A stretch of 64,000 nucleotides of DNA from an uncultured Methanosarcinales archaeon (GTDB lineage Archaea > Nanobdellota > Nanobdellia > Woesearchaeales > UBA583). Within the stretch, counting starts at the first letter, position 1. Each line of letters opens with the position of its first letter. The stretch lies in assembly GCA_964429995.1 (NCBI GenBank), contig CAYSDY010000002.1, forward strand, positions 6,019 to 70,018, written 5' to 3'. Shown here in pieces: positions 1 through 64,000 of the stretch. The notes under the pieces are model-generated. The model was not told where the DNA came from and searched no databases. It worked only from the letters and a program-made list of their open reading frames with translations. A program made the translations under genes and the position numbers.

Positions 1-362
1 AAAAGATGATATTTACATTTTATGCTCACATAAAAAATCTTGTAAAAGGAGTAACAGAAGGCTTTGAATATGACTTAAGAGTTGTTTTTGCAAAGTTTCC
101 TATTACAGTTGAAATGAAGGGCGATGAATTTTTGGTAAAAAACCTTTTGGGTGAAAAAGTTCCAAGAGTAGTAAAAATTCCAAAAGATGTAAAGATTGAG
201 CTTGATGGAAAGGAAATTAAGGTTAGCGGAATAAACAAAGAAACAGTAGGACAGGCTGCTGCAAGTATTGAGCAGTTATGTCGTGTTACAAATCTTGATA
301 GAAGGGTTGTACAGGATGGTATATATATCATAAAAAAACCACATAGGGTATATTCAGCATAA
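1..362 (+). CDS. rpl6: 50S ribosomal protein L6 (5'-truncated by window edge)
   Basis: Translation ...GVTEGFEYDLRVVFAKFPITVEMKGDEFLVKNLLGEKVPRVVKIP...ETVGQAAASIEQLCRV matches the archaeal L6 C-terminal half. It sits at the head of the L32e-L19e-L18-S5-L30 order. Confidence 0.85.
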   Translation, partial: KMIFTFYAHIKNLVKGVTEGFEYDLRVVFAKFPITVEMKGDEFLVKNLLGEKVPRVVKIPKDVKIELDGKEIKVSGINKETVGQAAASIEQLCRVTNLDRRVVQDGIYIIKKPHRVYSA

Positions 363-364
363 AA

Positions 365-892
365 ATGGTAGAGAAATTATTAAAACATAGATCAGATGTC
401 AAGAAAAGAAAACCAAACTTTAGAAGACAACAGATAAACCAGTATGCAAAATTTGCCAGGTCAAAATCATGGAAGAGGCCAAAAGGACATCAGGCTAAGA
501 TGAGACTTCACAGAAGAGGACATAGGGCTATGCCATCTGTTGGTTATGGATCTCCAAAGCTTGTAAGAGGTTTTAACAAATTAGGATTTAAAGAGGTTGT
601 TGTATGTAATATGCAGGATCTTTTAAGGATTGATGCAAAAACAGAAACAGTTGTTATCTCAAGAACAGTTGGAAACAGAAAAAGACTTGAAATGCTAAAG
701 CATGCAAAAGAGAACAAGATAAAAATTGTTAATGTTTCTGATGTTGAAAAGAAGATAAATGAAATAACAAAGGTAAAATCAGAAAAAAAAGCTGAATCTT
801 TAGATAAAAAGAATAAGAAGGCTGAATCAAGCAAGAAGAAGGCTGAAAAAGTTTCTGATGCAAAAGATGCAGAAAAGGAGGATGAAGAATGA
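365..892 (+). CDS. rpl32e: 50S ribosomal protein L32e with K/E-rich C-terminal tail
   Basis: N-terminus KRKPNFRRQQINQYAKF...SWKRPKGHQAKMRLHRRGH is typical of L32e. The conserved archaeal gene order supports it. The C-terminal ~60 aa are lysine/glutamate-rich low complexity. Confidence 0.85.
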   Translation: MVEKLLKHRSDVKKRKPNFRRQQINQYAKFARSKSWKRPKGHQAKMRLHRRGHRAMPSVGYGSPKLVRGFNKLGFKEVVVCNMQDLLRIDAKTETVVISRTVGNRKRLEMLKHAKENKIKIVNVSDVEKKINEITKVKSEKKAESLDKKNKKAESSKKKAEKVSDAKDAEKEDEE

Positions 893-1365
893 ACTTAGGA
901 AAACAAAAAAATCTTGCTGCAAGAGCATTGGGTGTTTCCAAAAAAAGGATAAAATTTGATGCTGTTACTGCAGATTCTAAAAAGAGTCTTAAGGAGATGC
1001 TTTCAAGAGAAGATGCTAGAGCTTTGCTTGAGGAAAAAGTTATAAAGAAACTTCCAAAAAAGGGAATATCAAAAACAAGAGCAAATAAAATAGCTGTGCA
1101 AAAAAAGAAAGGAAGAAGACAGGGACAAGGTTCAAGAAAGGGAACTGCTAATGCAAGATTTCCTGAAAAGGATCAATGGATGATAAAAATAAGAGCATTA
1201 AGAGCATTGCTTAAACAGTACAAAGAATCAGGCAAGATGGATTCTAAGACATACAGGAGCTTGTATCTTAAAATTAAGGGTAACTTTTTCAGAAACAAGA
1301 GACACTTAAAGCTTTACATAGAACAGAATAATCTGCTTATAAAAAACGAAGATGGTAAAGAATAG
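889..1365 (+). CDS. rpl19e: 50S ribosomal protein L19e
   Basis: MNLGKQKNLAARALGVSKKRIKFD...KGRRQGQGSRKGTANAR is the L19e signature. Its start overlaps the L32e stop (ATGA). Confidence 0.85.
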   Translation: MNLGKQKNLAARALGVSKKRIKFDAVTADSKKSLKEMLSREDARALLEEKVIKKLPKKGISKTRANKIAVQKKKGRRQGQGSRKGTANARFPEKDQWMIKIRALRALLKQYKESGKMDSKTYRSLYLKIKGNFFRNKRHLKLYIEQNNLLIKNEDGKE

Positions 1366-1867
1366 AAATAAAAACAGGGTTTTTAGATTCAACAGAAGGA
1401 TAAGAGGACAAACAGATTATCAGTTAAGGTTGAAATTGCTAAAAAGCCAGATGATGAGGGTTGTTATAAGAAAGTCAAACAATAACATGCTTGTTCAGTT
1501 TGTAGATTATGCACCAGAAGGAGATAAGATTGTTACAAGTGTAAAATCAGACAGCTTAAAAAAATACAAATATGATGGACATACAGGAAATATTGTTTCA
1601 GCATACCTTACAGGTTATCTTGCAGGAAAAAGATTGCTTAAAACAAAATTTAAAGGAGAGTGCATAGTTGATTTTGGACTTCAGAGAGTTTTGTATGGAA
1701 ATAGGTTATTTGCAACAGTTAAAGGTGTAAAGGATGCAGGAGTTAATGTTTTGGTTGATGATGTGGTTTTCCCATCTGAATCAAGACTTAAAGGAGAACA
1801 TCTTACAAAAAAGATTGCAGTAGCTATTGAAGATGTAAAAAAAGAAATAGGCAAGGTGGTTGCATAA
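1352..1867 (+). CDS. rpl18: 50S ribosomal protein L18 (L5e family)
   Basis: RRIRGQTDYQLRLKLLKS...PRLVVRKSN-like N-terminus, and its position between L19e and S5. Confidence 0.85.
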   Translation: MVKNRNKNRVFRFNRRIRGQTDYQLRLKLLKSQMMRVVIRKSNNNMLVQFVDYAPEGDKIVTSVKSDSLKKYKYDGHTGNIVSAYLTGYLAGKRLLKTKFKGECIVDFGLQRVLYGNRLFATVKGVKDAGVNVLVDDVVFPSESRLKGEHLTKKIAVAIEDVKKEIGKVVA

Positions 1868-2669
1868 AATGGCTTTTAACAATAATAACAATTCAAAACC
1901 AAGAACTGGTCAGAGAAGAGATGGTTTTAAACGTGAGCATAAACCAAGAGAAGACAGAAACCAGCATGTTGAAGAAAAAGTTGAATGGGTTCCAAAAACA
2001 TCTTTAGGTAGAGATGTTTTAGTTGGTAAATATACTAATATGCGTGATGTTATGCTTTCAGGCAGTAAAATACTTGAAGAACAGATAACAGAGATGCTGG
2101 TTCCTGATTTAGCACTTGAGATGGTTAATGTTGGACAGGCAAAGGGTAAATTTGGTGGTGGAAGAAGAAAAACATCAAAAGCTACTCAAAAGATTACAAG
2201 TGATGGAAGCAGAATGAGTTTTTCTATGCTTGTTCTTTCAGGTAATAAAAATGGAATTGTGGGATTTGGTTTTGGAAAGGCAAGAGAAACAGTTCCTGCA
2301 CGAGAAAAAGCATACAAAAAGGCAAAGAAGAATCTTATAATGATAAGAAGAGGTTGTGGAGACTGGGGTTGCTTTTGCGGTAGTGCACACTCAATTCCAT
2401 TTGCAGTAGAAGGAAGTGAAGGATCTGTTACAGTAAGACTTATGCCTGCACCAAAAGGTACAGGACTTGTTGTTGAGTCAGAATTAAAAAAGATGCTTCA
2501 GCTTGCAGGTATAAAAGATGTATGGTCAAAAACATTTGGTCAGACAAAAAATAAAATAAACCTGATAAAGGCAGGATTTAACGCTTTAAAGCAACTGCAG
2601 GAAATAAAACTGACACCTTATGTGTTAGATGGAAGAGGAATCAAAGATGGTGACAAAGATGAACAATAA
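1860..2669 (+). CDS. rps5: 30S ribosomal protein S5 (N-rich N-terminal extension)
   Basis: Conserved S5 core ...[37 protein letters not shown]..., written here in the canonical family form (this window reads [18 protein letters not shown]...). It lies in the expected position. The alternative start is 1869 (MAFNNN). Confidence 0.9.
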   Translation: [269 protein letters not shown]

Positions 2670-3129
2670 AAAAATTGCCGTTATCCTTATAAGAGGAACT
2701 GTTAACTTATCATTTGACTTAAAAAAAACATTGGAGTTTTTAAGACTTAAGAAGAAACATGCATGTGTTGTAATAGATGATAATCAGGTTAATAGAGGTA
2801 TGCTTAACAAGGTTAAGGATTATGTTACATATGGACTTATCGATGAGGCATTCTATAAGCAGATGCTTGATAAGAGAGGAGAAATGATTGGTAAAGTTAA
2901 GATCGCTGATTCAGAAACAAAAATTGATACAGCATTTATTGCAAAAGAATATTTTGCAGGTAATCTTAAGCTTATTAATTTTGAAGAGAAAGGCATTAAG
3001 CCATTTTTCAGATTAATGCCTCCTGTTGGTGGTTTTGAAAGGGCAGGAATCAAGATGCCTTATGCAAAAGGTGGAGTTTTGGGAAATAGATCTGATGATA
3101 TTTCAAAGCTTATCTTAAAGATGATGTAA
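2629..3129 (+). CDS. rpl30: 50S ribosomal protein L30 (L7e family)
   Basis: KKIAVILIRGTVNLSFDLKKTLEFLRLKKKHACVV matches the L30P N-terminus. The true start is probably the internal Met at 2647 or 2659, which gives a small overlap with S5. Confidence 0.8.
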   Translation: MEEESKMVTKMNNKKIAVILIRGTVNLSFDLKKTLEFLRLKKKHACVVIDDNQVNRGMLNKVKDYVTYGLIDEAFYKQMLDKRGEMIGKVKIADSETKIDTAFIAKEYFAGNLKLINFEEKGIKPFFRLMPPVGGFERAGIKMPYAKGGVLGNRSDDISKLILKMM

Positions 3130-3144
3130 TCATCATTTTATCCG

Positions 3145-3152
3145 TTTTTTTT
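3145..3152 (+). terminator. oligo-T tract downstream of the L30 stop (archaeal-type terminator candidate)
   Basis: tccgTTTTTTTTag lies 15 nt after the rpl30 stop. Archaeal transcription terminates at T-runs. Confidence 0.35.
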
Positions 3153-3231
3153 AGTTTAAAAATATAGTTGTTCTGATTTTTTTGATTTAATAATAAAAAA
3201 TATTTATAAAGCAAAGAAAAAATAAATTCTT

Positions 3232-5826
3232 ATGAAAAAAATATTTCTTGTTGCTCTGTTTTTTTTGGCATTTTTTTTAAACAATATAAATGCCTTTGAA
3301 ATTTTGGATCAAAATTATAATCCTAAAATTTATTTTACTTTAGGTAATGATAATGTGATCGTAAGAAGTGATGCTAATTATTCAAATCTTACAATAAATT
3401 ATAAGATTTATAGTACCTACAAACAGGCTGTGTATAATTTTTCTTCATGTTCTTTAAAGTTTTGTTCATTTTTTAACATTTCTGATATGATTGAGGAAAA
3501 TAATGATACGATAACAACATCTACAAGGTTTCAGATTAATGTTGCAGGCAAAAGTGAATATATGTATCTTGACATAGAGAACCCATCTTTTACATTAAGT
3601 AAAAGTAATCTTAATTTGACAACAAAAAAAGTAGATTTTTCATATTCATATTCAGATGTAACATCAAATGTTACAAGTGTAAAATTGTATGAGGTTTCAG
3701 GTTCAAACAATAATTTTATTGCTGAACTTATAAATACAAATAATTACAGCTTTACTCCATCTGAGCAGAAAAAATATACTTTTAAATTTGTAATCTATGA
3801 TTTGGCAGGAAATTTTGCAGAAAAGAGTGCAGAAGTTGATGTTTCTGATTTGTTTGCACCACAAATAACAGACTATTATGTGGTAAAGGATGGTAAGGAT
3901 TACAAGGTTACCTTTTCGGCACAGGATAACAACAAGATTTACAAATATGAACTTGTTCAGGATAGCTTTAAGGTTGAGGATGTTATAAACCTTAAAACAG
4001 TTTCTGAGAAAACAGTCACAGTTCCTTTTACAAGTGGAGAATTTATATTAAGGGTTTATGATGAAGACCTTAATTATAATTCTGTAAAGCTTGATCTTGG
4101 AATAAAAATATTAAACACATATTCATCAAAGTATTCTTCAAGCCAATATTTTAAGTTTACATCAAATGCTGATTCTTGTTATTTAAGTGAGCTTAATTCT
4201 AAAAAGAAAAACGAGCAATTTGATAAGAGTTCTGATGAGTTTAAATTAAAACTTGATATTAATGAAAATCTTGAAGTTGATGTTGGTTTTTACTGTGAAA
4301 AAACAGGTTTAAGAGAGTATTTTGAAAGAACATTTGTACATGATACAGAGGATCCAAAAAATACAGTTGTAAGCGGATATGCAACAGATGATGGCTTTTT
4401 AACAATTGAGTGGGATGAGGCAAAAGACAAACAGAGTGATGTTGAATACATGCTTTATAGGGATGATGAGAGAGTTTATCATGGTTCAAAACTAAGTTAT
4501 ACAGATTATAGGGTATTATATCCTTCTCAATACACATACTATGTTAAAGTTTATGATATTGCAGGAAACAATGTAAAATCAAATAAAATAACACTTATTC
4601 CTGTTAAAAAAAATATAAATTTTATGTTGTTATCTGATTTTGATGATAGGGTTTTTTCAAATGTTTTTAATTTTTCATTTCAGACAGAAAAAGATGTTAG
4701 GTTTTCAATATTTCATAAGTTTAATGATAATATTGTTTACAGTTATGATATAAATAAGACAAATGAGGATGCTTACACATTCGTTCTTAATTTAAAAGAA
4801 GGTCAGAACATAATACAGGTTGTCTTAAACGATAATTTTGGAAATAGCATTACAAAGGCATTTAATGTTATATACCAAAAGGAAGATCTTAAGCCTATTG
4901 TAAGTGATGAAGATGAAAATTTATATTCAGGTTACAAACAAGATAGCAATGGCAGTATTGTATCAGATAAAGATAAACTGAATGATTCAGGAATTGATTC
5001 TGTATCAAAAGAATTATCCAATGAGGATAAAAGATATGCTTTTTGGTTACTAGTTATTGTAATTATAATTGCAATAGCATATTTTATTCGTGTATTTGTG
5101 ATAGGATACGATATATTTGATATTGAAAAAAAAGTTCGTTCAAAAAGTAATAGATCTTATCTTGAAAGAAAAAAGAAATCAGTTTTGGATCAGAACCTTG
5201 CAAAGAACGTGAAAAGACCAAAAGATGAATTGTTAAGCAAAGAACTGATGATGGTTAAAAGACAGAGACTCTTAAGACAAAAAGAAATGAAAAAAGAAGA
5301 ATTACTCTTAAAAAGACGTGCAGAAAAAGATATGCAGGCAACATTAATGCACAAGCAAAAAATAGATGAGATAAATAATGCAAAAAAGCAAAACATTGAT
5401 ATGTTTAAACAGAACACTGATAAAAAAATATTTAGGCGTGATAATAAAAATAAAGAAGATTATGATCTTTTATTATCTAAAAAGAAAGATGAAATTTCAT
5501 TAAAAAATAAAGATGATGTAGCTAAAAGGGGATTGTTTGAAGATTTTAGTGCTTATATTAACAAAGTTAAAGGTCAAAGTGGATGGAATAGTTCTTCTGA
5601 ATACATACAAAAAGAAGAACCTGTAAAAGAGAAAAGTGCAAATGAAGATAAAAACCATGCAAAAGAAGAGAAAACTGAGCAGAAAGTTGCAAAGTTTGAT
5701 TTTAAGTCAGATTTTAACGATTACATAAACAAGATATTTGACAGGAAAAAAAGAAGAACATCAAAAGATGTAAAATCAATTGAAAGACAGATAGAAAGAG
5801 AGCTTGAAAGAATTGAGAAAGATTGA
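3232..5826 (+). CDS. large type-I membrane/surface protein (864 aa). It has a Sec signal peptide, a ~600 aa extracellular region, one C-terminal TM helix and a K/E/R-rich coiled-coil cytoplasmic tail.
   Basis: The N-terminus MKKIFLVALFFLAFFLNNINA is hydrophobic. The TM helix is WLLVIVIIIAIAYFIRVFVIGY near aa 630, followed by ~230 aa of charged low complexity. No recognisable enzymatic motif. Confidence 0.6.
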   Translation: MKKIFLVALFFLAFFLNNINAFEILDQNYNPKIYFTLGNDNVIVRSDANYSNLTINYKIYSTYKQAVYNFSSCSLKFCSFFNISDMIEENNDTITTSTRFQINVAGKSEYMYLDIENPSFTLSKSNLNLTTKKVDFSYSYSDVTSNVTSVKLYEVSGSNNNFIAELINTNNYSFTPSEQKKYTFKFVIYDLAGNFAEKSAEVDVSDLFAPQITDYYVVKDGKDYKVTFSAQDNNKIYKYELVQDSFKVEDVINLKTVSEKTVTVPFTSGEFILRVYDEDLNYNSVKLDLGIKILNTYSSKYSSSQYFKFTSNADSCYLSELNSKKKNEQFDKSSDEFKLKLDINENLEVDVGFYCEKTGLREYFERTFVHDTEDPKNTVVSGYATDDGFLTIEWDEAKDKQSDVEYMLYRDDERVYHGSKLSYTDYRVLYPSQYTYYVKVYDIAGNNVKSNKITLIPVKKNINFMLLSDFDDRVFSNVFNFSFQTEKDVRFSIFHKFNDNIVYSYDINKTNEDAYTFVLNLKEGQNIIQVVLNDNFGNSITKAFNVIYQKEDLKPIVSDEDENLYSGYKQDSNGSIVSDKDKLNDSGIDSVSKELSNEDKRYAFWLLVIVIIIAIAYFIRVFVIGYDIFDIEKKVRSKSNRSYLERKKKSVLDQNLAKNVKRPKDELLSKELMMVKRQRLLRQKEMKKEELLLKRRAEKDMQATLMHKQKIDEINNAKKQNIDMFKQNTDKKIFRRDNKNKEDYDLLLSKKKDEISLKNKDDVAKRGLFEDFSAYINKVKGQSGWNSSSEYIQKEEPVKEKSANEDKNHAKEEKTEQKVAKFDFKSDFNDYINKIFDRKKRRTSKDVKSIERQIERELERIEKD

Positions 5827-5852
5827 TTTAAAAATTTAATAAATAATTTTAT

Positions 5853-5884
5853 CCAATCTTTTTTATGTTACTTTATTTTTTTAT
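5853..5884. repeat. ~30-bp T-rich element CCAATCTTTTTTATGTTACTTTATTTTT, copy 1. It is a direct repeat of 7855-7882.
   Basis: The two copies match at about 28/30 positions, which is far above chance for this composition. Both lie just 3' of stop codons. Confidence 0.6.
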
Positions 5885-6094
5885 CTTTAAACTTTTTTCT
5901 TAATTTGTTTATAAAACTTGAATAAATTTTGCTATTAATATGTTGTTAGTGTTACTTAATGTTTTAAAAATTGATTTTTTTGACTATTAAATGTAGGTTT
6001 AATATTTATATTTTATGAAATCTATTTATTATTTAAAATAATCTAATTACTTACAACATCATTATTATCTTGTTATACATAAGTTATAGAAAAA

Positions 6095-6102
6095 TTTATA
6101 AT
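6095..6102 (+). promoter_or_regulatory. BRE/TATA-like element aaaaaTTTATAAT. The TATA begins exactly 29 nt upstream of the ATG of pilin-FGE paralog 1.
   Basis: The same aaaaatttataa motif sits at the same 29-nt spacing upstream of the paralogs at 9594 (TATA 9565-9572) and 63285 (63256-63263). This spacing implies leaderless or near-leaderless transcripts. Confidence 0.45.
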
Positions 6103-6123
6103 AAATAAATTTCAGTAATTGTT

Positions 6124-7587
6124 ATGTTAAAGAGTTCTCATCCTAAAAAATGTATATCACCAGTTGTAGCAACCGCTTTATTATTAGTTGTTGCAGTTAC
6201 AGCAGTTGTAGGTTTTCAAGGTTGGTTTGGAACGTATTCAACAAAGATTTTAAGCGGAGTTGAAAGTTCATCAGCAAATGATATTACAACTAGTAGAATA
6301 GAAACAATTGTTGGTAATAGTTTGTATATTAAAAATGACTATGATAATTTAACTATCAAAGACATAAAAGTCAATGGTTACAGTTGTTTTGATAGTGAAA
6401 CAAATTATTCTAAAGGAATATTAGAAATCAATATTACGGATTGTATAGTAAATTTGAATGTTAGTAATCCTGATGTTGTAGTTGTAACAGATAAGGGCTT
6501 GATTGAGAAAAAGGTTTATGTTAAGGATGTTATACAAACAGGTAGTGCTAGTTTGCCACCAGTAGATGGTTTAAGTTGTTCTTTAGATAGTGCTATTGTT
6601 GAGGAAGGTTCATCACATACATTTTATCTGTATGATAAACCATACAATAACTTAGCAGGATGCTCTGCGATTTCACAGGTAAGAACCTGTAATGATGGTA
6701 TATTAGATGGTATAAGTAATTATAGTTATGCAGTATGTAATGATAGCTTAGCACCAATGCAGGCTGGAGAGTGGGTGCTTGTATTTGCTAATTCAGATTT
6801 AGGTGTTAACAATGATTTTTATGTCATGAAATATGAGGCAAAATTTGTAGATACAGCAAGTAAAACACAGGATGCAACATATAAGGGTTGGCGATATGAT
6901 ACTGCTGGAGGTGATTTAAGTATAAGATCACATCCAACACCTGAACCAATAACATATATTACTCAGACTCAGGCAATTTCTGTATGTGCATCTTTAGGTA
7001 CAGGTTATAAACTTATAACTAGTGCTGAATGGGTAACAACAGCACGAGAAACAGAAAACAATACATACAATTGGAATAGTGGTACAATATATTCAGGAAG
7101 TATGTATAAGGGACATGGTGATAATGCACCAGTGGGTTTTTTATCTATTACTGATATAAATGATGGTTATATTGGAACAGGTGATAGTGGTATATCAGAC
7201 CAAAGAAGAACTTTAAAATTATATAATGGCGAAATAATATGGGATTTAGGAGGTAATGCATGGGAATGGAACAGTGATGTGTATAATAATGATGCAGAAA
7301 GTTCATTAGGAAAAAGTTCAAGTGGTTACTATGAATGGACATCTATAAGCTCATCCTATAATCATTTAAAACCATACAATACATCTTTAACATCATCTAA
7401 TGGAATTGGTCAAGTTTATGCTGATTCTAGTGGTGGTGCATATCCAAGCGGAATAGTACATGCTTTTATTTCTGGAGGTAGTTGTACGTTCTTAGGTACG
7501 TATGGTGGTCCTTTTTCCTTGTGTTTGGGCTATGCTCCTTCTTATGTGGGTCCTGAAGTAGGTTTTCGTTGCTCATATAATCCGTGA
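6124..7587 (+). CDS. pilin-FGE fusion protein, paralog 1 (487 aa). It combines an archaeal type IV pilin-like class III signal peptide, a pilin-like β-domain, and a C-terminal FGE-sulfatase/DUF323-like domain.
   Basis: N-terminus KKC|ISPVVATALLLVVAVTAVVGFQGWF is a class III (prepilin) signal plus hydrophobic helix. The C-terminal half carries FYVMKYEAKF, PITYITQTQAISVCASLGTGYKLITSAEWVTTAR, GNAWEWNSDVY and VGFRCSYNP, which match hallmark blocks of the FGE/SUMF1 fold. Confidence 0.7.
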   Translation: MLKSSHPKKCISPVVATALLLVVAVTAVVGFQGWFGTYSTKILSGVESSSANDITTSRIETIVGNSLYIKNDYDNLTIKDIKVNGYSCFDSETNYSKGILEINITDCIVNLNVSNPDVVVVTDKGLIEKKVYVKDVIQTGSASLPPVDGLSCSLDSAIVEEGSSHTFYLYDKPYNNLAGCSAISQVRTCNDGILDGISNYSYAVCNDSLAPMQAGEWVLVFANSDLGVNNDFYVMKYEAKFVDTASKTQDATYKGWRYDTAGGDLSIRSHPTPEPITYITQTQAISVCASLGTGYKLITSAEWVTTARETENNTYNWNSGTIYSGSMYKGHGDNAPVGFLSITDINDGYIGTGDSGISDQRRTLKLYNGEIIWDLGGNAWEWNSDVYNNDAESSLGKSSSGYYEWTSISSSYNHLKPYNTSLTSSNGIGQVYADSSGGAYPSGIVHAFISGGSCTFLGTYGGPFSLCLGYAPSYVGPEVGFRCSYNP

Positions 7588-7854
7588 TTTAAAATTTTTA
7601 ATGAGTAAATCTTTTTAAAAAAATTCTGGAATCGTTTGAAAAACTATTTGTGAGATTGTGGTAGTAATGCAGTTATTTAGATTAGGTAATAGATAAATAC
7701 TAACTCTTAATGCGAGTGATGAAGTAAGATTTGCACATTTTTGTAGAAAAAGTATAGAGTTTTGACATTTTAATATACAAATTTTTAAAGAGAATTTAGT
7801 AAAAGTATTGTTTATATTGGATAATAAGAAACCTTTTGCTTTAGTTGTATTTAG

Positions 7855-7882
7855 CCAATCTTTTTAGTGTTACTTTATTTTT
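7855..7882. repeat. ~30-bp T-rich element, copy 2: CCAATCTTTTTAGTGTTACTTTATTTTT
   Basis: Near-identical to 5853-5884. It overlaps the last codons and 3' region of grpE on the minus strand. The two copies bracket pilin-FGE paralog 1. Confidence 0.6.
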
Positions 7883-8408
7883 CAGTCTGCTCTTCTTTTT
7901 CTTCAAATTTTCCAATTTTAACTCTTGCAGGTCTTATTATCTTATCATGCTTATTATATCCTTTTTTTACAACTTCTATTATTTTTCCATGATTTTCCTG
8001 TGAACTTTCTGTTAAAATTGGATCATGTTTTTCTGGATCAAATTCTTCACCTATTTCTGGCATGAATTCAGAATAGTGATTTTCCATTAATGTTCTTATA
8101 AGATTTTGGTGTATCATTTCAACACCTTTTATGAACATCTGGTTGTTGTCTGTCATTTTAAGGCTTAATTCAAAGTTGTCTATTGATGGCAGTAAGTCTA
8201 ATACAAAATTGTTTACAGCATTTTCCCTTATTTCAAAAGATTCTTTTTCATATCTTTTCCTAAGATTATCATAATCGGCTCTTGCCCTTAAATAATCATT
8301 TTTAAGAGAATCAATTTCAGCTTTAAGTTCTTCTACAGTTTTTTCTTTACTTGTATTTGCTTCTTTAATTTCTGTTTCTGTTTCAGTTTTGATATTTTTC
8401 TCTTTCAT
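7875..8408 (-). CDS. grpE: GrpE nucleotide-exchange factor
   Basis: An acidic N-terminus is followed by LKNDYLRARADYDNLRKRYEKE...NFVLDLLPSIDNFE...PEKHDPILTE. No dnaK or dnaJ is adjacent. Confidence 0.85.
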   Translation of the reverse strand: MKEKNIKTETETEIKEANTSKEKTVEELKAEIDSLKNDYLRARADYDNLRKRYEKESFEIRENAVNNFVLDLLPSIDNFELSLKMTDNNQMFIKGVEMIHQNLIRTLMENHYSEFMPEIGEEFDPEKHDPILTESSQENHGKIIEVVKKGYNKHDKIIRPARVKIGKFEEKEEQTEK

Positions 8409-8486
8409 AATCTGTATTAATCATTTTAATTTTATAAATTTTTACAAAATCTAAAAAACATATATAAAATAAGTTTTTGAATAAAA

Positions 8487-9545
8487 TTAGTCTATCTTAA
8501 ATAGTTCAATTGATTCAATCTTTTTACCATATTTAATATTTAATATTTCCTTGAATTTTTCTATTTCTTCTTTTTCCTCAAAAATAAGTGTTATAAAGTA
8601 TTCTTGTGAATTTAGGTTTTTAATGGCATTTATGATTGATCTTGATTGTTTAAAAAATGCTGATATATCTTCTGATTCGCCTGCATTAAGATACAAAAAT
8701 TTTATTATTCCTGCAAATTGCATAAAACCTAATTTGTTGTAATTTAATACGGGCGTAAAATTTTCTATTACTCCGCATGATTTCATTTTTTCTATTCTGT
8801 ATTTTACAGTGTCAGATGATATGTTTAATTTTTCACCGATTTCTTTATACTGTATTCTTGCATTCTCTTCTAACATGTTTAGTATTTCCTTGTTTTTTTC
8901 ATCAAGTTCAAAGTTTTGATTATCTTTTATTATTGTAAAATCTTTTTTGAATTCACAATCATTCTTAAATATGTCATTATGTATTTTTTGTTGATTATCA
9001 GTGTTTATTTCCTGAGATGATATTATTGTGTAATATTTTGTAAGTACACTTGAGCATGAATCTAATATTTCTGCAAGTTTTTTTTTAAACTCATTAATAT
9101 TTTCAGCATAAAGCCTTATTACAAGATCCCATCCTGCCTGAGATTTTATAAACCATATGAGGTATTTGTTGCCTATCTTTTGTTTTATGAACTTTTCTTT
9201 TGAGATTTCATCATCAAGATTCAATTTTAACAATATTATGTATTCTTTGTAATTTAGGATGTCTTCGTTTATTTTTGGAATGAATTTTACTATAAGGTTC
9301 TCTTTTATTAACCTTTTTATACGGTAATTTATTATTTCACGACCAAGATCTATCTCTTTAGATATACTTGCAGAGCTTTGTCTTCCATCTTCAAGCAGTT
9401 TTTGTAAAATAAGTACATCTTTTTTTGTAAGAATGGAGAACTGTTCCTTTTTGTCCATATTATGATATATAGTGAGGTTGTAATTTATAAATCTTGTTTT
9501 TATTTGAGTTGTTGTGTAATGTGCATTTGTTATATTATTGTTCAC
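8487..9545 (-). CDS. tandem-duplicated Lrp/AsnC-family transcriptional regulator (two HTH+RAM modules in one 352-aa chain)
   Basis: The first module is DVLILQKLLEDGRQSSASISKEIDLGREIINYRIKRLIKENLI plus a RAM-like region. The second is EILNMLEENARIQYKEIGEKLNISSDTVKYRIEKMKSCGVI plus a RAM-like region. A likelier start is the Met at 9458 (MDKKEQF...). The gene is divergent from pilin-FGE paralog 2. Confidence 0.75.
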   Translation of the reverse strand: MNNNITNAHYTTTQIKTRFINYNLTIYHNMDKKEQFSILTKKDVLILQKLLEDGRQSSASISKEIDLGREIINYRIKRLIKENLIVKFIPKINEDILNYKEYIILLKLNLDDEISKEKFIKQKIGNKYLIWFIKSQAGWDLVIRLYAENINEFKKKLAEILDSCSSVLTKYYTIISSQEINTDNQQKIHNDIFKNDCEFKKDFTIIKDNQNFELDEKNKEILNMLEENARIQYKEIGEKLNISSDTVKYRIEKMKSCGVIENFTPVLNYNKLGFMQFAGIIKFLYLNAGESEDISAFFKQSRSIINAIKNLNSQEYFITLIFEEKEEIEKFKEILNIKYGKKIESIELFKID

Positions 9546-9593
9546 TTGTTGATTTTTAAAAAAATTTATAAATTCAAAATTTTTATTCAGAAT

Positions 9594-11036
9594 ATGTATT
9601 CTGGTAATAAAAATATAAAATGCATATCTCCAATTATAGCAACAGCCTTATTGTTAGTTGTAGCTGTAGTTGCAGTTGTTGGTTTTTCATTTTGGTTTGA
9701 GGATTATTCATCTAAAATTTCAAGTAATGTTGAAACATACTCCTCACAAAAGGGTTCTTCTGTTAATATAGAAGCTGTTGTTGGAGATAGTTTGTATATT
9801 AAAAATTCTGGTGATAATGTTACTGTAAAAAATGTTAAAGTTAATGGATTTGATTGTTTGAATAATGATACTGTTTATCAGGAAGGATTTTTTGAAATAA
9901 ATATTAGTTTGTGTATTGATAATCTTAATGTTTCTAATCCTGATGTGCTAATAGTTACAGATAAAGGATTGGTTGAAAAGAAAATATATGTAAAGAATGT
10001 TGTAAATAGTGTTTCTTATGATTGTGTTTTAAATGGTCAAACTATTTTGAATGGTTCTTCTTCTGTTTTTTATAAATATGACAAACCTTACAATAGTGTA
10101 TCAGGGTGTTCTGTAATGTCACAGGAAAGGACATGTAATAATGGAAATCTAAATGGTACATCTGATTATACTTATACAGAGTGTAACGATAGTTTGGCCC
10201 CAAGCCAAGGTGGTGAGTGGTTATTGGTTTTAGGTAATGATGATTTGGGAACAGAAGATTTTTATGTTATGAAATATGAAGCAAAATTTGCAAATATTGC
10301 AAGTAAAACATTTGATGAAGCAAGTGGAGTTTGGCAATATGATAATGCTGGTGGAGATTTGAGTATAACATCAGGCCCTTTAAATGAACCAATAGCATAT
10401 ATTAGTCAAGAGCAAGCTGGTCTTGCATGTTCTTTATTGGGAGATGGTTATAAATTGATAAATCGTTCTGAATGGGTGACTATTGGAAGAGAAATTGAAA
10501 ATATTGCTTATAATTGGGATAGTGGTCAAGTTTATTCAGGTAAATTATATACAGGTCATAGTGATAGAGGTCCCTCTTATGCCTTGCCTGTTTCTGATGT
10601 TGATGATGGTTATGTAGGTACAGGTAATTCTGCACTCTCTGGTATTGATCAAAGAAGAACATTAAAATTGCGTAGTGATGAATTAATATGGGATTTATCA
10701 GGTAATTTATGGGAATGGAATAGTGATGTATTTGAAACAAATGAAGAAAGTTCGTTAGGAACATCTCCTATTGATTGGATGCAATGGACAGAGATAGATT
10801 CATCATACGATTACTTAAAACCTTATAACACATCGCTTACATCTACTAACGGAATAGGACGAGTTAAACCAACATCATCTAATGCTATTCCTAGTGGTAC
10901 AGTTCATGCTTTTGCTTCAGGAGGTGATTGGAATCGTGTTAGTGATACAGGATTTTTTGCATTGTTCTTAGGTTATTCTCCAACAATTTCAATGTTTATG
11001 TCTGATACTACTTTTCGTTGTACATATAATCCATAA
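9594..11036 (+). CDS. pilin-FGE fusion protein, paralog 2 (480 aa)
   Basis: N-terminus KNIKC|ISPIIATALLLVVAVVAVVGFSFWF. The C-terminal domain has FYVMKYEAKF, PIAYISQEQAGLACSLLGDGYKLINRSEWV, GNLWEWNSDVF and TFRCTYNP. The six-frame ORF from 9462 is an upstream read-through; the start is set at the Met that matches the paralogs. Confidence 0.7.
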   Translation: MYSGNKNIKCISPIIATALLLVVAVVAVVGFSFWFEDYSSKISSNVETYSSQKGSSVNIEAVVGDSLYIKNSGDNVTVKNVKVNGFDCLNNDTVYQEGFFEINISLCIDNLNVSNPDVLIVTDKGLVEKKIYVKNVVNSVSYDCVLNGQTILNGSSSVFYKYDKPYNSVSGCSVMSQERTCNNGNLNGTSDYTYTECNDSLAPSQGGEWLLVLGNDDLGTEDFYVMKYEAKFANIASKTFDEASGVWQYDNAGGDLSITSGPLNEPIAYISQEQAGLACSLLGDGYKLINRSEWVTIGREIENIAYNWDSGQVYSGKLYTGHSDRGPSYALPVSDVDDGYVGTGNSALSGIDQRRTLKLRSDELIWDLSGNLWEWNSDVFETNEESSLGTSPIDWMQWTEIDSSYDYLKPYNTSLTSTNGIGRVKPTSSNAIPSGTVHAFASGGDWNRVSDTGFFALFLGYSPTISMFMSDTTFRCTYNP

Positions 11037-11104
11037 ATTCAATTTTTATATATTGTTTTAACTAAAAATAAAGTTTAAATTTTTTTGAATAAAAATATGT
11101 GTAA

Positions 11105-11299
11105 TTATTCTTTATCGCTATTTTTTTTAAGTCTTGTGATGTATCCCACTACAGCATTCTTTAATTTTTTTGAAGGAATTACTGCGTACTTTTCTACTAT
11201 TGTCTTATTCTGACTGAAATCTTCACCAAATTCGGATTCACCTTTTGTATAGATTTTTTTTCCAGAACTTTTAATGAATCTACTTTTAATTCTTCCCAT
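11105..11299 (-). CDS. rps17e: 30S ribosomal protein S17e
   Basis: MGRIKSRFIKSSGKKIY...FGEDFSQNKTIVEKYAVIPSKKLKNAVVGYITRLKK follows the S17e pattern: MG+IR..FIKR...F..DF..NK..V......SKK.RN.IAGYITR. Confidence 0.75.
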   Translation of the reverse strand: MGRIKSRFIKSSGKKIYTKGESEFGEDFSQNKTIVEKYAVIPSKKLKNAVVGYITRLKKNSDKE

Positions 11300-11583
11300 T
11301 ATAATATTATAGGAGTAATCTTTGATTTTTAAAGCTTTTCCTTTAACTTTTCTTAAGGTTTTTAAGTTTTATGGGATAAATATTTAAAGTGTTAAGATAA
11401 ATAAAGTATTACAATAGGTAATTTGTTGAGAATCTGTAAAAAATTATATGTTTTTTATAAGGTTTCTTAAGAAGATAGTTTTAAGAACTAAAAAAGGCTT
11501 AAAGTTGTAACAAAATTTTGTTTTCTGTTATGATTTATGGACTTTTTTGGTTTACTTAGGCTTTCTATTGTAAAATATGTATA

Positions 11584-11817
11584 TTGAAAATGTCTGAATG
11601 GAAAACTTTAAGGCAGGAAACTATTGAGGTTGGAGGGAATAACTTTATAGAGGTTAACCTAAAACAGCCTCCTACAGGTGAAAATCTTTTGATAGGACTA
11701 TCTAAAGGCTGGTTTACAGAAGATGGTCAGAAACGATATAAAACAAATATATTGTTTTCAAAAGAAAAAAAGGAAGAGATAGTTAAAGCTATTAATAATA
11801 TAGGCAATCAGGAATGA
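11584..11817 (+). CDS. small hypothetical protein (77 aa), possibly a PC4/YdbC-like ssDNA-binding fold
   Basis: The ORF has a plausible upstream AT-rich promoter. The body ...IEVGGNNFIEVNLKQPP...GLSKGWFTEDGQKRYKTNILFS... only loosely resembles PC4-like proteins. Confidence 0.35.
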   Translation: MKMSEWKTLRQETIEVGGNNFIEVNLKQPPTGENLLIGLSKGWFTEDGQKRYKTNILFSKEKKEEIVKAINNIGNQE

Positions 11818-11914
11818 TTAAAAAGTTTTTAAAAAACTTTTTCCTGTTATCTAAAAAAATATTTTTTTGTAGTGGTAATAAAACTAAATAAAAATTTTAA
11901 GCATACATATCCTT

Positions 11915-13204
11915 ATGAGAATAACAAATATTGATGCATTTTCTATACTTGATTCTAGGGGAAATCCTACATTAAAGGTAAAAGTGTTGCTTGATGATGG
12001 TTCTTTGGGTTCATTTGAAGTTCCATCAGGAGCATCTACAGGAGTTCATGAGGCATTAGAACTTCGTGATTGCGATAAATCGCTTTTTGGTGGTAAGTCG
12101 GTTTACAAGGCTATTGATAATGTTTTAAAAATAAGAGATGAACTTATTGGATTTGATTTTACTCAGGAAAGTTTTGATAATAAACTTTTAGAGCTTGATG
12201 GAACTGAAAATAAATCAGTTCTTGGAGCTAATGCTATTCTTGGATTAAGTTGTGCTTTTGCAAGGGCTTGTGCTTTGTATTATGAATTACCATTATATGA
12301 GTATTTGCATAGATTGGTAAATAAGATAGATTTTTTACGAAAAAAAGATTTTTCAATGCACAATGTACATCTTTTTGCAAATGTTATTAATGGTGGAATG
12401 CATTCAGGTAATCTTTTAAAAATTCAGGAATTTATGATAGTTCCTGTTTTTGATGATGTTAACAGGCGTATCAGGGCAATTTCTGAAATATATCAGATGC
12501 TTAAAACATTAATAGAGGAAAAATATGGAAAGAATAGTACTGCTGTTGGTGATGAGGGAGGTTTTGCTCCTGATATTTCAAAAGCAGAGTCTGCATTGGA
12601 TCTTTTAGTTGATGCAATAAACAAGAGCAATTACAAAGATCAGGTATATCTTGCAATGGATGCAGCTGCTTCTGATTTTTACAATAATGAAACATTAAAG
12701 TATGAAGTTGAACAGGATATGTTTTTAGATTATAAGGAATTGTCAGATTACTATAATAAACTTGTTCAGAAATATCCAATAATTTCAATAGAAGATCCGT
12801 TTGCTGAGGATGATTTTGAAGGTTTTGCATATTACATGAAAAATAAGGCAAAGCTTAATATTAAAAATCCTTTAAATGATGAAAAAAAAGAACTTTTGAT
12901 TGTAGGAGATGATTTGCTTGTTACAAATCCTAAGAGGATAAAAACAGCGATAGATAAGAAAATGTGCAATTCTTTGCTTCTTAAAATAAATCAGATAGGA
13001 ACGCTTACTGAAAGCATAAAGGCATATGATATGGCAGTATCTAAAAAATGGCATGTAATAGTTTCACATCGTTCAGGAGAAACAACAGATTCATTCATAT
13101 CAGATTTGTGTGTTGCAATGCAATCATCAATTAAGATAGGTGCTCCATGTAGGGGGGAAAGAACAGCAAAATACAATAGACTTCTTGAAATTTACAGGAA
13201 ATAA
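11915..13204 (+). CDS. eno: enolase (phosphopyruvate hydratase)
   Basis: The N-terminus is ILDSRGNPTLKVKVLLDDGSLGSFEVPSGASTGVHEALELRD. The C-terminus is SHRSGETTDSFISDLCVAMQSSIKIGAPCRGERTAKYNRLLEI. Confidence 0.9.
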   Translation: MRITNIDAFSILDSRGNPTLKVKVLLDDGSLGSFEVPSGASTGVHEALELRDCDKSLFGGKSVYKAIDNVLKIRDELIGFDFTQESFDNKLLELDGTENKSVLGANAILGLSCAFARACALYYELPLYEYLHRLVNKIDFLRKKDFSMHNVHLFANVINGGMHSGNLLKIQEFMIVPVFDDVNRRIRAISEIYQMLKTLIEEKYGKNSTAVGDEGGFAPDISKAESALDLLVDAINKSNYKDQVYLAMDAAASDFYNNETLKYEVEQDMFLDYKELSDYYNKLVQKYPIISIEDPFAEDDFEGFAYYMKNKAKLNIKNPLNDEKKELLIVGDDLLVTNPKRIKTAIDKKMCNSLLLKINQIGTLTESIKAYDMAVSKKWHVIVSHRSGETTDSFISDLCVAMQSSIKIGAPCRGERTAKYNRLLEIYRK

Positions 13205-13322
13205 TTTTTCTAAATTATTGTTTTATTGTCATATTTTTTTTAATAGTTAAAACTTAGTTTTAAAGGAACAGTGGGTGTTTTTAATTTGTTAGGAGTTACT
13301 AATTTTTTTATTATATATTTTT

Positions 13323-13799
13323 ATGTCTTATTATATGGTATCTAAACAGGAGCTTGGTTCTGATGTTGATTTGATCAGAGAGTTTGAGGAGTTAAAAATA
13401 AAACAGAGGTTGCTTATTGATAATTTAAGAAAGAATGGCAATACTCAGCAAAATAGGTTGTTTCTTGAAATTAATTCAAAACTTGATTTTCTTGTAAAAA
13501 TATTTACAGAAGCAAATAAAAATGAAGATGAAGAGGAACACAATCAGGAAAAGGCAAAAACAGATAAAATGTTATTGCAGGTAGATAGTTTAGTTTCAAA
13601 AATTGACACTAATTTTGCAAAAATCAATGATCAGGTGGAAAAGATAAATGCAAGGTTAAAAAAAATAGAAGATTCATCAGTTGTGCCTTTGCAATCTAAT
13701 GTTTTATCAGTACCACAGGATGGTTCAAAAGATATTCCAAACCCTGATTTTAAGGTTAATATTAAAGATGAGGAAAAGCCCAAAAAGAAATGGCTCTAA
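13323..13799 (+). CDS. hypothetical coiled-coil protein (158 aa)
   Basis: Heptad-rich charged sequence with no recognisable motif. Confidence 0.45.
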   Translation: MSYYMVSKQELGSDVDLIREFEELKIKQRLLIDNLRKNGNTQQNRLFLEINSKLDFLVKIFTEANKNEDEEEHNQEKAKTDKMLLQVDSLVSKIDTNFAKINDQVEKINARLKKIEDSSVVPLQSNVLSVPQDGSKDIPNPDFKVNIKDEEKPKKKWL

Positions 13800-13807
13800 T
13801 ATGAAAA

Positions 13808-14803
13808 ATGGTTGATAAAAAAAAAATAATAAATGAATTGAAAAAATATAATGATGACTTAGAGAATCATCTTCCTGAAATGGATTATGATTTTTTGGAT
13901 AACAAATCATTATTTTCATCTTCTGAGTCTGTGCATGATCTTTTACCTCTTGTGACTAGTAATCTTATGGATCTTAAAACAGAGATAGCACTTATGAGAA
14001 AGAATTTTGCCGATTCTGTTGAAGGTATGATGTTAAGACTTATAGCACAGGAAAAGAAGAATATGGATATGCAGATGGATAAGATATTTTCACAACTTAT
14101 GGTTGAAATAAAAGGAAGTTTTGCAGAATACATTGTTGAAATATCATCAGAATTAAATTCTATTAAAAAAGATTTTGCAAAGTCAGTTTCAGCCAATAAG
14201 GATTTTACAGAATCTGTTGCAAGGATAAGTAAAGATTTTTTAGATTTCAAAGCCAGTTTTGCCGATTTTAAAGTGTATAAAAATCAGATAATGGATAGTT
14301 TTAATAAAGTAGACATAGACGAAAAAATTCATATACTAAATTCTCACATATCAAAACTTGATGCAGGGTTTTCTGTTATGGGTAAAGAGATGGATGATAA
14401 GCTTTTAGAATTTGGATCTATTGCACAGAAACTTAAAAGTGACATGGATTCTTTAAGTCTTAATATTGCTGATAGTAGTAAGCAGGTTGAATCAAAGATA
14501 GATAAATTAAATTTTGGAATAAAAAATATAGAAAGAGAAAATACAAAGATAGAGCAAGACATAAAAACAGTTTATGAAAAAAGAAAAAAAGAAGTTGATT
14601 TAGAAAGAAAAGCTTTGCCTTTTGAATCTAAACAGGAAAAAATTAAGATAAACAATGCGATTTCTGATTTATCTGTAATGGATGATGATGATTATAAACC
14701 TTCTGATATAATATCTAAAATACAGGTTGCTTCTGAAATAAAAAGTACTGATAAAATAATTGATATTGAACAAAGAATAAAACGTCTTGAGGGTTTGAAA
14801 TAA
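13808..14803 (+). CDS. hypothetical coiled-coil protein (331 aa)
   Basis: Long ORF, co-directional with and 9 nt downstream of the previous one. Repetitive SxxxDFxKS coiled-coil segments. Confidence 0.5.
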   Translation: MVDKKKIINELKKYNDDLENHLPEMDYDFLDNKSLFSSSESVHDLLPLVTSNLMDLKTEIALMRKNFADSVEGMMLRLIAQEKKNMDMQMDKIFSQLMVEIKGSFAEYIVEISSELNSIKKDFAKSVSANKDFTESVARISKDFLDFKASFADFKVYKNQIMDSFNKVDIDEKIHILNSHISKLDAGFSVMGKEMDDKLLEFGSIAQKLKSDMDSLSLNIADSSKQVESKIDKLNFGIKNIERENTKIEQDIKTVYEKRKKEVDLERKALPFESKQEKIKINNAISDLSVMDDDDYKPSDIISKIQVASEIKSTDKIIDIEQRIKRLEGLK

Positions 14804-14982
14804 AATATATAATTTCGTCTTATTTTTTCTTATTTTGTTTTTAAAAGTCATTTCTTCTTATTTTTTAGTTGTTTATTAACACAACATTACATGTTAATTA
14901 CTATTAAAAGACAAAAAATTTATTTAATCTATTTATTTTTTTGATATATTACAAGCGTTTAAAAACGTATTGAATTTAAAAA

Positions 14983-15411
14983 ATGGTTTTAAATAAAAAA
15001 GCAATAAGTCCGGTAGTGGCTACAGCTCTGCTTTTAGTAGTTGCTGTTGTTGCAGTTGTAGGATTCCAAAGTTGGTTTACTACATACCAGAGTGGAATAA
15101 ACACAAAGGTTGAACAGCAGTCAAACGCTGGTTCAGTTTTAACAATTGAAAGATTAGAATCAAGTGCTAATGGTACTTTGTATTTGAAAAATGCAGGAAC
15201 AGAAAATGTTACAGTTTCATCATTTAAAGTTTTAAAAGATGGAGCAACACAGTGTGATGATTCTGGCTTAACAACAGTTGTTGCAGGTAACAGTGTTGAG
15301 GAACTATCTGGTTCAGGTGCTTGTGATGTTGCTCTTGTTTCAGGTTTGGCATACGATGTTGTTGTTGTTACAAACGTTGGAGTTTTCCAGGCAACAAAAA
15401 TTGCAAGATAA
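14983..15411 (+). CDS. archaeal type IV pilin (class III signal peptide), candidate major pilin of the adjacent pilus locus
   Basis: MVLNKKA|ISPVVATALLLVVAVVAVVGFQSWF is followed by a G/S/T/V-rich β-domain (LYLKNAGTENVTVSSFKV...). This is the same N-terminal module as the FGE-fusion paralogs. Confidence 0.7.
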   Translation: MVLNKKAISPVVATALLLVVAVVAVVGFQSWFTTYQSGINTKVEQQSNAGSVLTIERLESSANGTLYLKNAGTENVTVSSFKVLKDGATQCDDSGLTTVVAGNSVEELSGSGACDVALVSGLAYDVVVVTNVGVFQATKIAR

Positions 15412-15433
15412 AAATCTTGTATAAACAATAAAA

Positions 15434-15841
15434 ATGATTTACAGGAAAGGTTTGGTTTCAATAGCCACCTTTTCTTTTGTTCTTATTCTGATGATTTTTG
15501 TCTTAGGTTTTTCTTATTATGTTTACGATTTAAATAGAAGTTTTTTTATGGAAAAAGATATTGAGAAGGATATGTTTAAGTCAATGCTTGATTTTAGAAC
15601 ACAGGTTGTGTTTATGCATTCATGTAATAATTCATCGGTTACATATAGAAATTCACAATTAATGGAAGGGTTTTTGTTTAATGTAACAGATTCAAAATTT
15701 ACTGCTGTGTATTCTGATGCTGACATAAGGATTGAAAAAAACATTACCATGTATGGAATGAAATTTTGTGATAATTTTGTATTTAATCCTATAGTAGATC
15801 AGATTGTAATATATAATGGGACATGTATTAGCATTATTTGA
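15434..15841 (+). CDS. minor pilin-like protein (class III-like N-terminus RKG|LVSIATFSFVLILMIFVL)
   Basis: A short charged N-terminus with K-G is followed by a ~20-aa hydrophobic helix. The gene is first in a run of five such small genes upstream of the pilus ATPase. Confidence 0.45.
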   Translation: MIYRKGLVSIATFSFVLILMIFVLGFSYYVYDLNRSFFMEKDIEKDMFKSMLDFRTQVVFMHSCNNSSVTYRNSQLMEGFLFNVTDSKFTAVYSDADIRIEKNITMYGMKFCDNFVFNPIVDQIVIYNGTCISII

Positions 15842-15887
15842 TAGTGATTACATTTATTTATTATTTCAAAGCTTGAATCTTTAGTAT

Positions 15888-16364
15888 ATGTTATTCTATA
15901 AAAACAGAAAAGGATTATCTGAAATAATTGCATTTATATTACTCACTTTTCTTATAGTTACAGGTTCTACTTTAGTTTTTTATTTTGTTAAGGATTATGT
16001 GGATGAAGAAGTGTTTAAAATAGATCATATGAAAATGCAGGATAATATGAAAAATATTAACATGAATATAGGCCGTATAAAAAATGTTGATTCATCAGAT
16101 TTTTCTTTTAGCCTTAGTTTTAATACTGGCCTTTTATATTTTCAAGAAGGTATGATGAAGTATTATTCATTGATGGATTTTAATGGTATTGATTATTGTT
16201 TTAACAGTATATGTCATGTTGGAATAATTGGCAAAGAGATGATGTATTTTAACATGAGTTCAGATTATGTTTTTGAGCCTGAATTAAAACTTACTCCTGG
16301 TAATTATCTTATTACATTAAGAAATAATAAAAATGAAAAAAAGATACATGTTACAATCAAGTAA
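15888..16364 (+). CDS. minor pilin-like protein (NRKG|LSEIIAFILLTFLIV)
   Basis: Class III-like signal with Glu at +3, then a hydrophobic helix. Confidence 0.45.
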   Translation: MLFYKNRKGLSEIIAFILLTFLIVTGSTLVFYFVKDYVDEEVFKIDHMKMQDNMKNINMNIGRIKNVDSSDFSFSLSFNTGLLYFQEGMMKYYSLMDFNGIDYCFNSICHVGIIGKEMMYFNMSSDYVFEPELKLTPGNYLITLRNNKNEKKIHVTIK

Positions 16365-16848
16365 TAATCATGTTAAGGCATATATACAGATAGATACTGC
16401 ATTTATAGTGTTAATGTTTATTTTGTTTTTTACATTTGTAGTATATAGGGTTGAATCTTTTAAAAACACATATAATTATGAAATTGAATTCTTAAATCTT
16501 AAGAGTCAATCCGATGATATTTGTTTTATGTTTTCGTATACATCAGGTGATAAATATGACTGGGAAAATAATTTTGAAAATGTTTCAATGATAGGTTTTT
16601 TAAATGATGATAATTCAGGACTTAACATGTCAAAAGTTGAATTTTTAAATGATGATGTGTATTTTGATTTTATTGATAAACTTGGAGTTAAAGATCATTT
16701 ATATGTTAGATTTTCTTATATAAACTCTACTCTTATTAAAGAGTTTGGTTTTGCATCTTATAATTATCCTGTTGTGTTTTCAAACTCTATATGTTTTATT
16801 GACTTTGAAGATGAAATAGTAAAGATGGAGGTGAAATTATGGAAATAA
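16333..16848 (+). CDS. minor pilin-like protein (HVKA|YIQIDTAFIVLMFILFF)
   Basis: Same architecture as its neighbours. It overlaps the neighbouring gene ends. Confidence 0.4.
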   Translation: MKKRYMLQSSNNHVKAYIQIDTAFIVLMFILFFTFVVYRVESFKNTYNYEIEFLNLKSQSDDICFMFSYTSGDKYDWENNFENVSMIGFLNDDNSGLNMSKVEFLNDDVYFDFIDKLGVKDHLYVRFSYINSTLIKEFGFASYNYPVVFSNSICFIDFEDEIVKMEVKLWK

Positions 16849-17261
16849 AAAACAGAAAATCACAAATTACAATAATTGAAACAATTTTTATGATATTGTT
16901 GTTTTTTATATTTGCAGGATATTTATATGGAAATGATTTTAATTTTTTTTATAATGATTATGATTATAACAGCATTGATACTGCTATGATATCAATCTAC
17001 AAATTAAATAATTTTAGGGTTCCTGTGTTTGAAGAAGATATGAATGTTTCTTTAGTAACTGCTGACTGGAATTCATTAAAGGATTTATTGGATATGCAAT
17101 TTTCTGAATATACGGTTTCACTTTTGGATTTGGATGATGAAAAAATGGTTATAAATAGCACAACAAAAAATGTTGCTTATTATTCTTATGATGTATTTTT
17201 TTTTATTGATGATTACAATAATGTTTCAGGTTTTAGATATTTAAGAATGAGGGTGTATTAA
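16839..17261 (+). CDS. minor pilin-like protein (NRKS|QITIIETIFMILLFFIFAG)
   Basis: K-S|Q-I-T-I-I-E is a class III-like signal. It overlaps the neighbouring ORFs (translational coupling). Confidence 0.45.
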   Translation: MEIKNRKSQITIIETIFMILLFFIFAGYLYGNDFNFFYNDYDYNSIDTAMISIYKLNNFRVPVFEEDMNVSLVTADWNSLKDLLDMQFSEYTVSLLDLDDEKMVINSTTKNVAYYSYDVFFFIDDYNNVSGFRYLRMRVY

Positions 17262-17656
17262 TGAAAATGGTTTTAAAATTTAATAATAAGTCACAGATAA
17301 TAGTTCTTGCGTGTGCTTTTCTTTTTTTGATATTTTTATATATCTATTCTTTAGAGACAATGAATTCTTATATAAATATGCCACCTAAAACTACTATATT
17401 GCAGGTTGTTGCTGATGAAGTTTGTTATCTTGCTTATAGAAGTTCTGGGGAGGATTTAGATTTAAGATTGAAGATGGTTAATTCAAGTTTATTGGAATAT
17501 TGTAATAGTGAGGGTTTATTGTGCAGTTTTGACATAATACCTTATGGGGAAGTTCCTCCTTTAGGAAATTGGTCTTTGCTTAATTATTCTTATTATAATT
17601 TTTCATTGTTTGTTTCTGATTCAACTTTTAATTTTACAAGAGAATTTAAATGTTAA
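17261..17656 (+). CDS. minor pilin-like protein (NNKS|QIIVLACAFLFLIFL)
   Basis: Class III-like signal. It lies directly upstream of the ATPase and overlaps it by 7 nt. Confidence 0.45.
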   Translation: MKMVLKFNNKSQIIVLACAFLFLIFLYIYSLETMNSYINMPPKTTILQVVADEVCYLAYRSSGEDLDLRLKMVNSSLLEYCNSEGLLCSFDIIPYGEVPPLGNWSLLNYSYYNFSLFVSDSTFNFTREFKC

Positions 17657-19629
17657 AAATGGATATAAAGAAAATAAGTAAACTTATACAGAATGCAAAG
17701 AAAAATTATGTAGAGAAAAGTGATGATTTTAATATGTATCTTTCTGGAAGAAAACAGTTTAGTTTTCCTCTCATGCAGAATAGACCTTCTAATTCTTTGC
17801 CTAAGTTAGAACAGAATGATGTTAGTTCTGATGGGTCTGTTTCACAACAGGTTAATGCACTGCAGGATGATAATGTTTATCAGGATTTTAATCAGGCAAG
17901 TTCGCCTAACAATGCATTCCAAAATCAGCCAATGTATCCGCCTTCATATTATCCACAGGTTAATGTTATAGGAGGACCTACAAATGGTGCACCAATAAAT
18001 ATTATTGCTAAAAATTATATAGATCCTTTTAGCCTTGAAGATGAGGAAGAGGCTGTTAATGTTAAGAAAAAAAAGAAACATGAGCTTGCAGATGTACCAA
18101 TAAATCTTATTAAAGAATCTTCAACTGATTGGGAGCCTATAAATTATAGAGGAGTAAATGATAGTTATGCACTGTATAAAATGTCAAATGTATTCATAAA
18201 GTTTGATGAGGAACATCAGAAACTTCTTTATAAGATAGTTGAGCCTGAATTATCAGCAGAAGATCAAAAAGTTCTTTTGGAACTTAAAAAAGGTTTCATG
18301 TATGTTTTTGAAAAAATCTCAACAAAAGATTTGGAAAATTCTTCAACTGATTTAATAAACAGAGGTATTAAGGAACTTTCAAAAAAATATGGTATAAAAA
18401 TAAGTGATGAGTCTTTTACAAAGATTGCTTATTATCTTGAAAGGGATTTTTTAGGTCTTGAACAGTTAGAACCTATAATGCATGATAAGTACATAGAGGA
18501 TATTTCATGTGATGGATTAGGAGTTCCTGTTTTTGTTAACCACTTAAAGTATGGACCTATTGAAGTTAACAGGAAATTTGATGATGCAAATAAATTAAAT
18601 TCTTTTATTGTAAAGCTTGCACAAAAATCTAATCAAGAAGTTTCATTATCAAGACCTATATTACAGGGAGCTTTGCCTGATGGTTCAAGAATTGAGGCTA
18701 TTTATGGTAAGGAGGTTTCCGAAAAAGGTTCTTCTTTTACAATAAGAAAGTTTAGAGCTGAACCGTTCACCCCTATACATCTTATAGAATTTGGAACGAT
18801 GCCTCCACTTTTACTTGCTTATTTATGGCTTGCAGTAGAAAATAAAAAATCCATACTTGTGTCTGGTGGTACTGCAACAGGAAAGACAACAATACTTAAT
18901 GCTTTATCATTATTTGTGCCGCCTGCTGCAAAGATAGTTTCTATTGAAGATACTCCAGAAATAAACTTACCACACGAACATTGGCTTCCATTAATATCAA
19001 GAGAATCGCAGACACGTTCTGAGGTTTCAATGTTTGACCTACTTAAAGCTTCGTTAAGAGAGAGACCAGATTACATAATAGTTGGTGAGATAAGAGGTGC
19101 TGAGGCTGCAATTTTATTTCAAGGTATGGCAACAGGACATGCAGGGCTTGGTACAGTTCATGCAGAAAAGTTTACAGATCTTGTTAATCGTATGACAATA
19201 AAACCTATTGAATTACCAAAACAACTGATTACAGAACTTAACATATGTATATTTATGAATAGGGTTAAAGTTAAAGATAACATGGTAAGAAGAGCTGCTA
19301 GTGTTGTTGAGGTTGTTGATTATGATTCAAGAAAAGATACTTTTGAAACAAATGATTTTATGACATTTTTACCAGTTGAAGACTCTTTTGATTTTAGTGA
19401 AAAATCGTTTGTGATAAAACATCTTCTTGAATTAAGAGGTGGTAAGGAAGAGGCCTTATGGAATGAAATAGAAAAAAGAAGAAGAATATTAGATATGATG
19501 TCAAAAAACTTTATAACTGAATTTGAAGATGTAAATGATATCATACAGTCGTATTACAAGGCTCCTTCCGAAATATTTGATTATCTTGAAAATTTTATAA
19601 GTTTGAAAAAAAATAAAAGTGAAGAATGA
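17650..19629 (+). CDS. type IV pilus/archaellum assembly ATPase (FlaI/TadA/VirB11 superfamily) with a ~250-aa Q/N/P-rich N-terminal extension
   Basis: Walker A is VSGGTATGKTTILNAL. Walker B/Asp box is RPDYIIVGEIRGAEA. The His-box region is GHAGLGTVHAE. The N-terminus (QQVNALQDDNVYQDFNQASSPNNAFQNQPMYPPSYYPQ) is low complexity. Confidence 0.85.
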   Translation: MLKMDIKKISKLIQNAKKNYVEKSDDFNMYLSGRKQFSFPLMQNRPSNSLPKLEQNDVSSDGSVSQQVNALQDDNVYQDFNQASSPNNAFQNQPMYPPSYYPQVNVIGGPTNGAPINIIAKNYIDPFSLEDEEEAVNVKKKKKHELADVPINLIKESSTDWEPINYRGVNDSYALYKMSNVFIKFDEEHQKLLYKIVEPELSAEDQKVLLELKKGFMYVFEKISTKDLENSSTDLINRGIKELSKKYGIKISDESFTKIAYYLERDFLGLEQLEPIMHDKYIEDISCDGLGVPVFVNHLKYGPIEVNRKFDDANKLNSFIVKLAQKSNQEVSLSRPILQGALPDGSRIEAIYGKEVSEKGSSFTIRKFRAEPFTPIHLIEFGTMPPLLLAYLWLAVENKKSILVSGGTATGKTTILNALSLFVPPAAKIVSIEDTPEINLPHEHWLPLISRESQTRSEVSMFDLLKASLRERPDYIIVGEIRGAEAAILFQGMATGHAGLGTVHAEKFTDLVNRMTIKPIELPKQLITELNICIFMNRVKVKDNMVRRAASVVEVVDYDSRKDTFETNDFMTFLPVEDSFDFSEKSFVIKHLLELRGGKEEALWNEIEKRRRILDMMSKNFITEFEDVNDIIQSYYKAPSEIFDYLENFISLKKNKSEE

Positions 19630-20627
19630 TAAAGGATCTCAAAAAGCAGGATACTAATAGTAAAAAGATTTTAACAAATGAAAGTCTTATTGAGAAATAT
19701 TGTCATTTTATGTATAGGATATATGGTCGTAAGCTTCTTTTAAATGAAAAATTTAGTAAGATTTTTTATAGAAATTTTTATAACAAAAAATATGAGAAAA
19801 TATTAAGTCAGGCAAATTTAAGATTGATTCCAGAAGAATATTTCATATCCATATTTATGAGTCTTTCTTTTTTTTTATTAGCTTCTATAGTCTTTTCTGT
19901 ATTATTATCTTTTACGCATCCAATATGGGCCATGTTATTGTTTTATATAGGTGTTTTTGGGGTTGCAGTTATTGGGATTTTTATGTATAATTATCCTGTT
20001 GTTACAGCAAAATCAAGGGGTAGTGAGGTTGATGCATCAATTCCTTATGTGCTACCATACATGAAAATATTGTCAAAAGAATTAAGTCTTGCAAAAATAA
20101 TAGATATAATTGATGATTTTCTTATATATAAGCAGATTAAGATAGAATTTCAAAGAATAAAGTATTACTATTCTGTTATGGGATACGATTTAAACAGTTC
20201 AATTAGGTCTGCTATGGAGAGTTGTCCTTCTAAAAATCTTTCTGATATGATGAACGATCTTGTAACAATTTCAAATTCAGGAGGAAACATATATACTTAT
20301 CTTGAAAGAAAACTTGAAAATCTTAATAAGGAAATAAACGCAATAGAAAGTAAAAGTATAGATACATTGCTTATATATTCTCAGATTTATGTAGTTATTC
20401 TACTTATTTCACCACTGTTTTATACCATAATGAGCTCTATACTTAACATGATAGATATAAGTGCTGCTGCAGGAGATTCTATTGCTGGTTCAGGTAGTGG
20501 AACAGGGGTTGTATCATCAATAGTTATGCTTTTGTTTTTTTTACCAATTGCTTATATAGCTTTTATGACACTTATATATTATTCAAAGCCACTTTATTCA
20601 AGGCTTGAGCCAATCAATGAAAAATGA
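19626..20627 (+). CDS. pilus platform membrane protein, TadB/TadC (T2SSF) family, first of two
   Basis: Several TM helices flank a cytoplasmic T2SSF-like helical domain (SCPSKNLSDMMNDLVTISNSGGNIYTYLERKLENL...). The start overlaps the ATPase stop (ATGA). Confidence 0.7.
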   Translation: MIKDLKKQDTNSKKILTNESLIEKYCHFMYRIYGRKLLLNEKFSKIFYRNFYNKKYEKILSQANLRLIPEEYFISIFMSLSFFLLASIVFSVLLSFTHPIWAMLLFYIGVFGVAVIGIFMYNYPVVTAKSRGSEVDASIPYVLPYMKILSKELSLAKIIDIIDDFLIYKQIKIEFQRIKYYYSVMGYDLNSSIRSAMESCPSKNLSDMMNDLVTISNSGGNIYTYLERKLENLNKEINAIESKSIDTLLIYSQIYVVILLISPLFYTIMSSILNMIDISAAAGDSIAGSGSGTGVVSSIVMLLFFLPIAYIAFMTLIYYSKPLYSRLEPINEK

Positions 20628-21472
20628 ACAGTAATCTTAGTAATATTGAGGAAAAAGTAAGACTGGTTTTGCTTATTTTGGCATTTATATCTTTTATTTT
20701 AGGAATATTTTATACTATAAGTCATATAAACTATCCTAAAAACATAAATGTTGTTTTGATAATGCCTTTTATATTTTTTCTTGTGCCATATCTTTTTTTA
20801 GGATTGTTTAAGGTAAAAAGAATAGAAGCAAAAATGCATATAATACCTAGGTTTTTAAGAGATATTGTTGATAATGTTGATAGTGGAATGGATCTTATAT
20901 CATCTATTAAAAGTACAAGTGAAAATGAATATTCAATATTAAATGAAGATATTGAAAAATTGGTTAATCAATTATCATGGGGTGTTGATTTTAATGAGGC
21001 ATTGTCAAAGTTTGCTGATAATGTTGGAGATTACAATTTAAAGAGAGATTTTAGACTTGTAATTGAGGCAAGGGCTGTAGGTGGGCATGTTGATCAGATA
21101 TTAAGAGAGTTGTCATCAAAAATAGAAATAGACAATTTAAGAGGTAAGGAACGTAAGAGCAATCTTGCATCAAATACATTTACTGGTTATATTTCATTTG
21201 TAATATTTCTTTTCATAATAATACTTGTTTATAACAACTTGTTTTTGGGTATTGCAAGTAGTTTTTCTGCAACACAAACATTTGCACAAATTCAAGATAC
21301 AAATAATATGATGAATATTAATCTTACTTTTCTTATACTGCTTGCTTATGAACTTGCAATACTTTCAGGGTTTTTGTTTGGACTTATGCAGGATAATAAC
21401 ATAATAAGTGGGGCTCCGCATGTTGTTATACTTGTTGTTATAGTTTTTGTAGGTTTTTTCTTTTTTATTTAA
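20624..21472 (+). CDS. pilus platform membrane protein, TadC (T2SSF) family, second of two
   Basis: T2SSF-like domain: DSGMDLISSIKSTSENEYSILNEDIEKLVNQLSWGVDFNEALSKFADNVGDYNLKRDFRLVIEARAVGGHVDQILRELS. It is ATGA-overlapped with the previous gene. Confidence 0.7.
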   Translation: MNSNLSNIEEKVRLVLLILAFISFILGIFYTISHINYPKNINVVLIMPFIFFLVPYLFLGLFKVKRIEAKMHIIPRFLRDIVDNVDSGMDLISSIKSTSENEYSILNEDIEKLVNQLSWGVDFNEALSKFADNVGDYNLKRDFRLVIEARAVGGHVDQILRELSSKIEIDNLRGKERKSNLASNTFTGYISFVIFLFIIILVYNNLFLGIASSFSATQTFAQIQDTNNMMNINLTFLILLAYELAILSGFLFGLMQDNNIISGAPHVVILVVIVFVGFFFFI

Positions 21473-21538
21473 ACGCTTTATTTGGCGAAATAATATGTCA
21501 AAATTTTTATAAAGGATATTTAATTTGTTAATAATAGT

Positions 21539-21613
21539 GGCATTGTGGTCTAATCTGGATATGACAATAGCCTCCTAAGCTATAGGTTGAGGGTTCGAAT
21601 CCCTCCGATGTCG
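21539..21613 (+). tRNA. tRNA-Arg (anticodon CCU), 75 nt, no encoded CCA
   Basis: Hand-folded cloverleaf. The acceptor GGCATTG/CGATGTC has two G-U pairs. The anticodon stem is ATAGC/GCTAT with loop CU-CCU-AA. The T-arm is GAGGG-TTCGAAT-CCCTC. It is followed by a T8 run. Confidence 0.7.
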
Positions 21614-21621
21614 TTTTTTTT
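21614..21621 (+). terminator. T8 tract immediately 3' of tRNA-Arg
   Basis: tcgTTTTTTTTac directly abuts the discriminator base. Confidence 0.35.
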
Positions 21622-21677
21622 ACTATTTTAAAGTTGTCAAAAATCAATATATTATAATTTAAGCATGAATTATCATT

Positions 21678-21917
21678 ATGGTTGCAGTTGAAACAAATTT
21701 TCTGTTTTATGTTATGTTCTGGACCATATTGGCTATGATGCTTGTACTTATATATGCATTAAAACAAGTTATAAGTACTCAAAGATATATAGAAAATATA
21801 GATAAGAACATAGAAAAGCTTGTGTTAAGGATTTCTAAAAAGGAATCTATGATATTAGATGAAGAGAAAGAAATATTACGCGATATTGATTCTCTTGCTT
21901 CAAGAAATAAAAAATAA
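21678..21917 (+). CDS. small membrane protein (79 aa), hypothetical
   Basis: An N-terminal TM helix (FLFYVMFWTILAMMLVLIYAL) and a charged C-terminus. Confidence 0.35.
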   Translation: MVAVETNFLFYVMFWTILAMMLVLIYALKQVISTQRYIENIDKNIEKLVLRISKKESMILDEEKEILRDIDSLASRNKK

Positions 21918-21937
21918 AAAAATATACTTTTTAAAAG

Positions 21938-22822
21938 ATGTCTAAAATTTTGGATTTTATATCCGAGCTTGATGCTAAGAGTTTTCTTTCTGCTCTTATT
22001 GATTCATCATTTTATAGATATCTGTTTCCGTTTTTGCTTGTTTTTACAGTTCTTAATGCAATCTTACCGAATGCTTTAATTTTTAAGAATAAAAAAACAG
22101 GTAAGCCATATAAGGCAGTCGTATTTACAATTTCATTAATAGTTGCACTTTTTAGTGTGAGTTTTGAAATTTCTGATGCTGGATATGTTCTTGGTGATTT
22201 TATATGCATGATGTTTCCTAACATTTCAGCATTAACGATTGCAATACTTTGTTTGTATTTTGTTGGTGCAATAATTGGGGAAAATTTTTTTAAGGGAGCT
22301 TTAAGTCCAAGATACACATCTTTTTTAACAATATTTATACTTTTTATAGGTTTTGGAAGTTTTATTTATTATATGGGAATTGTAATGGGATTTTGGGATG
22401 ATTATGTTATCTCAAATTTATTTTTCTGGAACATTACAATTGCAATAATATTTACTGTACTTGGACTCTTATTTTTATTTATAGATATGGCCCTTTATGG
22501 GCTTTTGTTGTTGGTGATTGTTGGTGGATTTATTGCAAATTATGGAGATAATGTGTCAATACTTAGCTATTTTGTTGATCCAATAATATTTATAGCATTT
22601 TTATTCGTTGCATTTTTTACATATCTTACACAAAACGATGATGATCTTGAAACCCAAAAAGATAGAATTAGAAAGAAGATGGATGATATTTCAAAAGAGA
22701 TGGAATCCATTAAGAAATCAAATTCTGGAAAAGAACCTAAAGATTATGAACATAAGATATATGATATTTTAAAGGCATCTTATTATGATTATGAAAAAAA
22801 GCTAAAGAAACTTGAAAAATAA
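21938..22822 (+). CDS. polytopic membrane protein (294 aa), paralog of 22951-23607
   Basis: It shares the N-terminal module ...SFLSALIDSSFYRYLFPFLLVFTVLNAI... with the next gene (...SFIEALIDGGWYEFVFPFFLVFAVVFTI...). Confidence 0.5.
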   Translation: MSKILDFISELDAKSFLSALIDSSFYRYLFPFLLVFTVLNAILPNALIFKNKKTGKPYKAVVFTISLIVALFSVSFEISDAGYVLGDFICMMFPNISALTIAILCLYFVGAIIGENFFKGALSPRYTSFLTIFILFIGFGSFIYYMGIVMGFWDDYVISNLFFWNITIAIIFTVLGLLFLFIDMALYGLLLLVIVGGFIANYGDNVSILSYFVDPIIFIAFLFVAFFTYLTQNDDDLETQKDRIRKKMDDISKEMESIKKSNSGKEPKDYEHKIYDILKASYYDYEKKLKKLEK

Positions 22823-22950
22823 TTAAAAATATTTTCTAATGATTAAGGTTATTTATAGCATTAATTTTTTGATCAATTGTTATGACACTTTATGTTTTAA
22901 CCAATTAGTAATAAGCAAAGTTATTAATAAGTGTTTGTCGCATATTCTTT

Positions 22951-23607
22951 ATGGGTTGGATTACTGATTCCTTAGGAGATTTAGATGTCACCTCTTTTAT
23001 AGAGGCTTTGATTGATGGCGGATGGTATGAATTTGTTTTCCCCTTCTTTCTTGTTTTTGCAGTGGTCTTTACAATAATGAAGAAAGTAACTATCTTTCAA
23101 GATAAAAAATCTGTTCATTTTATAGTTGCGTTTGTTTTTTCTTTATTTGCAATAGCATTTCCAATAACAGGTGATTTTGATAACTGTGGGGTAGGATATG
23201 GAGGGTATGGTTGTGAGACTCTTGGAAGCCTTCTTATGACAATGTTTCCAGGGGTTTCTGCATTTACAATGGGTGTTCTTGCTTTGTATATTGTGTGTGC
23301 TATGCTTGGTGTTGATCTTATGGACTTTTTTAATCCAGAGAATAAGACATACAATAAATACATAAAATATGTTTTAGCAGTGATAGGAACATTGGTTGTG
23401 GTTTATTATTATGCAAGAGGTTTTGGATGGGAAGGATTTGAATCTGATTCTCTTAGCTGGTTATTTGGAGATGATGGTTTACTTGCAGATCCTATGTTGT
23501 ATATTATCATTGTATTTGGAGGTTTGTTCTACTGGATTACAACTGATGACAATAAAGTTGGTGGTAAACCAGCACCACCAGCACCACCAGCACCACCAGC
23601 ACCTTAA
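22951..23607 (+). CDS. polytopic membrane protein (218 aa), paralog of the previous gene, with a C-terminal (PAP)n tail
   Basis: See paralogy above. It ends KPAPPAPPAPPAP, encoded by a 9-bp tandem repeat. Confidence 0.5.
   Translation: MGWITDSLGDLDVTSFIEALIDGGWYEFVFPFFLVFAVVFTIMKKVTIFQDKKSVHFIVAFVFSLFAIAFPITGDFDNCGVGYGGYGCETLGSLLMTMFPGVSAFTMGVLALYIVCAMLGVDLMDFFNPENKTYNKYIKYVLAVIGTLVVVYYYARGFGWEGFESDSLSWLFGDDGLLADPMLYIIIVFGGLFYWITTDDNKVGGKPAPPAPPAPPAP
23569..23604 (+). repeat. microsatellite-like 9-bp tandem repeat (gcaccacca) x ~4 encoding PAPPAPPAPPAP
   Basis: ccagcaccaccagcaccaccagcaccaccagcacct. It is a possible slippage-prone (phase-variable length) tract. Confidence 0.7.
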
Positions 23608-23618
23608 GCTAAATTAAA

Positions 23619-24605
23619 ATGGGAAAAAAAAATATATTTTTGATGACAATTATGCTTGCATTCATGTTCATGTTTGCAGGTTGTGATGCTAATACTGATG
23701 ATACTAAGCAAAATGCACTTGTTTTAACAGGTGCTTATAATGGGGGAGATAATGCTCTAAGTTTAAAATTTGTTGATGGACAACCACCTTCAAAGATAAG
23801 AGATGGGGGTCTTCAACCATTTAATATAAGAATGCTTATCGAAAATCTTGGAGAATATACCATACCTGAGAACAAGACACATGTATGTCTTTCTGGAATA
23901 AATCATAAAGAGTTTGGTATTGAGGATAGTTCTTTAGATATTCCTGAACTAAGAGGAGTTAAAAAACAGGGTACTAATACAATAAATGGTGCTATATTAC
24001 CTGTTTTGTTTTCAAATCTTAAATATTATCCAGAACTTCCTGCAGGAACAAACAAACAGAAGATTTTAGTTGATTTGTCATATCCTTACAAGACAAAGGC
24101 ATTGATTAGCTTATGTGTTAGTGGAAATACTTTACAGACACAGGATAAAACATTAAAGGTCTGTGAAATAGAAGGAAAAAGAACATTTGCAAATTCAGGT
24201 TCACCTGTTCAGATTAACAATGTTATTCAGACACCAGCAGGACCTAATTCATTGATGTTACAGTTTGACATAATCAAGAAAAGCAAAAGTGGAAGAATTT
24301 ATAGACCTTCTACATTGGATGAAGAATGTAGAGTTCTTGGAAATTCTGTTGCATCATCAGAAGCTTCAATGTCTGAAAATTATGTTGAATATATAGTTGA
24401 TACAAATGGTGTTGGTAGTATTTCTTGTGGTGGTTCTAATCAGAATAGTGAAGTTGTCTTATTGACAAATTCTAAAACTACTGTTTATTGTACAATTGAT
24501 ACAAAAGGAGAACAGGATTATGAAAAGCCAATTAGTGTTGAATTAAATTATGATTATTTTGAAAGATTTGAATTATCTGTTGATATAGAGCATGTTGCTA
24601 GATAA
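23619..24605 (+). CDS. secreted lipoprotein (328 aa), hypothetical
   Basis: Signal peptide with a lipobox-like motif: MLAFMFMFAGC|DANTDD. Confidence 0.5.
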   Translation: MGKKNIFLMTIMLAFMFMFAGCDANTDDTKQNALVLTGAYNGGDNALSLKFVDGQPPSKIRDGGLQPFNIRMLIENLGEYTIPENKTHVCLSGINHKEFGIEDSSLDIPELRGVKKQGTNTINGAILPVLFSNLKYYPELPAGTNKQKILVDLSYPYKTKALISLCVSGNTLQTQDKTLKVCEIEGKRTFANSGSPVQINNVIQTPAGPNSLMLQFDIIKKSKSGRIYRPSTLDEECRVLGNSVASSEASMSENYVEYIVDTNGVGSISCGGSNQNSEVVLLTNSKTTVYCTIDTKGEQDYEKPISVELNYDYFERFELSVDIEHVAR

Positions 24606-24641
24606 TTTTTTAAATATTCTAGTTTTTTAAATATTGTTAAA

Positions 24642-25130
24642 ATGAAAAAAGATGTTTATGATGATGAAAAAGTTTCTTATGTAGACAAAAAAGATCTTAA
24701 GAAGAAAAGACCATTAGGTGTTACAATTCTTGCAATTATTATGATATTTGGAATAATTGGACAAATTTTTGGGTTATTTGGCATGTATTTTATAATGAAT
24801 ATGCAAACTGGCGATGATGCTTTGAACAAAGAAGTTATGTCTGCTTTTACTGATAATTTTTTTAATCTTGATACACAGACCTATATCATGCTTTTAATGG
24901 CATATTCAGTTGTTATGATATGTGCTTATGTCTTTTGTGCTTATGGATTTTTTAAAGCTGATAAAAACAGTAGGTATTTGTATATAGTACTTATTATTAT
25001 AAGTTTGGTTATACTTATATTTTCACTAAAAAATTTTTCTGTAATATTTTTTGTAAGCTTTTTATGGTATGGTTTTCTGCTTTGGTATATTGGACTTAAG
25101 CCAAATGTTGTTGAATATTTTAATAAATAA
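24642..25130 (+). CDS. membrane protein (162 aa), hypothetical
   Basis: Four predicted TM helices with no motifs. Confidence 0.45.
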   Translation: MKKDVYDDEKVSYVDKKDLKKKRPLGVTILAIIMIFGIIGQIFGLFGMYFIMNMQTGDDALNKEVMSAFTDNFFNLDTQTYIMLLMAYSVVMICAYVFCAYGFFKADKNSRYLYIVLIIISLVILIFSLKNFSVIFFVSFLWYGFLLWYIGLKPNVVEYFNK

Positions 25131-25181
25131 TTTTCTATTAAAATATAAAAGTTTTTTAAATGACTAATCTTTTCTTTTATT

Positions 25182-25712
25182 ATGACTGATGTTGAAACAT
25201 ATTATTTGAACCCTGAAAGAATCAATGTATTTATTGGTAAAAGTGGTTCTATGAAAAGAATATTTGAAAAAAGACTTGAATGTGATATAGAAGTAGATTC
25301 AAGTACAGGAAAGGTTAATGCTAAGAGTGATAATTCAGTTAATCTTTTTGTTTTAGGAAACATGATTGGTGCAATAAATATGGGACATAATCCAGAAAAT
25401 GCACTTATGCTTATGGATGAGACCTTTGTTGTTGATAATATTGATGTTAAAAATTATGAAAAGAACATTGATAGACTTAAGATAATTATGGGCAGGATAA
25501 TAGGTAAGGAGGGAATTACCAGAAAAACTATTGAAGATATTACAAAATGTAAGGTTAGTGTACATGACCATATAGTATCTGTTATAGGTCCTTATGAGAA
25601 TACTATGCTTGTTCATGAAGCCTTAGATATGTTGATAAAAGGAGCTGCGCATAAATCTCTTTACTCGTTTCTTGAAAGAAATAAGGAAAATATAAATAAA
25701 GGTTTATTATAA
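25182..25712 (+). CDS. KH-domain RNA-binding protein, archaeal Dim2/Pno1-like
   Basis: Second KH domain with a GXXG loop: MGRIIGKEGITRKTIEDITKCKVSV...AAHKSLYSFLE. Size and two-KH layout fit aDim2. Confidence 0.65.
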   Translation: MTDVETYYLNPERINVFIGKSGSMKRIFEKRLECDIEVDSSTGKVNAKSDNSVNLFVLGNMIGAINMGHNPENALMLMDETFVVDNIDVKNYEKNIDRLKIIMGRIIGKEGITRKTIEDITKCKVSVHDHIVSVIGPYENTMLVHEALDMLIKGAAHKSLYSFLERNKENINKGLL

Positions 25713-25721
25713 TTTATAAAG

Positions 25722-27065
25722 ATGAATCCTGAAAAGATTGCAAATGATGTACTAAATGAGGATCTTGTTAAAAAAATTTCTGCTTTAAAATCTGAACCAC
25801 AGTGGATGCTTGATAAAAGGCTTGAAGCATTAAGATTGTATAAAGAAACTCCTATGCCTGATTTTGCAATGGATCTTTCTGATATTGATAAACAGGTTAT
25901 AAATTATTATGTTGATTCTAAATTTTTAATGACTGATGATTGGAATTCTTTGGATTTTTCAGTAAAAAATATTGCAAGTTCAATTGGGATAAAAGATGAC
26001 ATGAAAAATGAACTTTCAGGTTTTGGTTTTCAGTATGATTCTAATGTTGTGTTTGGTAATCTTAAGAAAGAGTTGGAATTAAAAGGCGTTATTTTTGAAA
26101 GCTTGGATACTGCTCTTAAAAAATATCCTGAACTTGTAAAAAAATATTTTATGAATGAGTGTGTAAGTATCAATCTTCACAAGTTTTCAATGCTTCATGC
26201 AGCTTTGTGGAGCGGAGGTACATTTATATATGTTCCATCTGGCGTAGTTGTTGATAAACCATTACATTCTTATTTTAGAATGCAACAGAAAAATTCTGGA
26301 CAATTTGAACATACATTGATAATTGCAGAAGAAGGATCTAAGATTTCTTACATAGAAGGATGTTCAAATCCGATGGATAGTTCATTATCACTTCATTGTG
26401 GGTGTGTTGAAATATTTGTTGAAAAATCAGCAGTTGTTAAATATTCAAGTATTGAAAACTGGAGCAGAAATGTTTATAATCTTAATACTAAAAGAGCAAT
26501 AGTTTATGATAATGCAAGTATAGAGTGGTTGAATGGGAATATGGGGTCGTGTGCTACAATGCTTTATCCTACATCTGTGCTTTTGGGTAATAATTCTAAG
26601 AGTGAGAGTCTTGGAATTGCATTTGCTGAATATGGACAATATCATGATATAGGAAGTAATGTTATACATATTGGTAAAAACACATCATCAATCATAAGAA
26701 GTAAATCCATATCTTTAAAAGGTGGTAAGAATGTTTATAGAGGCTTGATAAAGATATGTAAAAATGCGGTTAATGCTAAATCATATGTTGAGTGTGATTC
26801 ATTATTGCTTGATTGTGAATCTGTTTCTTTTGCATATCCAAAAGTTGATGTAAGAGAGAAGAAATCATTATTATCACATGAGGCAAAAATTGGTAAAATA
26901 TCATCAGAAATGATATACTACCTTATGAGTAGGGGTTTTAATGAGGATAGGGCAAAAGAGATGATTATAGGTGGATTTGTCAACCCTCTCTTAAAAAAGC
27001 TACCATTAGAGTATGCAGCAGAACTTAATAGACTTATTGATCTTAGAATGGATGGACATATGTAA
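25722..27065 (+). CDS. sufB: Fe-S cluster assembly protein SufB
   Basis: Conserved blocks QFEHTLIIAEEGSKISYIEGCS, HIGKNTSSIIRSKSIS, YRGLIKI, ECDSLLL and LSHEAKIGKISSEMIYYLMSRGF. Confidence 0.85.
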   Translation: MNPEKIANDVLNEDLVKKISALKSEPQWMLDKRLEALRLYKETPMPDFAMDLSDIDKQVINYYVDSKFLMTDDWNSLDFSVKNIASSIGIKDDMKNELSGFGFQYDSNVVFGNLKKELELKGVIFESLDTALKKYPELVKKYFMNECVSINLHKFSMLHAALWSGGTFIYVPSGVVVDKPLHSYFRMQQKNSGQFEHTLIIAEEGSKISYIEGCSNPMDSSLSLHCGCVEIFVEKSAVVKYSSIENWSRNVYNLNTKRAIVYDNASIEWLNGNMGSCATMLYPTSVLLGNNSKSESLGIAFAEYGQYHDIGSNVIHIGKNTSSIIRSKSISLKGGKNVYRGLIKICKNAVNAKSYVECDSLLLDCESVSFAYPKVDVREKKSLLSHEAKIGKISSEMIYYLMSRGFNEDRAKEMIIGGFVNPLLKKLPLEYAAELNRLIDLRMDGHM

Positions 27066-27068
27066 AAA

Positions 27069-28073
27069 ATGGATGATAAAAATAATGTTTACAAAATAGA
27101 GAAAGATTTTCTAATTAATCTTAAAATGGGTGATATTAGAAAAGCGGATTTTCTTGATGTTGTTTATGATGATTCTTGCGTAAAAGAGATGGATATAAAA
27201 GATGTTTTATCTATTGATAAAAATATTATTTCAAGTATAGAATACAAAGAATCATTAAAATTAAAAAAGACTATAATTGAAAACTTTAAACACAATAGAA
27301 TTTTTTCTGTATTATCTGATACTAAGCTGAGTATTAATGGGAGTGGACAACTATATATTGTTGTTGAAAAAGATGTAAACATATTTCTTGATTTTGACAT
27401 GTCATCTTTATTGGCAGGATTAGTTGTTAATATAATTGTTAAAAATAAAAGTATCTGCAATATATTTGAAATAAATACAGGCGATAATTTTTACAAATTG
27501 TCATATATTTTTTGTGATGATAATTGTGTTGTTAATCATTATATTGTAAATAGTGATGTTAAAAGTTCCAATATATGTACTATAATAAAAGAATCAGGAA
27601 CATATTACACAGATATAATAAATCTTAACAAAAATGTTTCTCATAAAGGATTTACTTATCTTTATAACTTACAGCAAAACTCTGTTTCAGAACTTTTGCT
27701 TATTGCAATTGCTGAAAATGGATTTTCTATTGATTGTAGTGGACTTGTAAGAATATCTAAAGATGCTAAAAATGCATCTGGAAAACAAAATCTTAAAGGA
27801 TTTTTAATAGATGATGAATCTTTAATATTATTAAAACCGGATCTTGAAGTTTTAAATAATGATGTTGCATGTTCTCATAAGGCTGAGGTTTTTGATTTTT
27901 CCTATATGCAAAAATATTATATGGAATCTAGAGGCATATTTGAGGGTGATATATATGATATGATAATATTGGGAAAAGCCTTATTCTTTTTAAACAAAGC
28001 TTTTACATATTGTTTTATTAGTGATTTTAATAAATGCTTGGAAAAAAGTCTTCATCTAAAGATTTCTTCCTAA
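27069..28073 (+). CDS. sufD: Fe-S cluster assembly protein SufD-like
   Basis: The C-terminal region DVACSHKAEVFDFSYMQKYYMESRGIFEGDIYDMIILG matches the SufD/SufB β-helix C-terminus. It lies immediately downstream of sufB. No sufC is in the window. Confidence 0.7.
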   Translation: MDDKNNVYKIEKDFLINLKMGDIRKADFLDVVYDDSCVKEMDIKDVLSIDKNIISSIEYKESLKLKKTIIENFKHNRIFSVLSDTKLSINGSGQLYIVVEKDVNIFLDFDMSSLLAGLVVNIIVKNKSICNIFEINTGDNFYKLSYIFCDDNCVVNHYIVNSDVKSSNICTIIKESGTYYTDIINLNKNVSHKGFTYLYNLQQNSVSELLLIAIAENGFSIDCSGLVRISKDAKNASGKQNLKGFLIDDESLILLKPDLEVLNNDVACSHKAEVFDFSYMQKYYMESRGIFEGDIYDMIILGKALFFLNKAFTYCFISDFNKCLEKSLHLKISS

Positions 28074-30048
28074 TGTATTCATAAAATTCTAAATAATTAT
28101 TTTCTTCTATTATCTTATTACTGTATGGAACTTTAAACATTATAGAATTTCCTGTATGTATATTATCAAAACTAAAATTTTTAAATTCAATCATTCCTTT
28201 TAACTGATAATCTTTATCAGTATAAAACAAAGTTATGTTGTATTCTATATCTTCTAATTCTAAAAGGGATATGCTATTTAGGTATTCTGAATCCTGATTT
28301 GGCCATATAGCTACCGATTCATGTGCATATTCTTCATTCTCAATAATTACTAAAACTTGACCATCTTCTTGATTGATTATTCTTTTACCAATTTGTGTAT
28401 CCTTATCTATAAGAAGTACATATTCAGCACTGTCAAATTTGAATTCTTTTAATCTTATCATCTCAAAATCAACTCTATTGTCTCCTATGAAAGTTTCTCT
28501 TCTTAACAATGAATTATCTGTATCTATCCTTTTTTTTGATGTTAAATACCCATCTTTTTGTGCAATTACATACCCTCCTATGCAAAATGGAAACTTTACT
28601 TGTAATTCTGGGTCTGCGTATTGTCTTGTAATTCCTAGATATTTTGGTTTTTGAGTTGTTCCCATATCACATTTGATTCCCATGCATTGGTATGATATTG
28701 CAACATTATCTATAGGATTTAGATCAATATCGCTTGTTGTTATTAAAAGATCATATTTCATGTTGTTTTCGGAACAATAATCTTTCTTGTTAAATGTTAA
28801 ACCACTGTTTTCTGATATTATTATGTTGTTGTTTTTAGGTTCGTTGTTATCTATCTTAATTCTTATTGGAAATTGAAAGACAAAATTAGAATTGTCTTTT
28901 GAGTCTTTTAATTTTACTATAAGGTCATAATCAAGAGTGTATAAGTGATGGTATATCTGAATACATGGGATTGGTATCTGCCATCCTAAATTCATATCAA
29001 GTGTCATTGCTTCTGTTATTATACCATTACTTGGGGTTACATCAAAAGTTCTGTATGGATATCTTTTAAAATATCCGCTTTGATTGTTGATTTCTGTTGA
29101 TGGCATAAAAACTTGAACATCATAATTAGTGTAACTTTTTTTTTTATTATCAAGACTAATCCTGTACATATTGTTGTAATAAGATTTTATTTCCTTGTAA
29201 TCATCAAGATTGCTTAGTGCTGATTCTAATAAAATATTTTGTTTTTCTAGTGTGCCTTCAAACTGTAGGTATTTAAAATTGTTATTGTTCATGCTTGCAA
29301 GATTTTTTTTTAAATTATCTATTGTCCATATTCTTTTTGCACATGAAAAGAACATTCCTTCAGATGGCATTGATATATCAGATGAATAGTCGTTTGCCGA
29401 ATGAATTTGTTCTAAAACAAGTTTTTCAAAAAAATTACTTTTAGCTTGTTGATTATATATTTCTAGTGCTAGATTGTATAAATTTCCAAGATGGATATTT
29501 TCAAGTTTTACTACATAATTAGATATTGTAAGTATTTCATTTGAATTTTTTTCATTGAATCTTATATTTAGTTCTGATTCAATAACTATATTATAGTCAT
29601 TTATTATTGCATTTGTACTAAATGCATCTGAAACAGTTATATCAAACGATTCATTTAATGCTAAAAGATTTGATTTAATACATGAATAACTATTTGCAAG
29701 GATATATGATTCAAGTTCATTTTCCATAGATGATATTGTTGGAAAACTGTTTGTTGATGAATCCCAATTGGGTATTTTAATTCCAAAATCTGTGTATGAA
29801 AAAGGATTTGCATTTATAGATTTAGGTATTGATATATAACCTCCCTGAAGACCTATAAAATTTGCACCATTTTTTGCTGAATCATATATACAGTCTTTTA
29901 CTATTGCAGATACCTGGTTTTTTAATTTTGTATCATGGCTTTGGAAAATTTCTATTTCTGAGTTATATAGTAAAAATATTGAAACAATTACAAGTATTAT
30001 TCCTATTATTACAAATAAACTGACCTGAGATTTTTTTTTAGCATCCAT
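28027..30048 (-). CDS. large secreted protein (673 aa) with a pilin-type (class III-like) N-terminus KKS|QVSLFVIIGIILVIVSIFLLY
   Basis: The N-terminal motif K-S|Q-V-S plus a hydrophobic helix resembles the minor pilins at 16839 and 17261. The rest is N/S/Y-rich extracellular sequence. Confidence 0.55.
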   Translation of the reverse strand: MDAKKKSQVSLFVIIGIILVIVSIFLLYNSEIEIFQSHDTKLKNQVSAIVKDCIYDSAKNGANFIGLQGGYISIPKSINANPFSYTDFGIKIPNWDSSTNSFPTISSMENELESYILANSYSCIKSNLLALNESFDITVSDAFSTNAIINDYNIVIESELNIRFNEKNSNEILTISNYVVKLENIHLGNLYNLALEIYNQQAKSNFFEKLVLEQIHSANDYSSDISMPSEGMFFSCAKRIWTIDNLKKNLASMNNNNFKYLQFEGTLEKQNILLESALSNLDDYKEIKSYYNNMYRISLDNKKKSYTNYDVQVFMPSTEINNQSGYFKRYPYRTFDVTPSNGIITEAMTLDMNLGWQIPIPCIQIYHHLYTLDYDLIVKLKDSKDNSNFVFQFPIRIKIDNNEPKNNNIIISENSGLTFNKKDYCSENNMKYDLLITTSDIDLNPIDNVAISYQCMGIKCDMGTTQKPKYLGITRQYADPELQVKFPFCIGGYVIAQKDGYLTSKKRIDTDNSLLRRETFIGDNRVDFEMIRLKEFKFDSAEYVLLIDKDTQIGKRIINQEDGQVLVIIENEEYAHESVAIWPNQDSEYLNSISLLELEDIEYNITLFYTDKDYQLKGMIEFKNFSFDNIHTGNSIMFKVPYSNKIIEENNYLEFYEYIRKKSLDEDFFPSIY

Positions 30049-30049
30049 T

Positions 30050-30448
30050 TTATATTAAAGTTTTAAGATTTATTCTAGTTTTTTTTGCATTACATTTGTA
30101 CATTTCATTTTTTAGGTCTATGTATAATGGAATTATTGCTAGTTCATTTGGGTTTTTTGTTTTGATATTAAATTCCTGTTTGCTTTGAGGTGCTAAAGAA
30201 TGTATTGTTCTTTCATCATCTCCAAACAAAAAATCAATTTTTACTGTTCCTTTGTTTGCTATCTGGACTAAAACACCTGCATTTGCTTTTGTTTTTTTTG
30301 TAATCTCATAATTAATGTATTGACATTTTTCATGATCGCTTTGAAAAAACGAATTGAGTGAGACTGATAAAAGCAAACTTATGAAAAATCCTGCAACAAG
30401 TAGACATATTACATGAGATTGAATTGCTTTTCTGTTTTCTAAATTCAT
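30050..30448 (-). CDS. small secreted/membrane-anchored protein (132 aa), N-terminus RKA|IQSHVICLLVAGFFISLL
   Basis: Class III-like N-terminus. It abuts the 673-aa gene and sits in the same operon-like arrangement. Confidence 0.45.
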   Translation of the reverse strand: MNLENRKAIQSHVICLLVAGFFISLLLSVSLNSFFQSDHEKCQYINYEITKKTKANAGVLVQIANKGTVKIDFLFGDDERTIHSLAPQSKQEFNIKTKNPNELAIIPLYIDLKNEMYKCNAKKTRINLKTLI

Positions 30449-30518
30449 ATAAAATACCTGTAGCTTATTTTTAAAAAAATCTATTATTATCTTTTAGTAA
30501 TGAAAATAATTAAAATGA

Positions 30519-33338
30519 TTATTTACATTCTCCATTTAGGCATTTTTTACCAGAACCGCAACTCCACCCAGTATTTTTGATTGAATCAAAGCCAGGTTCA
30601 GGAAGTAGTGATAGTGATGTAAAAAAATCATAACATATAGGTATGTTATCACTTTTAGACTTATAAGATGGAGAGTTTACAAGTCCAGCACATTTACCAT
30701 CCTCTTTACAATACCCTTGGCTAAGATAGATATTTGTTGGTTTAGCATCGTTTTTTCCAACAGTTGATGTAAGTAGTTTCCAGCCTGCTGAATCCTGAGG
30801 GTTTGATTGAGTATAATACCATTTTTCGTCACAAAATACATTTTTGGTTTGAAATTCATGGTTGGAATAACTAGTAACAGGCCCAACTAATTGTCCTGTG
30901 TTTTCTGAAAGAAGTCCTGTGTCAAAAAGAAGGGTTTTGTCCATGTATTTTGTTTCTATTCTTCTACCTGTTGTTTTTAATTCACATGCTTGGCATTTTT
31001 CTGCATGTTGCTGAACTAAAAGATTTAATGATTTGATTTTTTGAGGTTTATAACTTTTAGCTTCTATAAAAAATTTTTCAATAGTTCCAAAGTTGATTCC
31101 TGATGGATATCCAAATTCTTGCAAATTATCTTCTCCTCTTGGTAGATTGCCTTCACATTTTATTACGATTTTGGCTTTTAGAAGTGATGTTATTTCAGGG
31201 TGTATATTCCATAATATTTTTTCAGATATTTCATTATCTTTGGATGTAAATCTGTAACATATGTAGAGAAGTGTATCAAGTGCAGTTTCTCCTTTTTTAA
31301 GTATTTTAGGATCAAGAAGATTTAAAGAATTAGCTGATCCTTTTTCATATGCTTTTACATCACTATCAACTTTGTTTATATCACAACATGTTGCATTAAA
31401 CATTGAATCTGTAACATTTGGACCAAGACAGTATGCAGGATATGCTTTAAATATAAATGATTCACTTACAGGGTTTTCCGGGTCATGTTTTAAAAAAACA
31501 TCAACCTTGTATTCATATAGTTTTCCGTCTGGTTTTATATCTATACTATATCCTTTCTTATCTTCGGAGTATCCTATTTCACTAAAATCAGAACTTCCTT
31601 CACTTTTTTCATAAAATTTAATTTCAAACAATTTATCACTAAATATACAACTTTTAAGAAATGATAACTTTGAATTTTTTGGTTCACTATCTTGCATTGC
31701 ACCTGAAAAATATGGTACAAGACCAAAAGCTTCTGCTTTTTGCGATCCTTTTCTTCTTTCATATATCTTGTCTTTAAAAGTGGCATGTATTGGAAATCTT
31801 TCATTTGAGTCAGGGTAATTTGAAAATTTAAAGCAGTTTTTTGCATCGGTATTATTTGCATTATCAGTTACGCCAGTTATAAAATTTATCTTATAATCTC
31901 TTTTTGTTTCACCATCAGTTACCTGTATTATGAAGGTATAGATTTTTTCCCTAAAAGCCTTAAATGACATTATTCCATCTTTTGTGATTGAGAACTGTCC
32001 ATCTGTAGAATCATATGAATCTTCTATAAAATAAAAAAGATGATTGTCATAAAACTGTATATCTTTTGTATAGTTTGTAAGATTGTATGATACAAAATAA
32101 TTCTTTGCACATACAAATGTTATTTCATCATCATTTTCTATCACATCAAGTTCTGAAAAATTAATTTTTGGTGCCATATTTTCATATCCAAAATTAAGTA
32201 CATAAGGATTTCCATCGATAATTGAAGACCTATCTATTAAAGAGTACATGAATTTTTTATGTTCATTATCATTTTTTATTATTTTTACATTAAGAGATAT
32301 GTCTTTTAACATGGTTCTTTTAAAATATTCACTCTTTGACATTGTGTTTATGAATGAAGATGAATCAAGATAATCTATCATTTTATTCTTGTAATATTTT
32401 TCATTTATCAGAATTTTTGCAAAATCAAGAAGTGTTTTTAATCTTATATTATTCTTTATGCTTGAACTTTGGTATGTTATTGTGTGTTTGCTATTTTTAT
32501 CGTATACATTTATTGTAAACAAAGAATTTATACTCACACTTTCTTCATTGATGCTTATGTTTAATATTGGACTCTTATTGATATTTACAACTGCAAAATT
32601 ATTGAAATCACTTATTTCTCTATTTTCAAGATTATTTATTTCACTAATGTGGGCAGTAAAAATAGCATTAGTTTCATCTTTTTTTATAATTTTTCCCGTA
32701 AATTTCTGATTATTTGTTAACATCATAATAGTATCATTTATGTCAGCATCAATATTATTTATTACGATTTCTTTTTTAGAATAATCAATATGTTTTAATT
32801 GTCCTAAGTATTGATTAAAGTTTGTTTCATAGCCTTGAAAGTTTGAAAAATCAAGACAATTTAGAAAATTAGCTCTTACATAATCTTCTATATCTTCTTT
32901 TATTGTGTGACTAAATACTGTTTCTCCCTGAAGTGTTAAAGTATTTTTTTCAAGTTGAGGGTATTGTGGATAAATATATGAGTAAGCCATTGCTTTATCA
33001 GAAAGAAAATTCCAGTTAAGACCTAAATTAGATATTAGCTTTTCATTATAAGTATTTTTAGGAATTATGCCTTGAATATAATATTCATCTCTTCTATATA
33101 TGTATCCACCTCTAAGTCCTGCAATTATTAATGCATTCTTAAGGTTTCTACTAAGACAATGATCTATTTTTGTTTTTATGTTTATTAGTTCATCGTTTTT
33201 ATTGTCTTCATTTTTTATTGGAATATCTATTCTATCTTCATCAGTTTGTTTTTTATAACTTGCAAGAGAAATAAAAAGTACTACTATTATTAGAACTATT
33301 ATTAAAAAAATAGTTATTTGGGCTTTTTTAACTTTCAT
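30519..33338 (-). CDS. giant secreted protein (939 aa) with pilin-type N-terminus KKA|QITIFLIIVLIIVVLF and a Cys-rich C-terminal module
   Basis: The N-terminal motif matches the class III consensus [KR]-[GAS]|Q. The C-terminal ~70 aa contain 8 Cys (…GWSCGSGKKCLNGECK), an EGF-like knot. Confidence 0.6.
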   Translation of the reverse strand: MKVKKAQITIFLIIVLIIVVLFISLASYKKQTDEDRIDIPIKNEDNKNDELINIKTKIDHCLSRNLKNALIIAGLRGGYIYRRDEYYIQGIIPKNTYNEKLISNLGLNWNFLSDKAMAYSYIYPQYPQLEKNTLTLQGETVFSHTIKEDIEDYVRANFLNCLDFSNFQGYETNFNQYLGQLKHIDYSKKEIVINNIDADINDTIMMLTNNQKFTGKIIKKDETNAIFTAHISEINNLENREISDFNNFAVVNINKSPILNISINEESVSINSLFTINVYDKNSKHTITYQSSSIKNNIRLKTLLDFAKILINEKYYKNKMIDYLDSSSFINTMSKSEYFKRTMLKDISLNVKIIKNDNEHKKFMYSLIDRSSIIDGNPYVLNFGYENMAPKINFSELDVIENDDEITFVCAKNYFVSYNLTNYTKDIQFYDNHLFYFIEDSYDSTDGQFSITKDGIMSFKAFREKIYTFIIQVTDGETKRDYKINFITGVTDNANNTDAKNCFKFSNYPDSNERFPIHATFKDKIYERRKGSQKAEAFGLVPYFSGAMQDSEPKNSKLSFLKSCIFSDKLFEIKFYEKSEGSSDFSEIGYSEDKKGYSIDIKPDGKLYEYKVDVFLKHDPENPVSESFIFKAYPAYCLGPNVTDSMFNATCCDINKVDSDVKAYEKGSANSLNLLDPKILKKGETALDTLLYICYRFTSKDNEISEKILWNIHPEITSLLKAKIVIKCEGNLPRGEDNLQEFGYPSGINFGTIEKFFIEAKSYKPQKIKSLNLLVQQHAEKCQACELKTTGRRIETKYMDKTLLFDTGLLSENTGQLVGPVTSYSNHEFQTKNVFCDEKWYYTQSNPQDSAGWKLLTSTVGKNDAKPTNIYLSQGYCKEDGKCAGLVNSPSYKSKSDNIPICYDFFTSLSLLPEPGFDSIKNTGWSCGSGKKCLNGECK

Positions 33339-34158
33339 TTTTTTTAGGCTTAAATGTGATAAAAAGTATTGTTAATATTAAAATTATAGTTGTGTATTTT
33401 AAGTATTTATATATACTGTCATTTTCATGGACTGTTATTTTTATATTGTTTTTATCTTTTGTTGTTAGTGTTTTATTGATCGTATAATTTATTTTTACTG
33501 GCGGATTTTCAATATTCCATGAAATTAATGGGTCTGCTTTTTCTATTTTATATGGATAATTACTGTATGGTATTAGAATATCCTTGTTTTCATCATTAAG
33601 TTCTTCTATTACGCTTTTATCTATGTCAGCCTTAATTTTTAGAGGAACTTTTGACTCAACAGATATTATTATGTCAGTAGTTCCCATCTCTGGGTTATCA
33701 TTAAATATTGTTTCAACATTATAATTAGTATTTTTTTGAATGCTATTTGAATGTTCATAAATTAATGTATTACTTGCAGTTACTATTCTTGCAGTATATC
33801 TGTTTAAAGTATTATATTTAAAATCATCATCTGTACATGTTTCTTTGTATGATAAGATTTCTTTTTTGTAATTTATTTGTTTTCTGCATATTGTTTTTGA
33901 TTCCTTAATATTTTCTTTTACTATTTCAAACATGTAAGTACCTTCATTAAGTTCACCTATCTCATAAGATATATCAAGGCTTTGATTTACTTGAGTCATG
34001 TATATTAATTTTAGTGGTATTGATTTTGTTTTGACATAATCGTAGTTTTTAGTATCTATTTCTTTCTGAAAATCGTTAGTGTCTATATTTTCGTATGCAA
34101 AACAGGTGCTAGCAATTGTAAATATTATAAGCAAAAAAGATAATATATTTTTTTTCAT
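33328..34158 (-). CDS. secreted protein (276 aa) with a Sec signal peptide and a C-terminal TM anchor
   Basis: N-terminus MKKNILSFLLIIFTIASTCFA. C-terminus TTIILILTILFITFKPKK. It is first in the minus-strand operon 34158->28027. Confidence 0.5.
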   Translation of the reverse strand: MKKNILSFLLIIFTIASTCFAYENIDTNDFQKEIDTKNYDYVKTKSIPLKLIYMTQVNQSLDISYEIGELNEGTYMFEIVKENIKESKTICRKQINYKKEILSYKETCTDDDFKYNTLNRYTARIVTASNTLIYEHSNSIQKNTNYNVETIFNDNPEMGTTDIIISVESKVPLKIKADIDKSVIEELNDENKDILIPYSNYPYKIEKADPLISWNIENPPVKINYTINKTLTTKDKNNIKITVHENDSIYKYLKYTTIILILTILFITFKPKKNES

Positions 34159-34292
34159 GTATAATTAGGTATAAAAATAGTTTATAAATTTTTGTTTAAA
34201 CTATAAGTAGTCTAATAATATTCTATATATATTTATGTGTTATTTTTAATACATTAACAAATCTTTTTATATTATAAGATTATTGTTATACT

Positions 34293-34775
34293 ATGAAGAT
34301 ATTATTTGTTTGTACAGGAAATGTTTTTAGAAGTATGTCTGCTCATCATTGTTTTTTATCATATACTAAACAACATAAAATAAACGATTTTTATGTATCA
34401 TCAGCCGGAACTAATCCTCATTTTGAGGGGATTGATGCAAATGTTATAAAAAAACTTGCTCAATTAGGAATTGATGCATCATTACATGTTCCAAGAAAAA
34501 TTGATGAACATATAATAAAAAACAATGACATAATCGTTTCAATGTCAACAGATCACAAAGAATTTTTAAAAGAAAATTTTAATATTGATTCTTATTTATT
34601 TAATGAAATAGCTTACAATTTAAAAACACCAATACTTGATAATTGGGAAGTTATTAAAGATTACAAAACCAATAAATCTGCTTTTGATGATTATAATTCT
34701 CAAGTTGTTGAGTACATATATGTGTCAATGCCATATTTTGTTAAGAATTTAATTAATATGTTGCAAAATAAATAA
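34293..34775 (+). CDS. low-molecular-weight protein tyrosine phosphatase / ArsC-like
   Basis: P-loop MKILFVCTGNVFRSMSA (CX5R-S). A DPY-like motif lies further along in the C-terminal half. Confidence 0.65.
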   Translation: MKILFVCTGNVFRSMSAHHCFLSYTKQHKINDFYVSSAGTNPHFEGIDANVIKKLAQLGIDASLHVPRKIDEHIIKNNDIIVSMSTDHKEFLKENFNIDSYLFNEIAYNLKTPILDNWEVIKDYKTNKSAFDDYNSQVVEYIYVSMPYFVKNLINMLQNK

Positions 34776-34914
34776 CAATAATTATTGAGTATTGTTTTTG
34801 TGCTAATAATCTCTTAAATAGGATTTTGTTAAAATTTGTATAATATTAAATCTAAGCGATATTTTTGCTTATTTTAGATAATGTTTATAAATAAAAAACA
34901 GTTACCACTGCATA

Positions 34915-35364
34915 ATGGTAAATAAATATAACATTAAAAAAGAAGGTAACAACAGTATGTATAGCGGATTTAAAAAACCGGTTTTAGCTTTAGGATTATA
35001 CACTTGTCTAGCTTTAGGAAATCCTGTTTATTTACAGGCTCAGGTATTACCTAGATTACCACAGACAAATGCTGGAATAGAAGCATGTTTAAATGAAGTT
35101 ATTCCTGGAAACAATAAGAATGGATCTAACACTACAATGTTTTTAAGTTATTTAAATAGATTTGAAGATAAAATGGCTTATTTAGAGTCTTTAAAATCAT
35201 GTGAAGAAAATAAAGAGAAAGAAAATAATGGTATTAGAAAATCTTCTCTTTTCGGTGGTGGTTCATGTTCAGGTAATGCTTTTTCTGGTTTTCCAGATGA
35301 TCGTGATTTTGATGGAAGAGATCCTGATTTCCCTTCTGATGATGATGGAAATGAGACTTGGTAA
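34915..35364 (+). CDS. secreted hypothetical protein (149 aa)
   Basis: An internal Met followed by a signal-like segment PVLALGLYTCLALGNPVYLQA. The C-terminal half is D/G-rich. Confidence 0.4.
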   Translation: MVNKYNIKKEGNNSMYSGFKKPVLALGLYTCLALGNPVYLQAQVLPRLPQTNAGIEACLNEVIPGNNKNGSNTTMFLSYLNRFEDKMAYLESLKSCEENKEKENNGIRKSSLFGGGSCSGNAFSGFPDDRDFDGRDPDFPSDDDGNETW

Positions 35365-35406
35365 GTATATAATTACTTTTATTTCTTTTTAAAAAATATA
35401 AATATT

Positions 35407-35619
35407 TTACTTATTAATGAGTTCATTATCATCAAAAAAAAATATTTCATCAACTTTTGAGTTTAATTCTTTTGCTATCTGAAAAGCGAGTTTTAATGAT
35501 GGATTATATTTTCCAGACTCTATAAATAATATAGTTTCTCTTCTAACACCTGTTCTTTCTGCAAGTTGTTCCTGAGTAAGTTTATGTTTAGCCCTTAATT
35601 CTTTTATTCTTGTTCTCAT
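35407..35619 (-). CDS. XRE-family helix-turn-helix transcriptional regulator (70 aa)
   Basis: [49 protein letters not shown] is a canonical Cro/CI-type HTH. Confidence 0.8.
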
Positions 35620-36014
35620 TCTATATCTCCTTTATTATATAAGAATTTTTGAAATGCTATTGCAGATATTATCATTGTTGCAAAAACAATACTGTAATAT
35701 GTTTGTGTTGTAATGTTTAAAAATCCAAAATAATCAAACCAGAAAAGTACTGTTATTAAAATGAATGTTGTTATCCATGAATAACTTAAACCATACAATG
35801 AAAGTTTTTTGATTCTTTCGTCTTTTTTTACAAGTTCGCTTTGTCTTATTTTTCTTATAATTCCTATTATTATCATAGTAATTCCAATGCTTAAAACAGA
35901 AGAAGATATTTGAGCATTTCTTCTATTGAATCCAATAAGAAAACCTGCTGTTACTAAAAAAATTATTCCTAATGCAATTATTAGGTTATATTTTAATGAA
36001 TTTTGTTTTTTCAT
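35616..36014 (-). CDS. small 4-TM membrane protein (132 aa), ATGA-coupled to the XRE regulator downstream
   Basis: Hydrophobic profile only. The two-gene module (HTH-XRE plus a DUF membrane protein) is a recurring pairing. Confidence 0.5.
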
Positions 36015-36337
36015 ATTTTTTGCCTCTCTAATTTATAATTTGAAACTTTGCGATTATTTGTTATTTATTTTAAACTTTTTGTTATGTTAATGCAACATAA
36101 TGTTAATTATATGTAACATTTGTTTTAAAAACTTTTTGTAAATTATTGTGTTTTAACGTTTTTTTTAAAAATATTTATGAATAAAGTTGAAAAGATATGC
36201 CTTAAATGTTGTTTTTTTCATAAGTATTATAAATATCTAAGAAATAGTCTTTTTAGATTTGGATTTAATGTGATGTTCTTATTATTTTGTGTATTTGCAT
36301 GAATTGATTAAATCATTGAAATAGAGGTTAGTATAGA

Positions 36338-36820
36338 ATGACTGAGAAGGATTATAGGGGTAATGTAACTGCGATAATTATCAATAAGCATAAAAAAGTT
36401 CTTATGTGTGAACACATATGGATAGATAATGCTTGGCAGTTTCCTCAAGGAGGAATTGAGCCAGGAGAAAGTGCTGAACATGCACTTTATAGGGAATTAA
36501 GTGAAGAGATAGGAACAGATAAGCTTATTATAATAGATAAGATGGATAAGCCATTAAAATATCATTTTCCACATTATCTTAAAGAAAAATATAATATGGA
36601 AGGCAATGAACAAAATTTTTTTCTTGTATATTTTTATGGTGATGATTCAGAAATAAGATTTGATAATCAGCCTAAGCCAGAGTTTAAATCATTTAAATGG
36701 GTTGATTATAGTATGCCTGCACAAGAGGTTATATATTTTAAGAAGTTATCTTATCATAGGGCTTTACAGTATTTTTATGATGTATATGAAAAACTTGACG
36801 TTTTAAGTATTAAAACTTGA
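36338..36820 (+). CDS. NUDIX hydrolase
   Basis: Nudix box GGIEPGESAEHALYRELSEEIG (GX5EX7REUXEEXGU). Confidence 0.85.
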   Translation: MTEKDYRGNVTAIIINKHKKVLMCEHIWIDNAWQFPQGGIEPGESAEHALYRELSEEIGTDKLIIIDKMDKPLKYHFPHYLKEKYNMEGNEQNFFLVYFYGDDSEIRFDNQPKPEFKSFKWVDYSMPAQEVIYFKKLSYHRALQYFYDVYEKLDVLSIKT

Positions 36821-36832
36821 CGTTTTAAGTAC
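36790..36832. repeat. tandem duplication of a 20-bp unit, AAAACTTGACGTTTTAAGTA x2. Each unit can form an AAAAC/GTTTT hairpin.
   Basis: gaAAAACTTGACGTTTTAAGTAttAAAACTTGACGTTTTAAGTAct. The second copy contains the NUDIX stop codon. It lies between convergent genes. Confidence 0.7.
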
Positions 36833-37397
36833 TTTTTGCTAGAATTAATGCAAATATTACTATTACTGTAAGAAATAGGAATGCAGATACTGTATCGTTA
36901 TCCATTCTATCAAAAAAGGCTTTAGAGTTTTCTTCTGTTACTATGTCATCATAACCTATGTTAAATTCAGGGTTTATTGCATATGGATCATCCTGTGGAT
37001 TGCTTGTGTCAAAAACATTGTTTATGCTAAAAAATGCCTTTAACATGATTACAGAAAAAAGTACTAAAAGACATATTACAAATATTTTTACGTTTGAATT
37101 ATTTTGACCTTTTAGATAAGATGTACCATCTACACCTAAAAAGGCCAATATAGTTATTATGAAAAATATTGTTAATATTATTACAGAAAATATATTCATC
37201 CCATATGAAATTGTGTATGATATTATACCTGTAAGGGAAACAAAAATAGCTGCAATTATTGATATTAGAGAATTTATGTGTTTACTTTCGCTTATCGGTT
37301 TAAACTTTTGAAGTATTGAGAAGATTATTACATAAATCAGAATTCCTGCTAGAAATACTTTTAAAGGTTCAATTAGGTTTTCAGTAAAAATTGCCAT
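36825..37397 (-). CDS. polytopic membrane protein (190 aa), hypothetical
   Basis: Five predicted TM helices. Confidence 0.45.
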   Translation of the reverse strand: MAIFTENLIEPLKVFLAGILIYVIIFSILQKFKPISESKHINSLISIIAAIFVSLTGIISYTISYGMNIFSVIILTIFFIITILAFLGVDGTSYLKGQNNSNVKIFVICLLVLFSVIMLKAFFSINNVFDTSNPQDDPYAINPEFNIGYDDIVTEENSKAFFDRMDNDTVSAFLFLTVIVIFALILAKST

Positions 37398-37477
37398 ATT
37401 TTATATGATTTTTTTTTGTTTAAAAAACTATCGCTTATAAAACATTTTTCTCTGAAAAGTTGTGACATAAATATAAT

Positions 37478-37930
37478 ATGTTTATTTTTCATCTGTTTTT
37501 TATGAAATATTTTTATTTATTGTTTGTAGGTGTGATTTTAGCATTTTCGTTTGTTGCATATGCTGATACTAATGGGATATGGCGTAATGCTGAGGATATA
37601 AGGGCTGGGGTTTTTTCTGCAGATGAGTTTTTTACAGGTAAATACATATTTACATCTGATCTTAATGTTTGGGGAGATCTTATAGTTAAGGAAAAAGTTG
37701 TAGTTTCTGGTACTGATTTTTTGTTGAATACTTTACAGATTAATGGAAATGCTCAGTTTAGTGAAGCGTTAGGCGTTGATTCTATAAGAACATACAATTC
37801 TGCATCATTTACTTTTCATCCTAATGTTAATTTTGAAAAAACAATAAGTATGAACTCTTTAAATACAAATCAATTAAGAGCAAATAAAATCTATGTTAAT
37901 TCAACACATTTTACAGTTACTTTGAATTGA
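37478..37930 (+). CDS. secreted hypothetical protein (150 aa)
   Basis: Signal peptide FYLLFVGVILAFSFVAYA|DT. Confidence 0.4.
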   Translation: MFIFHLFFMKYFYLLFVGVILAFSFVAYADTNGIWRNAEDIRAGVFSADEFFTGKYIFTSDLNVWGDLIVKEKVVVSGTDFLLNTLQINGNAQFSEALGVDSIRTYNSASFTFHPNVNFEKTISMNSLNTNQLRANKIYVNSTHFTVTLN

Positions 37931-38013
37931 GTTTTATAAAATTATAAAATTTTTATTTTAGTATCTTATTCTTTTTCAAAAGTTTTTTAATAACTTGTGT
38001 CCTTAAAATTTAT

Positions 38014-38442
38014 ATGAGATATTTTTCAAACAAAGAAAAAAAAAAGCTTATGGATGAATTGCCTTTGGGGTATCAGGTTCTTAAAAAAGATGAAATTAAA
38101 GAAGATGCTTTAGTGGTATTTAAGGATTGTGAAAAATTTCTTATAATAGATGGAAACAGGTTTTTACCACATCTTAAATCTATTGATGAAAAACATTACA
38201 AATCCGTTTATATTGACAAGGGAGCCATAGCATTTATTGTAAATGGTGCAGATCTTATGCGACCAGGTATAACAAAGATAGAGGATGGGATAAGTAAGGG
38301 GGATGTTGTAATTGTTAGGGATCAAGAACATTTAAAGAAATTAGCTTTAGGTTTTGCATTATTCTCTTCAGATGAAATGGTTGTTCAAAAAATAGGCAAA
38401 AGTGTTAAAATATATCATTATGCAGGAGATTCTTTTTATTAA
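38014..38442 (+). CDS. PUA-domain RNA-binding protein, Tma20/MCT-1-like
   Basis: A DUF1947-like N-terminus is followed by the PUA block VYIDKGAIAFIVNGADLMRPGI...GDVVIVRD...LALGFALFSSDEM... Confidence 0.65.
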   Translation: MRYFSNKEKKKLMDELPLGYQVLKKDEIKEDALVVFKDCEKFLIIDGNRFLPHLKSIDEKHYKSVYIDKGAIAFIVNGADLMRPGITKIEDGISKGDVVIVRDQEHLKKLALGFALFSSDEMVVQKIGKSVKIYHYAGDSFY

Positions 38443-38569
38443 TAATTTCTTATAAATTGATTTTTAAGAAATCTAAAATTTTATGACTTGTTTTGCTAAT
38501 ACAATTTTATATTTTGTAATTTAATATTGTAAAAATATGATTAATTTTTAAAATAATTGTTTGAATAAA

Positions 38570-38827
38570 TTAATCTTCTTCCTCATCTTCGGAATCTTCA
38601 AAATCTTCGTTTTCCAAATTGTCAAGGTATTCTTCTAACTTTTCATTGTACTCTTCAAGTGAGATTATTCCTTTTTCTGCTAAAAGTTCAATAAGAACAT
38701 CAAGCTTGTCATGTGCTTCATATAATAAGTCTAATTCACTTACTTCCTGAAAATCTTCTTCTACCATAGTAATAATTGGTTGTTCTTTTGTACTAATAAA
38801 GCTTTTGGTTTTATTTAAAAATAACAC
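38570..38827 (-). CDS. small highly acidic protein (85 aa), hypothetical
   Basis: The C-terminus is DNLENEDFEDSEDEEED. No motif. Confidence 0.35.
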   Translation of the reverse strand: MLFLNKTKSFISTKEQPIITMVEEDFQEVSELDLLYEAHDKLDVLIELLAEKGIISLEEYNEKLEEYLDNLENEDFEDSEDEEED

Positions 38828-38888
38828 TTTTTTACTTACTAAAAAGTTGTTATAACTTTTTAAAATTAATATTTATGAACATAAAATT

Positions 38889-39905
38889 ATGCTTAAAAAA
38901 GATGCTGTTAAAATAAAAAATTATTTTGAAATTTTTCTTCTTATATTTTTATTTGCTTTTTTTATCTATATGATAAGATATTTTCTTATGTCAATATTTC
39001 TTGCTGCAACTTTTGTTTTTCTCTTGTACAAACCTTATAATTTACTTGTGAAAAAGATTCCAAACAGAAGTTTTTGTGCTTTGTTTGTCATGATTTTGTT
39101 TCTTGTTGTTATAATTGTTCCGTTATATTTTCTTGGAAATGTTATTATGTCTCAAACAATAAGTATGCTTAATGTTGTTGGTAAATCAGATTTTACAATT
39201 GATATGGAATTTTGTAGATTTTCTTTTTGCAGGGTTATAGAGGATGAGCTTGCAGTGTTTGATTTTGAAAGTTTATATCGTCAATTAAGAAATTACATAA
39301 TTAATTCAAGTAGTGCAATATTTACTTCTGTTACTTCTGTATCATTAAACATACTGATATTTATGTTGGCATTTTTCTTTTTTTTAAAAGATGGAGATTA
39401 TTTTTTGCAAGGCATAAAAAAGATGATTCCTATGAAAAATAGTTATAAAGAAATATTATTTTACAGGTTTAAGGAAGTGAGTCAGGGAGTTTTAATAGAT
39501 TGTTTTTTTATAGCTTTTGTTCAGGGTATGCTTGTTGCTTTAGGTTTTTGGCTTGTAGGTTTACCATCTGCAATGATGTGGGGAATAATTGCTTGTTTTT
39601 TTGCATTACTGCCCATGATTGGTACAGCTTTTGTTTGGTTACCAGCAGTTATATACCTTGTTTTTTCAAAGAATTATATTTTTGCAATATTTCTATTTAT
39701 TTATGGTTCATTGATTGTAGGTTTGTCTGATAATTTTTTACGTGCAATGCTTTTAAAAAAAAGAAGTGATGTTCATCCATTTTTGATATTTTTAGCAGTT
39801 TTTGGTGGATTGAGTGTTTTTGGTTTTTTTGGAATATTTATAGGTCCTATAATAATAAGTCTTCTTGTTACAATGGTACATCTTTACAAACTTGAATTTG
39901 AATAA
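38889..39905 (+). CDS. AI-2E family transporter (PerM/YhhT, UPF0118)
   Basis: Eight TM helices and the conserved C-terminal core ...GLPSAMMWGIIACFFALLPMIGTAFVWLPAVIYL...LSDNFLRAMLL...HPFLIFLAVFGGLSVFGFFGIFIGP. Confidence 0.75.
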   Translation: MLKKDAVKIKNYFEIFLLIFLFAFFIYMIRYFLMSIFLAATFVFLLYKPYNLLVKKIPNRSFCALFVMILFLVVIIVPLYFLGNVIMSQTISMLNVVGKSDFTIDMEFCRFSFCRVIEDELAVFDFESLYRQLRNYIINSSSAIFTSVTSVSLNILIFMLAFFFFLKDGDYFLQGIKKMIPMKNSYKEILFYRFKEVSQGVLIDCFFIAFVQGMLVALGFWLVGLPSAMMWGIIACFFALLPMIGTAFVWLPAVIYLVFSKNYIFAIFLFIYGSLIVGLSDNFLRAMLLKKRSDVHPFLIFLAVFGGLSVFGFFGIFIGPIIISLLVTMVHLYKLEFE

Positions 39906-39989
39906 TAATTTAAAATAAAACAGTATTTTTGAACTTTTAGGCATCAAAAAAGCATCATATTTATAAAAATATAAAAATTTAATATATAA

Positions 39990-40328
39990 ATGTCTGATGA
40001 TAAAAAAAAAAAAATAGATGATTTGAAGAATCAACAACCAGCAAAAGTTAAATTTCCTTCAGGTGATCAATTTATAGGTATAGTTGAGAAGAGGCTTGGA
40101 GGTTCAAGAATGAATATTAAGAGTGTTGATGGTAGAGAGATCCTTGCAAGAGTTCCTGGAAGAGCGAAAAAATTTCTTTGGATAAGAGAAGGAGATATCG
40201 TTCTTCTTGAGCCATGGGAGTTTGATAAAACCAAAGCAGATCTGTTTTATAAATATAAACCAAATGAAATCAAAGCACTTGAAAGAAAGGGACTTTTAGG
40301 TAATCTTGAAAATATAGAAGAATTTTAA
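39990..40328 (+). CDS. eif1a: translation initiation factor aIF-1A (eIF1A)
   Basis: S1-like fold: GIVEKRLGGSRMNIKSVDGREILARVPGRAKKFLWIREGDIVLLEPWEFD. Confidence 0.85.
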   Translation: MSDDKKKKIDDLKNQQPAKVKFPSGDQFIGIVEKRLGGSRMNIKSVDGREILARVPGRAKKFLWIREGDIVLLEPWEFDKTKADLFYKYKPNEIKALERKGLLGNLENIEEF

Positions 40329-40359
40329 GTTAAAAAAAATTAATTAATAAACCAATTCT

Positions 40360-40827
40360 TTATTCATCCTTTGCAGTAAGAAAAAGGCTTTTCATTGCAA
40401 CTATCATTACTGCAGGAACTATAAGTGCTATAAGATATGAAAATATCATGTTAAATGATTTACTTGCAAAGAGCATTTGATTTACCATACTTAAGAAAGA
40501 ACCAGATAATATTACAAGTGTAAATCCTGCAACAAGAAATTCAACAGTTTCTTGTCTTGTTATATTAAGTATTCCTATTAATATACCTATTGTTATCAAT
40601 ATACCAACTACTACTCTATTGCTATTTCCTGTAAGATTCAAAAGACCTGATACGATTACTATCAGTAGACCAGATAGGAAAAGTATTGAGCCATGATGTT
40701 CTTTTTTTATGTGAAATTGTTTTTTATGTTGTTTTTCCATAATATTAGCATGTGTATTTTTACATATAAAAATATTGGGTGTTATTTGTGAGTGAATCTT
40801 TATCAAACTTATTTTTGATTTTTTCAA
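40360..40827 (-). CDS. 4-TM membrane protein (155 aa), hypothetical
   Basis: Hydrophobicity only. Confidence 0.45.
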   Translation of the reverse strand: MKKSKISLIKIHSQITPNIFICKNTHANIMEKQHKKQFHIKKEHHGSILFLSGLLIVIVSGLLNLTGNSNRVVVGILITIGILIGILNITRQETVEFLVAGFTLVILSGSFLSMVNQMLFASKSFNMIFSYLIALIVPAVMIVAMKSLFLTAKDE

Positions 40828-40894
40828 ATCAAAATATTTTTAAATGAATGTGAACTTGATTATTTAATTTAGGCGTATGTCTGAATTAATTTAC

Positions 40895-40974
40895 GTAAGG
40901 ATAGCGAAGTGGTCAAACGCGACCGACTCAAGATCGGTTCCTATGGTTCGAGGGTTCGAGTCCCTTTCCTTACA
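40895..40974 (+). tRNA. tRNA-Leu (anticodon CAA), ~80 nt with an extended variable region
   Basis: The acceptor GTAAGGA/TCCTTAC is perfect. The anticodon stem is ACCGA/TCGGT with loop CU-CAA-GA. The T-arm is GAGGG-TTCGAGT-CCCTT. The variable region is 11 nt. Confidence 0.75.
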
Positions 40975-41317
40975 TCAGTTTTGCTAATTTTTATAAACTA
41001 TGACATGTTGTTACTTCTAAATGAATAATTATATCTATGATTTAATGATAAATAGGGTAGGAATAAATGCTTATGTTTTACCTGTGGATCCTGTTTATAG
41101 AGTTGCAAATAATCTTTATAATTCAAAAAATCATGTTTTAGATGATAAATCTGAGAAATCACAATCAAAACCTTTTAAAAGTTTTGAAGAAATATTAAAA
41201 GAAGAATGTGATAAAGAATAACTTATTGCTACCTTGAAGTGATAAAAATTAAGGAACTAATCTTTATTTTGCCTTTATTTTTGAAAGATTTATAAATATG
41301 CTTGTATTGTAAGGATT

Positions 41318-41620
41318 ATGGAAAAGAGTGGATTAGAGGGTATAATAGATGATGGATTTGGCTATTTGCCAAAGAATGCTAAAAAGGTGTTGGGAGCTGG
41401 TGTGCTTTATGTATTTTTATTGGGTGGTGTTGATTCTGCTGATGCATATGGTATGATGAAAAAAGGTTTAGAAAATCCTGATTATGGTGCCAAGCAGGGA
41501 ATTGTATTGGTTTATGAGGGAGTAAGTAAGCCTAATTTGCCTGGATATAAAGGAAATGATGTCAAACCAGAGAGTTTAAAAGGATATGATACTGAAAAAA
41601 GATATGCTAATAAGAGGTAA
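41318..41620 (+). CDS. hypothetical protein (100 aa)
   Basis: An ORF with one TM-like segment (VLGAGVLYVFLLGGV). Confidence 0.35.
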   Translation: MEKSGLEGIIDDGFGYLPKNAKKVLGAGVLYVFLLGGVDSADAYGMMKKGLENPDYGAKQGIVLVYEGVSKPNLPGYKGNDVKPESLKGYDTEKRYANKR

Positions 41621-41633
41621 ATAATCATTTAAA

Positions 41634-42314
41634 ATGTCTAATTTTTTTAAAAAATCTAAAAAAGGATTATGTGGTGTACTTTTAGGTTTAGGTGCAAGTA
41701 TTATTCCTTTATCTGTTGCAGATGCTGCTTTATATTTGAAGATTGATAAGGTTATTCCATACGCTAGCATTATGGAAAGTGCTAGAAATAAGGCTTTTGA
41801 TTTATCAACTGATCCTAGTATTAATGTTGTTGCATCTTCTCCAGATGGTAATTTTGTTTTAGATGATGTATTAGTTGATCAGATATTTAAAAAATATAAA
41901 GAAGGTATTGACTTGTTATTGTTAAACAGACATGAAGAACCTGTTGGAATGATTACTTTTGAAGATTATGGTTCAAAAGGTACAAAAATACATGAGGGAT
42001 TATTAGATAAAAAAAAAATAAATTCTAGATTTATGTTCTCAATTGTTCCTTTAAAGGATCAGTTTTCATCTTTTATGCTTAAGCTTAATAGTGATTATGA
42101 ATCAAAAATAAGATCTCAAAGGGTTGATAATGTTTATCATATTTCAATTTATGATAGTAAGGATAGTAAATTGTCTGCTAATGAAAAAATAGATGAATGT
42201 GTTCTTGCTGTTGTTTCTGATGGCAAAGTTAGAAAAAATCTTGTAGAAGGTGCACAATTAAGGATTGATAAAGCAGATTTTGGTTTTTATCAGGGAAGAT
42301 ATGCTAATCAATAA
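41634..42314 (+). CDS. secreted hypothetical protein (226 aa)
   Basis: Signal peptide KKGLCGVLLGLGASIIPLSVADA. Confidence 0.45.
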   Translation: MSNFFKKSKKGLCGVLLGLGASIIPLSVADAALYLKIDKVIPYASIMESARNKAFDLSTDPSINVVASSPDGNFVLDDVLVDQIFKKYKEGIDLLLLNRHEEPVGMITFEDYGSKGTKIHEGLLDKKKINSRFMFSIVPLKDQFSSFMLKLNSDYESKIRSQRVDNVYHISIYDSKDSKLSANEKIDECVLAVVSDGKVRKNLVEGAQLRIDKADFGFYQGRYANQ

Positions 42315-42386
42315 ATATTTTTATATTTAAACACAATACAACTTAATAGTGGTAAATTTTATAAATAAGTAATTGTTACTAATATA

Positions 42387-43334
42387 ATGGCTTATAACTC
42401 TTATTTTGATAAGATACTTAAAGAAGATCCTTTTTTTAGGAAAGGATTTAAACAACAATATTACAGAGGATGTCTTGAAAATATATTGGATGAATTACAA
42501 AAAGATGTTTTAAATGTTGATGATTTTTATAGTATGGTAAGATTAGTTTTACATCCTGCAAGAATAATAAGAGGAGTTATTGATTATAAGTTAAGTTTTC
42601 CATATGCACAATCTTTAGATGTTTTAATGCAATCTGCATTAGATTTGTCGCTTGAAATTTATTCTTTAGGTCAAAATTTGCCTTTAAAAATTAATGAATT
42701 TAAAGGTAAAATAAATGATACTGGAAACTATTTGCTTCTTGAAAATGAAATATGTCAAAATGTTGATGGAATAACATGGAAGGCATCAAATCCGGTTAAA
42801 ACTAAAAAAACAGTAGAAGAACTTATTGGTAAAACAAACAAATCTCCAGTGCTTTTTGTTGCTCTTGGTCATGGTGGAGTTGCAAGTGGAATGGATACAT
42901 ATTTAAGATATTGTGATATGTGTAAAGATAATGATTCAGCTTTTTATGTTGTAAGATTTTCTACAAGAAAAATGAAAGATAAAATACCTTGTGTTGATAG
43001 TTATGATATTAATTATCTTAAACAGAATATAGAAAACAGAATTACTGTTGTTTTTGATGAAGATAAGAGTACTGGCAATACATTAAACAGTGCTGTATCT
43101 TTTTTAAGAGATAATATTTTTTGTGGAATTGAACCTATTGGTCTTATAAATCTTGATTCAAGTGATGAATTACAAAATCAAACAGGAAATGATATGATAA
43201 TGTTAAAGAGCAATTTATGTTTTGGTAAAAAAAACATAAATGTAAAAATAGTTAATGAATATGGAGTTATAAGGTATCAAAGAGATTTTGAAGAAATTGA
43301 TGATTTAGATGATTTGGAAAAATATTGTATTTAA
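42387..43334 (+). CDS. phosphoribosyltransferase (type I PRTase)-like protein with a ~150-aa N-terminal extension
   Basis: PRPP-binding-like motif ITVVFDEDKSTGNTLNSAVSFL (hydrophobic4-D-E-D-x-S-T-G-x-T), preceded by VLFVALGHGGVASGMDTY. Confidence 0.5.
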   Translation: MAYNSYFDKILKEDPFFRKGFKQQYYRGCLENILDELQKDVLNVDDFYSMVRLVLHPARIIRGVIDYKLSFPYAQSLDVLMQSALDLSLEIYSLGQNLPLKINEFKGKINDTGNYLLLENEICQNVDGITWKASNPVKTKKTVEELIGKTNKSPVLFVALGHGGVASGMDTYLRYCDMCKDNDSAFYVVRFSTRKMKDKIPCVDSYDINYLKQNIENRITVVFDEDKSTGNTLNSAVSFLRDNIFCGIEPIGLINLDSSDELQNQTGNDMIMLKSNLCFGKKNINVKIVNEYGVIRYQRDFEEIDDLDDLEKYCI

Positions 43335-43337
43335 AAA

Positions 43338-43856
43338 ATGGTTAATAAAAAAATAAAAAACATGATAATATCATCTGCAATATTTGCAAGTATTGGTTTG
43401 TTTTCTTGCAATGCTGATGCAAATTATTATTTTAAGACAAGTATTGTTAAAGAACCAGTTAAAATGTTTGATGATATTGTTGCATTAAAATCAGATAATG
43501 GGAAAATTGAGGGAATAATTTCAAAAGAAATATTAAATAAAAGAGGAGCTGTTGATTTAAACGGATTATTTATTGATAGTAATCCTTTGTTAGAAGAGGT
43601 TTTGATGTATTATGAAAATCGTATAAAAAAGTATAATGAATTAATAAATATGGGTTTGTCTGATCAAATAAAAGGTTATGATGGATATCTTCTTTTTAAA
43701 AAATGTGATCCTGCTGATTCATACAAAAGTAGTGGATATGAGATTTTAGGAATATTTTCAGGTGTTTCTATAATGGGAGGTGAATATCCTAAAAAATCAG
43801 TTTTGATTGTTGCTGATGATATGTTAGAAAAACTGACTAGAAAATATGATAGATAA
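43338..43856 (+). CDS. lipoprotein (172 aa), hypothetical
   Basis: Lipobox-like signal SAIFASIGLFSC|NADA. Confidence 0.45.
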   Translation: MVNKKIKNMIISSAIFASIGLFSCNADANYYFKTSIVKEPVKMFDDIVALKSDNGKIEGIISKEILNKRGAVDLNGLFIDSNPLLEEVLMYYENRIKKYNELINMGLSDQIKGYDGYLLFKKCDPADSYKSSGYEILGIFSGVSIMGGEYPKKSVLIVADDMLEKLTRKYDR

Positions 43857-44022
43857 TAGTACATTTGATACAGGAATAAAAAAACTTAAGATTAAATAAA
43901 AGTAATTTTTAAAAAAATTACAAAATGTTTATCTAATTGAATTTTAAAATTCTCTATGTATTTCTTTTTGAGTTTAAATCGGACAAAGCTATATTTTGAC
44001 GTTCCGTTCAATTGAGGGATGT

Positions 44023-44788
44023 TCATTCTCGGTTGTTTAAATAGGCTGTTGAGAGGGGAGCTAAGTGACTAAAATAGGGTTTTTCTTCAATTCTAACAGT
44101 CAAAAAAGATCTTGCGTAAAACGTCAATGTAACCGATCGTTTAGGGGAATTTTGGTGTAAACAGGTAGCTAACAGGTGAACTTTCGGATTTTTGATTTTG
44201 TAAGCAAGTCTCAAATAAACACTCAATTTTTTGTATTGTTTGCTGAGTGTACTTTTCACCTCTGTTTGTAATAAACACATACTGCGATTTTTGGTTTAGT
44301 TTTTGCAGTTCTTTTTTAACTTTTTGTGAGAGTATTACTATTCTGTCTTTTTTTTCTTTTGCTCGCTTTAAGTGAATGGTGTTTCTGTTAAAGTCAATGT
44401 CTTGCCATTTAAGGTTAATGATCTTACTGATTCTTAGCCCTGCCGAATATCTTGTTTGAAAAATTAATCGATGGTTGATGTTCGTAGTTACCTTGATTAA
44501 ATTATCGATCTCTTCTTTTGAGAGTATTATCGGGAGCTTTTTTTCTCTCTTGACATTTTGCAGGTTATCAAGAACTTTTTGTATTTTAGCAGATTATTTT
44601 TTCATGATATTAAGGTAGAATTTTATTGTAAAGCCTGCTGATCGAATGGTTTCGTCAGATTTGTCTTTTTCTATGAGTGAAAATAAGTAGTCTCTTGGCT
44701 GTTTCTTTGATACAATAAATCTGTTAATATGATGTAAATAATTATTGATCGTCTTTTGTGAATATCCTTTAAGTTTGCATTCTTGCAT
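44023..44788 (-). pseudogene. XerC/D-phage-type tyrosine recombinase (integrase), inactivated by an in-frame TAA and a downstream frameshift
   Basis: The N-terminal SAM-like domain (44594-44788) is KLKGYSQKTINNYLHHINRFIV. In the same frame after TAA at 44594-44596 comes the catalytic domain LPIILSKEEIDNLIK...RYSAGLRISKIINLKWQDIDF (with the first catalytic Arg), running to a stop at 44141. The C-terminal segment ...HLLATCLHQ...TLTFYARS (HxxR/Tyr region) is in another frame (44023-44280). Confidence 0.7.
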
Positions 44789-44995
44789 GACCTGTGCATC
44801 TATTTAAGTTTCAAAACTTGTTTTCCAAGCATAAAATGAGGAGATTTCAGAAATATATAAAAATTCGTATTTTGCAATAAAAATAAATATAAAACGTAGT
44901 ATTATTACGTTTAATAGTTGTTATATTCAATTTGTCCTTCTAAAAAAAAGAAGTAAAAATGGGGGCTTCTAAAAAAAAGGGATAAATTCTAAAAC

Positions 44996-45140
44996 TTTGC
45001 ATTTGGCATAGTTGCACTAAATTTTAGTCCTTCGAGGAATATAACAAAGATTTAGAGGTTTCGTTCGGTTGCACCTTATTACATCCAAATTTTTACTACG
45101 CAAAAACTTCGTTAAATTCCGATGTTAGTTGCAATTATTT
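44996..45140. repeat. iteron-like array of three GTTGCA(C/A) motifs at 57-60 bp spacing (45011, 45068, 45128), with interspersed G-runs
   Basis: tagTTGCACtaaatttt / cggTTGCACcttatta / tagTTGCAAttattttt. It sits in the non-coding stretch between the integrase remnant and the 45300 gene. Confidence 0.3.
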
Positions 45141-45299
45141 TTAAGGGCTAAAAAATTGAAGGGGACAATTTTGTTATTTAAGGGCGAGAAAACTATTTCG
45201 GAAACTTTCCTGAAAAATCAACATAAATTTTATATATTTCAATGTTTTAATAACAATTGTAAGTTAAAAAACTGAACAACTTTTAGGGGGAAAATAAAA

Positions 45300-45620
45300 A
45301 TGACACAAGCTTTAGAACAAATGTTAAAAGACACTTTTGTGCCAAACATTGCACAAAATAGAATGTATCAAACAATAGATACATACACAAGCGGAACAAT
45401 AGCACTATACACACCGCCAGTAAAAATATTTGATTTTCCAAATATTGGAGCGACAGTTCATATTCATGGAAGTGCAGATAGAAACGCTCTTTATGGTGGA
45501 GATGTAAGACCTATTGGAAGTAATGAACCATTTAGAAGGTTAAATTCTTATGAATCCGCAATGGCTGATTATTATCTGACACAAGCCGGAATCAAACCAA
45601 TTGAACCTAAAAAATGGTAA
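45300..45620 (+). CDS. hypothetical protein (106 aa), first gene of the island cassette
   Basis: A strong bacterial-style RBS (tttAGGGGGaaaataaaaATG). Codon usage and GC content differ from the host genes. Confidence 0.5.
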   Translation: MTQALEQMLKDTFVPNIAQNRMYQTIDTYTSGTIALYTPPVKIFDFPNIGATVHIHGSADRNALYGGDVRPIGSNEPFRRLNSYESAMADYYLTQAGIKPIEPKKW

Positions 45621-45644
45621 TTACATTTTTTATTTTTTCTTATT

Positions 45645-45917
45645 TTGGAGGGAATGTTTATGGTATTTGAAATCGACCCAAATAAACTAAAAAAAGATTT
45701 AATTTATGTTTATGAATGCTACTTGTCAAGCAATACTGACCTAAATAAAATAGCATATGAAAAAGCTCAAGAAATGGATGGTCTTTGGAGTGGAGATTTC
45801 TTATTTAAAAAATCTATAGAACAAGCTATTGGTGGGCTTAGATATATCTATCTTGAACCCAAGTTACCAAAATTAAAAGCTAATAAAATACTTTTAGATT
45901 TAAAAAATGAAAAATAG
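45645..45917 (+). CDS. hypothetical protein (90 aa). The probable true start is the ATG at 45660 (MFMVFEI...), preceded by GGAGGG.
   Basis: An SD-like ttGGAGGGaatgtttATG, 25-40 nt after the previous stop. Confidence 0.45.
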   Translation: MEGMFMVFEIDPNKLKKDLIYVYECYLSSNTDLNKIAYEKAQEMDGLWSGDFLFKKSIEQAIGGLRYIYLEPKLPKLKANKILLDLKNEK

Positions 45918-45951
45918 TATTGAAGTTAAATTAAAATGAGAGGTAAAGTCC

Positions 45952-47022
45952 ATGCATTCACTTGATTCTTTATTACAGGATGCTTCTTCTTTTATTAATT
46001 CAGAATTCAATTTACAATTAAGAAAATCGCAATTGAAACCTTATTCTTTTGAAAATTGGCAAGAATTTTGTCAAATTAATGGTTTTGATGTCAATAGTGA
46101 AGGTTTATATGTTCCTGTTTCTTATTCTGCTTATGTGAGAACTGATAGTAATGTTTTGGTTTCTAATCTTTTTCATGAGTTGTATGGTCATGGTTTATTT
46201 TGTGAACATTCCCAAATTGGAAAAAGACTGATTGAAATAATCCAAAATAGCGGTGATGAAAAAGGTTTTATGTTTGATGAAGTAAACCTCCAAGAACAAC
46301 CTCTTGGCTTAGCTAAGTATAATATTCATAATTACGAAGGTTTTGCTGTTTGGCTTGAAGCTTTGCTTTGTGAGGAAACCGATAATTATAAAGTTTGGCA
46401 ATTAAAAAGAGATAAGTTACCTGATGATTTTGTTTCTTTATTTGAATATTTTGAAGATGTAGAACAGAGATTATCTCGTTTTGGTTTTATGTCCCAGCTT
46501 GGTTTCCCTAAATTTTATAGTGATGATAAAGTTTTAGATGTTGCAAAAAGAGTGTACAGTTCTGCTTTTGAGAATATTGATTTTGTTGTTCTTTATGGTT
46601 CTCAGAAATCTGAAAGTGATATTGATTTGTTTATTATTTCAAACAATCCTTCTTCAAATTATTTTAATGGTTGGATTGATATTTATGAATTGAATAGAGA
46701 AGAGTTTAATCAATTATCTAATAATTTCGATATCAGTGTAACTGATCCATTGTTTACAGGTAGATTAATTTATGGGAATAGAAATTCTTTTGAACAATTG
46801 AGAAACAAAATTTTGAATCTACCTATAACTCAAGAAGCAATTAATCATAATAATTCAGAAGCACAAAAGCAGAAAAAATATTTACCACATCTCTCTGATA
46901 CGGATAAACGAAGAAAAGATTGTTTATCATATATTGATAGTTTTTCTCAAAATGCAGAGCAATTAAGTTTAGGTAACAAACCGTTAACATTAGCAAATCT
47001 TAAAGATATTTATACAAAATAG
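45952..47022 (+). CDS. 356-aa protein with a polymerase-β-type nucleotidyltransferase motif (hGS...SDIDL) in its C-terminal half, and an N-terminal domain bearing HELYGHG
   Basis: IDFVVLYGSQKSESDIDLFIISNN resembles the GS-x(n)-DhDh NTase signature, although the spacer is short. The N-terminal FHELYGHGLFCEH is not a canonical HEXXH. SD is GAGAGGtaaagtccATG. Confidence 0.55.
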   Translation: MHSLDSLLQDASSFINSEFNLQLRKSQLKPYSFENWQEFCQINGFDVNSEGLYVPVSYSAYVRTDSNVLVSNLFHELYGHGLFCEHSQIGKRLIEIIQNSGDEKGFMFDEVNLQEQPLGLAKYNIHNYEGFAVWLEALLCEETDNYKVWQLKRDKLPDDFVSLFEYFEDVEQRLSRFGFMSQLGFPKFYSDDKVLDVAKRVYSSAFENIDFVVLYGSQKSESDIDLFIISNNPSSNYFNGWIDIYELNREEFNQLSNNFDISVTDPLFTGRLIYGNRNSFEQLRNKILNLPITQEAINHNNSEAQKQKKYLPHLSDTDKRRKDCLSYIDSFSQNAEQLSLGNKPLTLANLKDIYTK

Positions 47023-47105
47023 TTTCCCCGTCTTGATTTTTTTATTAGATGGTACTTTGTGCTTCATAAAAATAAAATTGTCCTTGGATAATTGTCCTTT
47101 ATGTG

Positions 47106-47381
47106 TCACTTCGTTCTTTGGATAGTACGCCCTTGAAAAAAACTCTTCGGGATTTTTTGTTTAGCAAAATTTAATAAAATAACATTATTATCGTCGTTAA
47201 AATCAATAATTTCTGGCGTAAAACTAGTGCCGTTTAGTGCTAATAGGGTGTCCCTTTCACACAAGTAAAAATTAAATCTGGAATTTCTATGAATTGTTTT
47301 TTTAACAAATAATTCAGAGCTAATCCTATATAATTCTACTAGATTCCTTTTTCCACCAGTTAGTTCTGTTAAATATTGCAT
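47106..47381 (-). pseudogene. fragmentary ORFs (47106-47381 and out-of-frame continuations up to ~47740 on the minus strand), probably a degraded gene
   Basis: Adjacent minus-strand reading frames (...DYNVENIKKRIVGPTHSKESF...; ...KKNCGSDSFKRVILESDFDNILKIGKIITERLNSIK...*; MQYLTELTGGKRNLVELYR...) are broken by stops and frame changes. Confidence 0.3.
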
Positions 47382-48436
47382 TTTTGTTTAATACTTTCTA
47401 TAGATGCTTTAATATCTTCATTGTTAAGTACGGAGATTTTATAGAGTTTAGCCTTTCAGTTATGATTTTGCCAATTTTTAAGATGTTATCAAAATCAGAT
47501 TCCAAAATGACTCTTTTGAATGAGTCGGACCCACAATTCTTTTTTTGATGTTTTCTACATTATAGTCTAAGATTACAAAAAGAGACACTTTGCTTAAATC
47601 AAGATACTCTGGCAATAAATGATTACTTTTAATTACAATACTAGTTCTTTCATCATATGTTCTTTTGATTGCAGAGTTTACTGATTTACAAACTAATCTT
47701 GTCTGTTCCTTAAAAAAAGTTTCAAGATTATCGGAATTTTCAGGTTATGATTATGATATTCAAGCTGGAAGATCTTTAATTAAAAATTCTAAAATAGTTA
47801 TTCCCGAATCTTATAAATATAAAACGAATTTGGAGATGTTATTTGGCATTTCTATGAACACGCACCTTTTGATAGGGGTCATTCGGTTAGAATTTATTTG
47901 TTGTTGATATTTGATATCAATCAATTTACTAAAGCAAAAAAGTTTAATTCTAAATCAAAGGGAGTTATACAAGGATTAAATAATTATTTATACAAGTTTA
48001 AAGATTCAGATAATAAACCGAGTGTATTAGTTGGAATTGTTAAAATTCTAAGATAAAACTTTTGTCCTTTGATTCTTTGTCTTTGAGAGTCGCAAGGCTC
48101 CAACGAAGGACTTCCCGATTTTAAAAACTCTCTTCACTTCGTTCCGAGCCACGCCTTGCAGGCTTTTCTCCTTTCAGTAGTCTGAACGCATAACACCGAT
48201 TAAAACAGAAATTTTTGTAGAATTTTTCCAAATTTTCTCCATTCCATTCCGAAAACTTGTTTTAATCGTGAATGTTAAAATCATAGAATGACTGCTCTTT
48301 TCACTGTTCGTTTTAAAAAAATAGCCTTATTTGAACATTCACTTCTTAACATATACAGGATGAACGGAGCTATATTTTAATAATATTTATAAATCCTTAA
48401 TTTACATCTTATTTTATCCATGTTGGGTATTTAAAA

Positions 48437-50914
48437 ATGAATAAGAATCCATTTTTGTTTTATATTTTGGCTTTGTTGTTGTGTGTGTCTTTTTCTTATG
48501 GACATACATATTCAAATTTTGATAAAAGCATAACAGTTCAAGGTCCTGAAAAGATAAATGTACTTGACAGGTATCAGGTAAAAATAAGCATAAATAATCC
48601 TGATGTAATAAAATATGCAAATCTTTTAGAAATAGAATGTAATGGGATGATTATTTTAGATAATGAAATATCAGACAGTTTGTTATTGTCAAAAGGATTT
48701 GTAAGTCCTCTTAAATATTATCAGTATAATGGTGAAAAAGAGATAGTGCTTGATGTTGCAAGTCATTTTCATCCAATTCCAAGTCCTAATGAAAACGTTA
48801 TGCCATGCCCTATAAGGTTTAAACTTGTAATTGATGAAAAAAATGAAAAATTAAAACAGGATTTAAAAGATAATTTTAAAACAGATTATTTGACAAGATA
48901 TATATCAGAAGTTTATTTTAATCCTAATACAACTTCAATAGATTTTAATATAACAATTCCTGAAACAGAAATCAGAAAGGATAAGGTAACTACATCAATT
49001 AGTGCTGATCCGAAAAACTATAATAGTGCAATAAGATTTTATGCACATTTTGATGAATATGGAAATAACATGAATTTTACTGATGGATCCGCAGTAGGTA
49101 CCGGTTTTGGGAATGATAAGAATGATTTTTTTGACTTTAAAAATCCTGATTATGAGAAGTTTTTTGTGCTTGATAATAATAACTATCATTATGAAATTAG
49201 AAAGATTAAAGATGCTTTAAAATTGCCTGATGATGTTGTTAGATCACAAAAAGGGACAAGTGGATATTATAGAATTCATCAAATAGTTTCTGAAAGTTCT
49301 TGGGAGAATAAAGAAAAAGGAATAAAAGAAACAATAATTACAACTTTTTTTAATGCAAGGATAAATTATTATGGTTCAAGAAGCATGCTTATAGGTTTTC
49401 ATAATACACACAGAGTTGATAAAGCTAAAGTTGATTCTGAAATGAAAAGAATTGAAAATGATATAATGAACTACATAAAATCATTAGAAATGCAATCAGA
49501 AAAATTAGTGTATCCTGTATATTCAAAACCCCAAAACATTAAGCATGAAAAAGAAGAAATAAAAGATGTTGAAGATAGGGATTTTAAAATAAAAATTAAA
49601 AATAATGAAAAGACTATCTGGAATACTGGTAGAAAAAATACTTTAAAAGATAGTGAGAATACAAATTTTGAAATACTTGTAAATCTTGAAATAAATGCAA
49701 AAGATGAAGATGGCAAAAAAATAAAAAATCCATCAAAGGAACAATTATATAATAATGTTTATGTTAGTGCAAGACTTTTAGAAAATAATTCTCAACTTGG
49801 ATTAAGTTCAAAACTTTCAAATGAATGGATGAAAAAAGCAAGTTCTGATTTAGAAACCATTGAGGTTTTTGGAAAAGGTCCTTTATTTTATGATGGTCCT
49901 TTTAAACCAGTTGAATATATTGAAGTTTATCTTTCTGATGAAAAAGGAAATGCTTTAACTGAAAAAGTGATGTTTAAAGTAAAACTTAAAGATGGTACTC
50001 CTAAAATAACATTAAAAAAAGAGATAGTAGAGGTACAGGATGGAGATAAGAGAGGGATTGAATTTAAAGTTAGTGATGCTGATAGTAAAGAATTAAAATG
50101 CAGAATAACAGTTCCAACATCTTTTGCCTATAAATCAGGAATTCCTACATCATATATTGAATATGATGGAAAACAAACAACTTTTGCTGAATTTGATTGT
50201 AAGGATAGTGAGACTATAAAATTTATGTATTATGCTCCTAAAAAGATAGGAAATTTTGATCTTAATGGTGAACTTTCTGCTCTTTCAATGTGGAAACTAC
50301 AGGAAGGGACTGCTGTTAATCTAGTTGCAGATCTTGTAGGTATAGGAGTTGAAAAAAGACTTAAGTTTTTAAGAGATGGAGCCGAACTTAATCAAAGATT
50401 TGTAAATATTGATCCAAAAGATATAGATAGTCTTAAAAGGGCTCAGACTTTTGGTTCTGCACATGATTTTCTTGATAAAGGGAATAAACTTTCAACTCAT
50501 ACACAAAATGTTATAAAAGTTACTCAGACAGGTAAAAATATTGATAATACACAAAAACTTTTTAATCAATCTGTAGGTTCAGGCAAACAGGGATGGGTTG
50601 AATGGGGAGCTGATTGGGGAGTTTTTGGAATAGATGTTGCACAAACAGCTGTTGGTGTTGTTATGATGGCACCATCCAAAATTCCTGTTGTAGGAACTCT
50701 TGCAGGCAAAGTTACTGGAAAATTAACTTTAGCATTTAATCTTATGACAAATGTTTGGAAAGGAAATTTAGAATATCTTTCAAAAGTTGAAAAAATAGAT
50801 AGGGCACAATTATTCTATTTGCCATATCCTGTTATAATTGAAGTGGAAGATAAAGATGGATTTAAGGTTGCAGAAATACAAAACATAATGATTGCCTACA
50901 ATTGGCTTGAGTAA
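48437..50914 (+). CDS. large secreted protein (825 aa), hypothetical
   Basis: Sec signal MNKNPFLFYILALLLCVSFSYG. The C-terminal ~100 aa are hydrophobic and G/V-rich. Confidence 0.6.
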   Translation: MNKNPFLFYILALLLCVSFSYGHTYSNFDKSITVQGPEKINVLDRYQVKISINNPDVIKYANLLEIECNGMIILDNEISDSLLLSKGFVSPLKYYQYNGEKEIVLDVASHFHPIPSPNENVMPCPIRFKLVIDEKNEKLKQDLKDNFKTDYLTRYISEVYFNPNTTSIDFNITIPETEIRKDKVTTSISADPKNYNSAIRFYAHFDEYGNNMNFTDGSAVGTGFGNDKNDFFDFKNPDYEKFFVLDNNNYHYEIRKIKDALKLPDDVVRSQKGTSGYYRIHQIVSESSWENKEKGIKETIITTFFNARINYYGSRSMLIGFHNTHRVDKAKVDSEMKRIENDIMNYIKSLEMQSEKLVYPVYSKPQNIKHEKEEIKDVEDRDFKIKIKNNEKTIWNTGRKNTLKDSENTNFEILVNLEINAKDEDGKKIKNPSKEQLYNNVYVSARLLENNSQLGLSSKLSNEWMKKASSDLETIEVFGKGPLFYDGPFKPVEYIEVYLSDEKGNALTEKVMFKVKLKDGTPKITLKKEIVEVQDGDKRGIEFKVSDADSKELKCRITVPTSFAYKSGIPTSYIEYDGKQTTFAEFDCKDSETIKFMYYAPKKIGNFDLNGELSALSMWKLQEGTAVNLVADLVGIGVEKRLKFLRDGAELNQRFVNIDPKDIDSLKRAQTFGSAHDFLDKGNKLSTHTQNVIKVTQTGKNIDNTQKLFNQSVGSGKQGWVEWGADWGVFGIDVAQTAVGVVMMAPSKIPVVGTLAGKVTGKLTLAFNLMTNVWKGNLEYLSKVEKIDRAQLFYLPYPVIIEVEDKDGFKVAEIQNIMIAYNWLE

Positions 50915-50925
50915 TTAGATAAAAA

Positions 50926-51696
50926 ATGGTAAGAAAAATAAAAAAAAATCAAAAAAGTTTCATTTTATTTACAATTACAATATTAATGTTGCCTTTTGTA
51001 TTTTATGAAAGTTTTGCTTGTGATGATTTATATAGTTTGATTGATAAATACTACTCAGTATCAAAACAAGAAAATTATGATGAATACATACAATTGATGG
51101 ATACAGAGTATATATATAAAAATATTGCTGATAGCGAAAGTTATGAAAATTATGTTAAATCAGCCTTTGAGGTTTATGATACAAAAGATTATGATATAAA
51201 ATATCATAAATGTGTGAAAATTTTAGATGATTCAGAAGCTCTTGTTTTTTTTAACATGAAATCAAGTATTAATTCTGATGGAAAAACATATAATTTACAA
51301 AGAGATTATGTTGCATCATTAAGAGATTCAAACGGTTTTAAAATTCAGTTTGTAATGGATCTTGAAACATTTTCATTCCATCAAAACATGATGTATTCTT
51401 TAATGTACATAAATCAGACAAAAGACATTCTAGAAAAGGATATTAAGCACATTGAAGAATATGAAAAATATAATGAAAACATACAATTGATAGAAGAAAA
51501 ACAAGATTCTTCATATACATTTTTATGGTTGATATTAATTTTGATATTGGTCTTATCTTTACTTGTGATTAAAAAATACAGAAAAAGGATTCTTAAAAAA
51601 ATTAGGAATGGTACAAAAAAAGATGAAAACAATCAAATAGAAAAGCCTAATAACAAATCAGTACCATTAAAAAATAAAAAAGGAAAAACAATGTGA
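50926..51696 (+). CDS. type-I membrane protein (256 aa) with an N-terminal signal and a C-terminal TM anchor followed by a basic tail
   Basis: N-terminus FILFTITILMLPFVFYESFA. TM helix FLWLILILILVLSLLVIKKYRKR. Confidence 0.5.
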   Translation: MVRKIKKNQKSFILFTITILMLPFVFYESFACDDLYSLIDKYYSVSKQENYDEYIQLMDTEYIYKNIADSESYENYVKSAFEVYDTKDYDIKYHKCVKILDDSEALVFFNMKSSINSDGKTYNLQRDYVASLRDSNGFKIQFVMDLETFSFHQNMMYSLMYINQTKDILEKDIKHIEEYEKYNENIQLIEEKQDSSYTFLWLILILILVLSLLVIKKYRKRILKKIRNGTKKDENNQIEKPNNKSVPLKNKKGKTM

Positions 51697-52394
51697 TAAT
51701 GTTTTTATTCCTTTTTTGTAGTAACATTTATAAAATAATAAATTGTAGTATCTCTACAATGACAAAAAACAAAATGTTATCTAATGTGGTTGCTACTGGA
51801 TTATCTGGTTTGCTTTTTTTAGGATCTGCTGATAAGGCTATGGGAGCCAATTACTTTTTTGGTGAGCTTTCAAAAGGTGATAGGAGTGAAAATATGATTG
51901 CTATTGAAAAATCAGGGGAAATTTATGGTCTTGTTTCACAAAATTTGTCAGAATATATGGATGCTGTAACACTTGCACCAGGTTTATCATTAAAAGAAGT
52001 TAGTAAAAATGATGTTTTAAGTTTTTTTAACAAAAGAGATAATCTTGAATCAGAACTAAGATCATTAGGTTATGATTCAGATTTGCCAGATGAAGGAGTT
52101 ATTTCTGTTAAAGATGGTTGCATTGTTTTAGCATATGATAAAGCTGGATATGAGCCAGTTGCATCTTTTTTTGGAGCTAAATTAAGTCTTGTTGAGAAAG
52201 ATTCAGAAAAAATGTCTCCTAAAAGATATTTTTTTATTGATTCAGATAAAGATACACTTAAAAGTTTTGTTGAAACATATAAAAAAGAAAATAAAACAAG
52301 TGAATCAACAATTGACAAATTTAAACAAACACAAGGAAATTTTAATGCTAATCTTTATTTAAGTCATCTTATTGCAATAGGCTTAAGATATTAA
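51693..52394 (+). CDS. secreted hypothetical protein. The likelier start is the Met at 51759 (MTKNKMLSNVVATGLSGLLFLGSADKAMG).
   Basis: An ORF with a signal peptide after the internal Met. Confidence 0.45.
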   Translation: MIMFLFLFCSNIYKIINCSISTMTKNKMLSNVVATGLSGLLFLGSADKAMGANYFFGELSKGDRSENMIAIEKSGEIYGLVSQNLSEYMDAVTLAPGLSLKEVSKNDVLSFFNKRDNLESELRSLGYDSDLPDEGVISVKDGCIVLAYDKAGYEPVASFFGAKLSLVEKDSEKMSPKRYFFIDSDKDTLKSFVETYKKENKTSESTIDKFKQTQGNFNANLYLSHLIAIGLRY

Positions 52395-52464
52395 TTTAAT
52401 TTTTTATTATTTGAATGATATTATTTTTAGTAATATTTATGAACAGAGAAGTTGTTACTGGTGT

Positions 52465-52992
52465 ATGGTACAAAATATGTATAGTAAAACAGTAAAGGGT
52501 ATTGTTACAGCAGGAGCATTTGCTCTTGGAGTGTTATATGGTGGCAATTTAGCAGAGGCTAGAGAAGTTTATTTAAAGGCATCTAGTGAAGTTGATAAAT
52601 TATCTTTAGAATATGTTGTAAAGGCAAATAAAGGGAAAACAATAGTTGGTGCTTTAAATACTCCTTTACCAGAGGGTAGTTTAGAGAAGGGTTTAGTGAT
52701 AGTAAAAGCTAAACCAGGAGAAGTAGAAAGTTTTAGTAAGAAACTTGAAGGTTTATTGAGTAAAAGTGAAGCTATAGGAGTTCATACAGATATGATGAAT
52801 GCTTATAGTGGAGGTAATCCTGATGAATTAATTTATGTTTTAGGTGGAACAAGTAATGCTGATAAGAAACCAACTACAAAGTTATATGTTACATTTGAAG
52901 AAGAGAAAACAACCTTAAAAGAGAAAGGAGGCGGTGAAGGAGGCTCTGGCGGTTCTGGAGGCTCTGGCGGAGGCAATGGAGGGAGTTATTAA
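52465..52992 (+). CDS. small secreted protein A1 (176 aa) with a (GGS)n-rich C-terminal tail. It is the tandem paralog of 54535-55062.
   Basis: MVQNMYSKTVKGIVTAGAFALGVLYGG... ends ...KEKGGGEGGSGGSGGSGGGNGGSY. It is ~97% nucleotide-identical to copy A2. The six-frame ORF starts earlier at 52411, but homology with A2 begins at MVQNMY. Confidence 0.55.
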   Translation: MVQNMYSKTVKGIVTAGAFALGVLYGGNLAEAREVYLKASSEVDKLSLEYVVKANKGKTIVGALNTPLPEGSLEKGLVIVKAKPGEVESFSKKLEGLLSKSEAIGVHTDMMNAYSGGNPDELIYVLGGTSNADKKPTTKLYVTFEEEKTTLKEKGGGEGGSGGSGGSGGGNGGSY

Positions 52993-53053
52993 ATTTTTTT
53001 ATTATTGTTGAGTTAATGTTAATTTAAATAAATACCTTTTTTGTTAAGTTTTT

Positions 53054-54391
53054 ATGAAAATTATTATAAAACTTTTTTTTTATTTTTATTTATTTTTTTT
53101 TTGTGTAGATATTGTTCGATCTTACACTTATAGTATTGGAGGTTCTTCTTTTGATGGGATAGGAGTTAGTGCTAATATTGCTTTTAACAGTAATGGAGGA
53201 GATTTTACTGTTGTATCCAATAATTTATTTTTTTATGGTATTACGAATGCATGTGTTATTCCAACTTGTGGATCTTCTGTGGATTCTTGTTTTATTTTTG
53301 TATTAAATTCAAATTATAGAGATATATTTTGGTATTCTGATATTAGAGAAGATTATATAGGGAACTCTAGAAAATATAAATTTCCTAATGAACTAAAAAA
53401 CGAAAACAAATGTTTACTTACATATCAAAACAAAATGTTAAGTTCTAATTTGGAGCCTTTTTCTATATACATAAACTCTCCTCGTCCAGACACTTATAAA
53501 GGCATCACCTACCCACCAGGCAGATACACATTTTCAAACATTGGAAGTGTCATTCCAAATTGGGAGAGCTATTATCTTGCAAACTACTATTACATGAAAG
53601 CAAACTTAAAATTTGAATTGTTAAATGATGCTGTTGTTGTTTCATCTCAAACAAAACAGATAGTTGCAAAAGATACTCCAATTAGTATTGAGAGTGACTT
53701 AACAAATTTTATCAATAGCAAAAAAACAGACATAGAAAACCTATTAAAATCAGGAGTTAATCCAGATAAGATAAAAATGAGAATAGTAGGAACTCCTACA
53801 GATGCAAAATGTCCAGCAGTTGGGATTTTAGAGCAATTTATTGACATTAAAACTGAGGTTGACAAGCTTGTTAAAACACAGGATTGTACTATAAGTTATC
53901 AAAGTGGAGCAATTATTTCTAATGCAGATGAGGCACTTTACAGCCCATCAGAAATGGATGTTTTGGTTGTAGGAACCTTATTAAAGCATCATGATAATGG
54001 TGAAGAAGAAATTATTAAACATTTTTATCCATCATCAAGCCTTGTTAATACTTATGAGGATTACAATTACATAATTGCTAAAAAAGTTGCTGTTCCTGTT
54101 GATTTAGAAATGCAAATAAGACATGAGTTAGATAGAATGAAGGATGAAAACATAGATTATGGAATTTTTTCAGCAGTAATAATAGGAGAACCTATTGATG
54201 ATGAATGTGTAAAAGGAAAAACAGGTTTTGAGCATGAAATAATCAGCAATTACATAATTCCAAAACCAGAAGAAAAACCAACTTATGATGATTATGAACC
54301 TTATACAAATCCTATAAACAAGCAAAGATATATTGTTGATGGTGCGTGTGATTCTAAAATTACATTTAATAAGGAACAACAAAGGATTTAA
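53054..54391 (+). CDS. secreted protein B1 (445 aa), truncated paralog of the 1043-aa protein B2
   Basis: Signal MKIIIKLFFYFYLFFFCVDIVRS. Residues ~150-443 are nearly identical to B2 (53501-54385 vs 55559-56443, with 100% stretches of at least 219 nt). It stops at ...NKEQQRI where B2 continues. Confidence 0.6.
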   Translation: MKIIIKLFFYFYLFFFCVDIVRSYTYSIGGSSFDGIGVSANIAFNSNGGDFTVVSNNLFFYGITNACVIPTCGSSVDSCFIFVLNSNYRDIFWYSDIREDYIGNSRKYKFPNELKNENKCLLTYQNKMLSSNLEPFSIYINSPRPDTYKGITYPPGRYTFSNIGSVIPNWESYYLANYYYMKANLKFELLNDAVVVSSQTKQIVAKDTPISIESDLTNFINSKKTDIENLLKSGVNPDKIKMRIVGTPTDAKCPAVGILEQFIDIKTEVDKLVKTQDCTISYQSGAIISNADEALYSPSEMDVLVVGTLLKHHDNGEEEIIKHFYPSSSLVNTYEDYNYIIAKKVAVPVDLEMQIRHELDRMKDENIDYGIFSAVIIGEPIDDECVKGKTGFEHEIISNYIIPKPEEKPTYDDYEPYTNPINKQRYIVDGACDSKITFNKEQQRI

Positions 54392-54534
54392 TGGTGTATT
54401 TGTCAATAAGTAAATAATATCTAATTTTTTTTAAAGTGTTTTATAATGAATTTGGTACTATTGTTGTTTATTTAATATTCCTAATTTTTCCGATTTTTAG
54501 TAATATTTATAAATAAAGAAGTTGTTACTGGTGT

Positions 54535-55062
54535 ATGGTACAAAATATGTATAGTAAAACAGTAAAGGGTATTGTTACAGCAGGAGCATTTGCTCTTGGA
54601 GTGTTATATGGTGGCAATTTAGCAGAGGCTAGAGAAGTTTATTTAAAGGCATCTAGTGAAGTTGATAAATTATCTTTAGAATATGTTGTAAAGGCAAATA
54701 AAGGGAAAACAATAGTTGGTGCTTTAAATACTCCTTTGCCAGAGGGTAGTTTAGAGAAAGGTTTAGTGATAGTAAAAGCTAAGCCAGGAGAAGTAGAAAG
54801 TTTTAGTAAGAAACTTGAAGGTTTATTGGGTAAAAGTGAAGCTATAGGAGTTCATACAGATATGATGAATGCTTACAGTGGAGGTAATCCAGATGAAGTA
54901 ATTTATGTTTTAGGTGGAAAAAGTAATGCTGATGAAAAACCAACTACAAAGTTATATGTTACATTTGAAGAAGAAAAAACAACCCTAAAAGAGAAAGGAG
55001 GCGGTGAAGGAGGCTCTGGCGGTTCTGGTGGTTCTGGCGGAGGAGATGGAGGCCATTTGTAA
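54535..55062 (+). CDS. small secreted protein A2 (175 aa) with a GGS-rich tail
   Basis: See A1. The offset between copies is 2070 bp. Confidence 0.55.
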   Translation: MVQNMYSKTVKGIVTAGAFALGVLYGGNLAEAREVYLKASSEVDKLSLEYVVKANKGKTIVGALNTPLPEGSLEKGLVIVKAKPGEVESFSKKLEGLLGKSEAIGVHTDMMNAYSGGNPDEVIYVLGGKSNADEKPTTKLYVTFEEEKTTLKEKGGGEGGSGGSGGSGGGDGGHL

Positions 55063-55144
55063 TATTTAGTTGGTAAAAAATTTTTATTTTTACTACCTTA
55101 AAATTAAAAACAATATAAATAAAATTGTTTTTTAATATTATTTT

Positions 55145-58100
55145 ATGAGATTTTGTATGTTTGGTTTCTTTTTTTTTGTTTTGTTGTCATCTTTTGTTTT
55201 TTCGTATAGTTATCATAGTACTTCAGTATTTGATTCTGTAATGTTGAAAACAAATTTTGTTAGTGGGAATGCTTTTGTTTCTATAGAAGGATCGATGTTT
55301 TTATCTGTTAATTCTTTAACTATACCTTCCTGTGAAAATTGGGACAGATGTTTTATATTTTCTTTTACTTCTAATTCTAATGCTATATTTTGGTATTCTG
55401 ATATTAGGGAGGATTATGTGGCAAACTTTAGAAAATATAAGTTTCCTAATGAACTAAAAAACGAAAATAGATGTTTACTTACATATCAAAATAACATGAT
55501 AGGTTCTAATTTAGAATCTTTTTCGTTTTATTTACCTAATTCTGTTCCTGCAAGTAATGGCATCACCTACCCACCAGGCAGATACACATTTTCAAACATT
55601 GGAAGTGTTATTCCAAATTGGGAGAGTTATTATCTTGAAAACTACTATTACATGAAAGCAGACTTGAAATTTGAATTGTTAAATGATGCTGTTGTTGTTT
55701 CATCTCAAACAAAACAGATAGTTGCAAAAGATACTCCAATTAGTATTGAGAGTGACTTAACAAATTTTATCAATAGCAAAAAAACAGACATAGAAAACCT
55801 ATTAAAATCAGGAGTTAATCCAGATAAGATAAAAATGAGAATAGTAGGAACTCCTACAGATGCAAAATGTCCAGCAGTTGGGATTTTAGAGCAATTTATT
55901 GACATTAAAACTGAGGTTGACAAGCTTGTTAAAACACAGGATTGTACTATAAGTTATCAAAGTGGAGCAATTATTTCTAATGCAGATGAGGCACTTTACA
56001 GCCCATCAGAAATGGATGTTTTGGTTGTAGGAACCTTATTAAAGCATCATGATAATGGTGAAGAAGAAATTATTAAACATTTTTATCCATCATCAAGCCT
56101 TGTTAATACTTATGAGGATTACAATTACATAATTGCTAAAAAAGTTGCTGTTCCTGTTGATTTAGAAATGCAAATAAGACATGAGTTAGATAGAATGAAG
56201 GATGAAAACATAGATTATGGAACTTTTTCAGCAGTAATATTAGGAGAACCTATTGATGATGAATGTGTAAATGGGAAAACAGGTTTTGAGCATGAAATAA
56301 TTAGCAATTATATAATTCCAAAACCAGAAGAAAAACCAACTTATGGTGATTATGAACCTTATACAAATCCTATAAATAAGCAAAGATATATTGTTGATGG
56401 TGCGTGTGATTCTAAAATTACATTTAATAAAGATCAGCAAAAGATTTATGCAACAAGTGATTATGATTATGTTAAAATTCGTTTTATAGGAGATAATAAT
56501 TATAGAAAAACAACAGAAAAGGTTTACTCAATGTCTATTGATGATGATGAGTTTTTTGGTGAATATATTGATGTTGAAGTATATGATTTTAGAATTAAAA
56601 GATTTTTGTTTTTCAAAATTGGTCGTGAAATTAAAGCTACATACAAATGTAGACTTAAATATGATGGATATTTCCAGTTTGATAAAACAAATGATGTAAA
56701 CAAGGTTGTTTGTAAGGAAGGAGATGAATTAGAATGTAATTATATAGATGAAAATAAAGATGAAGAACCTATTGCTGTTATTGATGATTCTGCAAAGATT
56801 AATGTTTATCAGAATGGTGCTTTTATAAAGCAGGATAGCATAACTTATAAGGATCTTTTGCTTAAAGGACATAAGGTTAGAATGTATCATAGGATTTCTG
56901 ATGCATCATTGTTTGCAAGTGATACAATGTCAATATTAAAGAGCTTAACTCTTGAAAAGCATTTGACAAAATCTGGTGGCGTTACAAATGTTAGGGTTAA
57001 AATAAAAAATATACCCGTATCTTTAAGGAACAAACTTTATGTTTATCAGATAATATCAAAAAAGGATGTTTTATCTTTTAACAGTATAAGATTTATAGAT
57101 AATTCAGATGGAAAAAGGATGGTTCTTGATAAGGATCCTGTAATTGGTTGGTATTTTGAAGATACTGATTCAGATCTTGAGGTTGAATATTCTGTTGATG
57201 GTGATAATGAGGGTGGGGATCTTATAATTACTACTGAGCCTATATTATTTTTTGAAGGTGATCTTGTTGTAAATTACAGAAATGATGATTGTAATCCTGG
57301 TGAGGCACAGGTTTTTGAAATTGATTCTTTGGAAAATTCAAACGTATATCTGCCTTTTAGCGGTAGAAATTATAAAATATGTATTGCACATGTTACAGAT
57401 GATCTTATTGCAAATGCAAATGAGCCATTTATAAATATATTTAATTATGCAAATGCTGGCAAGGTTTTTTCTTCTTATTCGCAAAAAGCTGTAGTTTCTG
57501 CAATAAATTCAACTCCTTTATACTGGAGAGTTAAAATTGCAAAGGAAAATCCATTAGGAACTTATACATGCCTTGGTTCTTTGCTTAATTCCCAAGAAAC
57601 TCCTTCTACTTTTGGAGATTGTGCATTTAGCGATAACAGGATATGGATAAGTCTTGTTTATGATGTATTTCCACCTGTAAGTTCTATTAAAATACCATAT
57701 ATTGCACATACTATAAAATTTAAGATAGAATCTTCTGATTTACATTCTGGAGTGCATTCTCAATATGTATGTGTACTTGATGATGATAATAATTGTGATT
57801 TTAGGCAATATTATGGTGAGGATGTTTTACTTACTTGTCCTGATGAATGGGAATGTAATAAAATAGTACGTTTTTTTGCAATTGATAATGAAGGTAACAT
57901 AGAGGATGTAAAAGAGGAAAATATTACACTTATACAGGAAGGTTCTGCATGTCAGGCTGATTGTACTGCCAAACCTTTTCCTAATAGGTATATAAGTACA
58001 TGTAGAAATATGAATGGATGTAAATATGCAAGTTTAAATGGTGATGATGGAGCAAAGATTGCAGATTCATGTCATTATTCTGTTCTTGATACATGGGTTT

Positions 58101-58276
58101 TATATAATCAGACTCATGAAGTTAAATGTCCTAATGGTCCTTACAGATTGAAAAAACATACTGACATAATGCTTGATTTGCATGATAGCATATGTAAAAA
58201 TTTAAGAAGGATATCTGTGCCTGTGATAATAAATGGTGTGCCTACAGACATGTTATTTGTTTATTGTAAGGATTAA
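55145..58276 (+). CDS. giant secreted protein B2 (1043 aa)
   Basis: Signal MRFCMFGFFFFVLLSSFVFSYS. The central ~300 aa are identical to B1, and the C-terminal ~600 aa are unique and Cys-containing. Confidence 0.6.
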   Translation: MRFCMFGFFFFVLLSSFVFSYSYHSTSVFDSVMLKTNFVSGNAFVSIEGSMFLSVNSLTIPSCENWDRCFIFSFTSNSNAIFWYSDIREDYVANFRKYKFPNELKNENRCLLTYQNNMIGSNLESFSFYLPNSVPASNGITYPPGRYTFSNIGSVIPNWESYYLENYYYMKADLKFELLNDAVVVSSQTKQIVAKDTPISIESDLTNFINSKKTDIENLLKSGVNPDKIKMRIVGTPTDAKCPAVGILEQFIDIKTEVDKLVKTQDCTISYQSGAIISNADEALYSPSEMDVLVVGTLLKHHDNGEEEIIKHFYPSSSLVNTYEDYNYIIAKKVAVPVDLEMQIRHELDRMKDENIDYGTFSAVILGEPIDDECVNGKTGFEHEIISNYIIPKPEEKPTYGDYEPYTNPINKQRYIVDGACDSKITFNKDQQKIYATSDYDYVKIRFIGDNNYRKTTEKVYSMSIDDDEFFGEYIDVEVYDFRIKRFLFFKIGREIKATYKCRLKYDGYFQFDKTNDVNKVVCKEGDELECNYIDENKDEEPIAVIDDSAKINVYQNGAFIKQDSITYKDLLLKGHKVRMYHRISDASLFASDTMSILKSLTLEKHLTKSGGVTNVRVKIKNIPVSLRNKLYVYQIISKKDVLSFNSIRFIDNSDGKRMVLDKDPVIGWYFEDTDSDLEVEYSVDGDNEGGDLIITTEPILFFEGDLVVNYRNDDCNPGEAQVFEIDSLENSNVYLPFSGRNYKICIAHVTDDLIANANEPFINIFNYANAGKVFSSYSQKAVVSAINSTPLYWRVKIAKENPLGTYTCLGSLLNSQETPSTFGDCAFSDNRIWISLVYDVFPPVSSIKIPYIAHTIKFKIESSDLHSGVHSQYVCVLDDDNNCDFRQYYGEDVLLTCPDEWECNKIVRFFAIDNEGNIEDVKEENITLIQEGSACQADCTAKPFPNRYISTCRNMNGCKYASLNGDDGAKIADSCHYSVLDTWVLYNQTHEVKCPNGPYRLKKHTDIMLDLHDSICKNLRRISVPVIINGVPTDMLFVYCKD

Positions 58277-58314
58277 TCTTAATATAATTTATAAAAATAT
58301 GTGATGAGTTTTTT

Positions 58315-58755
58315 TTAAAAATTTCTTTTTATGTTGTTAAGATTTAGTTTTTGTTTTGTTTCTTCTGATACTTCACATAGTAACATGTTATATATCATAT
58401 CCATTTTAGCATTCAATGATATCATATTTGTCTGTATTATTTCAATTTTGTTTTCTATCAATTCAATTTTACCTTTTATTAGTTCTGAACTTAAATCTTG
58501 TTTTTGTGGTTGCTCAAAGGGATTTTTTGACATGTTTGGTTGTTGTTCTAAATTGTTTTGCATTGAAAATGGATTGCTAAAACTTGGATTTGTTTGAATA
58601 TTTTCATTGTTGTTTGAAACAGATTGCATGATTGGTTTGTTTTCATTTGTATTTGTGAAGAATGATTTATTACTATCTTCCATTTCGTTTAATGATGGAA
58701 GCTTTATATTGTCAAGATTAAAACCTTTATCTTCTTTTTTAAATGGATTGTACAT
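58315..58755 (-). CDS. Q/N/S-rich low-complexity protein (146 aa), hypothetical
   Basis: ORF only. The C-terminus has a coiled-coil-like segment. Confidence 0.35.
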   Translation of the reverse strand: MYNPFKKEDKGFNLDNIKLPSLNEMEDSNKSFFTNTNENKPIMQSVSNNNENIQTNPSFSNPFSMQNNLEQQPNMSKNPFEQPQKQDLSSELIKGKIELIENKIEIIQTNMISLNAKMDMIYNMLLCEVSEETKQKLNLNNIKRNF

Positions 58756-58814
58756 AGAACTCTTTCTTTAAAATTTTATTAATTAATTTATATTAACTAT
58801 TAAATAATAAAAAA

Positions 58815-59147
58815 TTAGGCCTGATTTTTAAGTGAACAATCAACAGAAATGTCAAAACTTATTTTTCCATTTTCTATTGTAAGGTTTTCAATCCAAAGGT
58901 CGTTTAAAATATATGCATTGTTTATTTTTATGTTTTTTCTTACTATTGATTCTATATTGTTTTCTATTTCTTCTTTTGTATAGTAGGCATTGTTATATGC
59001 AATTTTTTTACATTTGTTGCAATATTTAAAATTTATGGGCTTTAATTCGTCTATTGGAGGAGTGTCTAATTTAAAACATTGCTCACATTTTCCATTGTAA
59101 ACATCTTGGGTTTTTTTTCCACACACATAACAGGTTTTCTTAAACAT
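58815..59147 (-). CDS. zinc-ribbon protein (110 aa) with four CxxC pairs
   Basis: CYVCGKK...GKCEQCF...KYCNKCKK. Confidence 0.5.
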   Translation of the reverse strand: MFKKTCYVCGKKTQDVYNGKCEQCFKLDTPPIDELKPINFKYCNKCKKIAYNNAYYTKEEIENNIESIVRKNIKINNAYILNDLWIENLTIENGKISFDISVDCSLKNQA

Positions 59148-59285
59148 AGATAATATTTATATTTATTATATTATAAATATAACTGTAGTTGGGCAATTAT
59201 TATTTTGTCATGAGATTCTAATTAATATAACTACCATAAAGAAGTATTATAACTTTAAAATAATAAGATATTATAATTTATATAT

Positions 59286-61463
59286 ATGGACGATGAAAAA
59301 GAGTTGTTTCTTAGAAGCTTTGAAGAGAAACTTAAAAAACATCTTGATAGTAAGGCTTTAAACTCTTTGTCCAATGCTGATAATTTTGATGATGACTTGT
59401 CTTCTGTTGAATATGAAAAATTTAGGATTGAAAAGATTTCTATTGCAGCTAACTGGTATGAAAAAGCCTGTAATATGGCTCAAAAACTCATGCCTATAAA
59501 ACCTGACAAGAAAACATCAGAAAAATTTGAAAAGCAAATATATGATGCACATCTTAATTGTACTCCAATAGGTGTTCAAAGTTTAGCAATGCTTGTTCTT
59601 ATGATTGCAATAATATCAGGTTTAATATTTCTTATGATTGTAAGTTTTACAATAGGGATTGGATTTGTGCTTGTTGCTCTTTCTGCTTATCTTATATTGC
59701 TTAAGGTTCCTGATCTTATGGCAAAAAAGACTAAAACAAAGGCCAATAATCAGATTATAATATCTGTTTTTTATATGGTTGCTTTTATGAGATTTAATTC
59801 TAATTTTGAATTGGCTGTTAATTTTGCAGCTAATTACCTTAATCCTCCACTGTCTTTGGACTTTAAAAGAATTCTTTGGCGATTGCAGAATTCTGAGTTT
59901 CCGAATATAAAAACGGCAATGGATGATTATCTTATAGGTTGGAGGGATGATAATTTAGAATTTTTAGAGTCTGTCTATCTTATTGAGAGTTCTTTGTATG
60001 AAACAGAAAATTTTAGAAGGATATCGCTTCTTGATAAGGCACTTGATATAATACTTCAGGGAAATTATGAAAAAATGCTTAATTTTGCACAGGAATTAAG
60101 TGGAAAGGTTACAACTTTTAACATGATTGGAGTTGTGCTTCCAATTTTAGGACTTATAATACTTCCTTTGGCAGCTTCTTTTGGTGATCCTTTAGGGGTT
60201 TGGCAGATAGTTTTACTTTTATATAACATAATAATTCCTTTTGGTGTTATGTATTTTGGTTTTATACTTACTTTTAACAGACCTTCTATGGCAAATGCCA
60301 TAAGACCACCTGAAAATGTTAAGGATTATAGTAAAATGCAGATGTATCCTTTAAAAATCAGCAAAGAGAAAACAATTTACATATCTCCTAAAATTCCAGC
60401 GTTTTTAACTTTTTTCATATTTGCATTTATAGGATTTTCCCCTTTAATATTACATGCTGTAGGATATGACTTATTTTTAAATGAACAACTTTTGCTTATA
60501 TTTGGTGAGGATTCTGCTTTTGGAGTATTTCAGGAATACAAGGTTCTTAACAAGGGACTTATGAATGAGTATGTTTTTGGACCTTATGGTGTTTATTCAG
60601 GACTTTTGAGCCTTTTTATCCCTTTATCCCTTGCTTTTGGAGTTGGAATATATTTAAAACATAAATATGGCAAACTTGTAGAATTAAGAAATGCAACCAA
60701 AAAGCTTGAATTGCAGTTTCCATCTTCAATGTTTCAGTTAGGAAACAGAATAAGTGAAGGAATTTCTATTGAATTATCGTTTGGAGCTGTTGCACAAACG
60801 ATGAAAGGAACTGAGGCTGGAAATTTTTTTTCAGATATCGATTCTAATGTTAAGTTTGAGGGAATGAGTGTTGAAAAAGCTATATTTGACAAGAAGAAGG
60901 GTGCAATAAACAAATATTCTTCAGATCTTGTAATAAGTTCAATGAAAATATTAATACGTTCTATGGAAAAAGGTCCTGAGATTGCAGCTAAAACATTGAT
61001 AGATCTTTCAAGATATCTTACAGAAATACATCTTGCAAATCAAAGAATGAAAGATCTTTTATCTGAAAGTCTTGGTAGCATGAAAAGTCAGGCAAGATTT
61101 TTAGGTCCTGTAATATCAGGAGTTGTAATATCAATAGTTAGTCTTATTACAATGATTATGGGAGAACTCTCAAAGGCTACTTCTGAACTTGTAATAGAAT
61201 CATCTCCTGCAGGATTTTCCAATTTTTTAGGTGAGAGTATTCCAACTTTTTTGTTTCAGGGTGTTGTTGGTGTGTATATAGTTATGCTTGTTGCAATTCT
61301 TGTTTATGTTGTTTCAAATCTTGAGTTTGGAGATGATGTTATATACATGAAACATGAGATAGGTCAAAGGCTTATGAGTGGTCTTATAACTTATGCTATC
61401 GTTGTCTTTATTGGGATTATAGCTTTTGCATTTATAGGTTCAAAAGTTTTGGCAAGCATGTAA
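59286..61463 (+). CDS. two-domain FlaJ/TadC-like (T2SSF x2) platform membrane protein (725 aa)
   Basis: Two repeats of a cytoplasmic helical T2SSF-like domain flanked by TM helices. The second is especially clear: LQFPSSMFQLGNRISEGISIELSFGAVAQTMKGTE...MSVEKAIFDKKKGAINKYSSDLVISSMKILIRSMEKGPEIAAKTLIDLSRYLTEIHLANQRMKDLLSESLGSMKSQARFLGPV. Confidence 0.55.
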   Translation: MDDEKELFLRSFEEKLKKHLDSKALNSLSNADNFDDDLSSVEYEKFRIEKISIAANWYEKACNMAQKLMPIKPDKKTSEKFEKQIYDAHLNCTPIGVQSLAMLVLMIAIISGLIFLMIVSFTIGIGFVLVALSAYLILLKVPDLMAKKTKTKANNQIIISVFYMVAFMRFNSNFELAVNFAANYLNPPLSLDFKRILWRLQNSEFPNIKTAMDDYLIGWRDDNLEFLESVYLIESSLYETENFRRISLLDKALDIILQGNYEKMLNFAQELSGKVTTFNMIGVVLPILGLIILPLAASFGDPLGVWQIVLLLYNIIIPFGVMYFGFILTFNRPSMANAIRPPENVKDYSKMQMYPLKISKEKTIYISPKIPAFLTFFIFAFIGFSPLILHAVGYDLFLNEQLLLIFGEDSAFGVFQEYKVLNKGLMNEYVFGPYGVYSGLLSLFIPLSLAFGVGIYLKHKYGKLVELRNATKKLELQFPSSMFQLGNRISEGISIELSFGAVAQTMKGTEAGNFFSDIDSNVKFEGMSVEKAIFDKKKGAINKYSSDLVISSMKILIRSMEKGPEIAAKTLIDLSRYLTEIHLANQRMKDLLSESLGSMKSQARFLGPVISGVVISIVSLITMIMGELSKATSELVIESSPAGFSNFLGESIPTFLFQGVVGVYIVMLVAILVYVVSNLEFGDDVIYMKHEIGQRLMSGLITYAIVVFIGIIAFAFIGSKVLASM

Positions 61464-61574
61464 AGCTTGTTTTAAATGATGTTTTGTTACTATCGAAATG
61501 TTTATAAAACTAATTGAGTTCTTAATTATTAAATAATATTGTGTGTACTGCATAATATTTTAATTAATAAAAAA

Positions 61575-62849
61575 ATGGCAAGTAAAAAGGAACATTTTAA
61601 TGTAGTGTTTATAGGACATGTAGATCATGGTAAATCAACAACAGTTGGTAGATTACTATTTGATGCAGGTGCTGTTGATGAACAGACAATGAGAAAGAAC
61701 AAGGAAAAGGCTGCTGAACTTGGAAAAGCAGGTTTTGAATTTGCTTATGTTATGGATAACTTAAAAGAAGAGCAGGAAAGAGGAGTTACAATAGATTTAA
61801 ACCATAAAAAATTTGAAACAGAAAAATACGAATATACAATAATTGATGCTCCAGGTCATGCAGATTACATTAAAAACATGATTACAGGTGTATCACAGGC
61901 TGATGCTGGTGTTTTGGTTGTTGCTGCAACTGATGGTGTTAATGCACAGACAAAAGAACATGCATACCTTTCAAAAACATTTGGAATTGATCAGCTTATT
62001 GTTGCTGTAAACAAAATGGATATGGTAAAATATACAGAAGCAAGATTCAATGAAGTTAAGGCTGAAATGGAAGGCTTGTTAAAACCATTAGGATTTAAAG
62101 CAATAAGATTTGTTCCAATTGCATCTCTTATGGGAGATAATGTTGTAAAGAAAAGTACAAATATGGATTGGTGGACAGGAGAAACTTTATTGTCAATGCT
62201 TGATGGCTTTGAAACAGGAGATAAACCAGTAAACTTACCATTAAGAATGCCAATTCAGGATGTTTATTCAATTAAAGGTGTAGGTCTTGTTCCTGTTGGA
62301 AGAGTTGAAACAGGAGTATTAAAGGCAAACAGTAAAATTATTGCTGTACCAGCAAAGAATGGAACAGGAATGGTTGGTGAATGTAAAGAAGTTGAAATGC
62401 ACCATGAAAAAATACCAGAAGCATTACCAGGTTACAATGTTGGATTTAATGCTAAAGGTTTTGTTAAAGGAGATCTTGCAAAAGGAGATGTAATAGGTTC
62501 TGTTACAAATCCACCAACACTTGTAAGTGAATTTACTGGTCAGATTTTGGTTTTAAACCATCCAAGTGTCATAACAGTAGGTTACTCACCAGTGTTCCAT
62601 ATTCACACAGCACAGGTTTCATGTAGAGTTACAGAAATTGTAAGAAAGTTAAATGGTGACAAAGCTGAACATCCAGATTTTATAAGAAATGGAGATGCTG
62701 CTATTGTTAAATTTACACCATTAAAGGCTGTTGTAATTGAAAAGAAGGATGAAATACCTCAAATGGCAAGATTTGCTATAAGGGATTCTGGAAAAACAGT
62801 TGCTGCAGGTCAGTGTATGGATGTTGTAAAGAAAGAATTAAAACTATAA
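61575..62849 (+). CDS. tuf: translation elongation factor aEF-1α
   Basis: [47 protein letters not shown] and NKMD. The start is set at MASKKEH, since the six-frame ORF begins 36 nt earlier. Confidence 0.9.
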
Positions 62850-62866
62850 TTCTTCCTATGTAAAAA

Positions 62867-63175
62867 ATGAGTAAGGCAAGAATTAAGTTGATTGGGGATG
62901 ACATTGCAGGGATTAACGCTTTTATTGATGAAATAAAAGATGTTGTGGACAAACTTGGTGTTTCTATGAGAGGTCCTATCCCAATGCCAACCAAAAAATT
63001 AAAGATCACAACAAGAAAATCGCCTGATGGTGAAGGAAAGGCATCTTTTGAAAGATATCAGATGAGAATCCATAAAAGGTTGATAGATGTTGAGATCAAT
63101 GAAAGAGTTTTAAAGAGAATTATAAAGATCAAGATTCCTCAGGGTGTCAAGATAGAGATAAAATTGGTTGAATAA
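62867..63175 (+). CDS. rps10: 30S ribosomal protein S10
   Basis: ARIKLIGDDIAGINAFIDEIKDVVDKLGVSMRGPIPMPTKKLKITTRKSPDGEGKASFERYQMRIHKRLIDV. The canonical tuf-rps10 linkage is present. Confidence 0.85.
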   Translation: MSKARIKLIGDDIAGINAFIDEIKDVVDKLGVSMRGPIPMPTKKLKITTRKSPDGEGKASFERYQMRIHKRLIDVEINERVLKRIIKIKIPQGVKIEIKLVE

Positions 63176-63255
63176 AAAAAACTTACCAATACTTCTAAAT
63201 TATATTTGTTTTAATGTTACATATTGTTTGTTATTATTAATGAATTTTACAAAAA

Positions 63256-63263
63256 TTTATAAT
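63256..63263 (+). promoter_or_regulatory. BRE/TATA-like aaaaaTTTATAAT, 29 nt upstream of the ATG of pilin-FGE paralog 3
   Basis: It matches the motif and spacing seen at 6095 and 9565. Confidence 0.45.
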
Positions 63264-63284
63264 AATGATTTTTAATTATTTGTT

Positions 63285-64000
63285 ATGATAACAATTTATT
63301 ATTCTAAAAAGTGCATATCACCAGTTGTAGCTGTTGCTTTATTATTAGTTGTAGCAGTTATAGCAGTTGTAGGTTTTCAAAACTGGTTTGATACGTATTC
63401 AACAAATATTTTAAGTGATGTTGAGAGTTCATCAGCAAATGATGTTAGAACCAGTAGAATAGAAACAATTGTTGGAAACAGTTTGTACATAAAAAATGAT
63501 TATGATAATTTAACAATTAAAGATATAAAAGTCAATGGTTACAGTTGTTTTGATAGTGAAACAAATTATTCTAAAGGAATATTAGAAATCAATATTACGG
63601 ATTGTATAGTAAATTTGAATGTTAGTAATCCTGATGTTGTAGTTGTAACAGATAAAGGCTTGATTGAGAAGATGGTTTATGTTAAAAATGTTAATGTTAC
63701 ACAAACAGGTGCACCAACAACAGTGGGATTAAGTTGTTCTTTAAATGGTACTACTATTGCACATGATTCATCTTATACATTTTACGAATATGATAAACCA
63801 TATAATAATCTAGCAGGATGCTTAGCGATTTCACAATTAAGAACATGTAATAATGGAACGTTGAATGGGTCAGATAACTATAGTTATGCAATATGTAATG
63901 ATAGCTTAGCACCAAGCGAAGGTGGAGAATGGGTACTTGTGTTTGCTAATTTAGATTTAGGTGTTAACAATGATTTTTATGTAATGAAATATGAAGCAAA
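63285..64000 (+). CDS. pilin-FGE fusion protein, paralog 3 (3'-truncated by the window edge)
   Basis: MITIYYSKKC|ISPVVAVALLLVVAVIAVVGFQNWF. The first ~130 aa are near-identical to paralog 1, including a ~125-nt stretch of 100% nucleotide identity. The sequence runs into the FYVMKYEAK block at the window end. Confidence 0.7.
   Translation, partial: MITIYYSKKCISPVVAVALLLVVAVIAVVGFQNWFDTYSTNILSDVESSSANDVRTSRIETIVGNSLYIKNDYDNLTIKDIKVNGYSCFDSETNYSKGILEINITDCIVNLNVSNPDVVVVTDKGLIEKMVYVKNVNVTQTGAPTTVGLSCSLNGTTIAHDSSYTFYEYDKPYNNLAGCLAISQLRTCNNGTLNGSDNYSYAICNDSLAPSEGGEWVLVFANLDLGVNNDFYVMKYEA

Follow-up and report, generated by a model that had tools for sequence, protein, structure and literature searches.

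Three paralogous genes in a 64-kb stretch of DNA from a DPANN archaeon (64,000 nucleotides, all of it referred to here as the window) likely encode modular archaeal type IV pilins that carry the lectin head of a diversity-generating retroelement (DGR) protein family, have no DGR cassette with them, and serve as static adhesins of fixed specificity. The domain architecture of these proteins, their fold, the linkage of the family to DGRs, and the absence of a cassette from the window are established. A first-pass annotation made from the DNA letters had called the three paralogs, and their open reading frames were confirmed at the called starts (Table 1). Translated from 9594, paralog 2 is 100% identical to database protein P0012 and 57% identical to paralog 1, while paralog 3 is the start of P0006, and P0012 and P0006 are both encoded on the 226,401-bp contig that contains the window. 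The remainder of paralog 3 was taken (via P0243) from L163, which represents this locus in a strain that is 99.8% identical and where the 10 kb 3′ of the gene hold ELP3, FmrO, RFC, and CDC48. The motif blocks quoted in the first-pass annotation were found (FYVMKYEAKF, PITYITQ/PIAYISQ, GNAWEWNSDVY/GNLWEWNSDVF, and both C-terminal strings), with the exception of [VT]FRC, which is wrong for paralog 1, where the segment reads GFRCSYNP. The window itself has a G+C content of about 28%, carries archaeal EF-1alpha and S10 genes, and has homologs that bear the labels Nanoarchaeota or Woesearchaeota; on these grounds it comes from a DPANN archaeon.

Table 1. Positions in the window of the three paralogs, their variable regions, and the neighboring pilus genes
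Feature	Position	Strand	Description
Paralog 1	6124..7587	+	487 aa; class III leader, residues 1-10; hydrophobic pilin helix, residues 13-43
Paralog 1, further domains			Pilin beta, residues 57-130; Cys-rich middle, ~residues 147-215; FGE-type C-lectin head, residues 216-487
VR-equivalent, paralog 1	7465..7575	+	Residues 448-484, AFISGG...GFRCS
Degenerate post-VR non-coding element	7588..7830	+	~240 nt; follows paralog 1
Paralog 2	9594..11036	+	480 aa, identical to P0012; architecture of paralog 1
VR-equivalent, paralog 2	~10911-11021	+	Adenine bias not significant
Stand-alone archaeal type IV pilin	14983..15411	+	142 aa; N-terminal module common to the fusions
Five small ORFs	15434..17656	+	No Pfam hit
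Type IV pilus assembly ATPase	17650..19629	+	T2SSE, E=1e-33
Two T2SSF platform proteins (PilC/TadC-like)	19626..21472	+	
Paralog 3	63285..64000 (window end)	+	Residues 1-238 of a 483-aa protein (P0006)

Several lines of evidence identify the N-terminus of the fusions as that of an archaeal pilin. Paralog 1 opens with a class III signal, KKC↓ISPVVATALLLVVAV, in which a basic leader precedes a hydrophobic helix; the predicted peptidase site, KKC↓ISPVV, is atypical in having Cys at −1, a position mostly held by A or G in the family. In single-sequence searches the fusions stayed below threshold for TIGR02537 (15.1 vs 20 bits) and for PF07790, and the stand-alone pilin encoded at 14983 passed TIGR02537 with 28.3 bits. 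A profile of 45 family members did, however, match an archaeal filament subunit with its N-terminus (8fk7, E=6e-7) in a PDB profile search. Residues 8–83 of paralog 1 are 53% identical to the stand-alone pilin (E=1e-11) across the helix and the first beta strands, so the similarity that had been described is real over these residues but does not extend to the entire beta module. An AlphaFold model predicts a long helix (13–43) and strands (57–130) in the helix-plus-beta-sandwich fold of a pilin, and Foldseek matched this N-terminal part to Sulfolobus AAP and S. islandicus pilins (8q30 (AAP) and 6nav, E about 2e-3, probability 1.00). The profile match, the identity to the pilin, and the model together bear out the class III/pilin N-terminus that had been proposed.

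The machinery for such a pilin is encoded 7 kb from a paralog gene, in a type IV pilus operon (14983–21472) that was called complete. It comprises the stand-alone pilin and small ORFs resembling pilins, together with an ATPase of the T2SSE type and two T2SSF proteins. At least ORFs 15434 and 15888, which read RKG-L followed by a hydrophobic stretch at their starts, are candidate minor pilins. None of the three paralogs lies inside this operon. No Peptidase_A24 (prepilin peptidase) homolog was found in the window, and one adjoins the ortholog in L002. The same archaeal pilin module is found with other heads, namely Lcl_C/DUF1566, ConA-like lectin, Fibrinogen_C, DUF285, Peptidase_M26_N, and Gly_rich_2. 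Among bacterial relatives, 43 of 165 FGE-domain genes start with the prepilin motif GFT[LI][VI]ELL, and several genes of this type are DGR targets (L023, L069, L095/L097, L113, and L117).

The C-terminal head of the paralogs is the FGE-subclass C-type-lectin scaffold of DGR variable proteins. Pfam family FGE-sulfatase (PF03781) matched paralog 1 with 29.8 bits against a gathering cut-off of 23.3 (E=6e-7) and paralog 2 weakly, with 13.7 bits. The profile of the family alignment (A1, 45 sequences, on which the AlphaFold model is also based) matched TaqVP (5vf4, E=1e-5) in the PDB profile search, and beyond 8fk7 and 5vf4 no chain in the PDB was matched at E<=0.01. The model (mean pLDDT 82.8, and >90 across the head) begins with a long helix, continues through a beta domain and a Cys-rich middle domain, and ends in a large C-terminal domain. 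In Foldseek, TaqVP (E=5.5e-8) and Mtd (1e-5), both of them DGR variable proteins, took the top ranks, with PvdO and EgtB, which have the FGE fold, ranking below them; human FGE gave weak matches. Pfam, the PDB profile search, and the model thus agree on the FGE-type fold that the first-pass annotation had recognized, and that annotation was right about the fusion as well but missed that the head is a DGR variable protein. The earlier statement that no pilin with an FGE head had been described holds for the searchable literature, but some family members have already received the labels “flagellin-like” and “FGE” from public annotation pipelines, and both FGE-type DGR targets of DPANN archaea and modular pilins of bacteria have been published.

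The only invariant cysteines in A1 are C88, C288, and C483, with C107 nearly so; from residue 390 to residue 482, the 45-member alignment has no conserved cysteine. The hypervariable VR segment is the spatial equivalent of residues 322–369 of human FGE, a segment that we take to hold the catalytic Cys336 and Cys341. C467 of paralog 1 occupies a template Asn position, and C454 stands where Trp is conserved in 37 of the 45 members; both are VR residues and not part of an active site. A catalytic FGE was accordingly rejected because the active-site segment is without any conserved cysteine, and the paralogs are not enzymes. Since no cysteine is conserved at 390–482, two earlier proposals are left unsupported: that cysteine loss in paralog 2 marks diversification from catalytic proteins to non-catalytic binders, and that the head acts on host surface sulfatases. 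The last 40 residues, whose divergence had been noted, are the DGR variable region (VR). In terms of annotation, such genes should not carry the name formylglycine-generating enzyme.

Three clues pointed toward a DGR: a close homolog (P0005) has an RT domain, close homologs diverge mainly between SGG and GFRC, and fixed and free positions alternate in the family consensus over that interval. About 160 loci were fetched with the family profile, and each was scanned for repeats with mismatches on one base. At 20 of the ~160 loci a TR/VR pair was present, with the final ~115 nt of an FGE-domain gene as one copy, and in these 20 pairs 85–100% of the mismatches are at adenines of the other copy; in cognate pairs, 1–3% of non-A sites are changed. 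One of the three clearest archaeal cases, together with L168 and L004, is L082, where a target 78% identical to paralog 1 belongs to a cassette with the order RT, target, ORF123, Avd-like ORF, and TR. Its TR translates as SGGNWNNGANAGSFALNLNNAPSNLNNNIGFRC, and 17 of the 20 mismatches are at A. L168, from a Nanoarchaeia MAG, has the gene order of L082 with an intact 361-aa RT, a Pfam bAvd match, and a pilin-type target (KQAISPVISVILLL...) whose TR/VR mismatches are at A in 24 of 26 cases. In L004, from a complete Woesearchaeota genome (CP060218), a single TR matches two pilin-type targets, and 10/12 and 11/13 of the mismatches are at A. All three loci carry RT, pilin-FGE target, ORF123, Avd, and TR. 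Within residues 446–483 of A1, the 11 positions of highest entropy coincide one for one with the 11 Asn codons in the TR of L082. Judged by these repeat patterns, the paralog family contains proven DGR targets.

Not every member of the family sits beside a cassette. Roughly one-third of the archaeal pilin-type genes with adequate flanks do, and an orphan paralog (L005) occurs in a complete genome that also has a live DGR. L002 has an RT stub only and no local Avd, ORF123, or TR, and its VR, compared with the L082 TR on a separate contig, has 15 of 16 mismatches at A, a pattern which indicates that remote targeting occurs in close relatives. The RTs of L082 and L001 are without 39 residues that include the SYA-R-GKG motif and, on that reading of their sequences, are dead; together with the RT stub of L002, these dead RTs suggest that cassette decay is common in the clade. 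For L001, an RT-adjacent ortholog whose contig stops 175 nt past the gene, no TR was found within 12.5 kb, and the TR of L082 is no fit for the VR of this gene. The RT relatives P0122 and P0130 are on short contigs in which no A-biased TR/VR pair was found, and the P0122 contig has no FGE-type gene.

The window copies have no such cassette. Searches by tblastn with the RT, Avd, and ORF123 of L082 and L168 gave no match in the window, and none of the three was found in L163 or L162. When each VR and the L082 TR were compared with the window by sensitive blastn, only chance matches were returned. No cassette is present in the 10 kb past paralog 3, as read from the L163 sequence, and no RT homolog was matched on the parent contig of the window; full inspection for RT, Avd, ORF123, and TR covered ~74 kb. 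A remnant is found behind paralog 1, where a conserved non-coding element that follows the VR in L082, L168, and the remote target L002 is degenerate, with hairpin 1 (nearest the stop codon and VR) destroyed and a mismatch in hairpin 2. No ORF123, Avd, or TR comes after this element; the next gene is grpE, which is encoded on the minus strand. Paralogs 2 and 3 are not followed by such an element, and neither it nor the TR region matched any Rfam family. The VRs of paralogs 1 and 3 still end in GGTTTTCGTTGCTC, and paralog 1 retains an IMH-like GGTTTTCGTTGCTCA.

The VRs of the window copies look static. That of paralog 1 has NNY codons at 9 of the 11 template-Asn positions, but ACG and GAA also occur, along with an insertion of 3 nt and, at a non-adenine site, W454C. 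These changes are not of the DGR type. Because ACG and GAA are not derivable from AAY, a DGR would not yield such drift. The stretch that separates SGG from [AS]P[ST] is 18, 17, and 16 residues long in the three VRs, and with unequal lengths a single TR cannot serve all three. Compared with heterologous TRs, the window genes differ at 22–42% of non-A sites. Paralog 1 shows a strong adenine-site excess against heterologous templates (19/25 vs 19/87, OR 11, p=1e-6) that resembles a live target against a foreign template (L168 VR vs L082 TR, OR 19.5), and paralogs 2 and 3 (odds ratio ~2, not significant) resemble the orphan L005. Across consensus assemblies, which can hide population-level VR variation, the VR of paralog 3 is identical on 7 contigs, including the 99.8% identical strain, and a variant of the protein differs from P0006 by T77N alone; the exact proteins of paralogs 1 and 2 were found on 3 and 4 contigs, respectively. 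The sole VR variant among close strains, L162, does not look A-mutated. Its divergence from the window begins ~260 nt upstream of the VR with many synonymous changes, its 3′ end is that of P0002, and past the gene the divergence continues, the downstream DNA being different. The apparent hypervariation of L162 relative to the window was therefore rejected, as this pattern is that of a recombinant or an assembly chimera. The L162 hybrid also hints at head-scaffold recombination between copies. The three window copies are probably orphan or fossil DGR-type modular pilins that act as adhesins of fixed specificity.

Other explanations can be weighed against this one. The paralogs might be live remote targets, with a cassette elsewhere in the genome still rewriting at least one of them, most plausibly paralog 1, in which the IMH-like 3′ end and a portion of the post-VR element survive and the A-site excess is strong. 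The L002 precedent for remote targeting by the L082 TR also speaks for this idea, but we regard it as unlikely, given that the 226-kb contig has no RT match, one TR cannot fit three VR lengths, paralog 1 has lost the hairpin closest to its VR, the ACG and GAA codons are at Asn positions, and identical proteins recur across samples. The view taken in the first-pass annotation, an ordinary family of lectin-headed pilins with normal paralog divergence and no retroelement history, would account for a window without a cassette and for the lack of significant A-site bias in paralogs 2 and 3. It is nevertheless quite improbable when the variable positions coincide exactly with template Asn codons, the 78%-identical ortholog sits in a cassette, and a remnant of a post-VR cassette element lies 3′ of paralog 1.

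Archaeal non-pilin proteins that bear class III signals are known, such as the sugar-binding proteins of the Sulfolobus “bindosome”. The signal of the paralogs might likewise provide export and membrane anchoring only, which would make these proteins surface-anchored lectins and not pilus subunits. A protein of 487 aa with two extra domains is a bulky filament subunit, and all three genes are outside the pilus operon, as this alternative would have it. We consider it doubtful, though deserving of serious attention: over its first ~80 residues the protein shares 53% identity with the stand-alone pilin of the operon, the model has a pilin-like helix and beta domain matching AAP and the S. islandicus pilins, and bacterial modular pilins of similar size enter pili (PMC8179133). 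Least credible, to the point of being nearly dismissed, is a surface-displayed active enzyme of the formylglycine-generating or sulfoxide-synthase type. The Pfam FGE-sulfatase match and the weak human FGE matches would agree with such an enzyme, but residues 390–482 hold no conserved cysteine, the equivalent of human FGE 322–369 is the hypervariable VR, the fold search placed DGR variable proteins above enzymes, and TvpA, with the same fold, is without FGE activity (PMC5758913).

Under the preferred explanation, that of modular pilins with a DGR-family lectin head, we infer pilus display, an adhesin function, and orphan status of the paralogs across the genome. A prepilin peptidase would cleave each paralog, after Cys10 in paralog 1, and the class III signal and pilin helix/beta module would direct export by the pilus machinery at 14983–21472. 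The proteins would then be incorporated at the pilus tip or otherwise anchored on the cell surface, with tip placement the most likely by analogy with bacterial modular pilins (PMC8179133). The last ~38 residues of the head would be the ligand-binding variable region, whose surface would bind a host-cell ligand; the surface-binding role, as lectin or adhesin, suggested at the outset is supported. In relatives with an adjacent cassette, the VR is rewritten by adenine-specific mutagenic retrohoming to give hypervariable adhesins, plausibly for the attachment of DPANN episymbionts to their hosts. The diversity of the window copies would stem from past DGR activity followed by ordinary mutation and possibly inter-paralog recombination, and the specificities in this genome would be frozen. 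A broader proposal, which we put forward tentatively and would not bet on, is that in DPANN archaea, and in parallel in CPR bacteria, type IV pilins serve as carriers of lectin heads that a DGR can rewrite, with cassette-less copies as an archive of frozen specificities. Frozen copies could swap with a live copy by recombination in the conserved head scaffold. If this proposal is true, the pilus is a programmable host-recognition device, and host choice follows an antibody-like “diversify then archive” logic.

These proteins bear on the way in which DPANN archaea and CPR bacteria, two groups known to be enriched in DGRs, locate their hosts and stay attached to them. The recurrent target class described here is a type IV pilin, archaeal in DPANN and of the N-methyl prepilin kind in CPR, which would put the hypervariable binding site on a surface organelle that is defined and amenable to experiment. 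The pilin identity of the targets predicts their export machinery, and cassette-less copies in genomes bear on how long DGR-generated specificities persist. The outcome is a concrete, testable location for the hypervariable host-recognition proteins of episymbiotic archaea and bacteria.

These pilins can be compared with a number of known systems. DGRs are known in Nanoarchaeota, Woesearchaeota, Pacearchaeota, and Nanohalobium, with a role in attachment proposed, and FGE-type C-lectin proteins are the largest class of DGR targets (PMC5758913). A “G-type pilin” domain is among the rare VR-holding domains in one survey. In the searchable literature, outside of which the survey of Paul et al. 2017 falls, no link of DGRs to type IV or archaeal pilins was found. 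TvpA of Treponema, TaqVP (5vf4) of Thermus, and Mtd of a Bordetella phage have the same fold as the paralogs, and the likeness extends to a VR at the extreme C-terminus, an invariant end strand of the GFRC type, variable positions coded by AAY, and, for members of the paralog family, a cognate TR, RT, and Avd. Unlike these proteins, the paralogs add an archaeal class III/pilin N-terminus and a stalk domain, the window copies are cassette-less, and the cassette order in their clade (RT, target, ORF123, Avd, TR) is different. AvpA, a nanoarchaeal protein of solved structure (PMC5006420), is also a DPANN DGR target with a C-lectin fold and a proposed role between symbiont and host, but it is a single domain of 256 aa that does not belong to the FGE subclass, has its VR internally, and lacks a pilin module. 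Human FGE/SUMF1, EgtB, and PvdO share the PF03781 family and the overall fold with the paralogs, which differ in being without the conserved active-site cysteine pair and in having a hypervariable equivalent of that segment. Among pilins, PilB and PilC of S. sanguinis likewise graft a binding module, probably tip-exposed, onto a small pilin module (PMC8179133); that survey covers bacteria only, and its main text is without FGE heads or DGR diversification. Bacterial fusions of N_methyl and FGE-sulfatase domains exist, and several are DGR targets. The DGR-diversified type V pilins of Bacteroides described in 2024 (bioRxiv 10.1101/2024.11.15.621889) are likewise pilus subunits with a C-terminal C-lectin head rewritten by a DGR and follow the same design logic of a carrier pilin with a hypervariable tip adhesin. 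They differ in being lipoprotein-derived, assembled by strand exchange, and unrelated to type IV or archaeal pilins, and activity has been shown for their DGRs but not for the window copies. Set beside these systems, the feature in the window joins two known kinds of protein, the DGR variable protein and the modular type IV pilin, and is not a new principle.

A conserved noncoding element begins directly 3′ of the stop codon that closes the variable region (VR) in two archaeal relatives with cassettes (L082 and L168), at a remote target (L002), and in the window (see table). It contains two hairpins together with the blocks TGTGGAATCGTTTG, CTTAATGCGAG, and TTTAATAT..AAATTTTTAAA, and it is carried by cassette-linked and remote targets alike. 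A search of Rfam returned no match for this element, which may serve as the cis target-recognition element for this clade of diversity-generating retroelements (DGRs). A second feature of the archaeal cassettes is a conserved ORF of ~123 aa that, in each of the three (L082, L168, and L004), separates the target from Avd. Pfam has no family for this ORF, whose product may be a DGR accessory protein that has gone unrecognized.

Features and their coordinates
Feature	Locus	Position
Conserved noncoding element after the VR	L082	11465-11640
	L002	11774-12000
	L168	12334-12510
	Window	7588-7830
Conserved ~123-aa ORF, MSKKLSVLELPIYKE...	L082	11647-12018
	L168	12514-12885
	L004	20408-20773
Perfect 13-nt tandem repeat, GAACAGAAATCAG, 7.2 copies	L001	10766-10859
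Codons for Cys at -1	Window	6151-6153, 9621-9623, 63312-63314
864-aa protein, just upstream of paralogue 1	Window	3232-5826
Duplicated pairs	Window	52423-52722 vs 54493-54792
	Window	53497-53796 vs 55555-55854

At the RT-adjacent orthologue (L001), the gap between the 3′ end of the RT and the pilin gene is occupied by the GAACAGAAATCAG repeat, and the 13-nt repeat also lies upstream of the pilin start in L082 and L002. No stop codon separates the RT reading frame from the target ORF in L082, L001, or L004, and gene callers therefore merge both genes into one product (P0005, 790 aa). In the pilin portion itself, Cys occupies position -1 of the site predicted for prepilin peptidase cleavage (KKC|ISP) in each of the three paralogues and in the orthologues nearest to them, whereas this position is Ala or Gly in more distantly related members of the family and in the stand-alone pilin.

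The contig L162 (Ga0334887_1013069) was compared with window 3489-7475 and is 100% identical until about 7204, past which its sequence becomes that of another paralogue's 3′ end, the one belonging to P0002. The gene downstream also differs from that of the window. Either the head scaffold was the site of a recombination event or the contig is a chimera created during assembly.

Elsewhere in the window, the 864-aa protein is probably another surface protein, judging from its N-terminal signal-like segment, Ig-like Big_13/Big_3_2 domains, transmembrane segment, and long Lys/Glu-rich tail. A tandem duplication of roughly 2.06 kb with 98% identity (52423-55854) spans the ORFs at 52411-54391 and 54535-58276.

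MAGs of Bdellovibrionales, Bacteriovoracaceae, and Oligoflexales commonly encode the same FGE-type head, as do CPR and DPANN, the head-bearing loci including L009, L014, L015, L027, L043, L044, L049-L052, and others. All of these head-bearing groups have predatory or episymbiotic lifestyles.

Follow-up and report, generated by a model that had tools for sequence, protein, structure and literature searches.

The nine genes at 14983-21472 constitute a real but unexceptional operon for the assembly of a type IV pilus, which in all likelihood is archaeal, of the PilB3/GspE-FlaI-related kind and equipped with a two-gene platform. The window (the whole 64-kb stretch of DNA that was analysed) comes from a small, AT-rich DPANN archaeon, Woesearchaeota/Nanoarchaeia-like. 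Of the components by which a type IV pilus is recognised, three were found in it: an ATPase of the VirB11/GspE/FlaI family, a T2SSF platform covering both halves of FlaJ/PilC, and pilins with predicted class III signals. The original prediction had described a complete, Tad-like locus made of a pilin, five minor-pilin-like proteins, an atypically extended ATPase and a two-gene platform; the parts stand, but the Tad-like label, the atypical extension and the completeness do not.

All nine genes (g1 to g9) lie on the + strand, and the layout of co-directional, mostly overlapping genes was confirmed by identical gene calls on the JGI, Logan and ENA contigs, which are three independent assemblies. 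Spacers of 22 nt and 46 nt separate g1 from g2 and g2 from g3, while from g3 to g9 the neighbouring genes overlap by 1-17 nt and are translationally coupled. Close loci were obtained via exact-protein look-ups. Four of them (L004, L164, L165 and L166) have the same order, namely a pilin, five small proteins, the ATPase and two half-platforms; L005, which begins at a contig end, misses the pilin alone, and L167 has four small proteins, the ATPase and two platform halves. ATPase identity across these six loci is 56-67%. A metagenome scan with generic Walker-region peptide patterns from the ATPase alignment (A1) gave no close relatives among the matches listed. A scan of a genome collection with ATPase peptide patterns, which served the platform census described below and not the search for close relatives, returned mostly Methanomicrobiales loci and only two from DPANN archaea. 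Upstream of the operon, at 13323-14803, lie two coiled-coil proteins (u1 and u2), considered as possible components of the system; their synteny is kept at five close loci, but beside the L167 locus they are absent.

Pilin and pilin-like proteins

The first gene, g1 (14983-15411, + strand, 142 aa), encodes the major pilin. Its predicted class III signal, MVLNKKA↓ISPVVATALLLVVAVVAVVGFQ (arrows mark the predicted cleavage site), precedes an Ig-like beta domain that has Cys at 91 and 114, and its N-terminus hardly varies in L004 and L164-L166. As expected of an archaeal pilin, g1 scored 28.3 bits on TIGR02537, the archaellin/pilin N-terminal domain model (cut-off 20), and it matched the solved T4P pilin of Pyrobaculum calidifontis (8FK7; PMC10334743) over its full length in phmmer (E 4.3e-8) with both Cys aligned. 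The UpsA match was weak (6e-6), and those to ArlG and ArlF were weak and sub-threshold. No match to the archaellin domain PF01917 was found in the Pfam search.

The next five genes, all on the + strand, encode minor-pilin-like proteins: g2 (15434-15841, 135 aa), g3 (15888-16364, 158 aa), g4 (16348-16848, 166 aa; longest ORF from 16333), g5 (16839-17261, 140 aa) and g6 (17261-17656, 131 aa). Like g1, each has K at -2 and G, A or S at -1, and then a hydrophobic segment 20 aa or more in length. This K-[G/A/S]↓hydrophobic motif is kept in the orthologues from L004, L005 and L164-L167, that is, in six diverged loci, which bears out the expectation of five small proteins with such N-termini. Class III-like N-termini occur in 13 of the 60 window proteins; five of the 13 are large, and six are consecutive and correspond to g1-g6. 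Cys pairs and glycosylation sequons are conserved in every small family.

In g2 the N-terminus reads MIYRKG↓LVSIATFSFVL and is class III-like in most orthologues (KKG↓V/I in L164 and L165), those of L004 and L005 having NKS↓A and NSG↓F; a Cys pair (FC...NGTC) is conserved and six N-glycosylation sequons are present. The g4 N-terminus, ...HVKA↓YIQIDTAF, has a conserved Q-I-D with Asp at +5; public gene calls take the 166-aa start, and the orthologues of L164-L166 read KKG↓[YF]LQIDF. In g5 (MEIKNRKS↓QITIIETIF) an acidic residue, Glu or Asp, is conserved at +6, and its orthologues begin KLA↓QITVIE, KKS↓QITVIE or KKA↓QFSIFD. Finally, g6 (...FNNKS↓QIIVLACAF), whose orthologues have KKG↓QF.. or KKS↓QF.., shows a conserved YS.ET.N.Y motif together with Cys residues, and phmmer matched it in L004, L005 and L164-L167. 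None of g2 and g4-g6 matched a Pfam or NCBIfam family.

For g3 (...NRKG↓LSEIIAF; in alignment A2 the Glu at +3 is invariant and a CxxxxC pair is present), a pilin-type architecture is shown by the predicted AF2 structure, in which a helix (6-64) precedes an all-beta domain (71-157) at a pLDDT of 86.7. Three of seven g3 orthologues matched Pfam DUF7289 (best E 6.6e-6). An exhaustive HMMER search of 1.84e9 proteins returned only 73 representative clusters and a word-indexed search with the g3 profile only nine proteins, and by these searches the family is narrow. Against PDB sequences, the sole match of the family profile was 8FK7 (E 1.1), limited to the N-terminal helix.

When g1-g6 were compared with one another by hhalign, the similarity was essentially limited to the N-terminal signal and helix, reaching furthest between g2 and g3 (78 columns) and between g4 and g6 (68 columns). 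They are therefore not recent paralogues, and g2-g6 are five distinct families.

Two further genes of the window carry the g1-like module. A protein of 487 aa (6124-7587, + strand) has a complete g1-like pilin module (KKC↓ISPVVATALLLVVAV...), 53% identical to g1 over residues 5-83, fused to an FGE-sulfatase-like domain (6.3e-7), and a paralogue (9594-11036, + strand; 57% identity, 480 aa per the public gene call) has the same module, 54% identical to g1 over residues 4-83. Both proteins are probably in-trans substrates of the pilus. Under FlaFind-type rules, Cys at -1, as in these two adhesin-pilins, and Ser at -1, as in g5 and g6, are unusual in class III signals of archaea, which weighs against the pilus reading, as does the lack of family matches for g2 and g4-g6.

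As far as the models detect, a prepilin peptidase gene is absent from the 64-kb window, as originally stated: no Peptidase_A24-type match was obtained among 58 window proteins with Pfam (E <= 0.01-0.1) or among the 19 also scanned with NCBIfam, the Pfam scan taking in the whole window apart from the six ribosomal-protein ORFs of 6-3129 and two ORFs 175-193 aa long. The multi-TM proteins at 21938-23607 and a 190-aa protein with five TM segments (36825-37397) were considered as hidden prepilin peptidases and rejected, having neither an A24 match nor an obvious GxGD-type motif by eye. The locus thus cannot be called complete, and processing of the prepilins is unproven because this gene was not found in the window. 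In archaea the peptidase gene is often unlinked (PMC4858521 section 15).

ATPase and split platform

The seventh gene, g7 (17650-19629, + strand, 659 aa), encodes a hexameric secretion ATPase of the FlaI/GspE/PilB3 type, whose predicted identity passed the T2SSE check (1.1e-33, above the Pfam cut-off). By sequence comparison it is closest to A. fulgidus GspE (PDB 2OAP; 386 bits, residues 182-641 corresponding to 2OAP 44-502) and FlaI (4II7/4IHQ; 308 bits, residues 190-646 corresponding to FlaI 52-510), and not to TadA/CpaF (139 bits for CpaF). The best NCBIfam match was the FlaI model, with 437 bits (1.2e-130) over residues 181-638 at a cut-off of 550; the TadA model TIGR03819 gave 169.7 bits at a cut-off of 373, and the bindosome BasE model 227 bits (3.6e-67) at a cut-off of 1000. 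All three scores fall below their cut-offs, and membership in the archaellum, Tad and bindosome systems was rejected. PilB3_N and PilB3_C had no match in g7 at E <= 0.1 in Pfam; they were found in its relatives P0087, P0097 and P0109 and in the ATPase of the Methanoculleus locus L064, and the relatives carrying them are 38-47% identical to g7. The nearest relatives of g7 are archaeal PilB3-domain ATPases.

The AF2 model of g7 begins with a helix (6-32) and a disordered Q/N/P/S-rich linker (33-142), the richest segment being at about residues 41-120 (50% QNPS); the protein is folded from about residue 147, where a canonical N-domain and a P-loop ATPase core follow, and from about 181 onward it aligns to the N-domains of FlaI and GspE. 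A Q/N/P-rich N-terminal extension, as predicted, is present, but the disorder spans about 110 aa and not the first ~250 residues. Nor is the extension foreign to the family as had been supposed: close homologues of 600-830 aa cover 98-100% of the query and keep it.

The platform is encoded by g8 (19626-20627, + strand, 333 aa, ~4 TM) and g9 (20624-21472, + strand, 282 aa, ~5 TM), and g8 overlaps both g7 and g9 by 4 nt (ATGA). Each protein has one T2SSF domain (1.8e-6 for g8 and 2e-15 for g9, both above the Pfam cut-offs), in agreement with the two-gene T2SSF platform first proposed. In NCBIfam they matched archaeal FlaJ/UpsF models only, the N-half and then the C-half: on the ArlJ/FlaJ model, which has 555 positions, g8 covers 6-214 and g9 covers 261-542, and on UpsF g8 covers 6-215 of 484. 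The census was confined to loci with an ATPase matching g7 at 400 bits or more; all 83 that could be classified, about 75 of them from Methanomicrobiales, have a split platform, and none has a fused one. The comparison with bacterial TadB/TadC is therefore not supported, and the label Tad-like holds only for the split architecture, the ATPase being much closer to GspE than to CpaF. The literature already describes two tadC-like genes in clade 1/2 systems of archaea (PMC4858521 section 11; PMC6668835); the split platform, which is universal among the closest ATPase relatives, is already known and not unusual.

Known systems and rival readings

The clade 2 euryarchaeal T4P (H. volcanii PilB3-PilC3 with PilA, and PilB4-type loci; PMC4858521) likewise have a GspE/FlaI-related ATPase, and many of their loci have two tadC-like genes and several cis-encoded pilin-like proteins, as here. 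The two tadC-like platform genes after the ATPase, a frequent clade 2 trait, are present in our locus. This clade includes nanoarchaeal representatives, and pilin sets of their own accompany its PilB4-type loci (Makarova et al. 2016, PMC4858521). On the other hand, the minor-pilin families found here are lineage-specific, only g3 weakly touching the haloarchaeal DUF7289, and g7 itself lacks the PilB3 domain matches. The P. calidifontis pilus resembles ours in its pilin, which is alike over the full length (142 aa for g1 vs 144 aa) in the N-terminal helix and both disulfide Cys; however, a KaiC/FlaH-like ATPase belongs to that locus (PMC10334743) and was not seen here, and the organism and the other genes differ. 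A. fulgidus GspE (2OAP) and S. acidocaldarius FlaI share the N-domain and RecA-like ATPase core with g7, which carries in addition an appendage of about 140 aa, the helix and disordered linker described above.

Tad/Flp and Methanococcus Epd pili also have a platform of two adjacent single-T2SSF genes, and by analogy our locus may share with them the character of an adhesion-type pilus without a dedicated retraction ATPase. This platform beside the ATPase, as in Tad and Epd (PMC6668835), is what speaks for a bacterial-type Tad/Flp pilus gained by horizontal transfer, or for direct membership in the Epd-like clade of archaea from which Tad arose, but we consider either origin scarcely credible. 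The ATPase scores 139 bits with CpaF against 386 with GspE and 170 bits on the TadA model (cut-off 373), and its closest relatives carry archaeal PilB3 domains. The pilin is a 142-aa Ig-like protein, not a short Flp; Flp1_like was matched only at E 0.022, with 14.7 bits at a cut-off of 33.5; Flp-type short pilin, TadZ and TadV were not found, a secretin is absent, and the window scans found no ParA/MinD-like or A24 protein. The gene order is also different, because here the N-half and then the C-half follow the ATPase, whereas in Tad the C-like tadB comes before the N-like tadC and in Epd the platform genes stand ahead of the ATPase (PMC6668835). A reduced archaellum, in which the filament would rotate for motility, is largely refuted and keeps next to no probability. 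FlaI is indeed the top NCBIfam match of the ATPase, g1 has the faint ArlG/ArlF matches, and among solved structures its nearest homologue is a "flagellar-like" pilin; but the FlaI score is below the cut-off, the platform is split and not a fused FlaJ, g1 has no PF01917 match, and FlaH/KaiC, FlaF, FlaG, FlaX and FlaCDE were not found in the window scans. Even in P. calidifontis the filament shows no supercoiling and counts as a pilus (PMC10334743).

Somewhat less improbable, though still unlikely, is a bindosome-like or pseudopilus apparatus for surface display, in which g1-g6 would form a short membrane-anchored stalk and not long pili. Five conserved minor subunits resemble the sets of T2SS pseudopili, g7 does match the BasE model, and the abundance of class III-like N-termini in the window, with five on large proteins, would suit such a device, whose cargo, at equally low odds, would mainly be large proteins with class III signals, for example the FGE-domain proteins or those of 673-939 aa at 28027-33338. 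But the BasE score is far below the cut-off, and g1 is a full-length homologue of a long-filament pilin, 8FK7 (PMC10334743). Pili-like appendages have also been imaged on ultrasmall cells, likely CPR or DPANN (PMC7906910).

Assembly model and attachment

For the type IV pilus that we prefer, assembly would proceed as follows. Six prepilins would enter the membrane, g1 as the major one and g2-g6 as five distinct, low-abundance ones, and an aspartyl prepilin peptidase, presumably encoded elsewhere, would cut off the short K-[G/A/S] leader. The heterodimer of g8 and g9 would be the equivalent of one two-domain FlaJ/PilC, on which the g7 hexamer docks, and ATP would drive the lifting of pilins from the membrane into a helical filament whose core is made of their N-terminal helices. 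A priming or tip complex would most likely be made of g2-g6, and the g1-like pilin modules would allow the FGE-type proteins (6124-7587 and 9594-11036) to join that filament as its adhesive subunits. It is plausible that the pilus serves for attachment to a host or a surface.

We also consider a more specific version, which we hold only tentatively and regard as doubtful: a lineage-specific g2-g6 tip complex would nucleate the g1 filament and mount pilin-headed adhesins, while the conserved N-terminal helix and disordered linker of the ATPase would tether the motor to a scaffold. In it the tip proteins may each use their own conserved acidic helix position (Glu +3 in g3, Asp +5 in g4, Glu/Asp +6 in g5), the mounted adhesins may be the FGE-domain proteins and a DGR-diversified 1204-aa protein adjoining L167, and the scaffold may be cytoplasmic, for example the conserved upstream coiled-coil proteins. 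If this is true, Woesearchaeota-like DPANN archaea would have in this pilus a programmable device for recognising hosts.

Neither the split platform nor the extended ATPase is new to this branch of the family, and the locus leaves the general understanding of archaeal type IV pili unchanged. It is thought that DPANN archaea need direct physical contact with their hosts' cells, for which pili are the prime candidates. What the locus offers is a clean, conserved Woesearchaeota-like parts list, consisting of one major and five fixed minor pilins, the ATPase and the two-gene platform, and linked to nearby pilin-headed adhesin genes.

Locus layout and pilin-like proteins

The nine plus-strand ORFs at window positions 14983-21472 (G+C of the window, ~28%) encode a major pilin (g1, 142 aa), five minor-pilin-like proteins (g2-g6), a secretion ATPase (g7) and two platform halves (g8 and g9). 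As in the original prediction, the genes are co-directional and mostly overlapping: public gene calls agree on all nine genes in contigs of the JGI, Logan and ENA assemblies, which are independent of one another, and differ only in starting g4 at 16348 rather than 16333, and every junction from g3 to g9 overlaps by 1-17 nt, with ATGA as the overlap at g7/g8 and g8/g9. Gaps of 22 and 46 nt separate g1/g2 and g2/g3, and the locus is bounded by an AT-rich spacer of 179 nt upstream and tRNA-Arg(CCT) (21538-21614) downstream. An antisense ORF of 161 aa (14976-15461, minus strand) covers the entire g1 gene and was not called by the public callers; the Ala/Val-rich pilin coding sequence, where G+C is locally higher, most likely gives rise to it as an artefact.

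The pilin g1 clears TIGR02537, the archaellin/pilin N-terminal model, and in its alignment with the solved Pyrobaculum calidifontis pilin 8FK7 (PMC10334743) both disulfide cysteines of the latter are aligned. None of g2-g6 had a significant family match in Pfam or NCBIfam, but each carries Lys at -2, Gly, Ala or Ser at -1 and then a hydrophobic segment of 20 or more residues. This pattern occurs in only 13 of 60 window proteins, six of them consecutive at the pilus locus. Orthologous loci (L004, L005 and L164-L167; ATPases 56-67% identical) preserve the motif as well as the order of the genes, in line with the N-termini described for the pilin and the five small proteins.

Each family also keeps features of its own: Glu at +3 and CxxxxC in g3 orthologues, Q-I-D in g4, an acidic residue at +6 in g5 and KG/Q in g6 (here and below, the slash separates -1 from +1), together with Cys residues and N-glycosylation sequons. 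Similarity among the five families lies mainly in the N-terminal segment; they are distinct components rather than products of recent duplication. In the AlphaFold2 model of g3 (pLDDT 86.7), residues 6-64 form a long N-terminal helix and residues 71-157 an all-beta domain, which is the general pilin architecture; the model has no significant PDB neighbour. Pfam DUF7289 weakly matched three of seven g3 orthologues, and the g3 family is narrow: 1.84 billion proteins yielded 73 representative clusters of it.

ATPase and split platform

The ATPase g7 (659 aa) matches T2SSE in Pfam at 1.1e-33 and g8 and g9 each contain a single T2SSF domain that exceeds the Pfam cut-off, so that these assignments stood. 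The first ~250 residues of g7 had been described as a Q/N/P-rich extension not typical of the family, and neither part held. Q/N/P/S reach 50% of the composition in residues 41-120 only; among 84 homologues, conservation is moderate at 1-35, variable and gappy at 41-100 and rising from about residue 100; and in the AlphaFold2 model residues 6-32 are helical, 33-142 disordered (pLDDT < 50) and those from ~147 on folded. The predicted appendage is therefore ~140 aa, rather than 250 aa, and includes a linker of ~110 aa. Most of the 85 closest database homologues have 600-830 aa, many spanning 98-100% of the query, and remoter relatives are likewise long, with Pfam PilB3_N and PilB3_C domains; the extension is typical of the g7 subfamily.

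On the 555-position ArlJ/FlaJ model, g8 aligns to 6-214 and g9 to 261-542. Together the two therefore equal one FlaJ severed between its halves, with the original order retained. In 160 related loci, the platform genes that lie downstream of the ATPase were scored as split or fused and binned by ATPase score to g7. At 400 bits or more, 83 platforms were split (~75 of them from Methanomicrobiales) and none fused; at 350-400 bits the split outnumbered the fused by 11 to 4, and at 300-350 bits the fused outnumbered the split by 11 to 4. The split is therefore an old, clade-wide trait, not one peculiar to this locus. The split is already known from the literature: two tadC-like genes occur in many clade 2 euryarchaeal loci, as in clade 1 (PMC4858521, section 11), and gene fission was described as the origin of TadB/TadC and of the Epd pair (PMC6668835).

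In the ~75 Methanomicrobiales species (L006-L083), an ATPase 38-41% identical to g7 is followed by N-half and C-half platform genes. No pilin genes adjoin them in the two loci inspected (L063 and L064); at 790 aa the ATPase ORF of L064 is long, and its N-terminal region is of low complexity. This arrangement resembles the PilB3-type "pilins in trans".

Relation to known pilus systems

The locus had been called Tad-like, with a TadB/TadC-type platform, but by the defining features it is not a Tad pilus. The TadA model scored only 170 bits against g7 (NCBIfam cut-off, 373), and the nearest solved structure is Archaeoglobus fulgidus GspE (2OAP; 386 bits, query 182-641), followed by FlaI (308 bits) and, at a wide distance, CpaF (139 bits). 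Here the order is ATPase, N-half, C-half, which is the simple fission order; in Tad the C-like TadB comes before the N-like TadC, and in Epd the ATPase comes after the platform genes (PMC6668835). The top NCBIfam model for g7 is archaellum FlaI, but its 437 bits, from an alignment beginning at residue 181, are below the 550-bit cut-off. Nor, by their defining features, is the locus an archaellum or a bindosome.

Scanning 58 window proteins with Pfam, 19 of them also with NCBIfam, we found no TadZ/MinD-like protein, no FlaH/KaiC, FlaF/G or FlaX/CDE, and, as predicted, no Peptidase_A24-type prepilin peptidase. The last absence argues against calling the locus complete, as had been done, but not against its function; peptidase genes are often unlinked in archaea (PMC4858521, section 15). 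In how it works the system resembles the archaeal GspE/PilB3-type ("clade 2") pili, and it most probably belongs with them.

Neighbouring genes, assembly and adhesin-like proteins

Two coiled-coil proteins without family matches (13323-13799 and 13808-14803, plus strand) lie directly upstream of g1. Their genes hold the same position in L004, L164, L165 and L166 and are absent beside the more distant L167 locus; because enolase is likewise syntenic with the pilus locus, a functional link is not established. After the tRNA, a plus-strand block (21678-24605) encodes a 79-aa TM protein, multi-TM paralogues of 294 and 218 aa (N-termini 35% identical) and a 328-aa lipoprotein-like protein, none with a family match. 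It is conserved in L005, L164, L165 and L166; in L166 an adenylosuccinate synthase gene lies between it and the pilus genes. A second, minus-strand cluster (28027-33338) encodes proteins with class III-like N-termini and no Pfam match, of 673 aa (28027-30048; KKKS/QVSLF), 132 aa (30050-30448; NRKA/IQSHV) and 939 aa (30519-33338; VKKA/QITIF), which may be further substrates of the pilus machinery.

The evidence best supports a standard archaeal type IV pilus. Leaders would be trimmed by an unlinked peptidase, the platform would be built of g8 and g9, and a g7 hexamer would power assembly of a shaft made of g1; judging by the minor pilin sets known from other type IV filaments, g2-g6 probably form a complex that primes the filament or sits at its tip.

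Two plus-strand genes (6124-7587 and 9594-11036) encode paralogues of ~480 aa, 57% identical, with a C-terminal FGE-sulfatase-like domain and a whole g1-like pilin module (53-54% identity over ~80 residues). Because of this module, they could be inserted into the g1 filament as adhesive subunits. Their predicted -1 residue is Cys, not Gly, Ala or Ser (KKC/ISP..., IKC/ISP...). In L167 (13057-19507; from a 948-kb contig), a diversity-generating retroelement (DGR; bAvd-like, RVT_1) adjoins the orthologous pilus locus. Its neighbour, a 1204-aa DUF285/Lcl_C protein, resembles the g1 pilin at its N-terminus (E = 2e-5) and would be a DGR-diversified, pilin-headed adhesin.

Imaging has shown pili-like appendages that link ultrasmall cells, probably CPR or DPANN organisms, with their hosts (PMC7906910), which makes a host-attachment role of the pilus plausible. 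What is specific to this organism is its five minor pilin families, which are lineage-restricted, together with the putative pilin-headed adhesins.

Follow-up and report, generated by a model that had tools for sequence, protein, structure and literature searches.

The Pfam profile for class III signals (Class_IIIsignal, PF04021) has the motif QxSxE, and the bacterial tip subunit GspK is without Glu5. In the pilins of Methanococcus maripaludis, the EppA sites predicted by FlaFind read RAQI, KGQV, KGQL and KGQI, the conserved Gln at position +1 was confirmed via mass spectrometry, and EppA needs Gln at this position (PMC4371748). Large class III substrates other than pilins are also documented: Sulfolobus has binding proteins of this kind, Haloferax has FlaFind-positive ones, and archaeal TFF loci encode SPIII proteins that are adhesin-like. 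The concept of the modular pilin is treated in two papers (PMC8179133, PMC9934059), and the system 1 pilus architecture has been described in a preprint (10.64898/2026.04.22.720090).

In the 64,000-nucleotide stretch of DNA analysed here (the window), from a tiny archaeon of low GC content in the Woesearchaeota/Nanoarchaeota group, the minus-strand span 28027-34158 contains four co-oriented, closely packed genes, p276, p939, p132 and p673 (Table 1). The open reading frames of 939, 132 and 673 aa that an earlier note on this DNA had placed on the minus strand are found exactly so, and p276 is a fourth gene within the same span that was absent from that note. The intergenic distances fit an operon: p276 shares 11 nt with p939, p939 and p132 are separated by 70 nt, and p132 and p673 lie 1 nt apart. 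Using a closer subset of alignment A2 to find cassette loci, the order p276-p939-p132-p673 was seen to be kept in 10 or more genomes of Woesearchaeota/Nanoarchaeota. CP060218.1 and OZ242164.1 are examples of complete genomes with the cassette. The orthologues of p276 share its architecture and its cassette position at 10 or more loci. Those of p132 are always directly upstream of p673, and these two genes appear to be the conserved core pair of the cassette. The fast-evolving p939 is absent or unrecognisable at three loci (L005, L010 and L011), and one lineage carries, as an insertion in the cassette, a 913-aa protein whose N-terminus is that of a canonical pilin. Scans of the four proteins against Pfam and NCBIfam assigned no family, and a PHROG scan likewise gave no family and a single weak match, to p132 (E 0.0083). 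A phage or mobile-element origin of the cassette was rejected because the cassette is syntenic with housekeeping genes and no PHROG match is convincing.

Table 1 Features of the cassette and of the pilus locus. Positions are counted from the first letter of the window; the four cassette genes are taken from the ORF listing, and cleavage sites, helices and domains are predicted.
Feature	Position	Strand	Description
p276	33328-34158	minus	276 aa; cassette gene 1
p276 Sec-type signal peptide	~34096-34158	minus	residues 1-21
p276 C-terminal transmembrane helix	~33352-33396	minus	preceded by the ectodomain, followed by a short Lys-rich tail
p939	30519-33338	minus	939 aa; starts MKVKKAQITIFLIIVLIIVVLF
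p939 leader MKVKKA	33321-33338	minus	predicted cut before Gln7
p939 retained hydrophobic helix	33255-33320	minus	residues 7-28; then a low-confidence linker
p939 N-terminal extracellular domain	32379-33197	minus	residues ~48-320; common to p673
p939 cadherin-like Ig domain	31869-32177	minus	residues ~388-490; opens at a conserved Y-E-N-x-A-P
p939 Cys-rich C-terminal region	30522-30995	minus	residues 782-939; nine Cys
p132	30050-30448	minus	132 aa; starts MNLENRKAIQSHVICLL
p132 leader MNLENRKA	30425-30448	minus	predicted cut before Ile9
p132 hydrophobic helix	30356-30424	minus	residues 9-31; then a ~100-aa beta-rich domain with conserved Cys
p673	28027-30048	minus	673 aa; starts MDAKKKSQVSLFVIIGIIL
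p673 leader MDAKKKS	30028-30048	minus	predicted cut before Gln8
p673 hydrophobic helix	29965-30027	minus	residues 8-28
p673 shared N-terminal domain	29446-29937	minus	residues ~38-201
p673 tandem transthyretin/CnaB-like beta-sandwiches	28114-28776	minus	residues ~425-645
Epd-like (system 1) type IV pilus locus	14983-21472	plus	candidate assembly machinery; putative tie to the cassette
Pilin	start 14983	plus	pilus locus
Five small pilin-like ORFs		plus	pilus locus; two with K-S-Q-I N-termini, at 16839 and 17261
T2SSE-type ATPase	17650-19629	plus	T2SSE 1.1e-33
Two half-size T2SSF platform genes	19626-21472	plus	T2SSF 1.8e-06 and 2e-15

The N-termini of p939, p673 and p132 each consist of a short positive leader that ends in [K/R]-[G/A/S] right before the hydrophobic region (KKA↓Q, KKS↓Q and RKA↓I, respectively, with the arrow at the predicted cut), and in p673 and p939 the following hydrophobic stretch of ~20 residues is modelled as an N-terminal helix. 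A word-indexed search returned only 3 homologues of p939, and finding more took an exhaustive profile search. The pattern is kept in 211 of the 227 collected homologues, with the Gln at a median position of 7. Among the 211, 82% have Lys or Arg at position −2 and 95% have Gly, Ala or, most often, Ser at position −1; position +2 is Ile or Val, position +3 is Ser or Thr in 87%, and the hydrophobic consensus spans +2 to +12. Position +5 is Phe in 201 sequences (95%) and never the Glu of the EppA subtype and of bacterial pilins. The +1 Gln typical of the EppA subtype is present: this column is invariant in alignments A2 (67 sequences), A3 (37; Gln7 of p939), A4 (75) and A6, and this Gln at the start of the hydrophobic region stays invariant in homologues down to ~20% identity. 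In A4, where mean column identity is 7%, it accounts for one of four invariant columns in total. The resulting motif, K-[GAS]↓Q-[IV]-[ST], equals the tabulated M. maripaludis EppA sites, and 12 of 13 p132 orthologues carry K-K-A↓[I/L/V]-x-x-[Y/H]. These data bear out the proposal of the earlier note that the three proteins begin like prepilins rather than with ordinary Sec signals; of the two outcomes it had named as damaging, homologues with Sec signals or an unconserved site, neither was encountered, and K/R-[G/A/S]↓Q is retained with its invariant Gln.

In a rule-based scan of all window ORFs, the same pattern was confined to p939, p673 and the five small pilin-like ORFs within the pilus locus, apart from a single false positive, a multi-pass protein. 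Judged from sequence, the N-terminal pattern is more than chance: fortuitous hydrophobic N-termini were rejected on the rarity of the motif in the window, its retention among the homologues and the invariance of the +1 Gln. The other large secreted proteins of the window carry ordinary Sec signals, and the pilin-type cassette proteins therefore represent a distinct class. Searches of window proteins against PF04021, Pilin_N (PF07790) and Tad (PF13400) gave nothing at E≤1, and the N-termini of the homologues gave only hints below threshold with the three models, such as 8.7 bits for PF04021 (cut-off 23.7) and 17.1 bits for PF13400 (cut-off 22.3).

The predicted structures place large ectodomains beyond these N-termini. 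In the AlphaFold model of p939 (pLDDT of 84.8), an N-terminal helix spans residues 3-34 and residues 30-47 have pLDDT values below 50; in that of p673, the helix comprises residues 6-29 and is broken at residues 30-37. The membrane helix leads into this break (p673) or a linker (p939), which varies in length among homologues, and the ectodomains are 640-900 aa long. Neither model contains a continuous pilin alpha-1 helix packed on a compact globular head. The N-terminal domain of p939 has a conserved Cys61...Cys161 pair, a G-L-R-G-G-Y-I motif and an inserted beta-barrel-like subdomain, and the shared domain is followed in the models by candidate cadherin-like (p939) or transthyretin/CnaB-like (p673) beta-sandwiches. 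Structure prediction of the extracellular parts, a check that the earlier note had proposed, thus points to folds that are predicted to be adhesin- or stalk-like. All Cys residues are conserved, which is consistent with an extracellular, disulfide-bonded protein. The C-terminus of p939 had been described as an 8-Cys EGF-like knot; this reading of residues 782-939 was rejected, and no EGF profile or fold match with the six-Cys pattern was found. The N-terminal domain shared by p939 and p673 gave no solved-structure match, and sequence-profile searches of the PDB with both family alignments returned nothing at E≤1. For p132, homology to the pilins of the window was not found beyond the leader, and a Pfam search with its family gave no family.

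The N-terminal domains of p939 and p673 are homologous by profile-profile comparison (hhalign, 98.6%), and a direct BLASTP of p673 against p939 gave no significant match. The module to which they belong stands at the N-terminus of more than 1,100 protein clusters (50% identity) whose C-termini vary; a few of these clusters carry Ig, PKD, cadherin or laminin-G domains, and no Pfam or NCBIfam family corresponds to the module. An 83-aa profile of the N-terminal module had only 4 weak matches in a set of 5.8 billion proteins. In five cluster representatives the module occurs within a natural fusion composed of a Sec signal, an ectodomain, a transmembrane helix, a basic loop and a K-S↓Q-I-T-I-F module. 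This layout parallels the gene order from p276 to p939, and in it the motif falls within a short loop on the cytoplasmic side. For the fused forms to be processed, their leader would have to span 100-125 residues and include two membrane helices, unlike the leaders of typical prepilin peptidase substrates.

The Epd-like pilus locus of the window, in which the Pilin_N match is weak, ends 6.5 kb from the cassette. Between them are a tRNA gene, membrane-protein genes, a KH-like gene (named by sequence reading only) and Suf genes, two of which were named by sequence and mutual similarity. At every other cassette locus examined, no pilus ATPase or platform gene is present within 10 kb, so that the linkage to pilus genes expected of pilins, and raised by the earlier note as a comparison to make, does not hold. 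No Peptidase_A24-type gene (PibD/FlaK/EppA) was detected among the scanned ORFs of the window, which is part of a 226-kb contig, and none for a prepilin peptidase on related contigs extending ~10 kb past the right and ~6.5-10 kb past the left window end. The bona fide pilins and pilus ATPase in the window imply that a prepilin peptidase exists in the genome.

From the gene order, conservation, motifs and predicted folds shown above, we infer a mechanism in which p276 would be exported by Sec and then held by its C-terminal helix, and p939, p132 and p673 would insert with the short Lys-rich leader facing the cytoplasm. A prepilin peptidase of the EppA/PibD type, encoded elsewhere in the genome, would cut after K-[G/A/S], so that the mature proteins begin with Gln (p939 and p673) or Ile (p132); such cleavage is probable, given the strongly conserved pilin-type export signal on three of the four cassette proteins. 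The hydrophobic helix of ~22 residues would stay with the mature proteins and retain them in the membrane or, alternatively, would plug them into a short fibre made by the Epd-like ATPase/platform machinery, where they would be subunits of the tip or base that do not polymerise. Outside the cell, a shared disulfide-braced N-terminal domain would be followed by the cadherin-like or transthyretin/CnaB-like domains, and together these parts would form a surface module with a structural or adhesive role, plausibly one that makes contact with other cells. Thus, as read from their sequences, p939, p132 and p673 probably carry pilin-type signals that are cut by a prepilin peptidase and belong to a surface-held adhesive or structural complex of an undescribed family. 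We assign a probability of about 60% to the overall reading of the cassette as a four-gene operon, passed on vertically in Woesearchaeota/Nanoarchaeota, that builds a cell-surface complex by this mechanism. The view of these proteins as pilus-tip or pilus-anchored adhesins is upheld in part: the class III-like N-termini and adhesin-like folds agree with it, whereas the absent pilus linkage, the missing +5 Glu and the interrupted alpha-1 helix do not.

A different origin for the N-terminal motif would be an uncleaved signal anchor, with p939, p132 and p673 as type II membrane proteins inserted via Sec/YidC and K-x-Q-x-S-x-F reflecting a helix-packing or lipid-interface constraint of the shared membrane-proximal module. 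This reading, which we regard as rather unlikely, would account for the peptidase gene not found in the scanned window ORFs or related contig flanks, the absence of above-threshold matches to class III and pilin Pfam profiles, Phe in place of Glu at +5, the flexible linker after the helix, and the separation of the cassette from pilus genes in other genomes. Against it stand an invariant polar Gln at the n/h boundary, Gly, Ala or Ser at −1 in 95% of sequences and Lys or Arg at −2, a combination that at 20% identity or less has the signature of a processing site, together with residue-for-residue agreement with reported EppA sites and persistence of the motif internally in the fused proteins.

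Class III processing could also serve the main envelope scaffold of these archaea, unrelated to pili, in which the four proteins form an S-layer-like coat or its membrane stalk, held by their N- and C-terminal helices. We consider this arrangement rather unlikely: only generic beta-sandwich domains resemble SlaB, and their TM-scores are very low (0.14), lattice-forming features are absent, and a fast-evolving p939 that is missing or unrecognisable at L005, L010 and L011 would not be expected of a sole wall protein. Nutrient capture by class III-signal substrate-binding proteins, as in the bindosome of Sulfolobus, supplies the precedent for large class III substrates and is nonetheless highly improbable here, since substrate-binding-protein and ABC transporter domains are absent from the four proteins and their neighbours and the predicted folds are beta-sandwich/cadherin-like, not periplasmic-binding-protein-like.

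Woesearchaeota and related DPANN archaea, uncultured and believed to live attached to other cells, have a surface biology that to our knowledge is essentially unknown. The present analysis provides a conserved four-gene cassette, a sharply defined signature (invariant Gln at +1, Phe at +5 and a conserved membrane-proximal domain) and a large unannotated superfamily whose members could be labelled straight away as candidate prepilin-peptidase substrates. If the proposed processing takes place, the EppA-type pathway would reach beyond small pilins and take in large surface proteins as a broad class, and specific proteins could be named that may attach these organisms to hosts or shape their envelope; if the motif is instead an uncleaved anchor, it would serve as a warning for class III predictors. 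A bolder extension, speculative and rather improbable, is that the K-[GAS]↓Q-x-[ST]-x-F leader, the retained helix and the Cys...G-x-Q-G-G-Y-I domain constitute a dedicated display module. An EppA-like peptidase would then be the general route by which Woesearchaeota/Nanoarchaeota and some other archaea (including a lineage of 64% GC) mount a large, fast-evolving surface repertoire of more than 1,100 clusters as non-polymerising, pilin-anchored subunits. In such a scheme, p276-p939-p132-p673 would serve these putative symbionts as their core complex for attachment or for the envelope, and Phe for Glu at +5 would act as a switch against filament polymerisation.

Compared with known systems, the cassette proteins resemble the Epd pilins of M. 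maripaludis in the short Lys/Arg-rich leader, the [K/R]-[G/A]↓Q-[I/V/L] site, Ser or Thr at +3 and the retained hydrophobic helix, and the window too carries a system 1 locus with an ATPase and two platform genes. In contrast to Epd pilins (~60-150 aa), the mature cassette proteins measure 650-950 aa and contain a flexible linker; they have Phe rather than Glu at +5 and most often Ser at −1, give no PF04021 match above threshold, and are encoded outside the pilus locus. With GspK, TcpB/CofB and PilB/PilC of Streptococcus sanguinis, the cassette shares the combination of a pilin-type N-terminus, a bulky functional or adhesive module and small pilin-like partners. Sequence and fold similarity to these bacterial tip and modular pilins is absent and the archaeal processing motif differs, and a tip location for the cassette proteins would be purely conjectural. 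The large adhesin-like proteins of archaeal type IV pilus loci (DUF2341/PilY-like proteins and the Ig-rich arCOG05616) are likewise big, Cys-rich surface proteins rich in beta-sandwiches; they have functional links to archaeal type IV filament systems, are encoded within pilus loci and belong to recognised domain families, whereas no Pfam family covers the cassette proteins, whose genes were outside pilus loci in all genomes examined. Finally, the sugar-binding proteins of the Sulfolobus bindosome and other FlaFind-positive PibD substrates, such as those of Haloferax, parallel the cassette as large, non-filament proteins with class III signals whose genes are distant from the assembly genes. 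Since such substrates were already documented, the earlier description of the cassette as an unusual use of the class III pathway was overstated. The cassette differs from them in having no substrate-binding fold or transporter neighbours, in its EppA-type Gln+1 motif, and in being a dedicated four-gene set with a Sec-dependent partner.

The earlier note had placed three prepilin-like genes on the minus strand at 28027-34158; the ORF listing confirms these three, but the genes number four, the extra one being p276 (genes and proteins are named by length in amino acids). The overlap between p276 and p939 is 11 nt, p132 and p673 are spaced by 1 nt, the sole gap is 70 nt, and a 134-bp AT-rich region with TATA-like elements lies upstream of p276. 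The four genes look like one operon. None of their products belongs to a family in Pfam, NCBIfam or PHROG scans, and PDB sequence searches return no match for the cassette proteins. The window (GC ~28%) is archaeal, with ribosomal protein genes of archaeal type and, as read from the sequence alone, genes for EF-1alpha, aIF1A, enolase and Suf proteins. GC skew falls to ~0 over 28001-34000, where the one long block of minus-strand genes lies, from +0.2 to +0.3 in the rest of the window; the fall therefore stems from purine bias of the coding strand and does not mark a replication feature.

Features of the window and of related loci in other genomes (L numbers); ↓ marks a predicted cut
Feature	Position	Strand	Description
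p276	33328-34158	-	Sec-type signal peptide, ectodomain, C-terminal transmembrane helix, Lys-rich tail
p939	30519-33338	-	N-terminus MKVKKA↓QITIFLIIVLIIVVLF
p132	30050-30448	-	N-terminus MNLENRKA↓IQSHVICLLVAGFF
p673	28027-30048	-	N-terminus MDAKKKS↓QVSLFVIIGIILVIV
Pilin, pilus locus	14983-21472	+	N-terminus KKA↓ISPVVATALLLVVAVVAVVG; weak Pilin_N
Five small pilin-like ORFs, pilus locus	14983-21472	+	Two begin NRKS↓QITIIE and NNKS↓QIIVL
T2SSE ATPase, pilus locus	14983-21472	+	E 1.1e-33
Two T2SSF genes, pilus locus	14983-21472	+	
Three paralogous modular pilins	6124-7587, 9462-11036, 63285-64000 (partial)		True start of 9462-11036 probably Met45 at 9594
Two membrane proteins just after pilus locus	21938-22822, 22951-23607		One with (PAP)n tail
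328-aa protein between pilus locus and KH/Suf genes	23619-24605		Lipobox-like N-terminus (..MFMFAGC↓D); no family
190-aa multi-pass membrane protein	36825-37397		No family
Secreted proteins, 175-193 aa	52411-52992 / 54535-55062		Gly-rich tails; nearly identical
445-aa protein / 1,043-aa Cys-rich Sec-signal protein	53054-54391 / 55145-58276		Near residue-for-residue over first 440 or so residues
913-aa DUF7483 protein; protein after p673	L004 6807-9548; 12014-13069		Same as L017
Module relatives with Sec-signal proteins	L007 1870-18536		64% GC contig
Module relatives with Sec-signal proteins	L006 10001-18192		
Module relatives with Sec-signal proteins	L024		

Three of the four products, p939, p132 and p673, are probably prepilin-peptidase substrates (probability about 0.6-0.65), which would lose a leader of 6-8 residues and retain the hydrophobic N-terminal helix. 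A rule-based scan of all window ORFs, requiring [K/R]-[G/A/S]-x and then an uncharged stretch of ~20 residues within the first 35 residues, matches only p939, p673, the five small pilin-like ORFs of the pilus locus and one multi-pass false positive. The prepilin peptidase EppA needs Gln at +1, the first residue after the cut, which FlaK refuses, and the FlaFind-predicted sites of the M. maripaludis Epd pilins read RAQI, KGQV, KGQV, KGQL and KGQI (review, PMC4371748). By this comparison, KAQI of p939 and KSQV of p673 are therefore EppA-type sites.

The site is retained among homologues, and neither homologues with ordinary Sec signals nor homologues without a conserved site were seen, in agreement with the pilin-type N-termini claimed at the outset. 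Among 77 homologues of p673, all full-length ones begin ...K-K-[G/A/S]-Q-[I/V/L]-[S/T]-[I/L/V]-F-[I/V]-[I/V]-I; in an alignment of 67, only 15 columns are invariant, Gln8 among them, and Phe12 is at least 90% conserved. For p939, just three homologues were found in the first search; searching 1.84 billion cluster representatives exhaustively with a profile then gave 64 full-length clusters at E<1e-30 and 1,138 clusters at E<0.001. Its Gln7 is invariant in 37 full-length members. The motif is present in 211 of 227 collected proteins, with Gln at median position 7, Ser/Gly/Ala at -1 (95%), Lys/Arg at -2 (82%), Ser/Thr at +3 (87%) and Phe at +5 (95%); this Phe, instead of Glu, departs from the canonical picture, and so does the lack of recognition of the N-termini by curated models. 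In the most divergent members (n=75, mean column identity 7%), the four invariant columns are the motif Gln, two Cys and one Gly. The p132 family carries K-K-A↓[I/L/V]-x-[S/T]-[Y/H] in 12 of 13 orthologues. In the alignment that includes it (A7), the window p132 is without two Cys that are near-universal among orthologues, at position 53 and at the C-terminus, and this comparison suggests that both partners of one disulfide were lost together.

In five cluster representatives from three subgroups (P0155, P0162, P0171, P0178 and P0215), in-frame natural fusions are observed that run from Sec signal through short ectodomain, TM helix and short basic loop to a K-S↓Q-I-T-I-F module. This order parallels that of the genes from p276 to p939, which argues that p276-type and p939-type proteins work together, and the layout argues that the motif faces the cytoplasm. 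Prepilin peptidases act at the cytoplasm.

The Epd pilus is 'system 1' of a recent census, with a hallmark ATPase, a platform protein split over two genes, and a distribution in methanogens, Thermococcales and DPANN archaea (preprint 10.64898/2026.04.22.720090). The window holds exactly such a locus, K-S↓Q-I pilin-like ORFs included, so this type of machinery is present in the organism along with small substrates that carry the site seen in the cassette proteins. In the three modular pilins, an N-terminus of the canonical archaeal type, K-[A/C]↓ISP[V/I][V/I]ATALLLVVAV.AVVGF, is fused to a domain of ~450 aa whose end has an FGE-sulfatase/C-type-lectin-like fold (Pfam 6.3e-07 for 6124-7587), so that class III leaders of two distinct types are in use in this genome. 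The two membrane proteins after the pilus locus look like paralogues when their N-terminal sequences are judged by eye. Elsewhere in the window, at 52411-58276, a unit of two genes looks tandemly duplicated.

The first 200-320 residues of p939 and p673 are paralogous (profile-profile probability 98.6%, E 1.3e-15), sharing the leader, the membrane helix, an invariant-Cys helix, G-[L/x]-[Q/R]-G-G-[Y/F]-I and a second helix that bears the Cys partner. In most of the 1,138 related clusters, similarity to this module covers only its first ~85 positions and is lost beyond them; the proteins are 250-1,250 aa long. Among 75 related clusters scanned with Pfam, no common family emerged; individual members carry Big_13, Big_9, PKD, cadherin-like or laminin-G domains. 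AlphaFold models are confident (pLDDT 88.2 for p673, 84.8 for p939), and that of p673 has an N-terminal helix at 6-29, a short break and an alpha/beta region at 38-420 with no solved counterpart. Conserved Cys residues (18 of 19 in p939, 8 of 8 in p673) are as expected for disulfide-bonded extracellular proteins; nothing was found in support of an EGF-like C-terminus in p939. A structural or adhesive role is suggested by the modelled architecture of beta-sandwiches and cadherin-like domains.

Woesearchaeota/Nanoarchaeota MAGs were the only source of loci in look-ups and in a scan of GTDB species genomes; a few of them carry the label 'uncultured Methanosarcinales', presumably in error. By phmmer synteny mapping, at least 10 distinct genomes preserve the full order p276-p939-p132-p673, and the p132-p673 pair occurs without the rest in three loci. 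NUDIX, 190-aa membrane protein and PUA genes adjoin the cassette in six genomes, as in the window, the membrane protein lying between PUA and NUDIX; NUDIX alone adjoins in three further loci. The expected pilus-locus neighbourhood is not borne out, as pilus ATPase and platform genes are absent within 10 kb of the cassette at every other locus. In one Woesearchaeal lineage (L004), a 913-aa DUF7483 protein that begins like a canonical pilin (KKG↓IGPVIASSLLIVVAVVAIIGF) lies between p939 and p132, and a Flagellin_arch-type/Yip1 protein follows p673. Distant p673 relatives adjoin Sec-dependent proteins 1,900-2,100 aa long, in one case in a 64% GC organism. Distant module relatives (L006, L007, L024) are grouped with proteins that lack known families and with Sec-signal proteins of 1,070-2,106 aa, a sign that other archaeal lineages may have larger gene clusters for surface proteins.

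Uncleaved signal anchors would account for the missing peptidase, as a search of the window and, on related contigs, of its immediate flanks showed no Peptidase_A24 gene, and for the model-negative N-termini: curated models gave no match on those of the window proteins, and those of two homologues scored just 8.7 bits against Class_IIIsignal and 17.1 bits against Tad. Such anchors nevertheless give no account of an invariant Gln preceded by a small residue and are considered unlikely. An S-layer-like envelope scaffold unrelated to pili, a reading compatible with processing, agrees with the housekeeping synteny and with SlaB-like domains; it is likewise improbable. Neither a binding-protein fold nor a transporter is seen, which speaks against a bindosome-like function.

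If processing by prepilin peptidase is accepted, the steps after leader removal are less certain. The absence of Glu at +5, a flexible linker and very large ectodomains disfavour p939 and p673 as polymerising subunits. The processed proteins could remain membrane-anchored in a hetero-oligomeric surface complex with the C-terminally anchored p276. Alternatively, p939 and p673, with the pilin-sized p132, could be loaded at the tip or base, as terminal subunits, of a short fibre that the Epd-like machinery makes. A role in host-cell contact is plausible for this lineage, as speculation.

The bacterial tip pseudopilin GspK lacks Glu5 and, with the modular minor pilins, provides a precedent for terminal subunits. 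Large class III-signal proteins are established, among them Sulfolobus binding proteins, large FlaFind positives and adhesin-like SPIII proteins in TFF loci; the concept is thus not new, and 'unusual use' of the class III pathway was an overstatement. What is new is an unannotated superfamily of more than 1,100 clusters, a predicted EppA-like leader with Phe at +5 joined to a conserved membrane-proximal domain, a conserved four-gene cassette with a Sec-dependent partner, and the natural fusions.

Follow-up and report, generated by a model that had tools for sequence, protein, structure and literature searches.

The closest described systems to the locus reported here are integrons, archaeal integrons and CALINs (attC clusters without an integrase) (Ghaly et al. 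2022, PMC9668308). Integrons carry a recombinase gene divergent from a cassette array, with an insertion junction, G|TT, that adjoins the 5' end of the recombinase gene. Imperfect palindromes close the cassettes; they have an AAC...GTT core, their stem co-varies, their loop is variable and a bulge lies on the 3' side. The cassettes (0.3-2.3 kb) mostly point the same way and are sometimes ORF-less, and decayed integrases occur beside fixed arrays. For archaea, attC arrays have been described from genomes of Woesearchaeales and Pacearchaeales, in which no IntI gene was detected (PMC9668308). Archaeal XerA/dif dimer resolution (Cortez et al. 2010, PMC2958812) relies on a palindromic site with 11-bp arms and a short spacer, and in the Sulfolobales dif lies close to xerA (PMC2958812). 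In the single-recombinase modules XerS/difSL and XerH/difH, and in the IMEX elements that exploit such modules, one recombinase has its site beside its gene, and foreign or variable DNA gathers there. Tyrosine-integrase genomic islands (attL/attR, often at a tRNA) combine a dead integrase at one edge with low coding density and short edge repeats.

Traits of each of these systems recur here, and we read the locus as probably a chromosomal, integron-like platform for gene cassettes, now a decayed remnant, in a DPANN archaeon that is Woesearchaeota-like to judge by the best homologues. It lies in a 64,000-nt stretch of DNA, all of which was analysed and which we call the window. The features are as follows.

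43987-43997, plus strand: left 11-mer AGCTATATTTT (exact copy), then GACGT and the 8-mer TCCGTTCA at 44003-44010
43998-44224, no strand: tail from the left repeat to the recombinase break (no matches)
44225-44832, minus strand: truncated XerA-type (integron-integrase-like) tyrosine recombinase pseudogene (tblastn, nucleotide alignment, Pfam, reading frames)
44851-44875, minus strand: promoter-like box ahead of the recombinase gene, GCAAAATACGAATTTTTATATATTT (conservation)
44889-44923, no strand: attI/dif-like site (conserved in 13 related loci, profile search)
44921-45124, plus strand: cassette 1, ORF-less, mostly attC-like site a (covariance model, homology)
45038-45127, plus strand: attC-like site a, G|TT at 45124|45125 (covariance model, homology)
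45125-47158, plus strand: conserved body of cassette 2 (homology to loci L185, L186 and L187-L192)
45125-45299, plus strand: non-coding leader of cassette 2
45300-45620, plus strand: cassette 2 gene, 106 aa
45645-45917, plus strand: cassette 2 gene, 90 aa
45952-47022, plus strand: cassette 2 gene, 356 aa
47023-47158, plus strand: conserved 3' stretch of cassette 2
47159-48126, no strand: decayed filler, no ORF >91 aa (ORF list, comparison with L187)
48127-48277, plus strand: attC-like site b with a 5' extension, core 48187-48277, G|TT at 48274|48275 (covariance model, fold, homology)
48361-48378, plus strand: right site, TGAACGGA at 48361-48368 overlapping AGCTATATTTT at 48368-48378 (exact copies)

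A sequence-only reading had already recognised a minus-strand tyrosine recombinase pseudogene at the left of the region, and both the PF00589 match and the in-frame TAA stop at 44594-44596 bear this out. The remnant covers residues ~1-203 of ~271 and also has a 1-nt deletion near codon 6. Residues 9-203 of protein P0001 match the window at 44809-44225 with 87% identity (tblastn), the Pfam match (E=6.6e-17) takes in profile positions 3-113 of 172 only, and nucleotide homology to intact recombinase genes breaks off abruptly at ~44225, residue ~203. The same reading placed the Tyr region in another frame; homology ends at ~44225, however, and 43987-44224 scores 12 bits against the C-terminus of the recombinase family, below the random median of 13.5 bits. 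The C-terminus is deleted, not frameshifted, and the lost 3' third of the gene is the part encoding HxxR, His and the catalytic Tyr. The tail at 43998-44224 has neither a blastn nor a tblastx match among the related loci compared.

Intact homologues are XerA-like recombinases of ~270 aa from Woesearchaeota, 87% identical to the remnant; the family has 363 homologues, the best intact ones being 88-95% identical and named Woesearchaeota or Nanoarchaeia. Archaeal XerA is the best sequence, profile and structure match of the protein: the best NCBIfam match is XerA_Arch, at 219.4 bits just below the equivalog cut-off of 220, and the closest solved structure is P. abyssi XerA. Unlike XerA, it has an integron-integrase-like C-terminus (…YTKVSNK..IKSPLD). 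Unlike integron integrases, it aligns with VchIntIA such that 19 residues stand opposite 65; the IntI-specific additional domain is therefore missing, and IntegronFinder-type criteria would therefore label the arrays CALINs. Integron integrases need this extra domain to read extrahelical bases, and its absence counts against a cassette platform.

The docking palindrome 5' of the gene, at 44889-44915, has the form ATAAAACGTA-gtattat-TACGTTTAAT (11-7-11) and is followed by AGTT, with a GTTA junction at 44920-44923. In the window some 60-100 bp separate it from the 5' end of the recombinase gene. It is kept in 13 related loci, ~75-100 bp ahead of the start codon; its dyad symmetry is 89% across 11 loci and two positions co-vary. 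A box comprising AAAATGCGAAAT and TTTATATAT, kept at equal distance from the recombinase gene in 11 related loci, may be the promoter of that gene. A strong dif-like palindrome is not the known attI layout, and its 7-nt spacer differs from the 6 nt of archaeal dif. A search of the window with the docking-site profile yields a single match (E=1e-11). Unlike in the XerS, XerH and IMEX arrangements, the variable DNA in the window has no further dif-like or pseudo-dif site at its flank, and the repeated sites here are hairpin-type, not dif copies. Loci L102 and L103 are identical as far as GTTA and unrelated past it, and the contig of L098 begins at this junction. The hairpins carry at their 3' ends the motif GTTAnnnnCAAT, which is also found at the junction next to the palindrome.

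Within the window the covariance model matches two sequences only, both inside the island: site a at 45038-45136 (84 bits with R1, 77 bits with R2) and site b at 48187-48286 (83 and 74 bits). Site a is homologous to elements in L014, L013, L187 and L156, and site b to elements in L108, L109, L156 and L187. The family is defined by two alignments (A6, A7), and the label attC-like reflects our own structural comparison, made without the IntegronFinder attC model. From 5' to 3' the architecture reads ..TAACA..GATTAAAAG, a variable loop, then CTTTTAATC..(bulge)..TGTTA. Of the cells in 18 attC-like sequences, 91% pair; the figure is 79% for shuffles and ~40% for slid controls. Of the stem pairs, 10/17 show compensatory changes with AAC/GTT invariant, the covariation counts being taken from a model-fitted alignment. 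As single-stranded DNA, intact copies fold with z from -4.7 to -6.4 and site b with z=-2.7; site a folds poorly (z=+1.2), which weighs against the platform reading. The model gives 21 further matches in 12 close-family loci, all of which lie on the strand opposite to the recombinase gene and 5' of it (21/21; P~1e-14 per hit, ~1e-8 per locus), and 0 matches in 1.14 Mb of control loci with distant recombinases.

These observations bear on a rather unlikely alternative, that the hairpins belong to a CALIN as attC sites of the usual integron type, served in trans by a canonical IntI elsewhere or in other cells, and that the XerA-type gene and palindrome are the host dimer-resolution module (xerA plus dif), beside which cassette arrays and other variable DNA gather by chance. 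The palindrome could indeed simply be a dif site: 11-bp inverted repeats with a short spacer are dif architecture, dif lies near xerA in the Sulfolobales (PMC2958812), NCBIfam and PDB group the protein with XerA, the recombinase has no IntI-specific domain, and CALINs without IntI are reported in Woesearchaeales (PMC9668308). Against it stand the fixed side and orientation at 21/21 sites in 12 loci, the GTTAnnnnCAAT motif common to junction and hairpins, strain-level divergence that begins exactly at GTTA, and the array-bearing loci, in which no second recombinase gene was found. The locus also shows no strand or skew switch in the window, as a terminus dif might. Nor do XerA/dif systems have a polarised hairpin array and strain-variable DNA starting at the flank.

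The intact layout adjoining the same recombinase family is present in related DPANN archaea. There, the recombinase gene is transcribed away from the adjoining palindromic docking site and cassettes lie beyond the GTTA junction, each ending in an imperfect palindrome of ~90-150 nt. The L107 array has 6 attC-like sites; the 4 sites of L187, a close relative, separate a SurA_N-like cassette, a His_Phos_1 cassette and a three-gene cassette. In the window, the stretch homologous to L185 and L186 starts abruptly, exactly at G|TTAGTTGCAAT, and ends at ~47151; the one homologous to L187-L192 extends to 47158. With the operon lying between two attC-like sites in L187, we take the three genes to be a cassette. 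The 356-aa protein has ~160 close homologues; its C-terminal fold is that of an ANT/HalB-like nucleotidyltransferase and its N-terminal domain has an invariant HExxGH motif. The filler at 47159-48126 stands where L187 has the attC-like site after the operon, and has no protein or DNA match to related loci save one 39-nt match. The full three-gene cassette measures 3.15 kb. This length and three genes are large for an integron cassette, a further point against the platform, as is the same operon in L181 and L182, which has ordinary gene neighbourhoods and no attC-like neighbours there.

The island had been described as compositionally foreign. Its GC content is indeed above that of the window (29.6% versus 28.3%), but 11% of other 4.4-kb windows are as GC-rich or more. 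Its tetranucleotide distance falls in the top 6% and its GC skew is low, not extreme; the composition is weakly deviant and not significantly foreign. Shine-Dalgarno motifs said to be bacterial in type do occur: a G-rich motif lies 7-12 nt upstream of the start in 3/3 genes at 45300-47022 and in ~5 of ~60 other ORFs. The suggested bacterial or plasmid source is without support because these motifs are conserved in homologous archaeal operons, the homologues of the three-gene operon are all archaeal, and homologues of the recombinase and the 356-aa protein (46-95% identity) are, among named ones, almost all Woesearchaeota or Nanoarchaeota. Ordinary composition and a widely conserved operon, with ordinary neighbourhoods in L181 and L182, would suit a reading with no element at all, in which a fast-evolving DPANN genome holds a dying housekeeping recombinase, a conserved operon and junk, and the non-coding motifs in common have a regulatory role. 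This reading is disfavoured, and we regard it as highly improbable, given hairpins that are strongly structured, co-varying and strictly polarised in placement, module boundaries at G|TT and an operon between two hairpins in L187.

The sequence-only reading itself proposed that an integrative element, carrying its integrase at the left edge, had inserted at the core AGCTATATTTT, leaving attL (43987-44010) and attR (48361-48378) as its bounds, and had later decayed. The repeats exist as described: the window has two copies of AGCTATATTTT and no more, at 43987 and 48368, and one each of TCCGTTCA (at 44003) and of its reverse complement, TGAACGGA (at 48361), each adjoining one 11-mer. The 8-mer, read from the sequence, agrees with the palindrome arm TAAACGTA at 6/8 positions, and coding density and GC skew fall between the two repeat sites. 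Such a pairing is unlikely between the two island-bounding intervals (P≈0.0013; 0/1336 control interval pairs), but this anchored test was devised after the data were seen, and window-wide the configuration (a direct repeat, at least 11 nt, enclosing an inverted repeat, at least 8 nt) is at chance level, with 17 cases against ~14 expected. The repeats are remarkable only if anchored to the island edges, and have no comparative support: the profile search gives them no match to the family's conserved site, their arms would be 15-16 nt apart rather than 7, no site is conserved 3' of that gene's counterparts in related loci, where the recombinase is encoded, and the left repeat lies past the truncation within 240 bp unrelated to that gene. 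The expected empty site, ...CGGACAAAGCTATATTTTAATAAT..., has no clean counterpart, a difficulty for the platform reading as well; the sole right-flank-gene relative lacks the island, a point in favour of the element model, and has a wholly different upstream neighbourhood. A public contig ends at 48368, which would suit the proposed right edge; two others start at 48391, and the 22-nt gap would sooner reflect missing coverage than a branch in the graph. The tRNA-Leu(CAA) noted ~3 kb away is there, at 40895-40974, but shows no link to any recombination site here. With cargo native to the phylum, ordinary composition and an internal cassette/hairpin organisation unlike that of tyrosine-integrase islands, we consider this model improbable.

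What stands of the earlier description is a fossil element of site-specific recombination whose recombinase gene is dead; the prophage/ICE-like attL/attR architecture does not, comparison instead backing the palindrome 5' of the recombinase and the two hairpins. The proposed limits, 43987-48378, deviate from definable structures by no more than ~240 bp on the left and ~100 bp on the right, and the 11-mer/8-mer repeats just outside the platform would be at most scars of arrival or truncation. As an integron-like platform, the copy in the window would be dead, its recombinase lacking the catalytic third and bearing a stop and a frameshift. Two attC-like sites would be left, cassette 1 being an ORF-less stub, and the three-gene operon would have lost its own attC, with ~1 kb of junk after it. 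The functional link between recombinase and hairpins is putative, drawn from position and orientation only, and so is any activity, a point of difference from integrons, as is a cassette with a three-gene operon. In such a platform the recombinase would join the docking site to a cassette hairpin by strand exchange at G|TT, and cassettes may be inserted or excised in this way, as by integron integrases.

The island at ~43987-48378 of the window is an archaeal, compositionally ordinary, integron-like fossil recombination platform and not a bacterial integrative element. Its parts, and the aIF-1A gene elsewhere in the window, are as follows.

39990-40328: aIF-1A gene (Pfam eIF-1a)
44225-44832, minus strand: tyrosine-recombinase pseudogene
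44889-44923: attI/dif-like palindromic site 5' of the recombinase gene
45038-45127, plus strand: core of attC-like hairpin a
45300-47022: three-gene operon, the cargo of cassette 2
48187-48277, plus strand: core of attC-like hairpin b

A minus-strand tyrosine-recombinase pseudogene with an in-frame TAA at 44594-44596 had been noted from the sequence alone, and it is indeed present. Its nucleotide homology to intact relatives (~88-90%) ends abruptly at ~44225, around residue ~203. The C-terminal Tyr region that had been read as frameshifted is not there: the remaining tail of ~240 bp is unlike the family C-terminus in every frame (12 bits, under the random median), and this C-terminus was not found elsewhere in the window. 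A third lesion is a 1-nt deletion near codon 6, and with truncation at residue ~203, a stop and a frameshift the locus encodes no functional integrase. The remnant has 363 homologues, intact members of which measure ~265-275 aa at up to 88-95% identity, and the named ones belong to Woesearchaeota or Nanoarchaeia. Truncated remnants of the same family occur elsewhere, at 10001-10447 of L111 (N-terminal loss) and as fragments beside two hairpins in L156 (6085-6219 and 10001-10402), and decay of the XerA-type recombinase gene seems to be recurrent. By eye, a tRNA-like sequence directly follows the recombinase gene on the opposite strand in one lineage (L097 and L098), ~80 bp past the stop codon.

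What defines an integron integrase is an extra domain, thought to be needed to read folded attC hairpins; in IntI it lies around patch III, and the window family does not have it. P0001, an intact relative of the window recombinase (~271 aa), matches NCBIfam XerA_Arch (NF040815) over the full model length at 219.4 bits (cut-off 220), and its best PDB match is P. abyssi XerA (4a8e, E=3e-45). Against TIGR02249 it scores 194 bits (cut-off 265) in a match split in two stretches. It also aligns with VchIntIA (2a3v) in two stretches, and because 19 residues stand where IntI has 65, P0001 lacks the IntI-specific domain; its C-terminus resembles integron integrases. The recombinases adjoining arrays in related loci are likewise ~265 aa, and no second tyrosine recombinase was found in the array-bearing loci. 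Viral contigs held distant recombinases only. Among the matches listed for a scan of species-representative genomes were bacterial (CPR, Bacteroidota) and a few archaeal genes of at most 50% identity, which we reused as negative-control loci.

An integron attC site is an imperfect palindrome of ~57-141 nt that carries the cores R'' (..AAC) and R' (GTT..); its L boxes pair, some bases are extrahelical and the loop varies. In the collected loci, blastn found elements of ~110-160 nt resembling the island's non-coding DNA 5' of related recombinase genes, and their alignment reads 5' ..TAACAnnGATTAAAAG, a GC-rich variable loop, then ..CCAAATTTT..AAAACTTCTTTTAATCnnn(n)ATGTTA|nnnnCAAT 3'. The hairpins are 89-154 nt long. 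Intact copies fold as single-stranded DNA with z of -4.7 to -6.4, and the consensus is a 17-bp stem with a 3-5-nt bulge on the 3' side. Across the 18 aligned hairpins AAC/GTT is invariant (18/18), 91% of cells are paired, compared with 79% in shuffled and ~40% in slid controls, and compensatory changes occur in 10 of 17 stem pairs, in an alignment that was fitted to the model. The predicted hairpins have attC architecture, with R''/R' cores, stem, bulge and variable loop, an imperfect-palindrome arrangement that they share with the attC sites of integrons (PMC9668308). GTTGCA repeats at 45011, 45068 and 45128 first suggested a CRISPR or an array of iterons, an idea dropped when they proved to belong to the attC-like element and the start of the cassette.

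A covariance model of the hairpin finds just two copies in the window, both on the plus strand and inside the island (45038-45136 and 48187-48286), and 21 further sites in 12 close-family loci, all 21 of them on the strand opposite the recombinase gene and 5' of it; in 1.14 Mb of distant-recombinase loci it finds none. The window has the same polarity, with hairpins on the plus and the recombinase gene on the minus strand, and the array of L107, a related locus, consists of six hairpins spaced 0.3-2.3 kb apart with ORFs in between. A co-oriented array 5' of a divergently transcribed integrase is thus present. In L013 (1-8900) and L014 (1-620), from strains that are 99.9% identical, the sequences part inside a hairpin that lies 0.8 kb upstream of the recombinase gene, beyond which one strain carries type I restriction-modification, GmrSD and RadC genes and the other a dCMP deaminase gene. 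Of the five TTGTCC[CT]T copies in the window, four fall within the island (44932, 47078, 47092 and 48062), just past cassette starts or just ahead of hairpins, and 47075-47151 resembles a truncated copy of 48058-48150.

Between hairpins and gene lies the palindromic site. In 13 related loci an 11-7-11 palindrome (consensus TATTAARCGTA-N7-TACGYTTAATA) stands ~75-100 bp upstream of the start codon, followed after ~4 nt by TAAC (GTTA on the cassette strand), and a promoter-like box between site and gene is conserved. Dyad symmetry is 89% over 11 loci, and two positions co-vary. The window copy, 44889-44923, is the sole one in 64 kb. An element of the IMEX type, bounded by dif and a second dif-like site, was rejected, since no second site was found in the window: a profile of the site plus flank retrieved 44881-44936 alone, the next matches having E>0.7. 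The related loci L102 and L103 share a 100% identical stretch that begins at GTTA, spans the gene and continues for 3.6 kb; on the other side of GTTA they are unrelated. The contig of L098 begins at the GTTA junction, and several large contigs stop immediately upstream of the recombinase gene. Together with the cassette edge G|TTAGTTGC, the L102/L103 divergence and the L098 start are consistent with putative insertion at G|TT beside the integrase gene. An archaeal dif, at which XerA resolves chromosome dimers, is a single site with 11-bp imperfect inverted repeats and a ~6-bp spacer. The family palindrome is 11-7-11 and conserved as such in 11-13 loci. A dif role is possible, because in Sulfolobales dif is predicted close to xerA, with a conserved flank on one side (PMC2958812); such a role need not rule out a cassette role.

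The three-gene cargo is a cassette. Homology between the window and the related loci L185 and L186 sets in abruptly at position 45125, precisely on G|TTAGTTGCAAT past hairpin a, and ends near 47151; the non-coding leader at the 5' end of the operon is nearly identical to that of L185, and the stretch 3' of the operon stop codon matches at ~78% over 129 nt. The loci L187-L192 (86% nucleotide identity) carry this three-gene module between two hairpins, in an array with SurA_N-like and His_Phos_1 cassettes as well. The window operon has no hairpin of its own after 47158; ~1 kb without real ORFs follows, and then hairpin b. Searches of the tail (43857-44230) and the filler (47159-48126) against the collected loci with blastn and tblastx gave nothing useful on origin. 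Upstream of a TATA-like box, the leader segment 45125-45228 shares ~85-90% identity with L185, L186 and L187 and has two adjoining palindromes of the TTTCnGGAAA type; an operator and a small RNA are possible roles for it. On L181, a 1.0-Mb Woesearchaeota contig, a homologous operon lies between ~75-nt direct repeats (9110-9200 and 11140-11215), one of which is the 3' end of a 188-aa gene; attC-like sites are absent there, and this operon looks to have been inserted by a different route.

The 356-aa cassette protein has ~160 homologues, archaeal and 46-85% identical. Its AlphaFold model (pLDDT 95) shows a C-terminal ANT(4')/HalB-like nucleotidyltransferase fold, and its N-terminal domain carries an invariant HExxGH motif. 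Pfam, PADLOC, PHROGs and NCBIfam searches of the three cassette proteins and a 91-aa ORF returned weak Polbeta/HalB nucleotidyltransferase matches for this protein only. Shine-Dalgarno-like motifs precede 3 of 3 genes at 45300-47022, compared with about 5 of ~60 other ORFs. The sequence-only reading had taken them for bacterial-type ribosome-binding sites; the strong motifs are real, but they are uninformative on bacterial origin because the archaeal homologues of the operon conserve them.

A bacterial or plasmid source had been proposed, partly on composition. The window is AT-rich and archaeal (28.3% GC), its genes lie mainly on the plus strand with strongly positive GC skew, and the named homologues closest to its proteins come from Woesearchaeota or Nanoarchaeota, so that it is taken here as probably DNA of a DPANN archaeon. 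The island does deviate weakly, with a GC content of 29.6%, which 11% of other 4.4-kb windows equal or exceed, and a tetranucleotide distance in the top 6% of the window-wide comparison, but both values fall inside the window's own spread and are not distinctly foreign. Whereas classical attL/attR islands are foreign in composition or gene origin, this one has ordinary composition and DPANN homologues, and the proposed source is unsupported on both counts: the homologues of the recombinase and of the 356-aa protein are all from DPANN archaea. In Rfam, only two tRNAs in the window exceed the gathering threshold; the two matches in the island are sub-threshold and at chance level.

Several public metagenome assemblies contain identical sequence, and the island is present in all same-strain contigs. 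The ends of these contigs cluster in and around it (42914, 45139, 45360, 45647, 47104, 48368 and 48391), and those at 45139 and 47104 coincide with, or come close to, hairpin a and the repeated stretch that precedes hairpins. The ends at 48368 and 48391 were considered as a sign of excision and carry little weight, because their 22-nt gap, which is not a k-1 overlap, better fits a coverage gap. Downstream of the island a gene block occurs twice, as a segmental duplication (52423-52982 and 54493-55052, 96.6% nucleotide identity; 53288-54390 and 55349-56448, 94%), and paralogous copies are scattered through the window (6070-6842 and 63231-64000, 84%, the latter continuing past the window end; 6144-7479 and 9614-10925, 69%). 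The island-flanking genes at 43338-43856 and 51693-52394, and also 41634-42314, appear by eye to form one small secreted or lipoprotein family; if so, the platform would sit within a paralogous surface-protein cluster.

The repeats that had been proposed as attL/attR exist as described. The 11-mer AGCTATATTTT has exactly two window copies, at 43987 and 48368, and the 8-mer TCCGTTCA and its complement TGAACGGA occur once each, each adjoining one 11-mer at an island edge. Window-wide, direct repeats of at least 11 nt with inner inverted repeats of at least 8 nt are at chance level (17 observed, ~14 expected). When restricted to the two intervals bounding the island (host-gene end to recombinase breakpoint, and last hairpin to next start codon), the combination reaches P≈0.0013 and is absent from all 1336 control pairs, in an anchored test designed after the data had been seen. 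The palindromic-site profile does not detect the repeats, and no conserved sequence was found 3' of the recombinase gene in related loci. The 8-mer and the palindrome arm agree in 6 of 8 positions, and a reconstructed site would have a 15-16-nt spacer. No clean empty site was found. The 825-aa right-flank protein has no relatives in species-representative genomes, and the single metagenomic relative of its gene shares 70% identity, is preceded by other genes and lacks the island. The repeats are possibly scars.

Archaeal integrons have been described with IntIs bearing the extra domain, and most of the arrays in that study were CALINs lacking an integrase; among them are those of Woesearchaeales and Pacearchaeales genomes, which have 2-4 attCs but no IntI (PMC9668308). 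The literature searched held no paper linking attC sites to XerA-type enzymes. Integrons combine attC architecture with a co-oriented array opposite the integrase, and both features also occur in the window family. We tentatively put forward, at slightly less than even confidence, a DPANN integron-like system in which a XerA-type enzyme without the IntI domain would act between a dif-like palindrome beside its own gene and attC-like hairpins.

For the window itself the result is more modest, a dead copy with a conserved nucleotidyltransferase operon fixed in place; the wider interest lies in an apparent XerA-type recombinase beside polarised, putative attC-like arrays. If the proposed system is real, it would possibly be intermediate in evolution between Xer/dif and integrons, and it would explain the almost universal scoring of archaeal attC arrays as integrase-less CALINs. 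Integron-finding software would then, by its definition, be overlooking an entire class of platforms. A derivation of integrons from Xer-like enzymes would become directly testable with the protein, palindromic site and hairpins defined here, and genome-reduced DPANN archaea would gain a concrete mechanism of gene flow.
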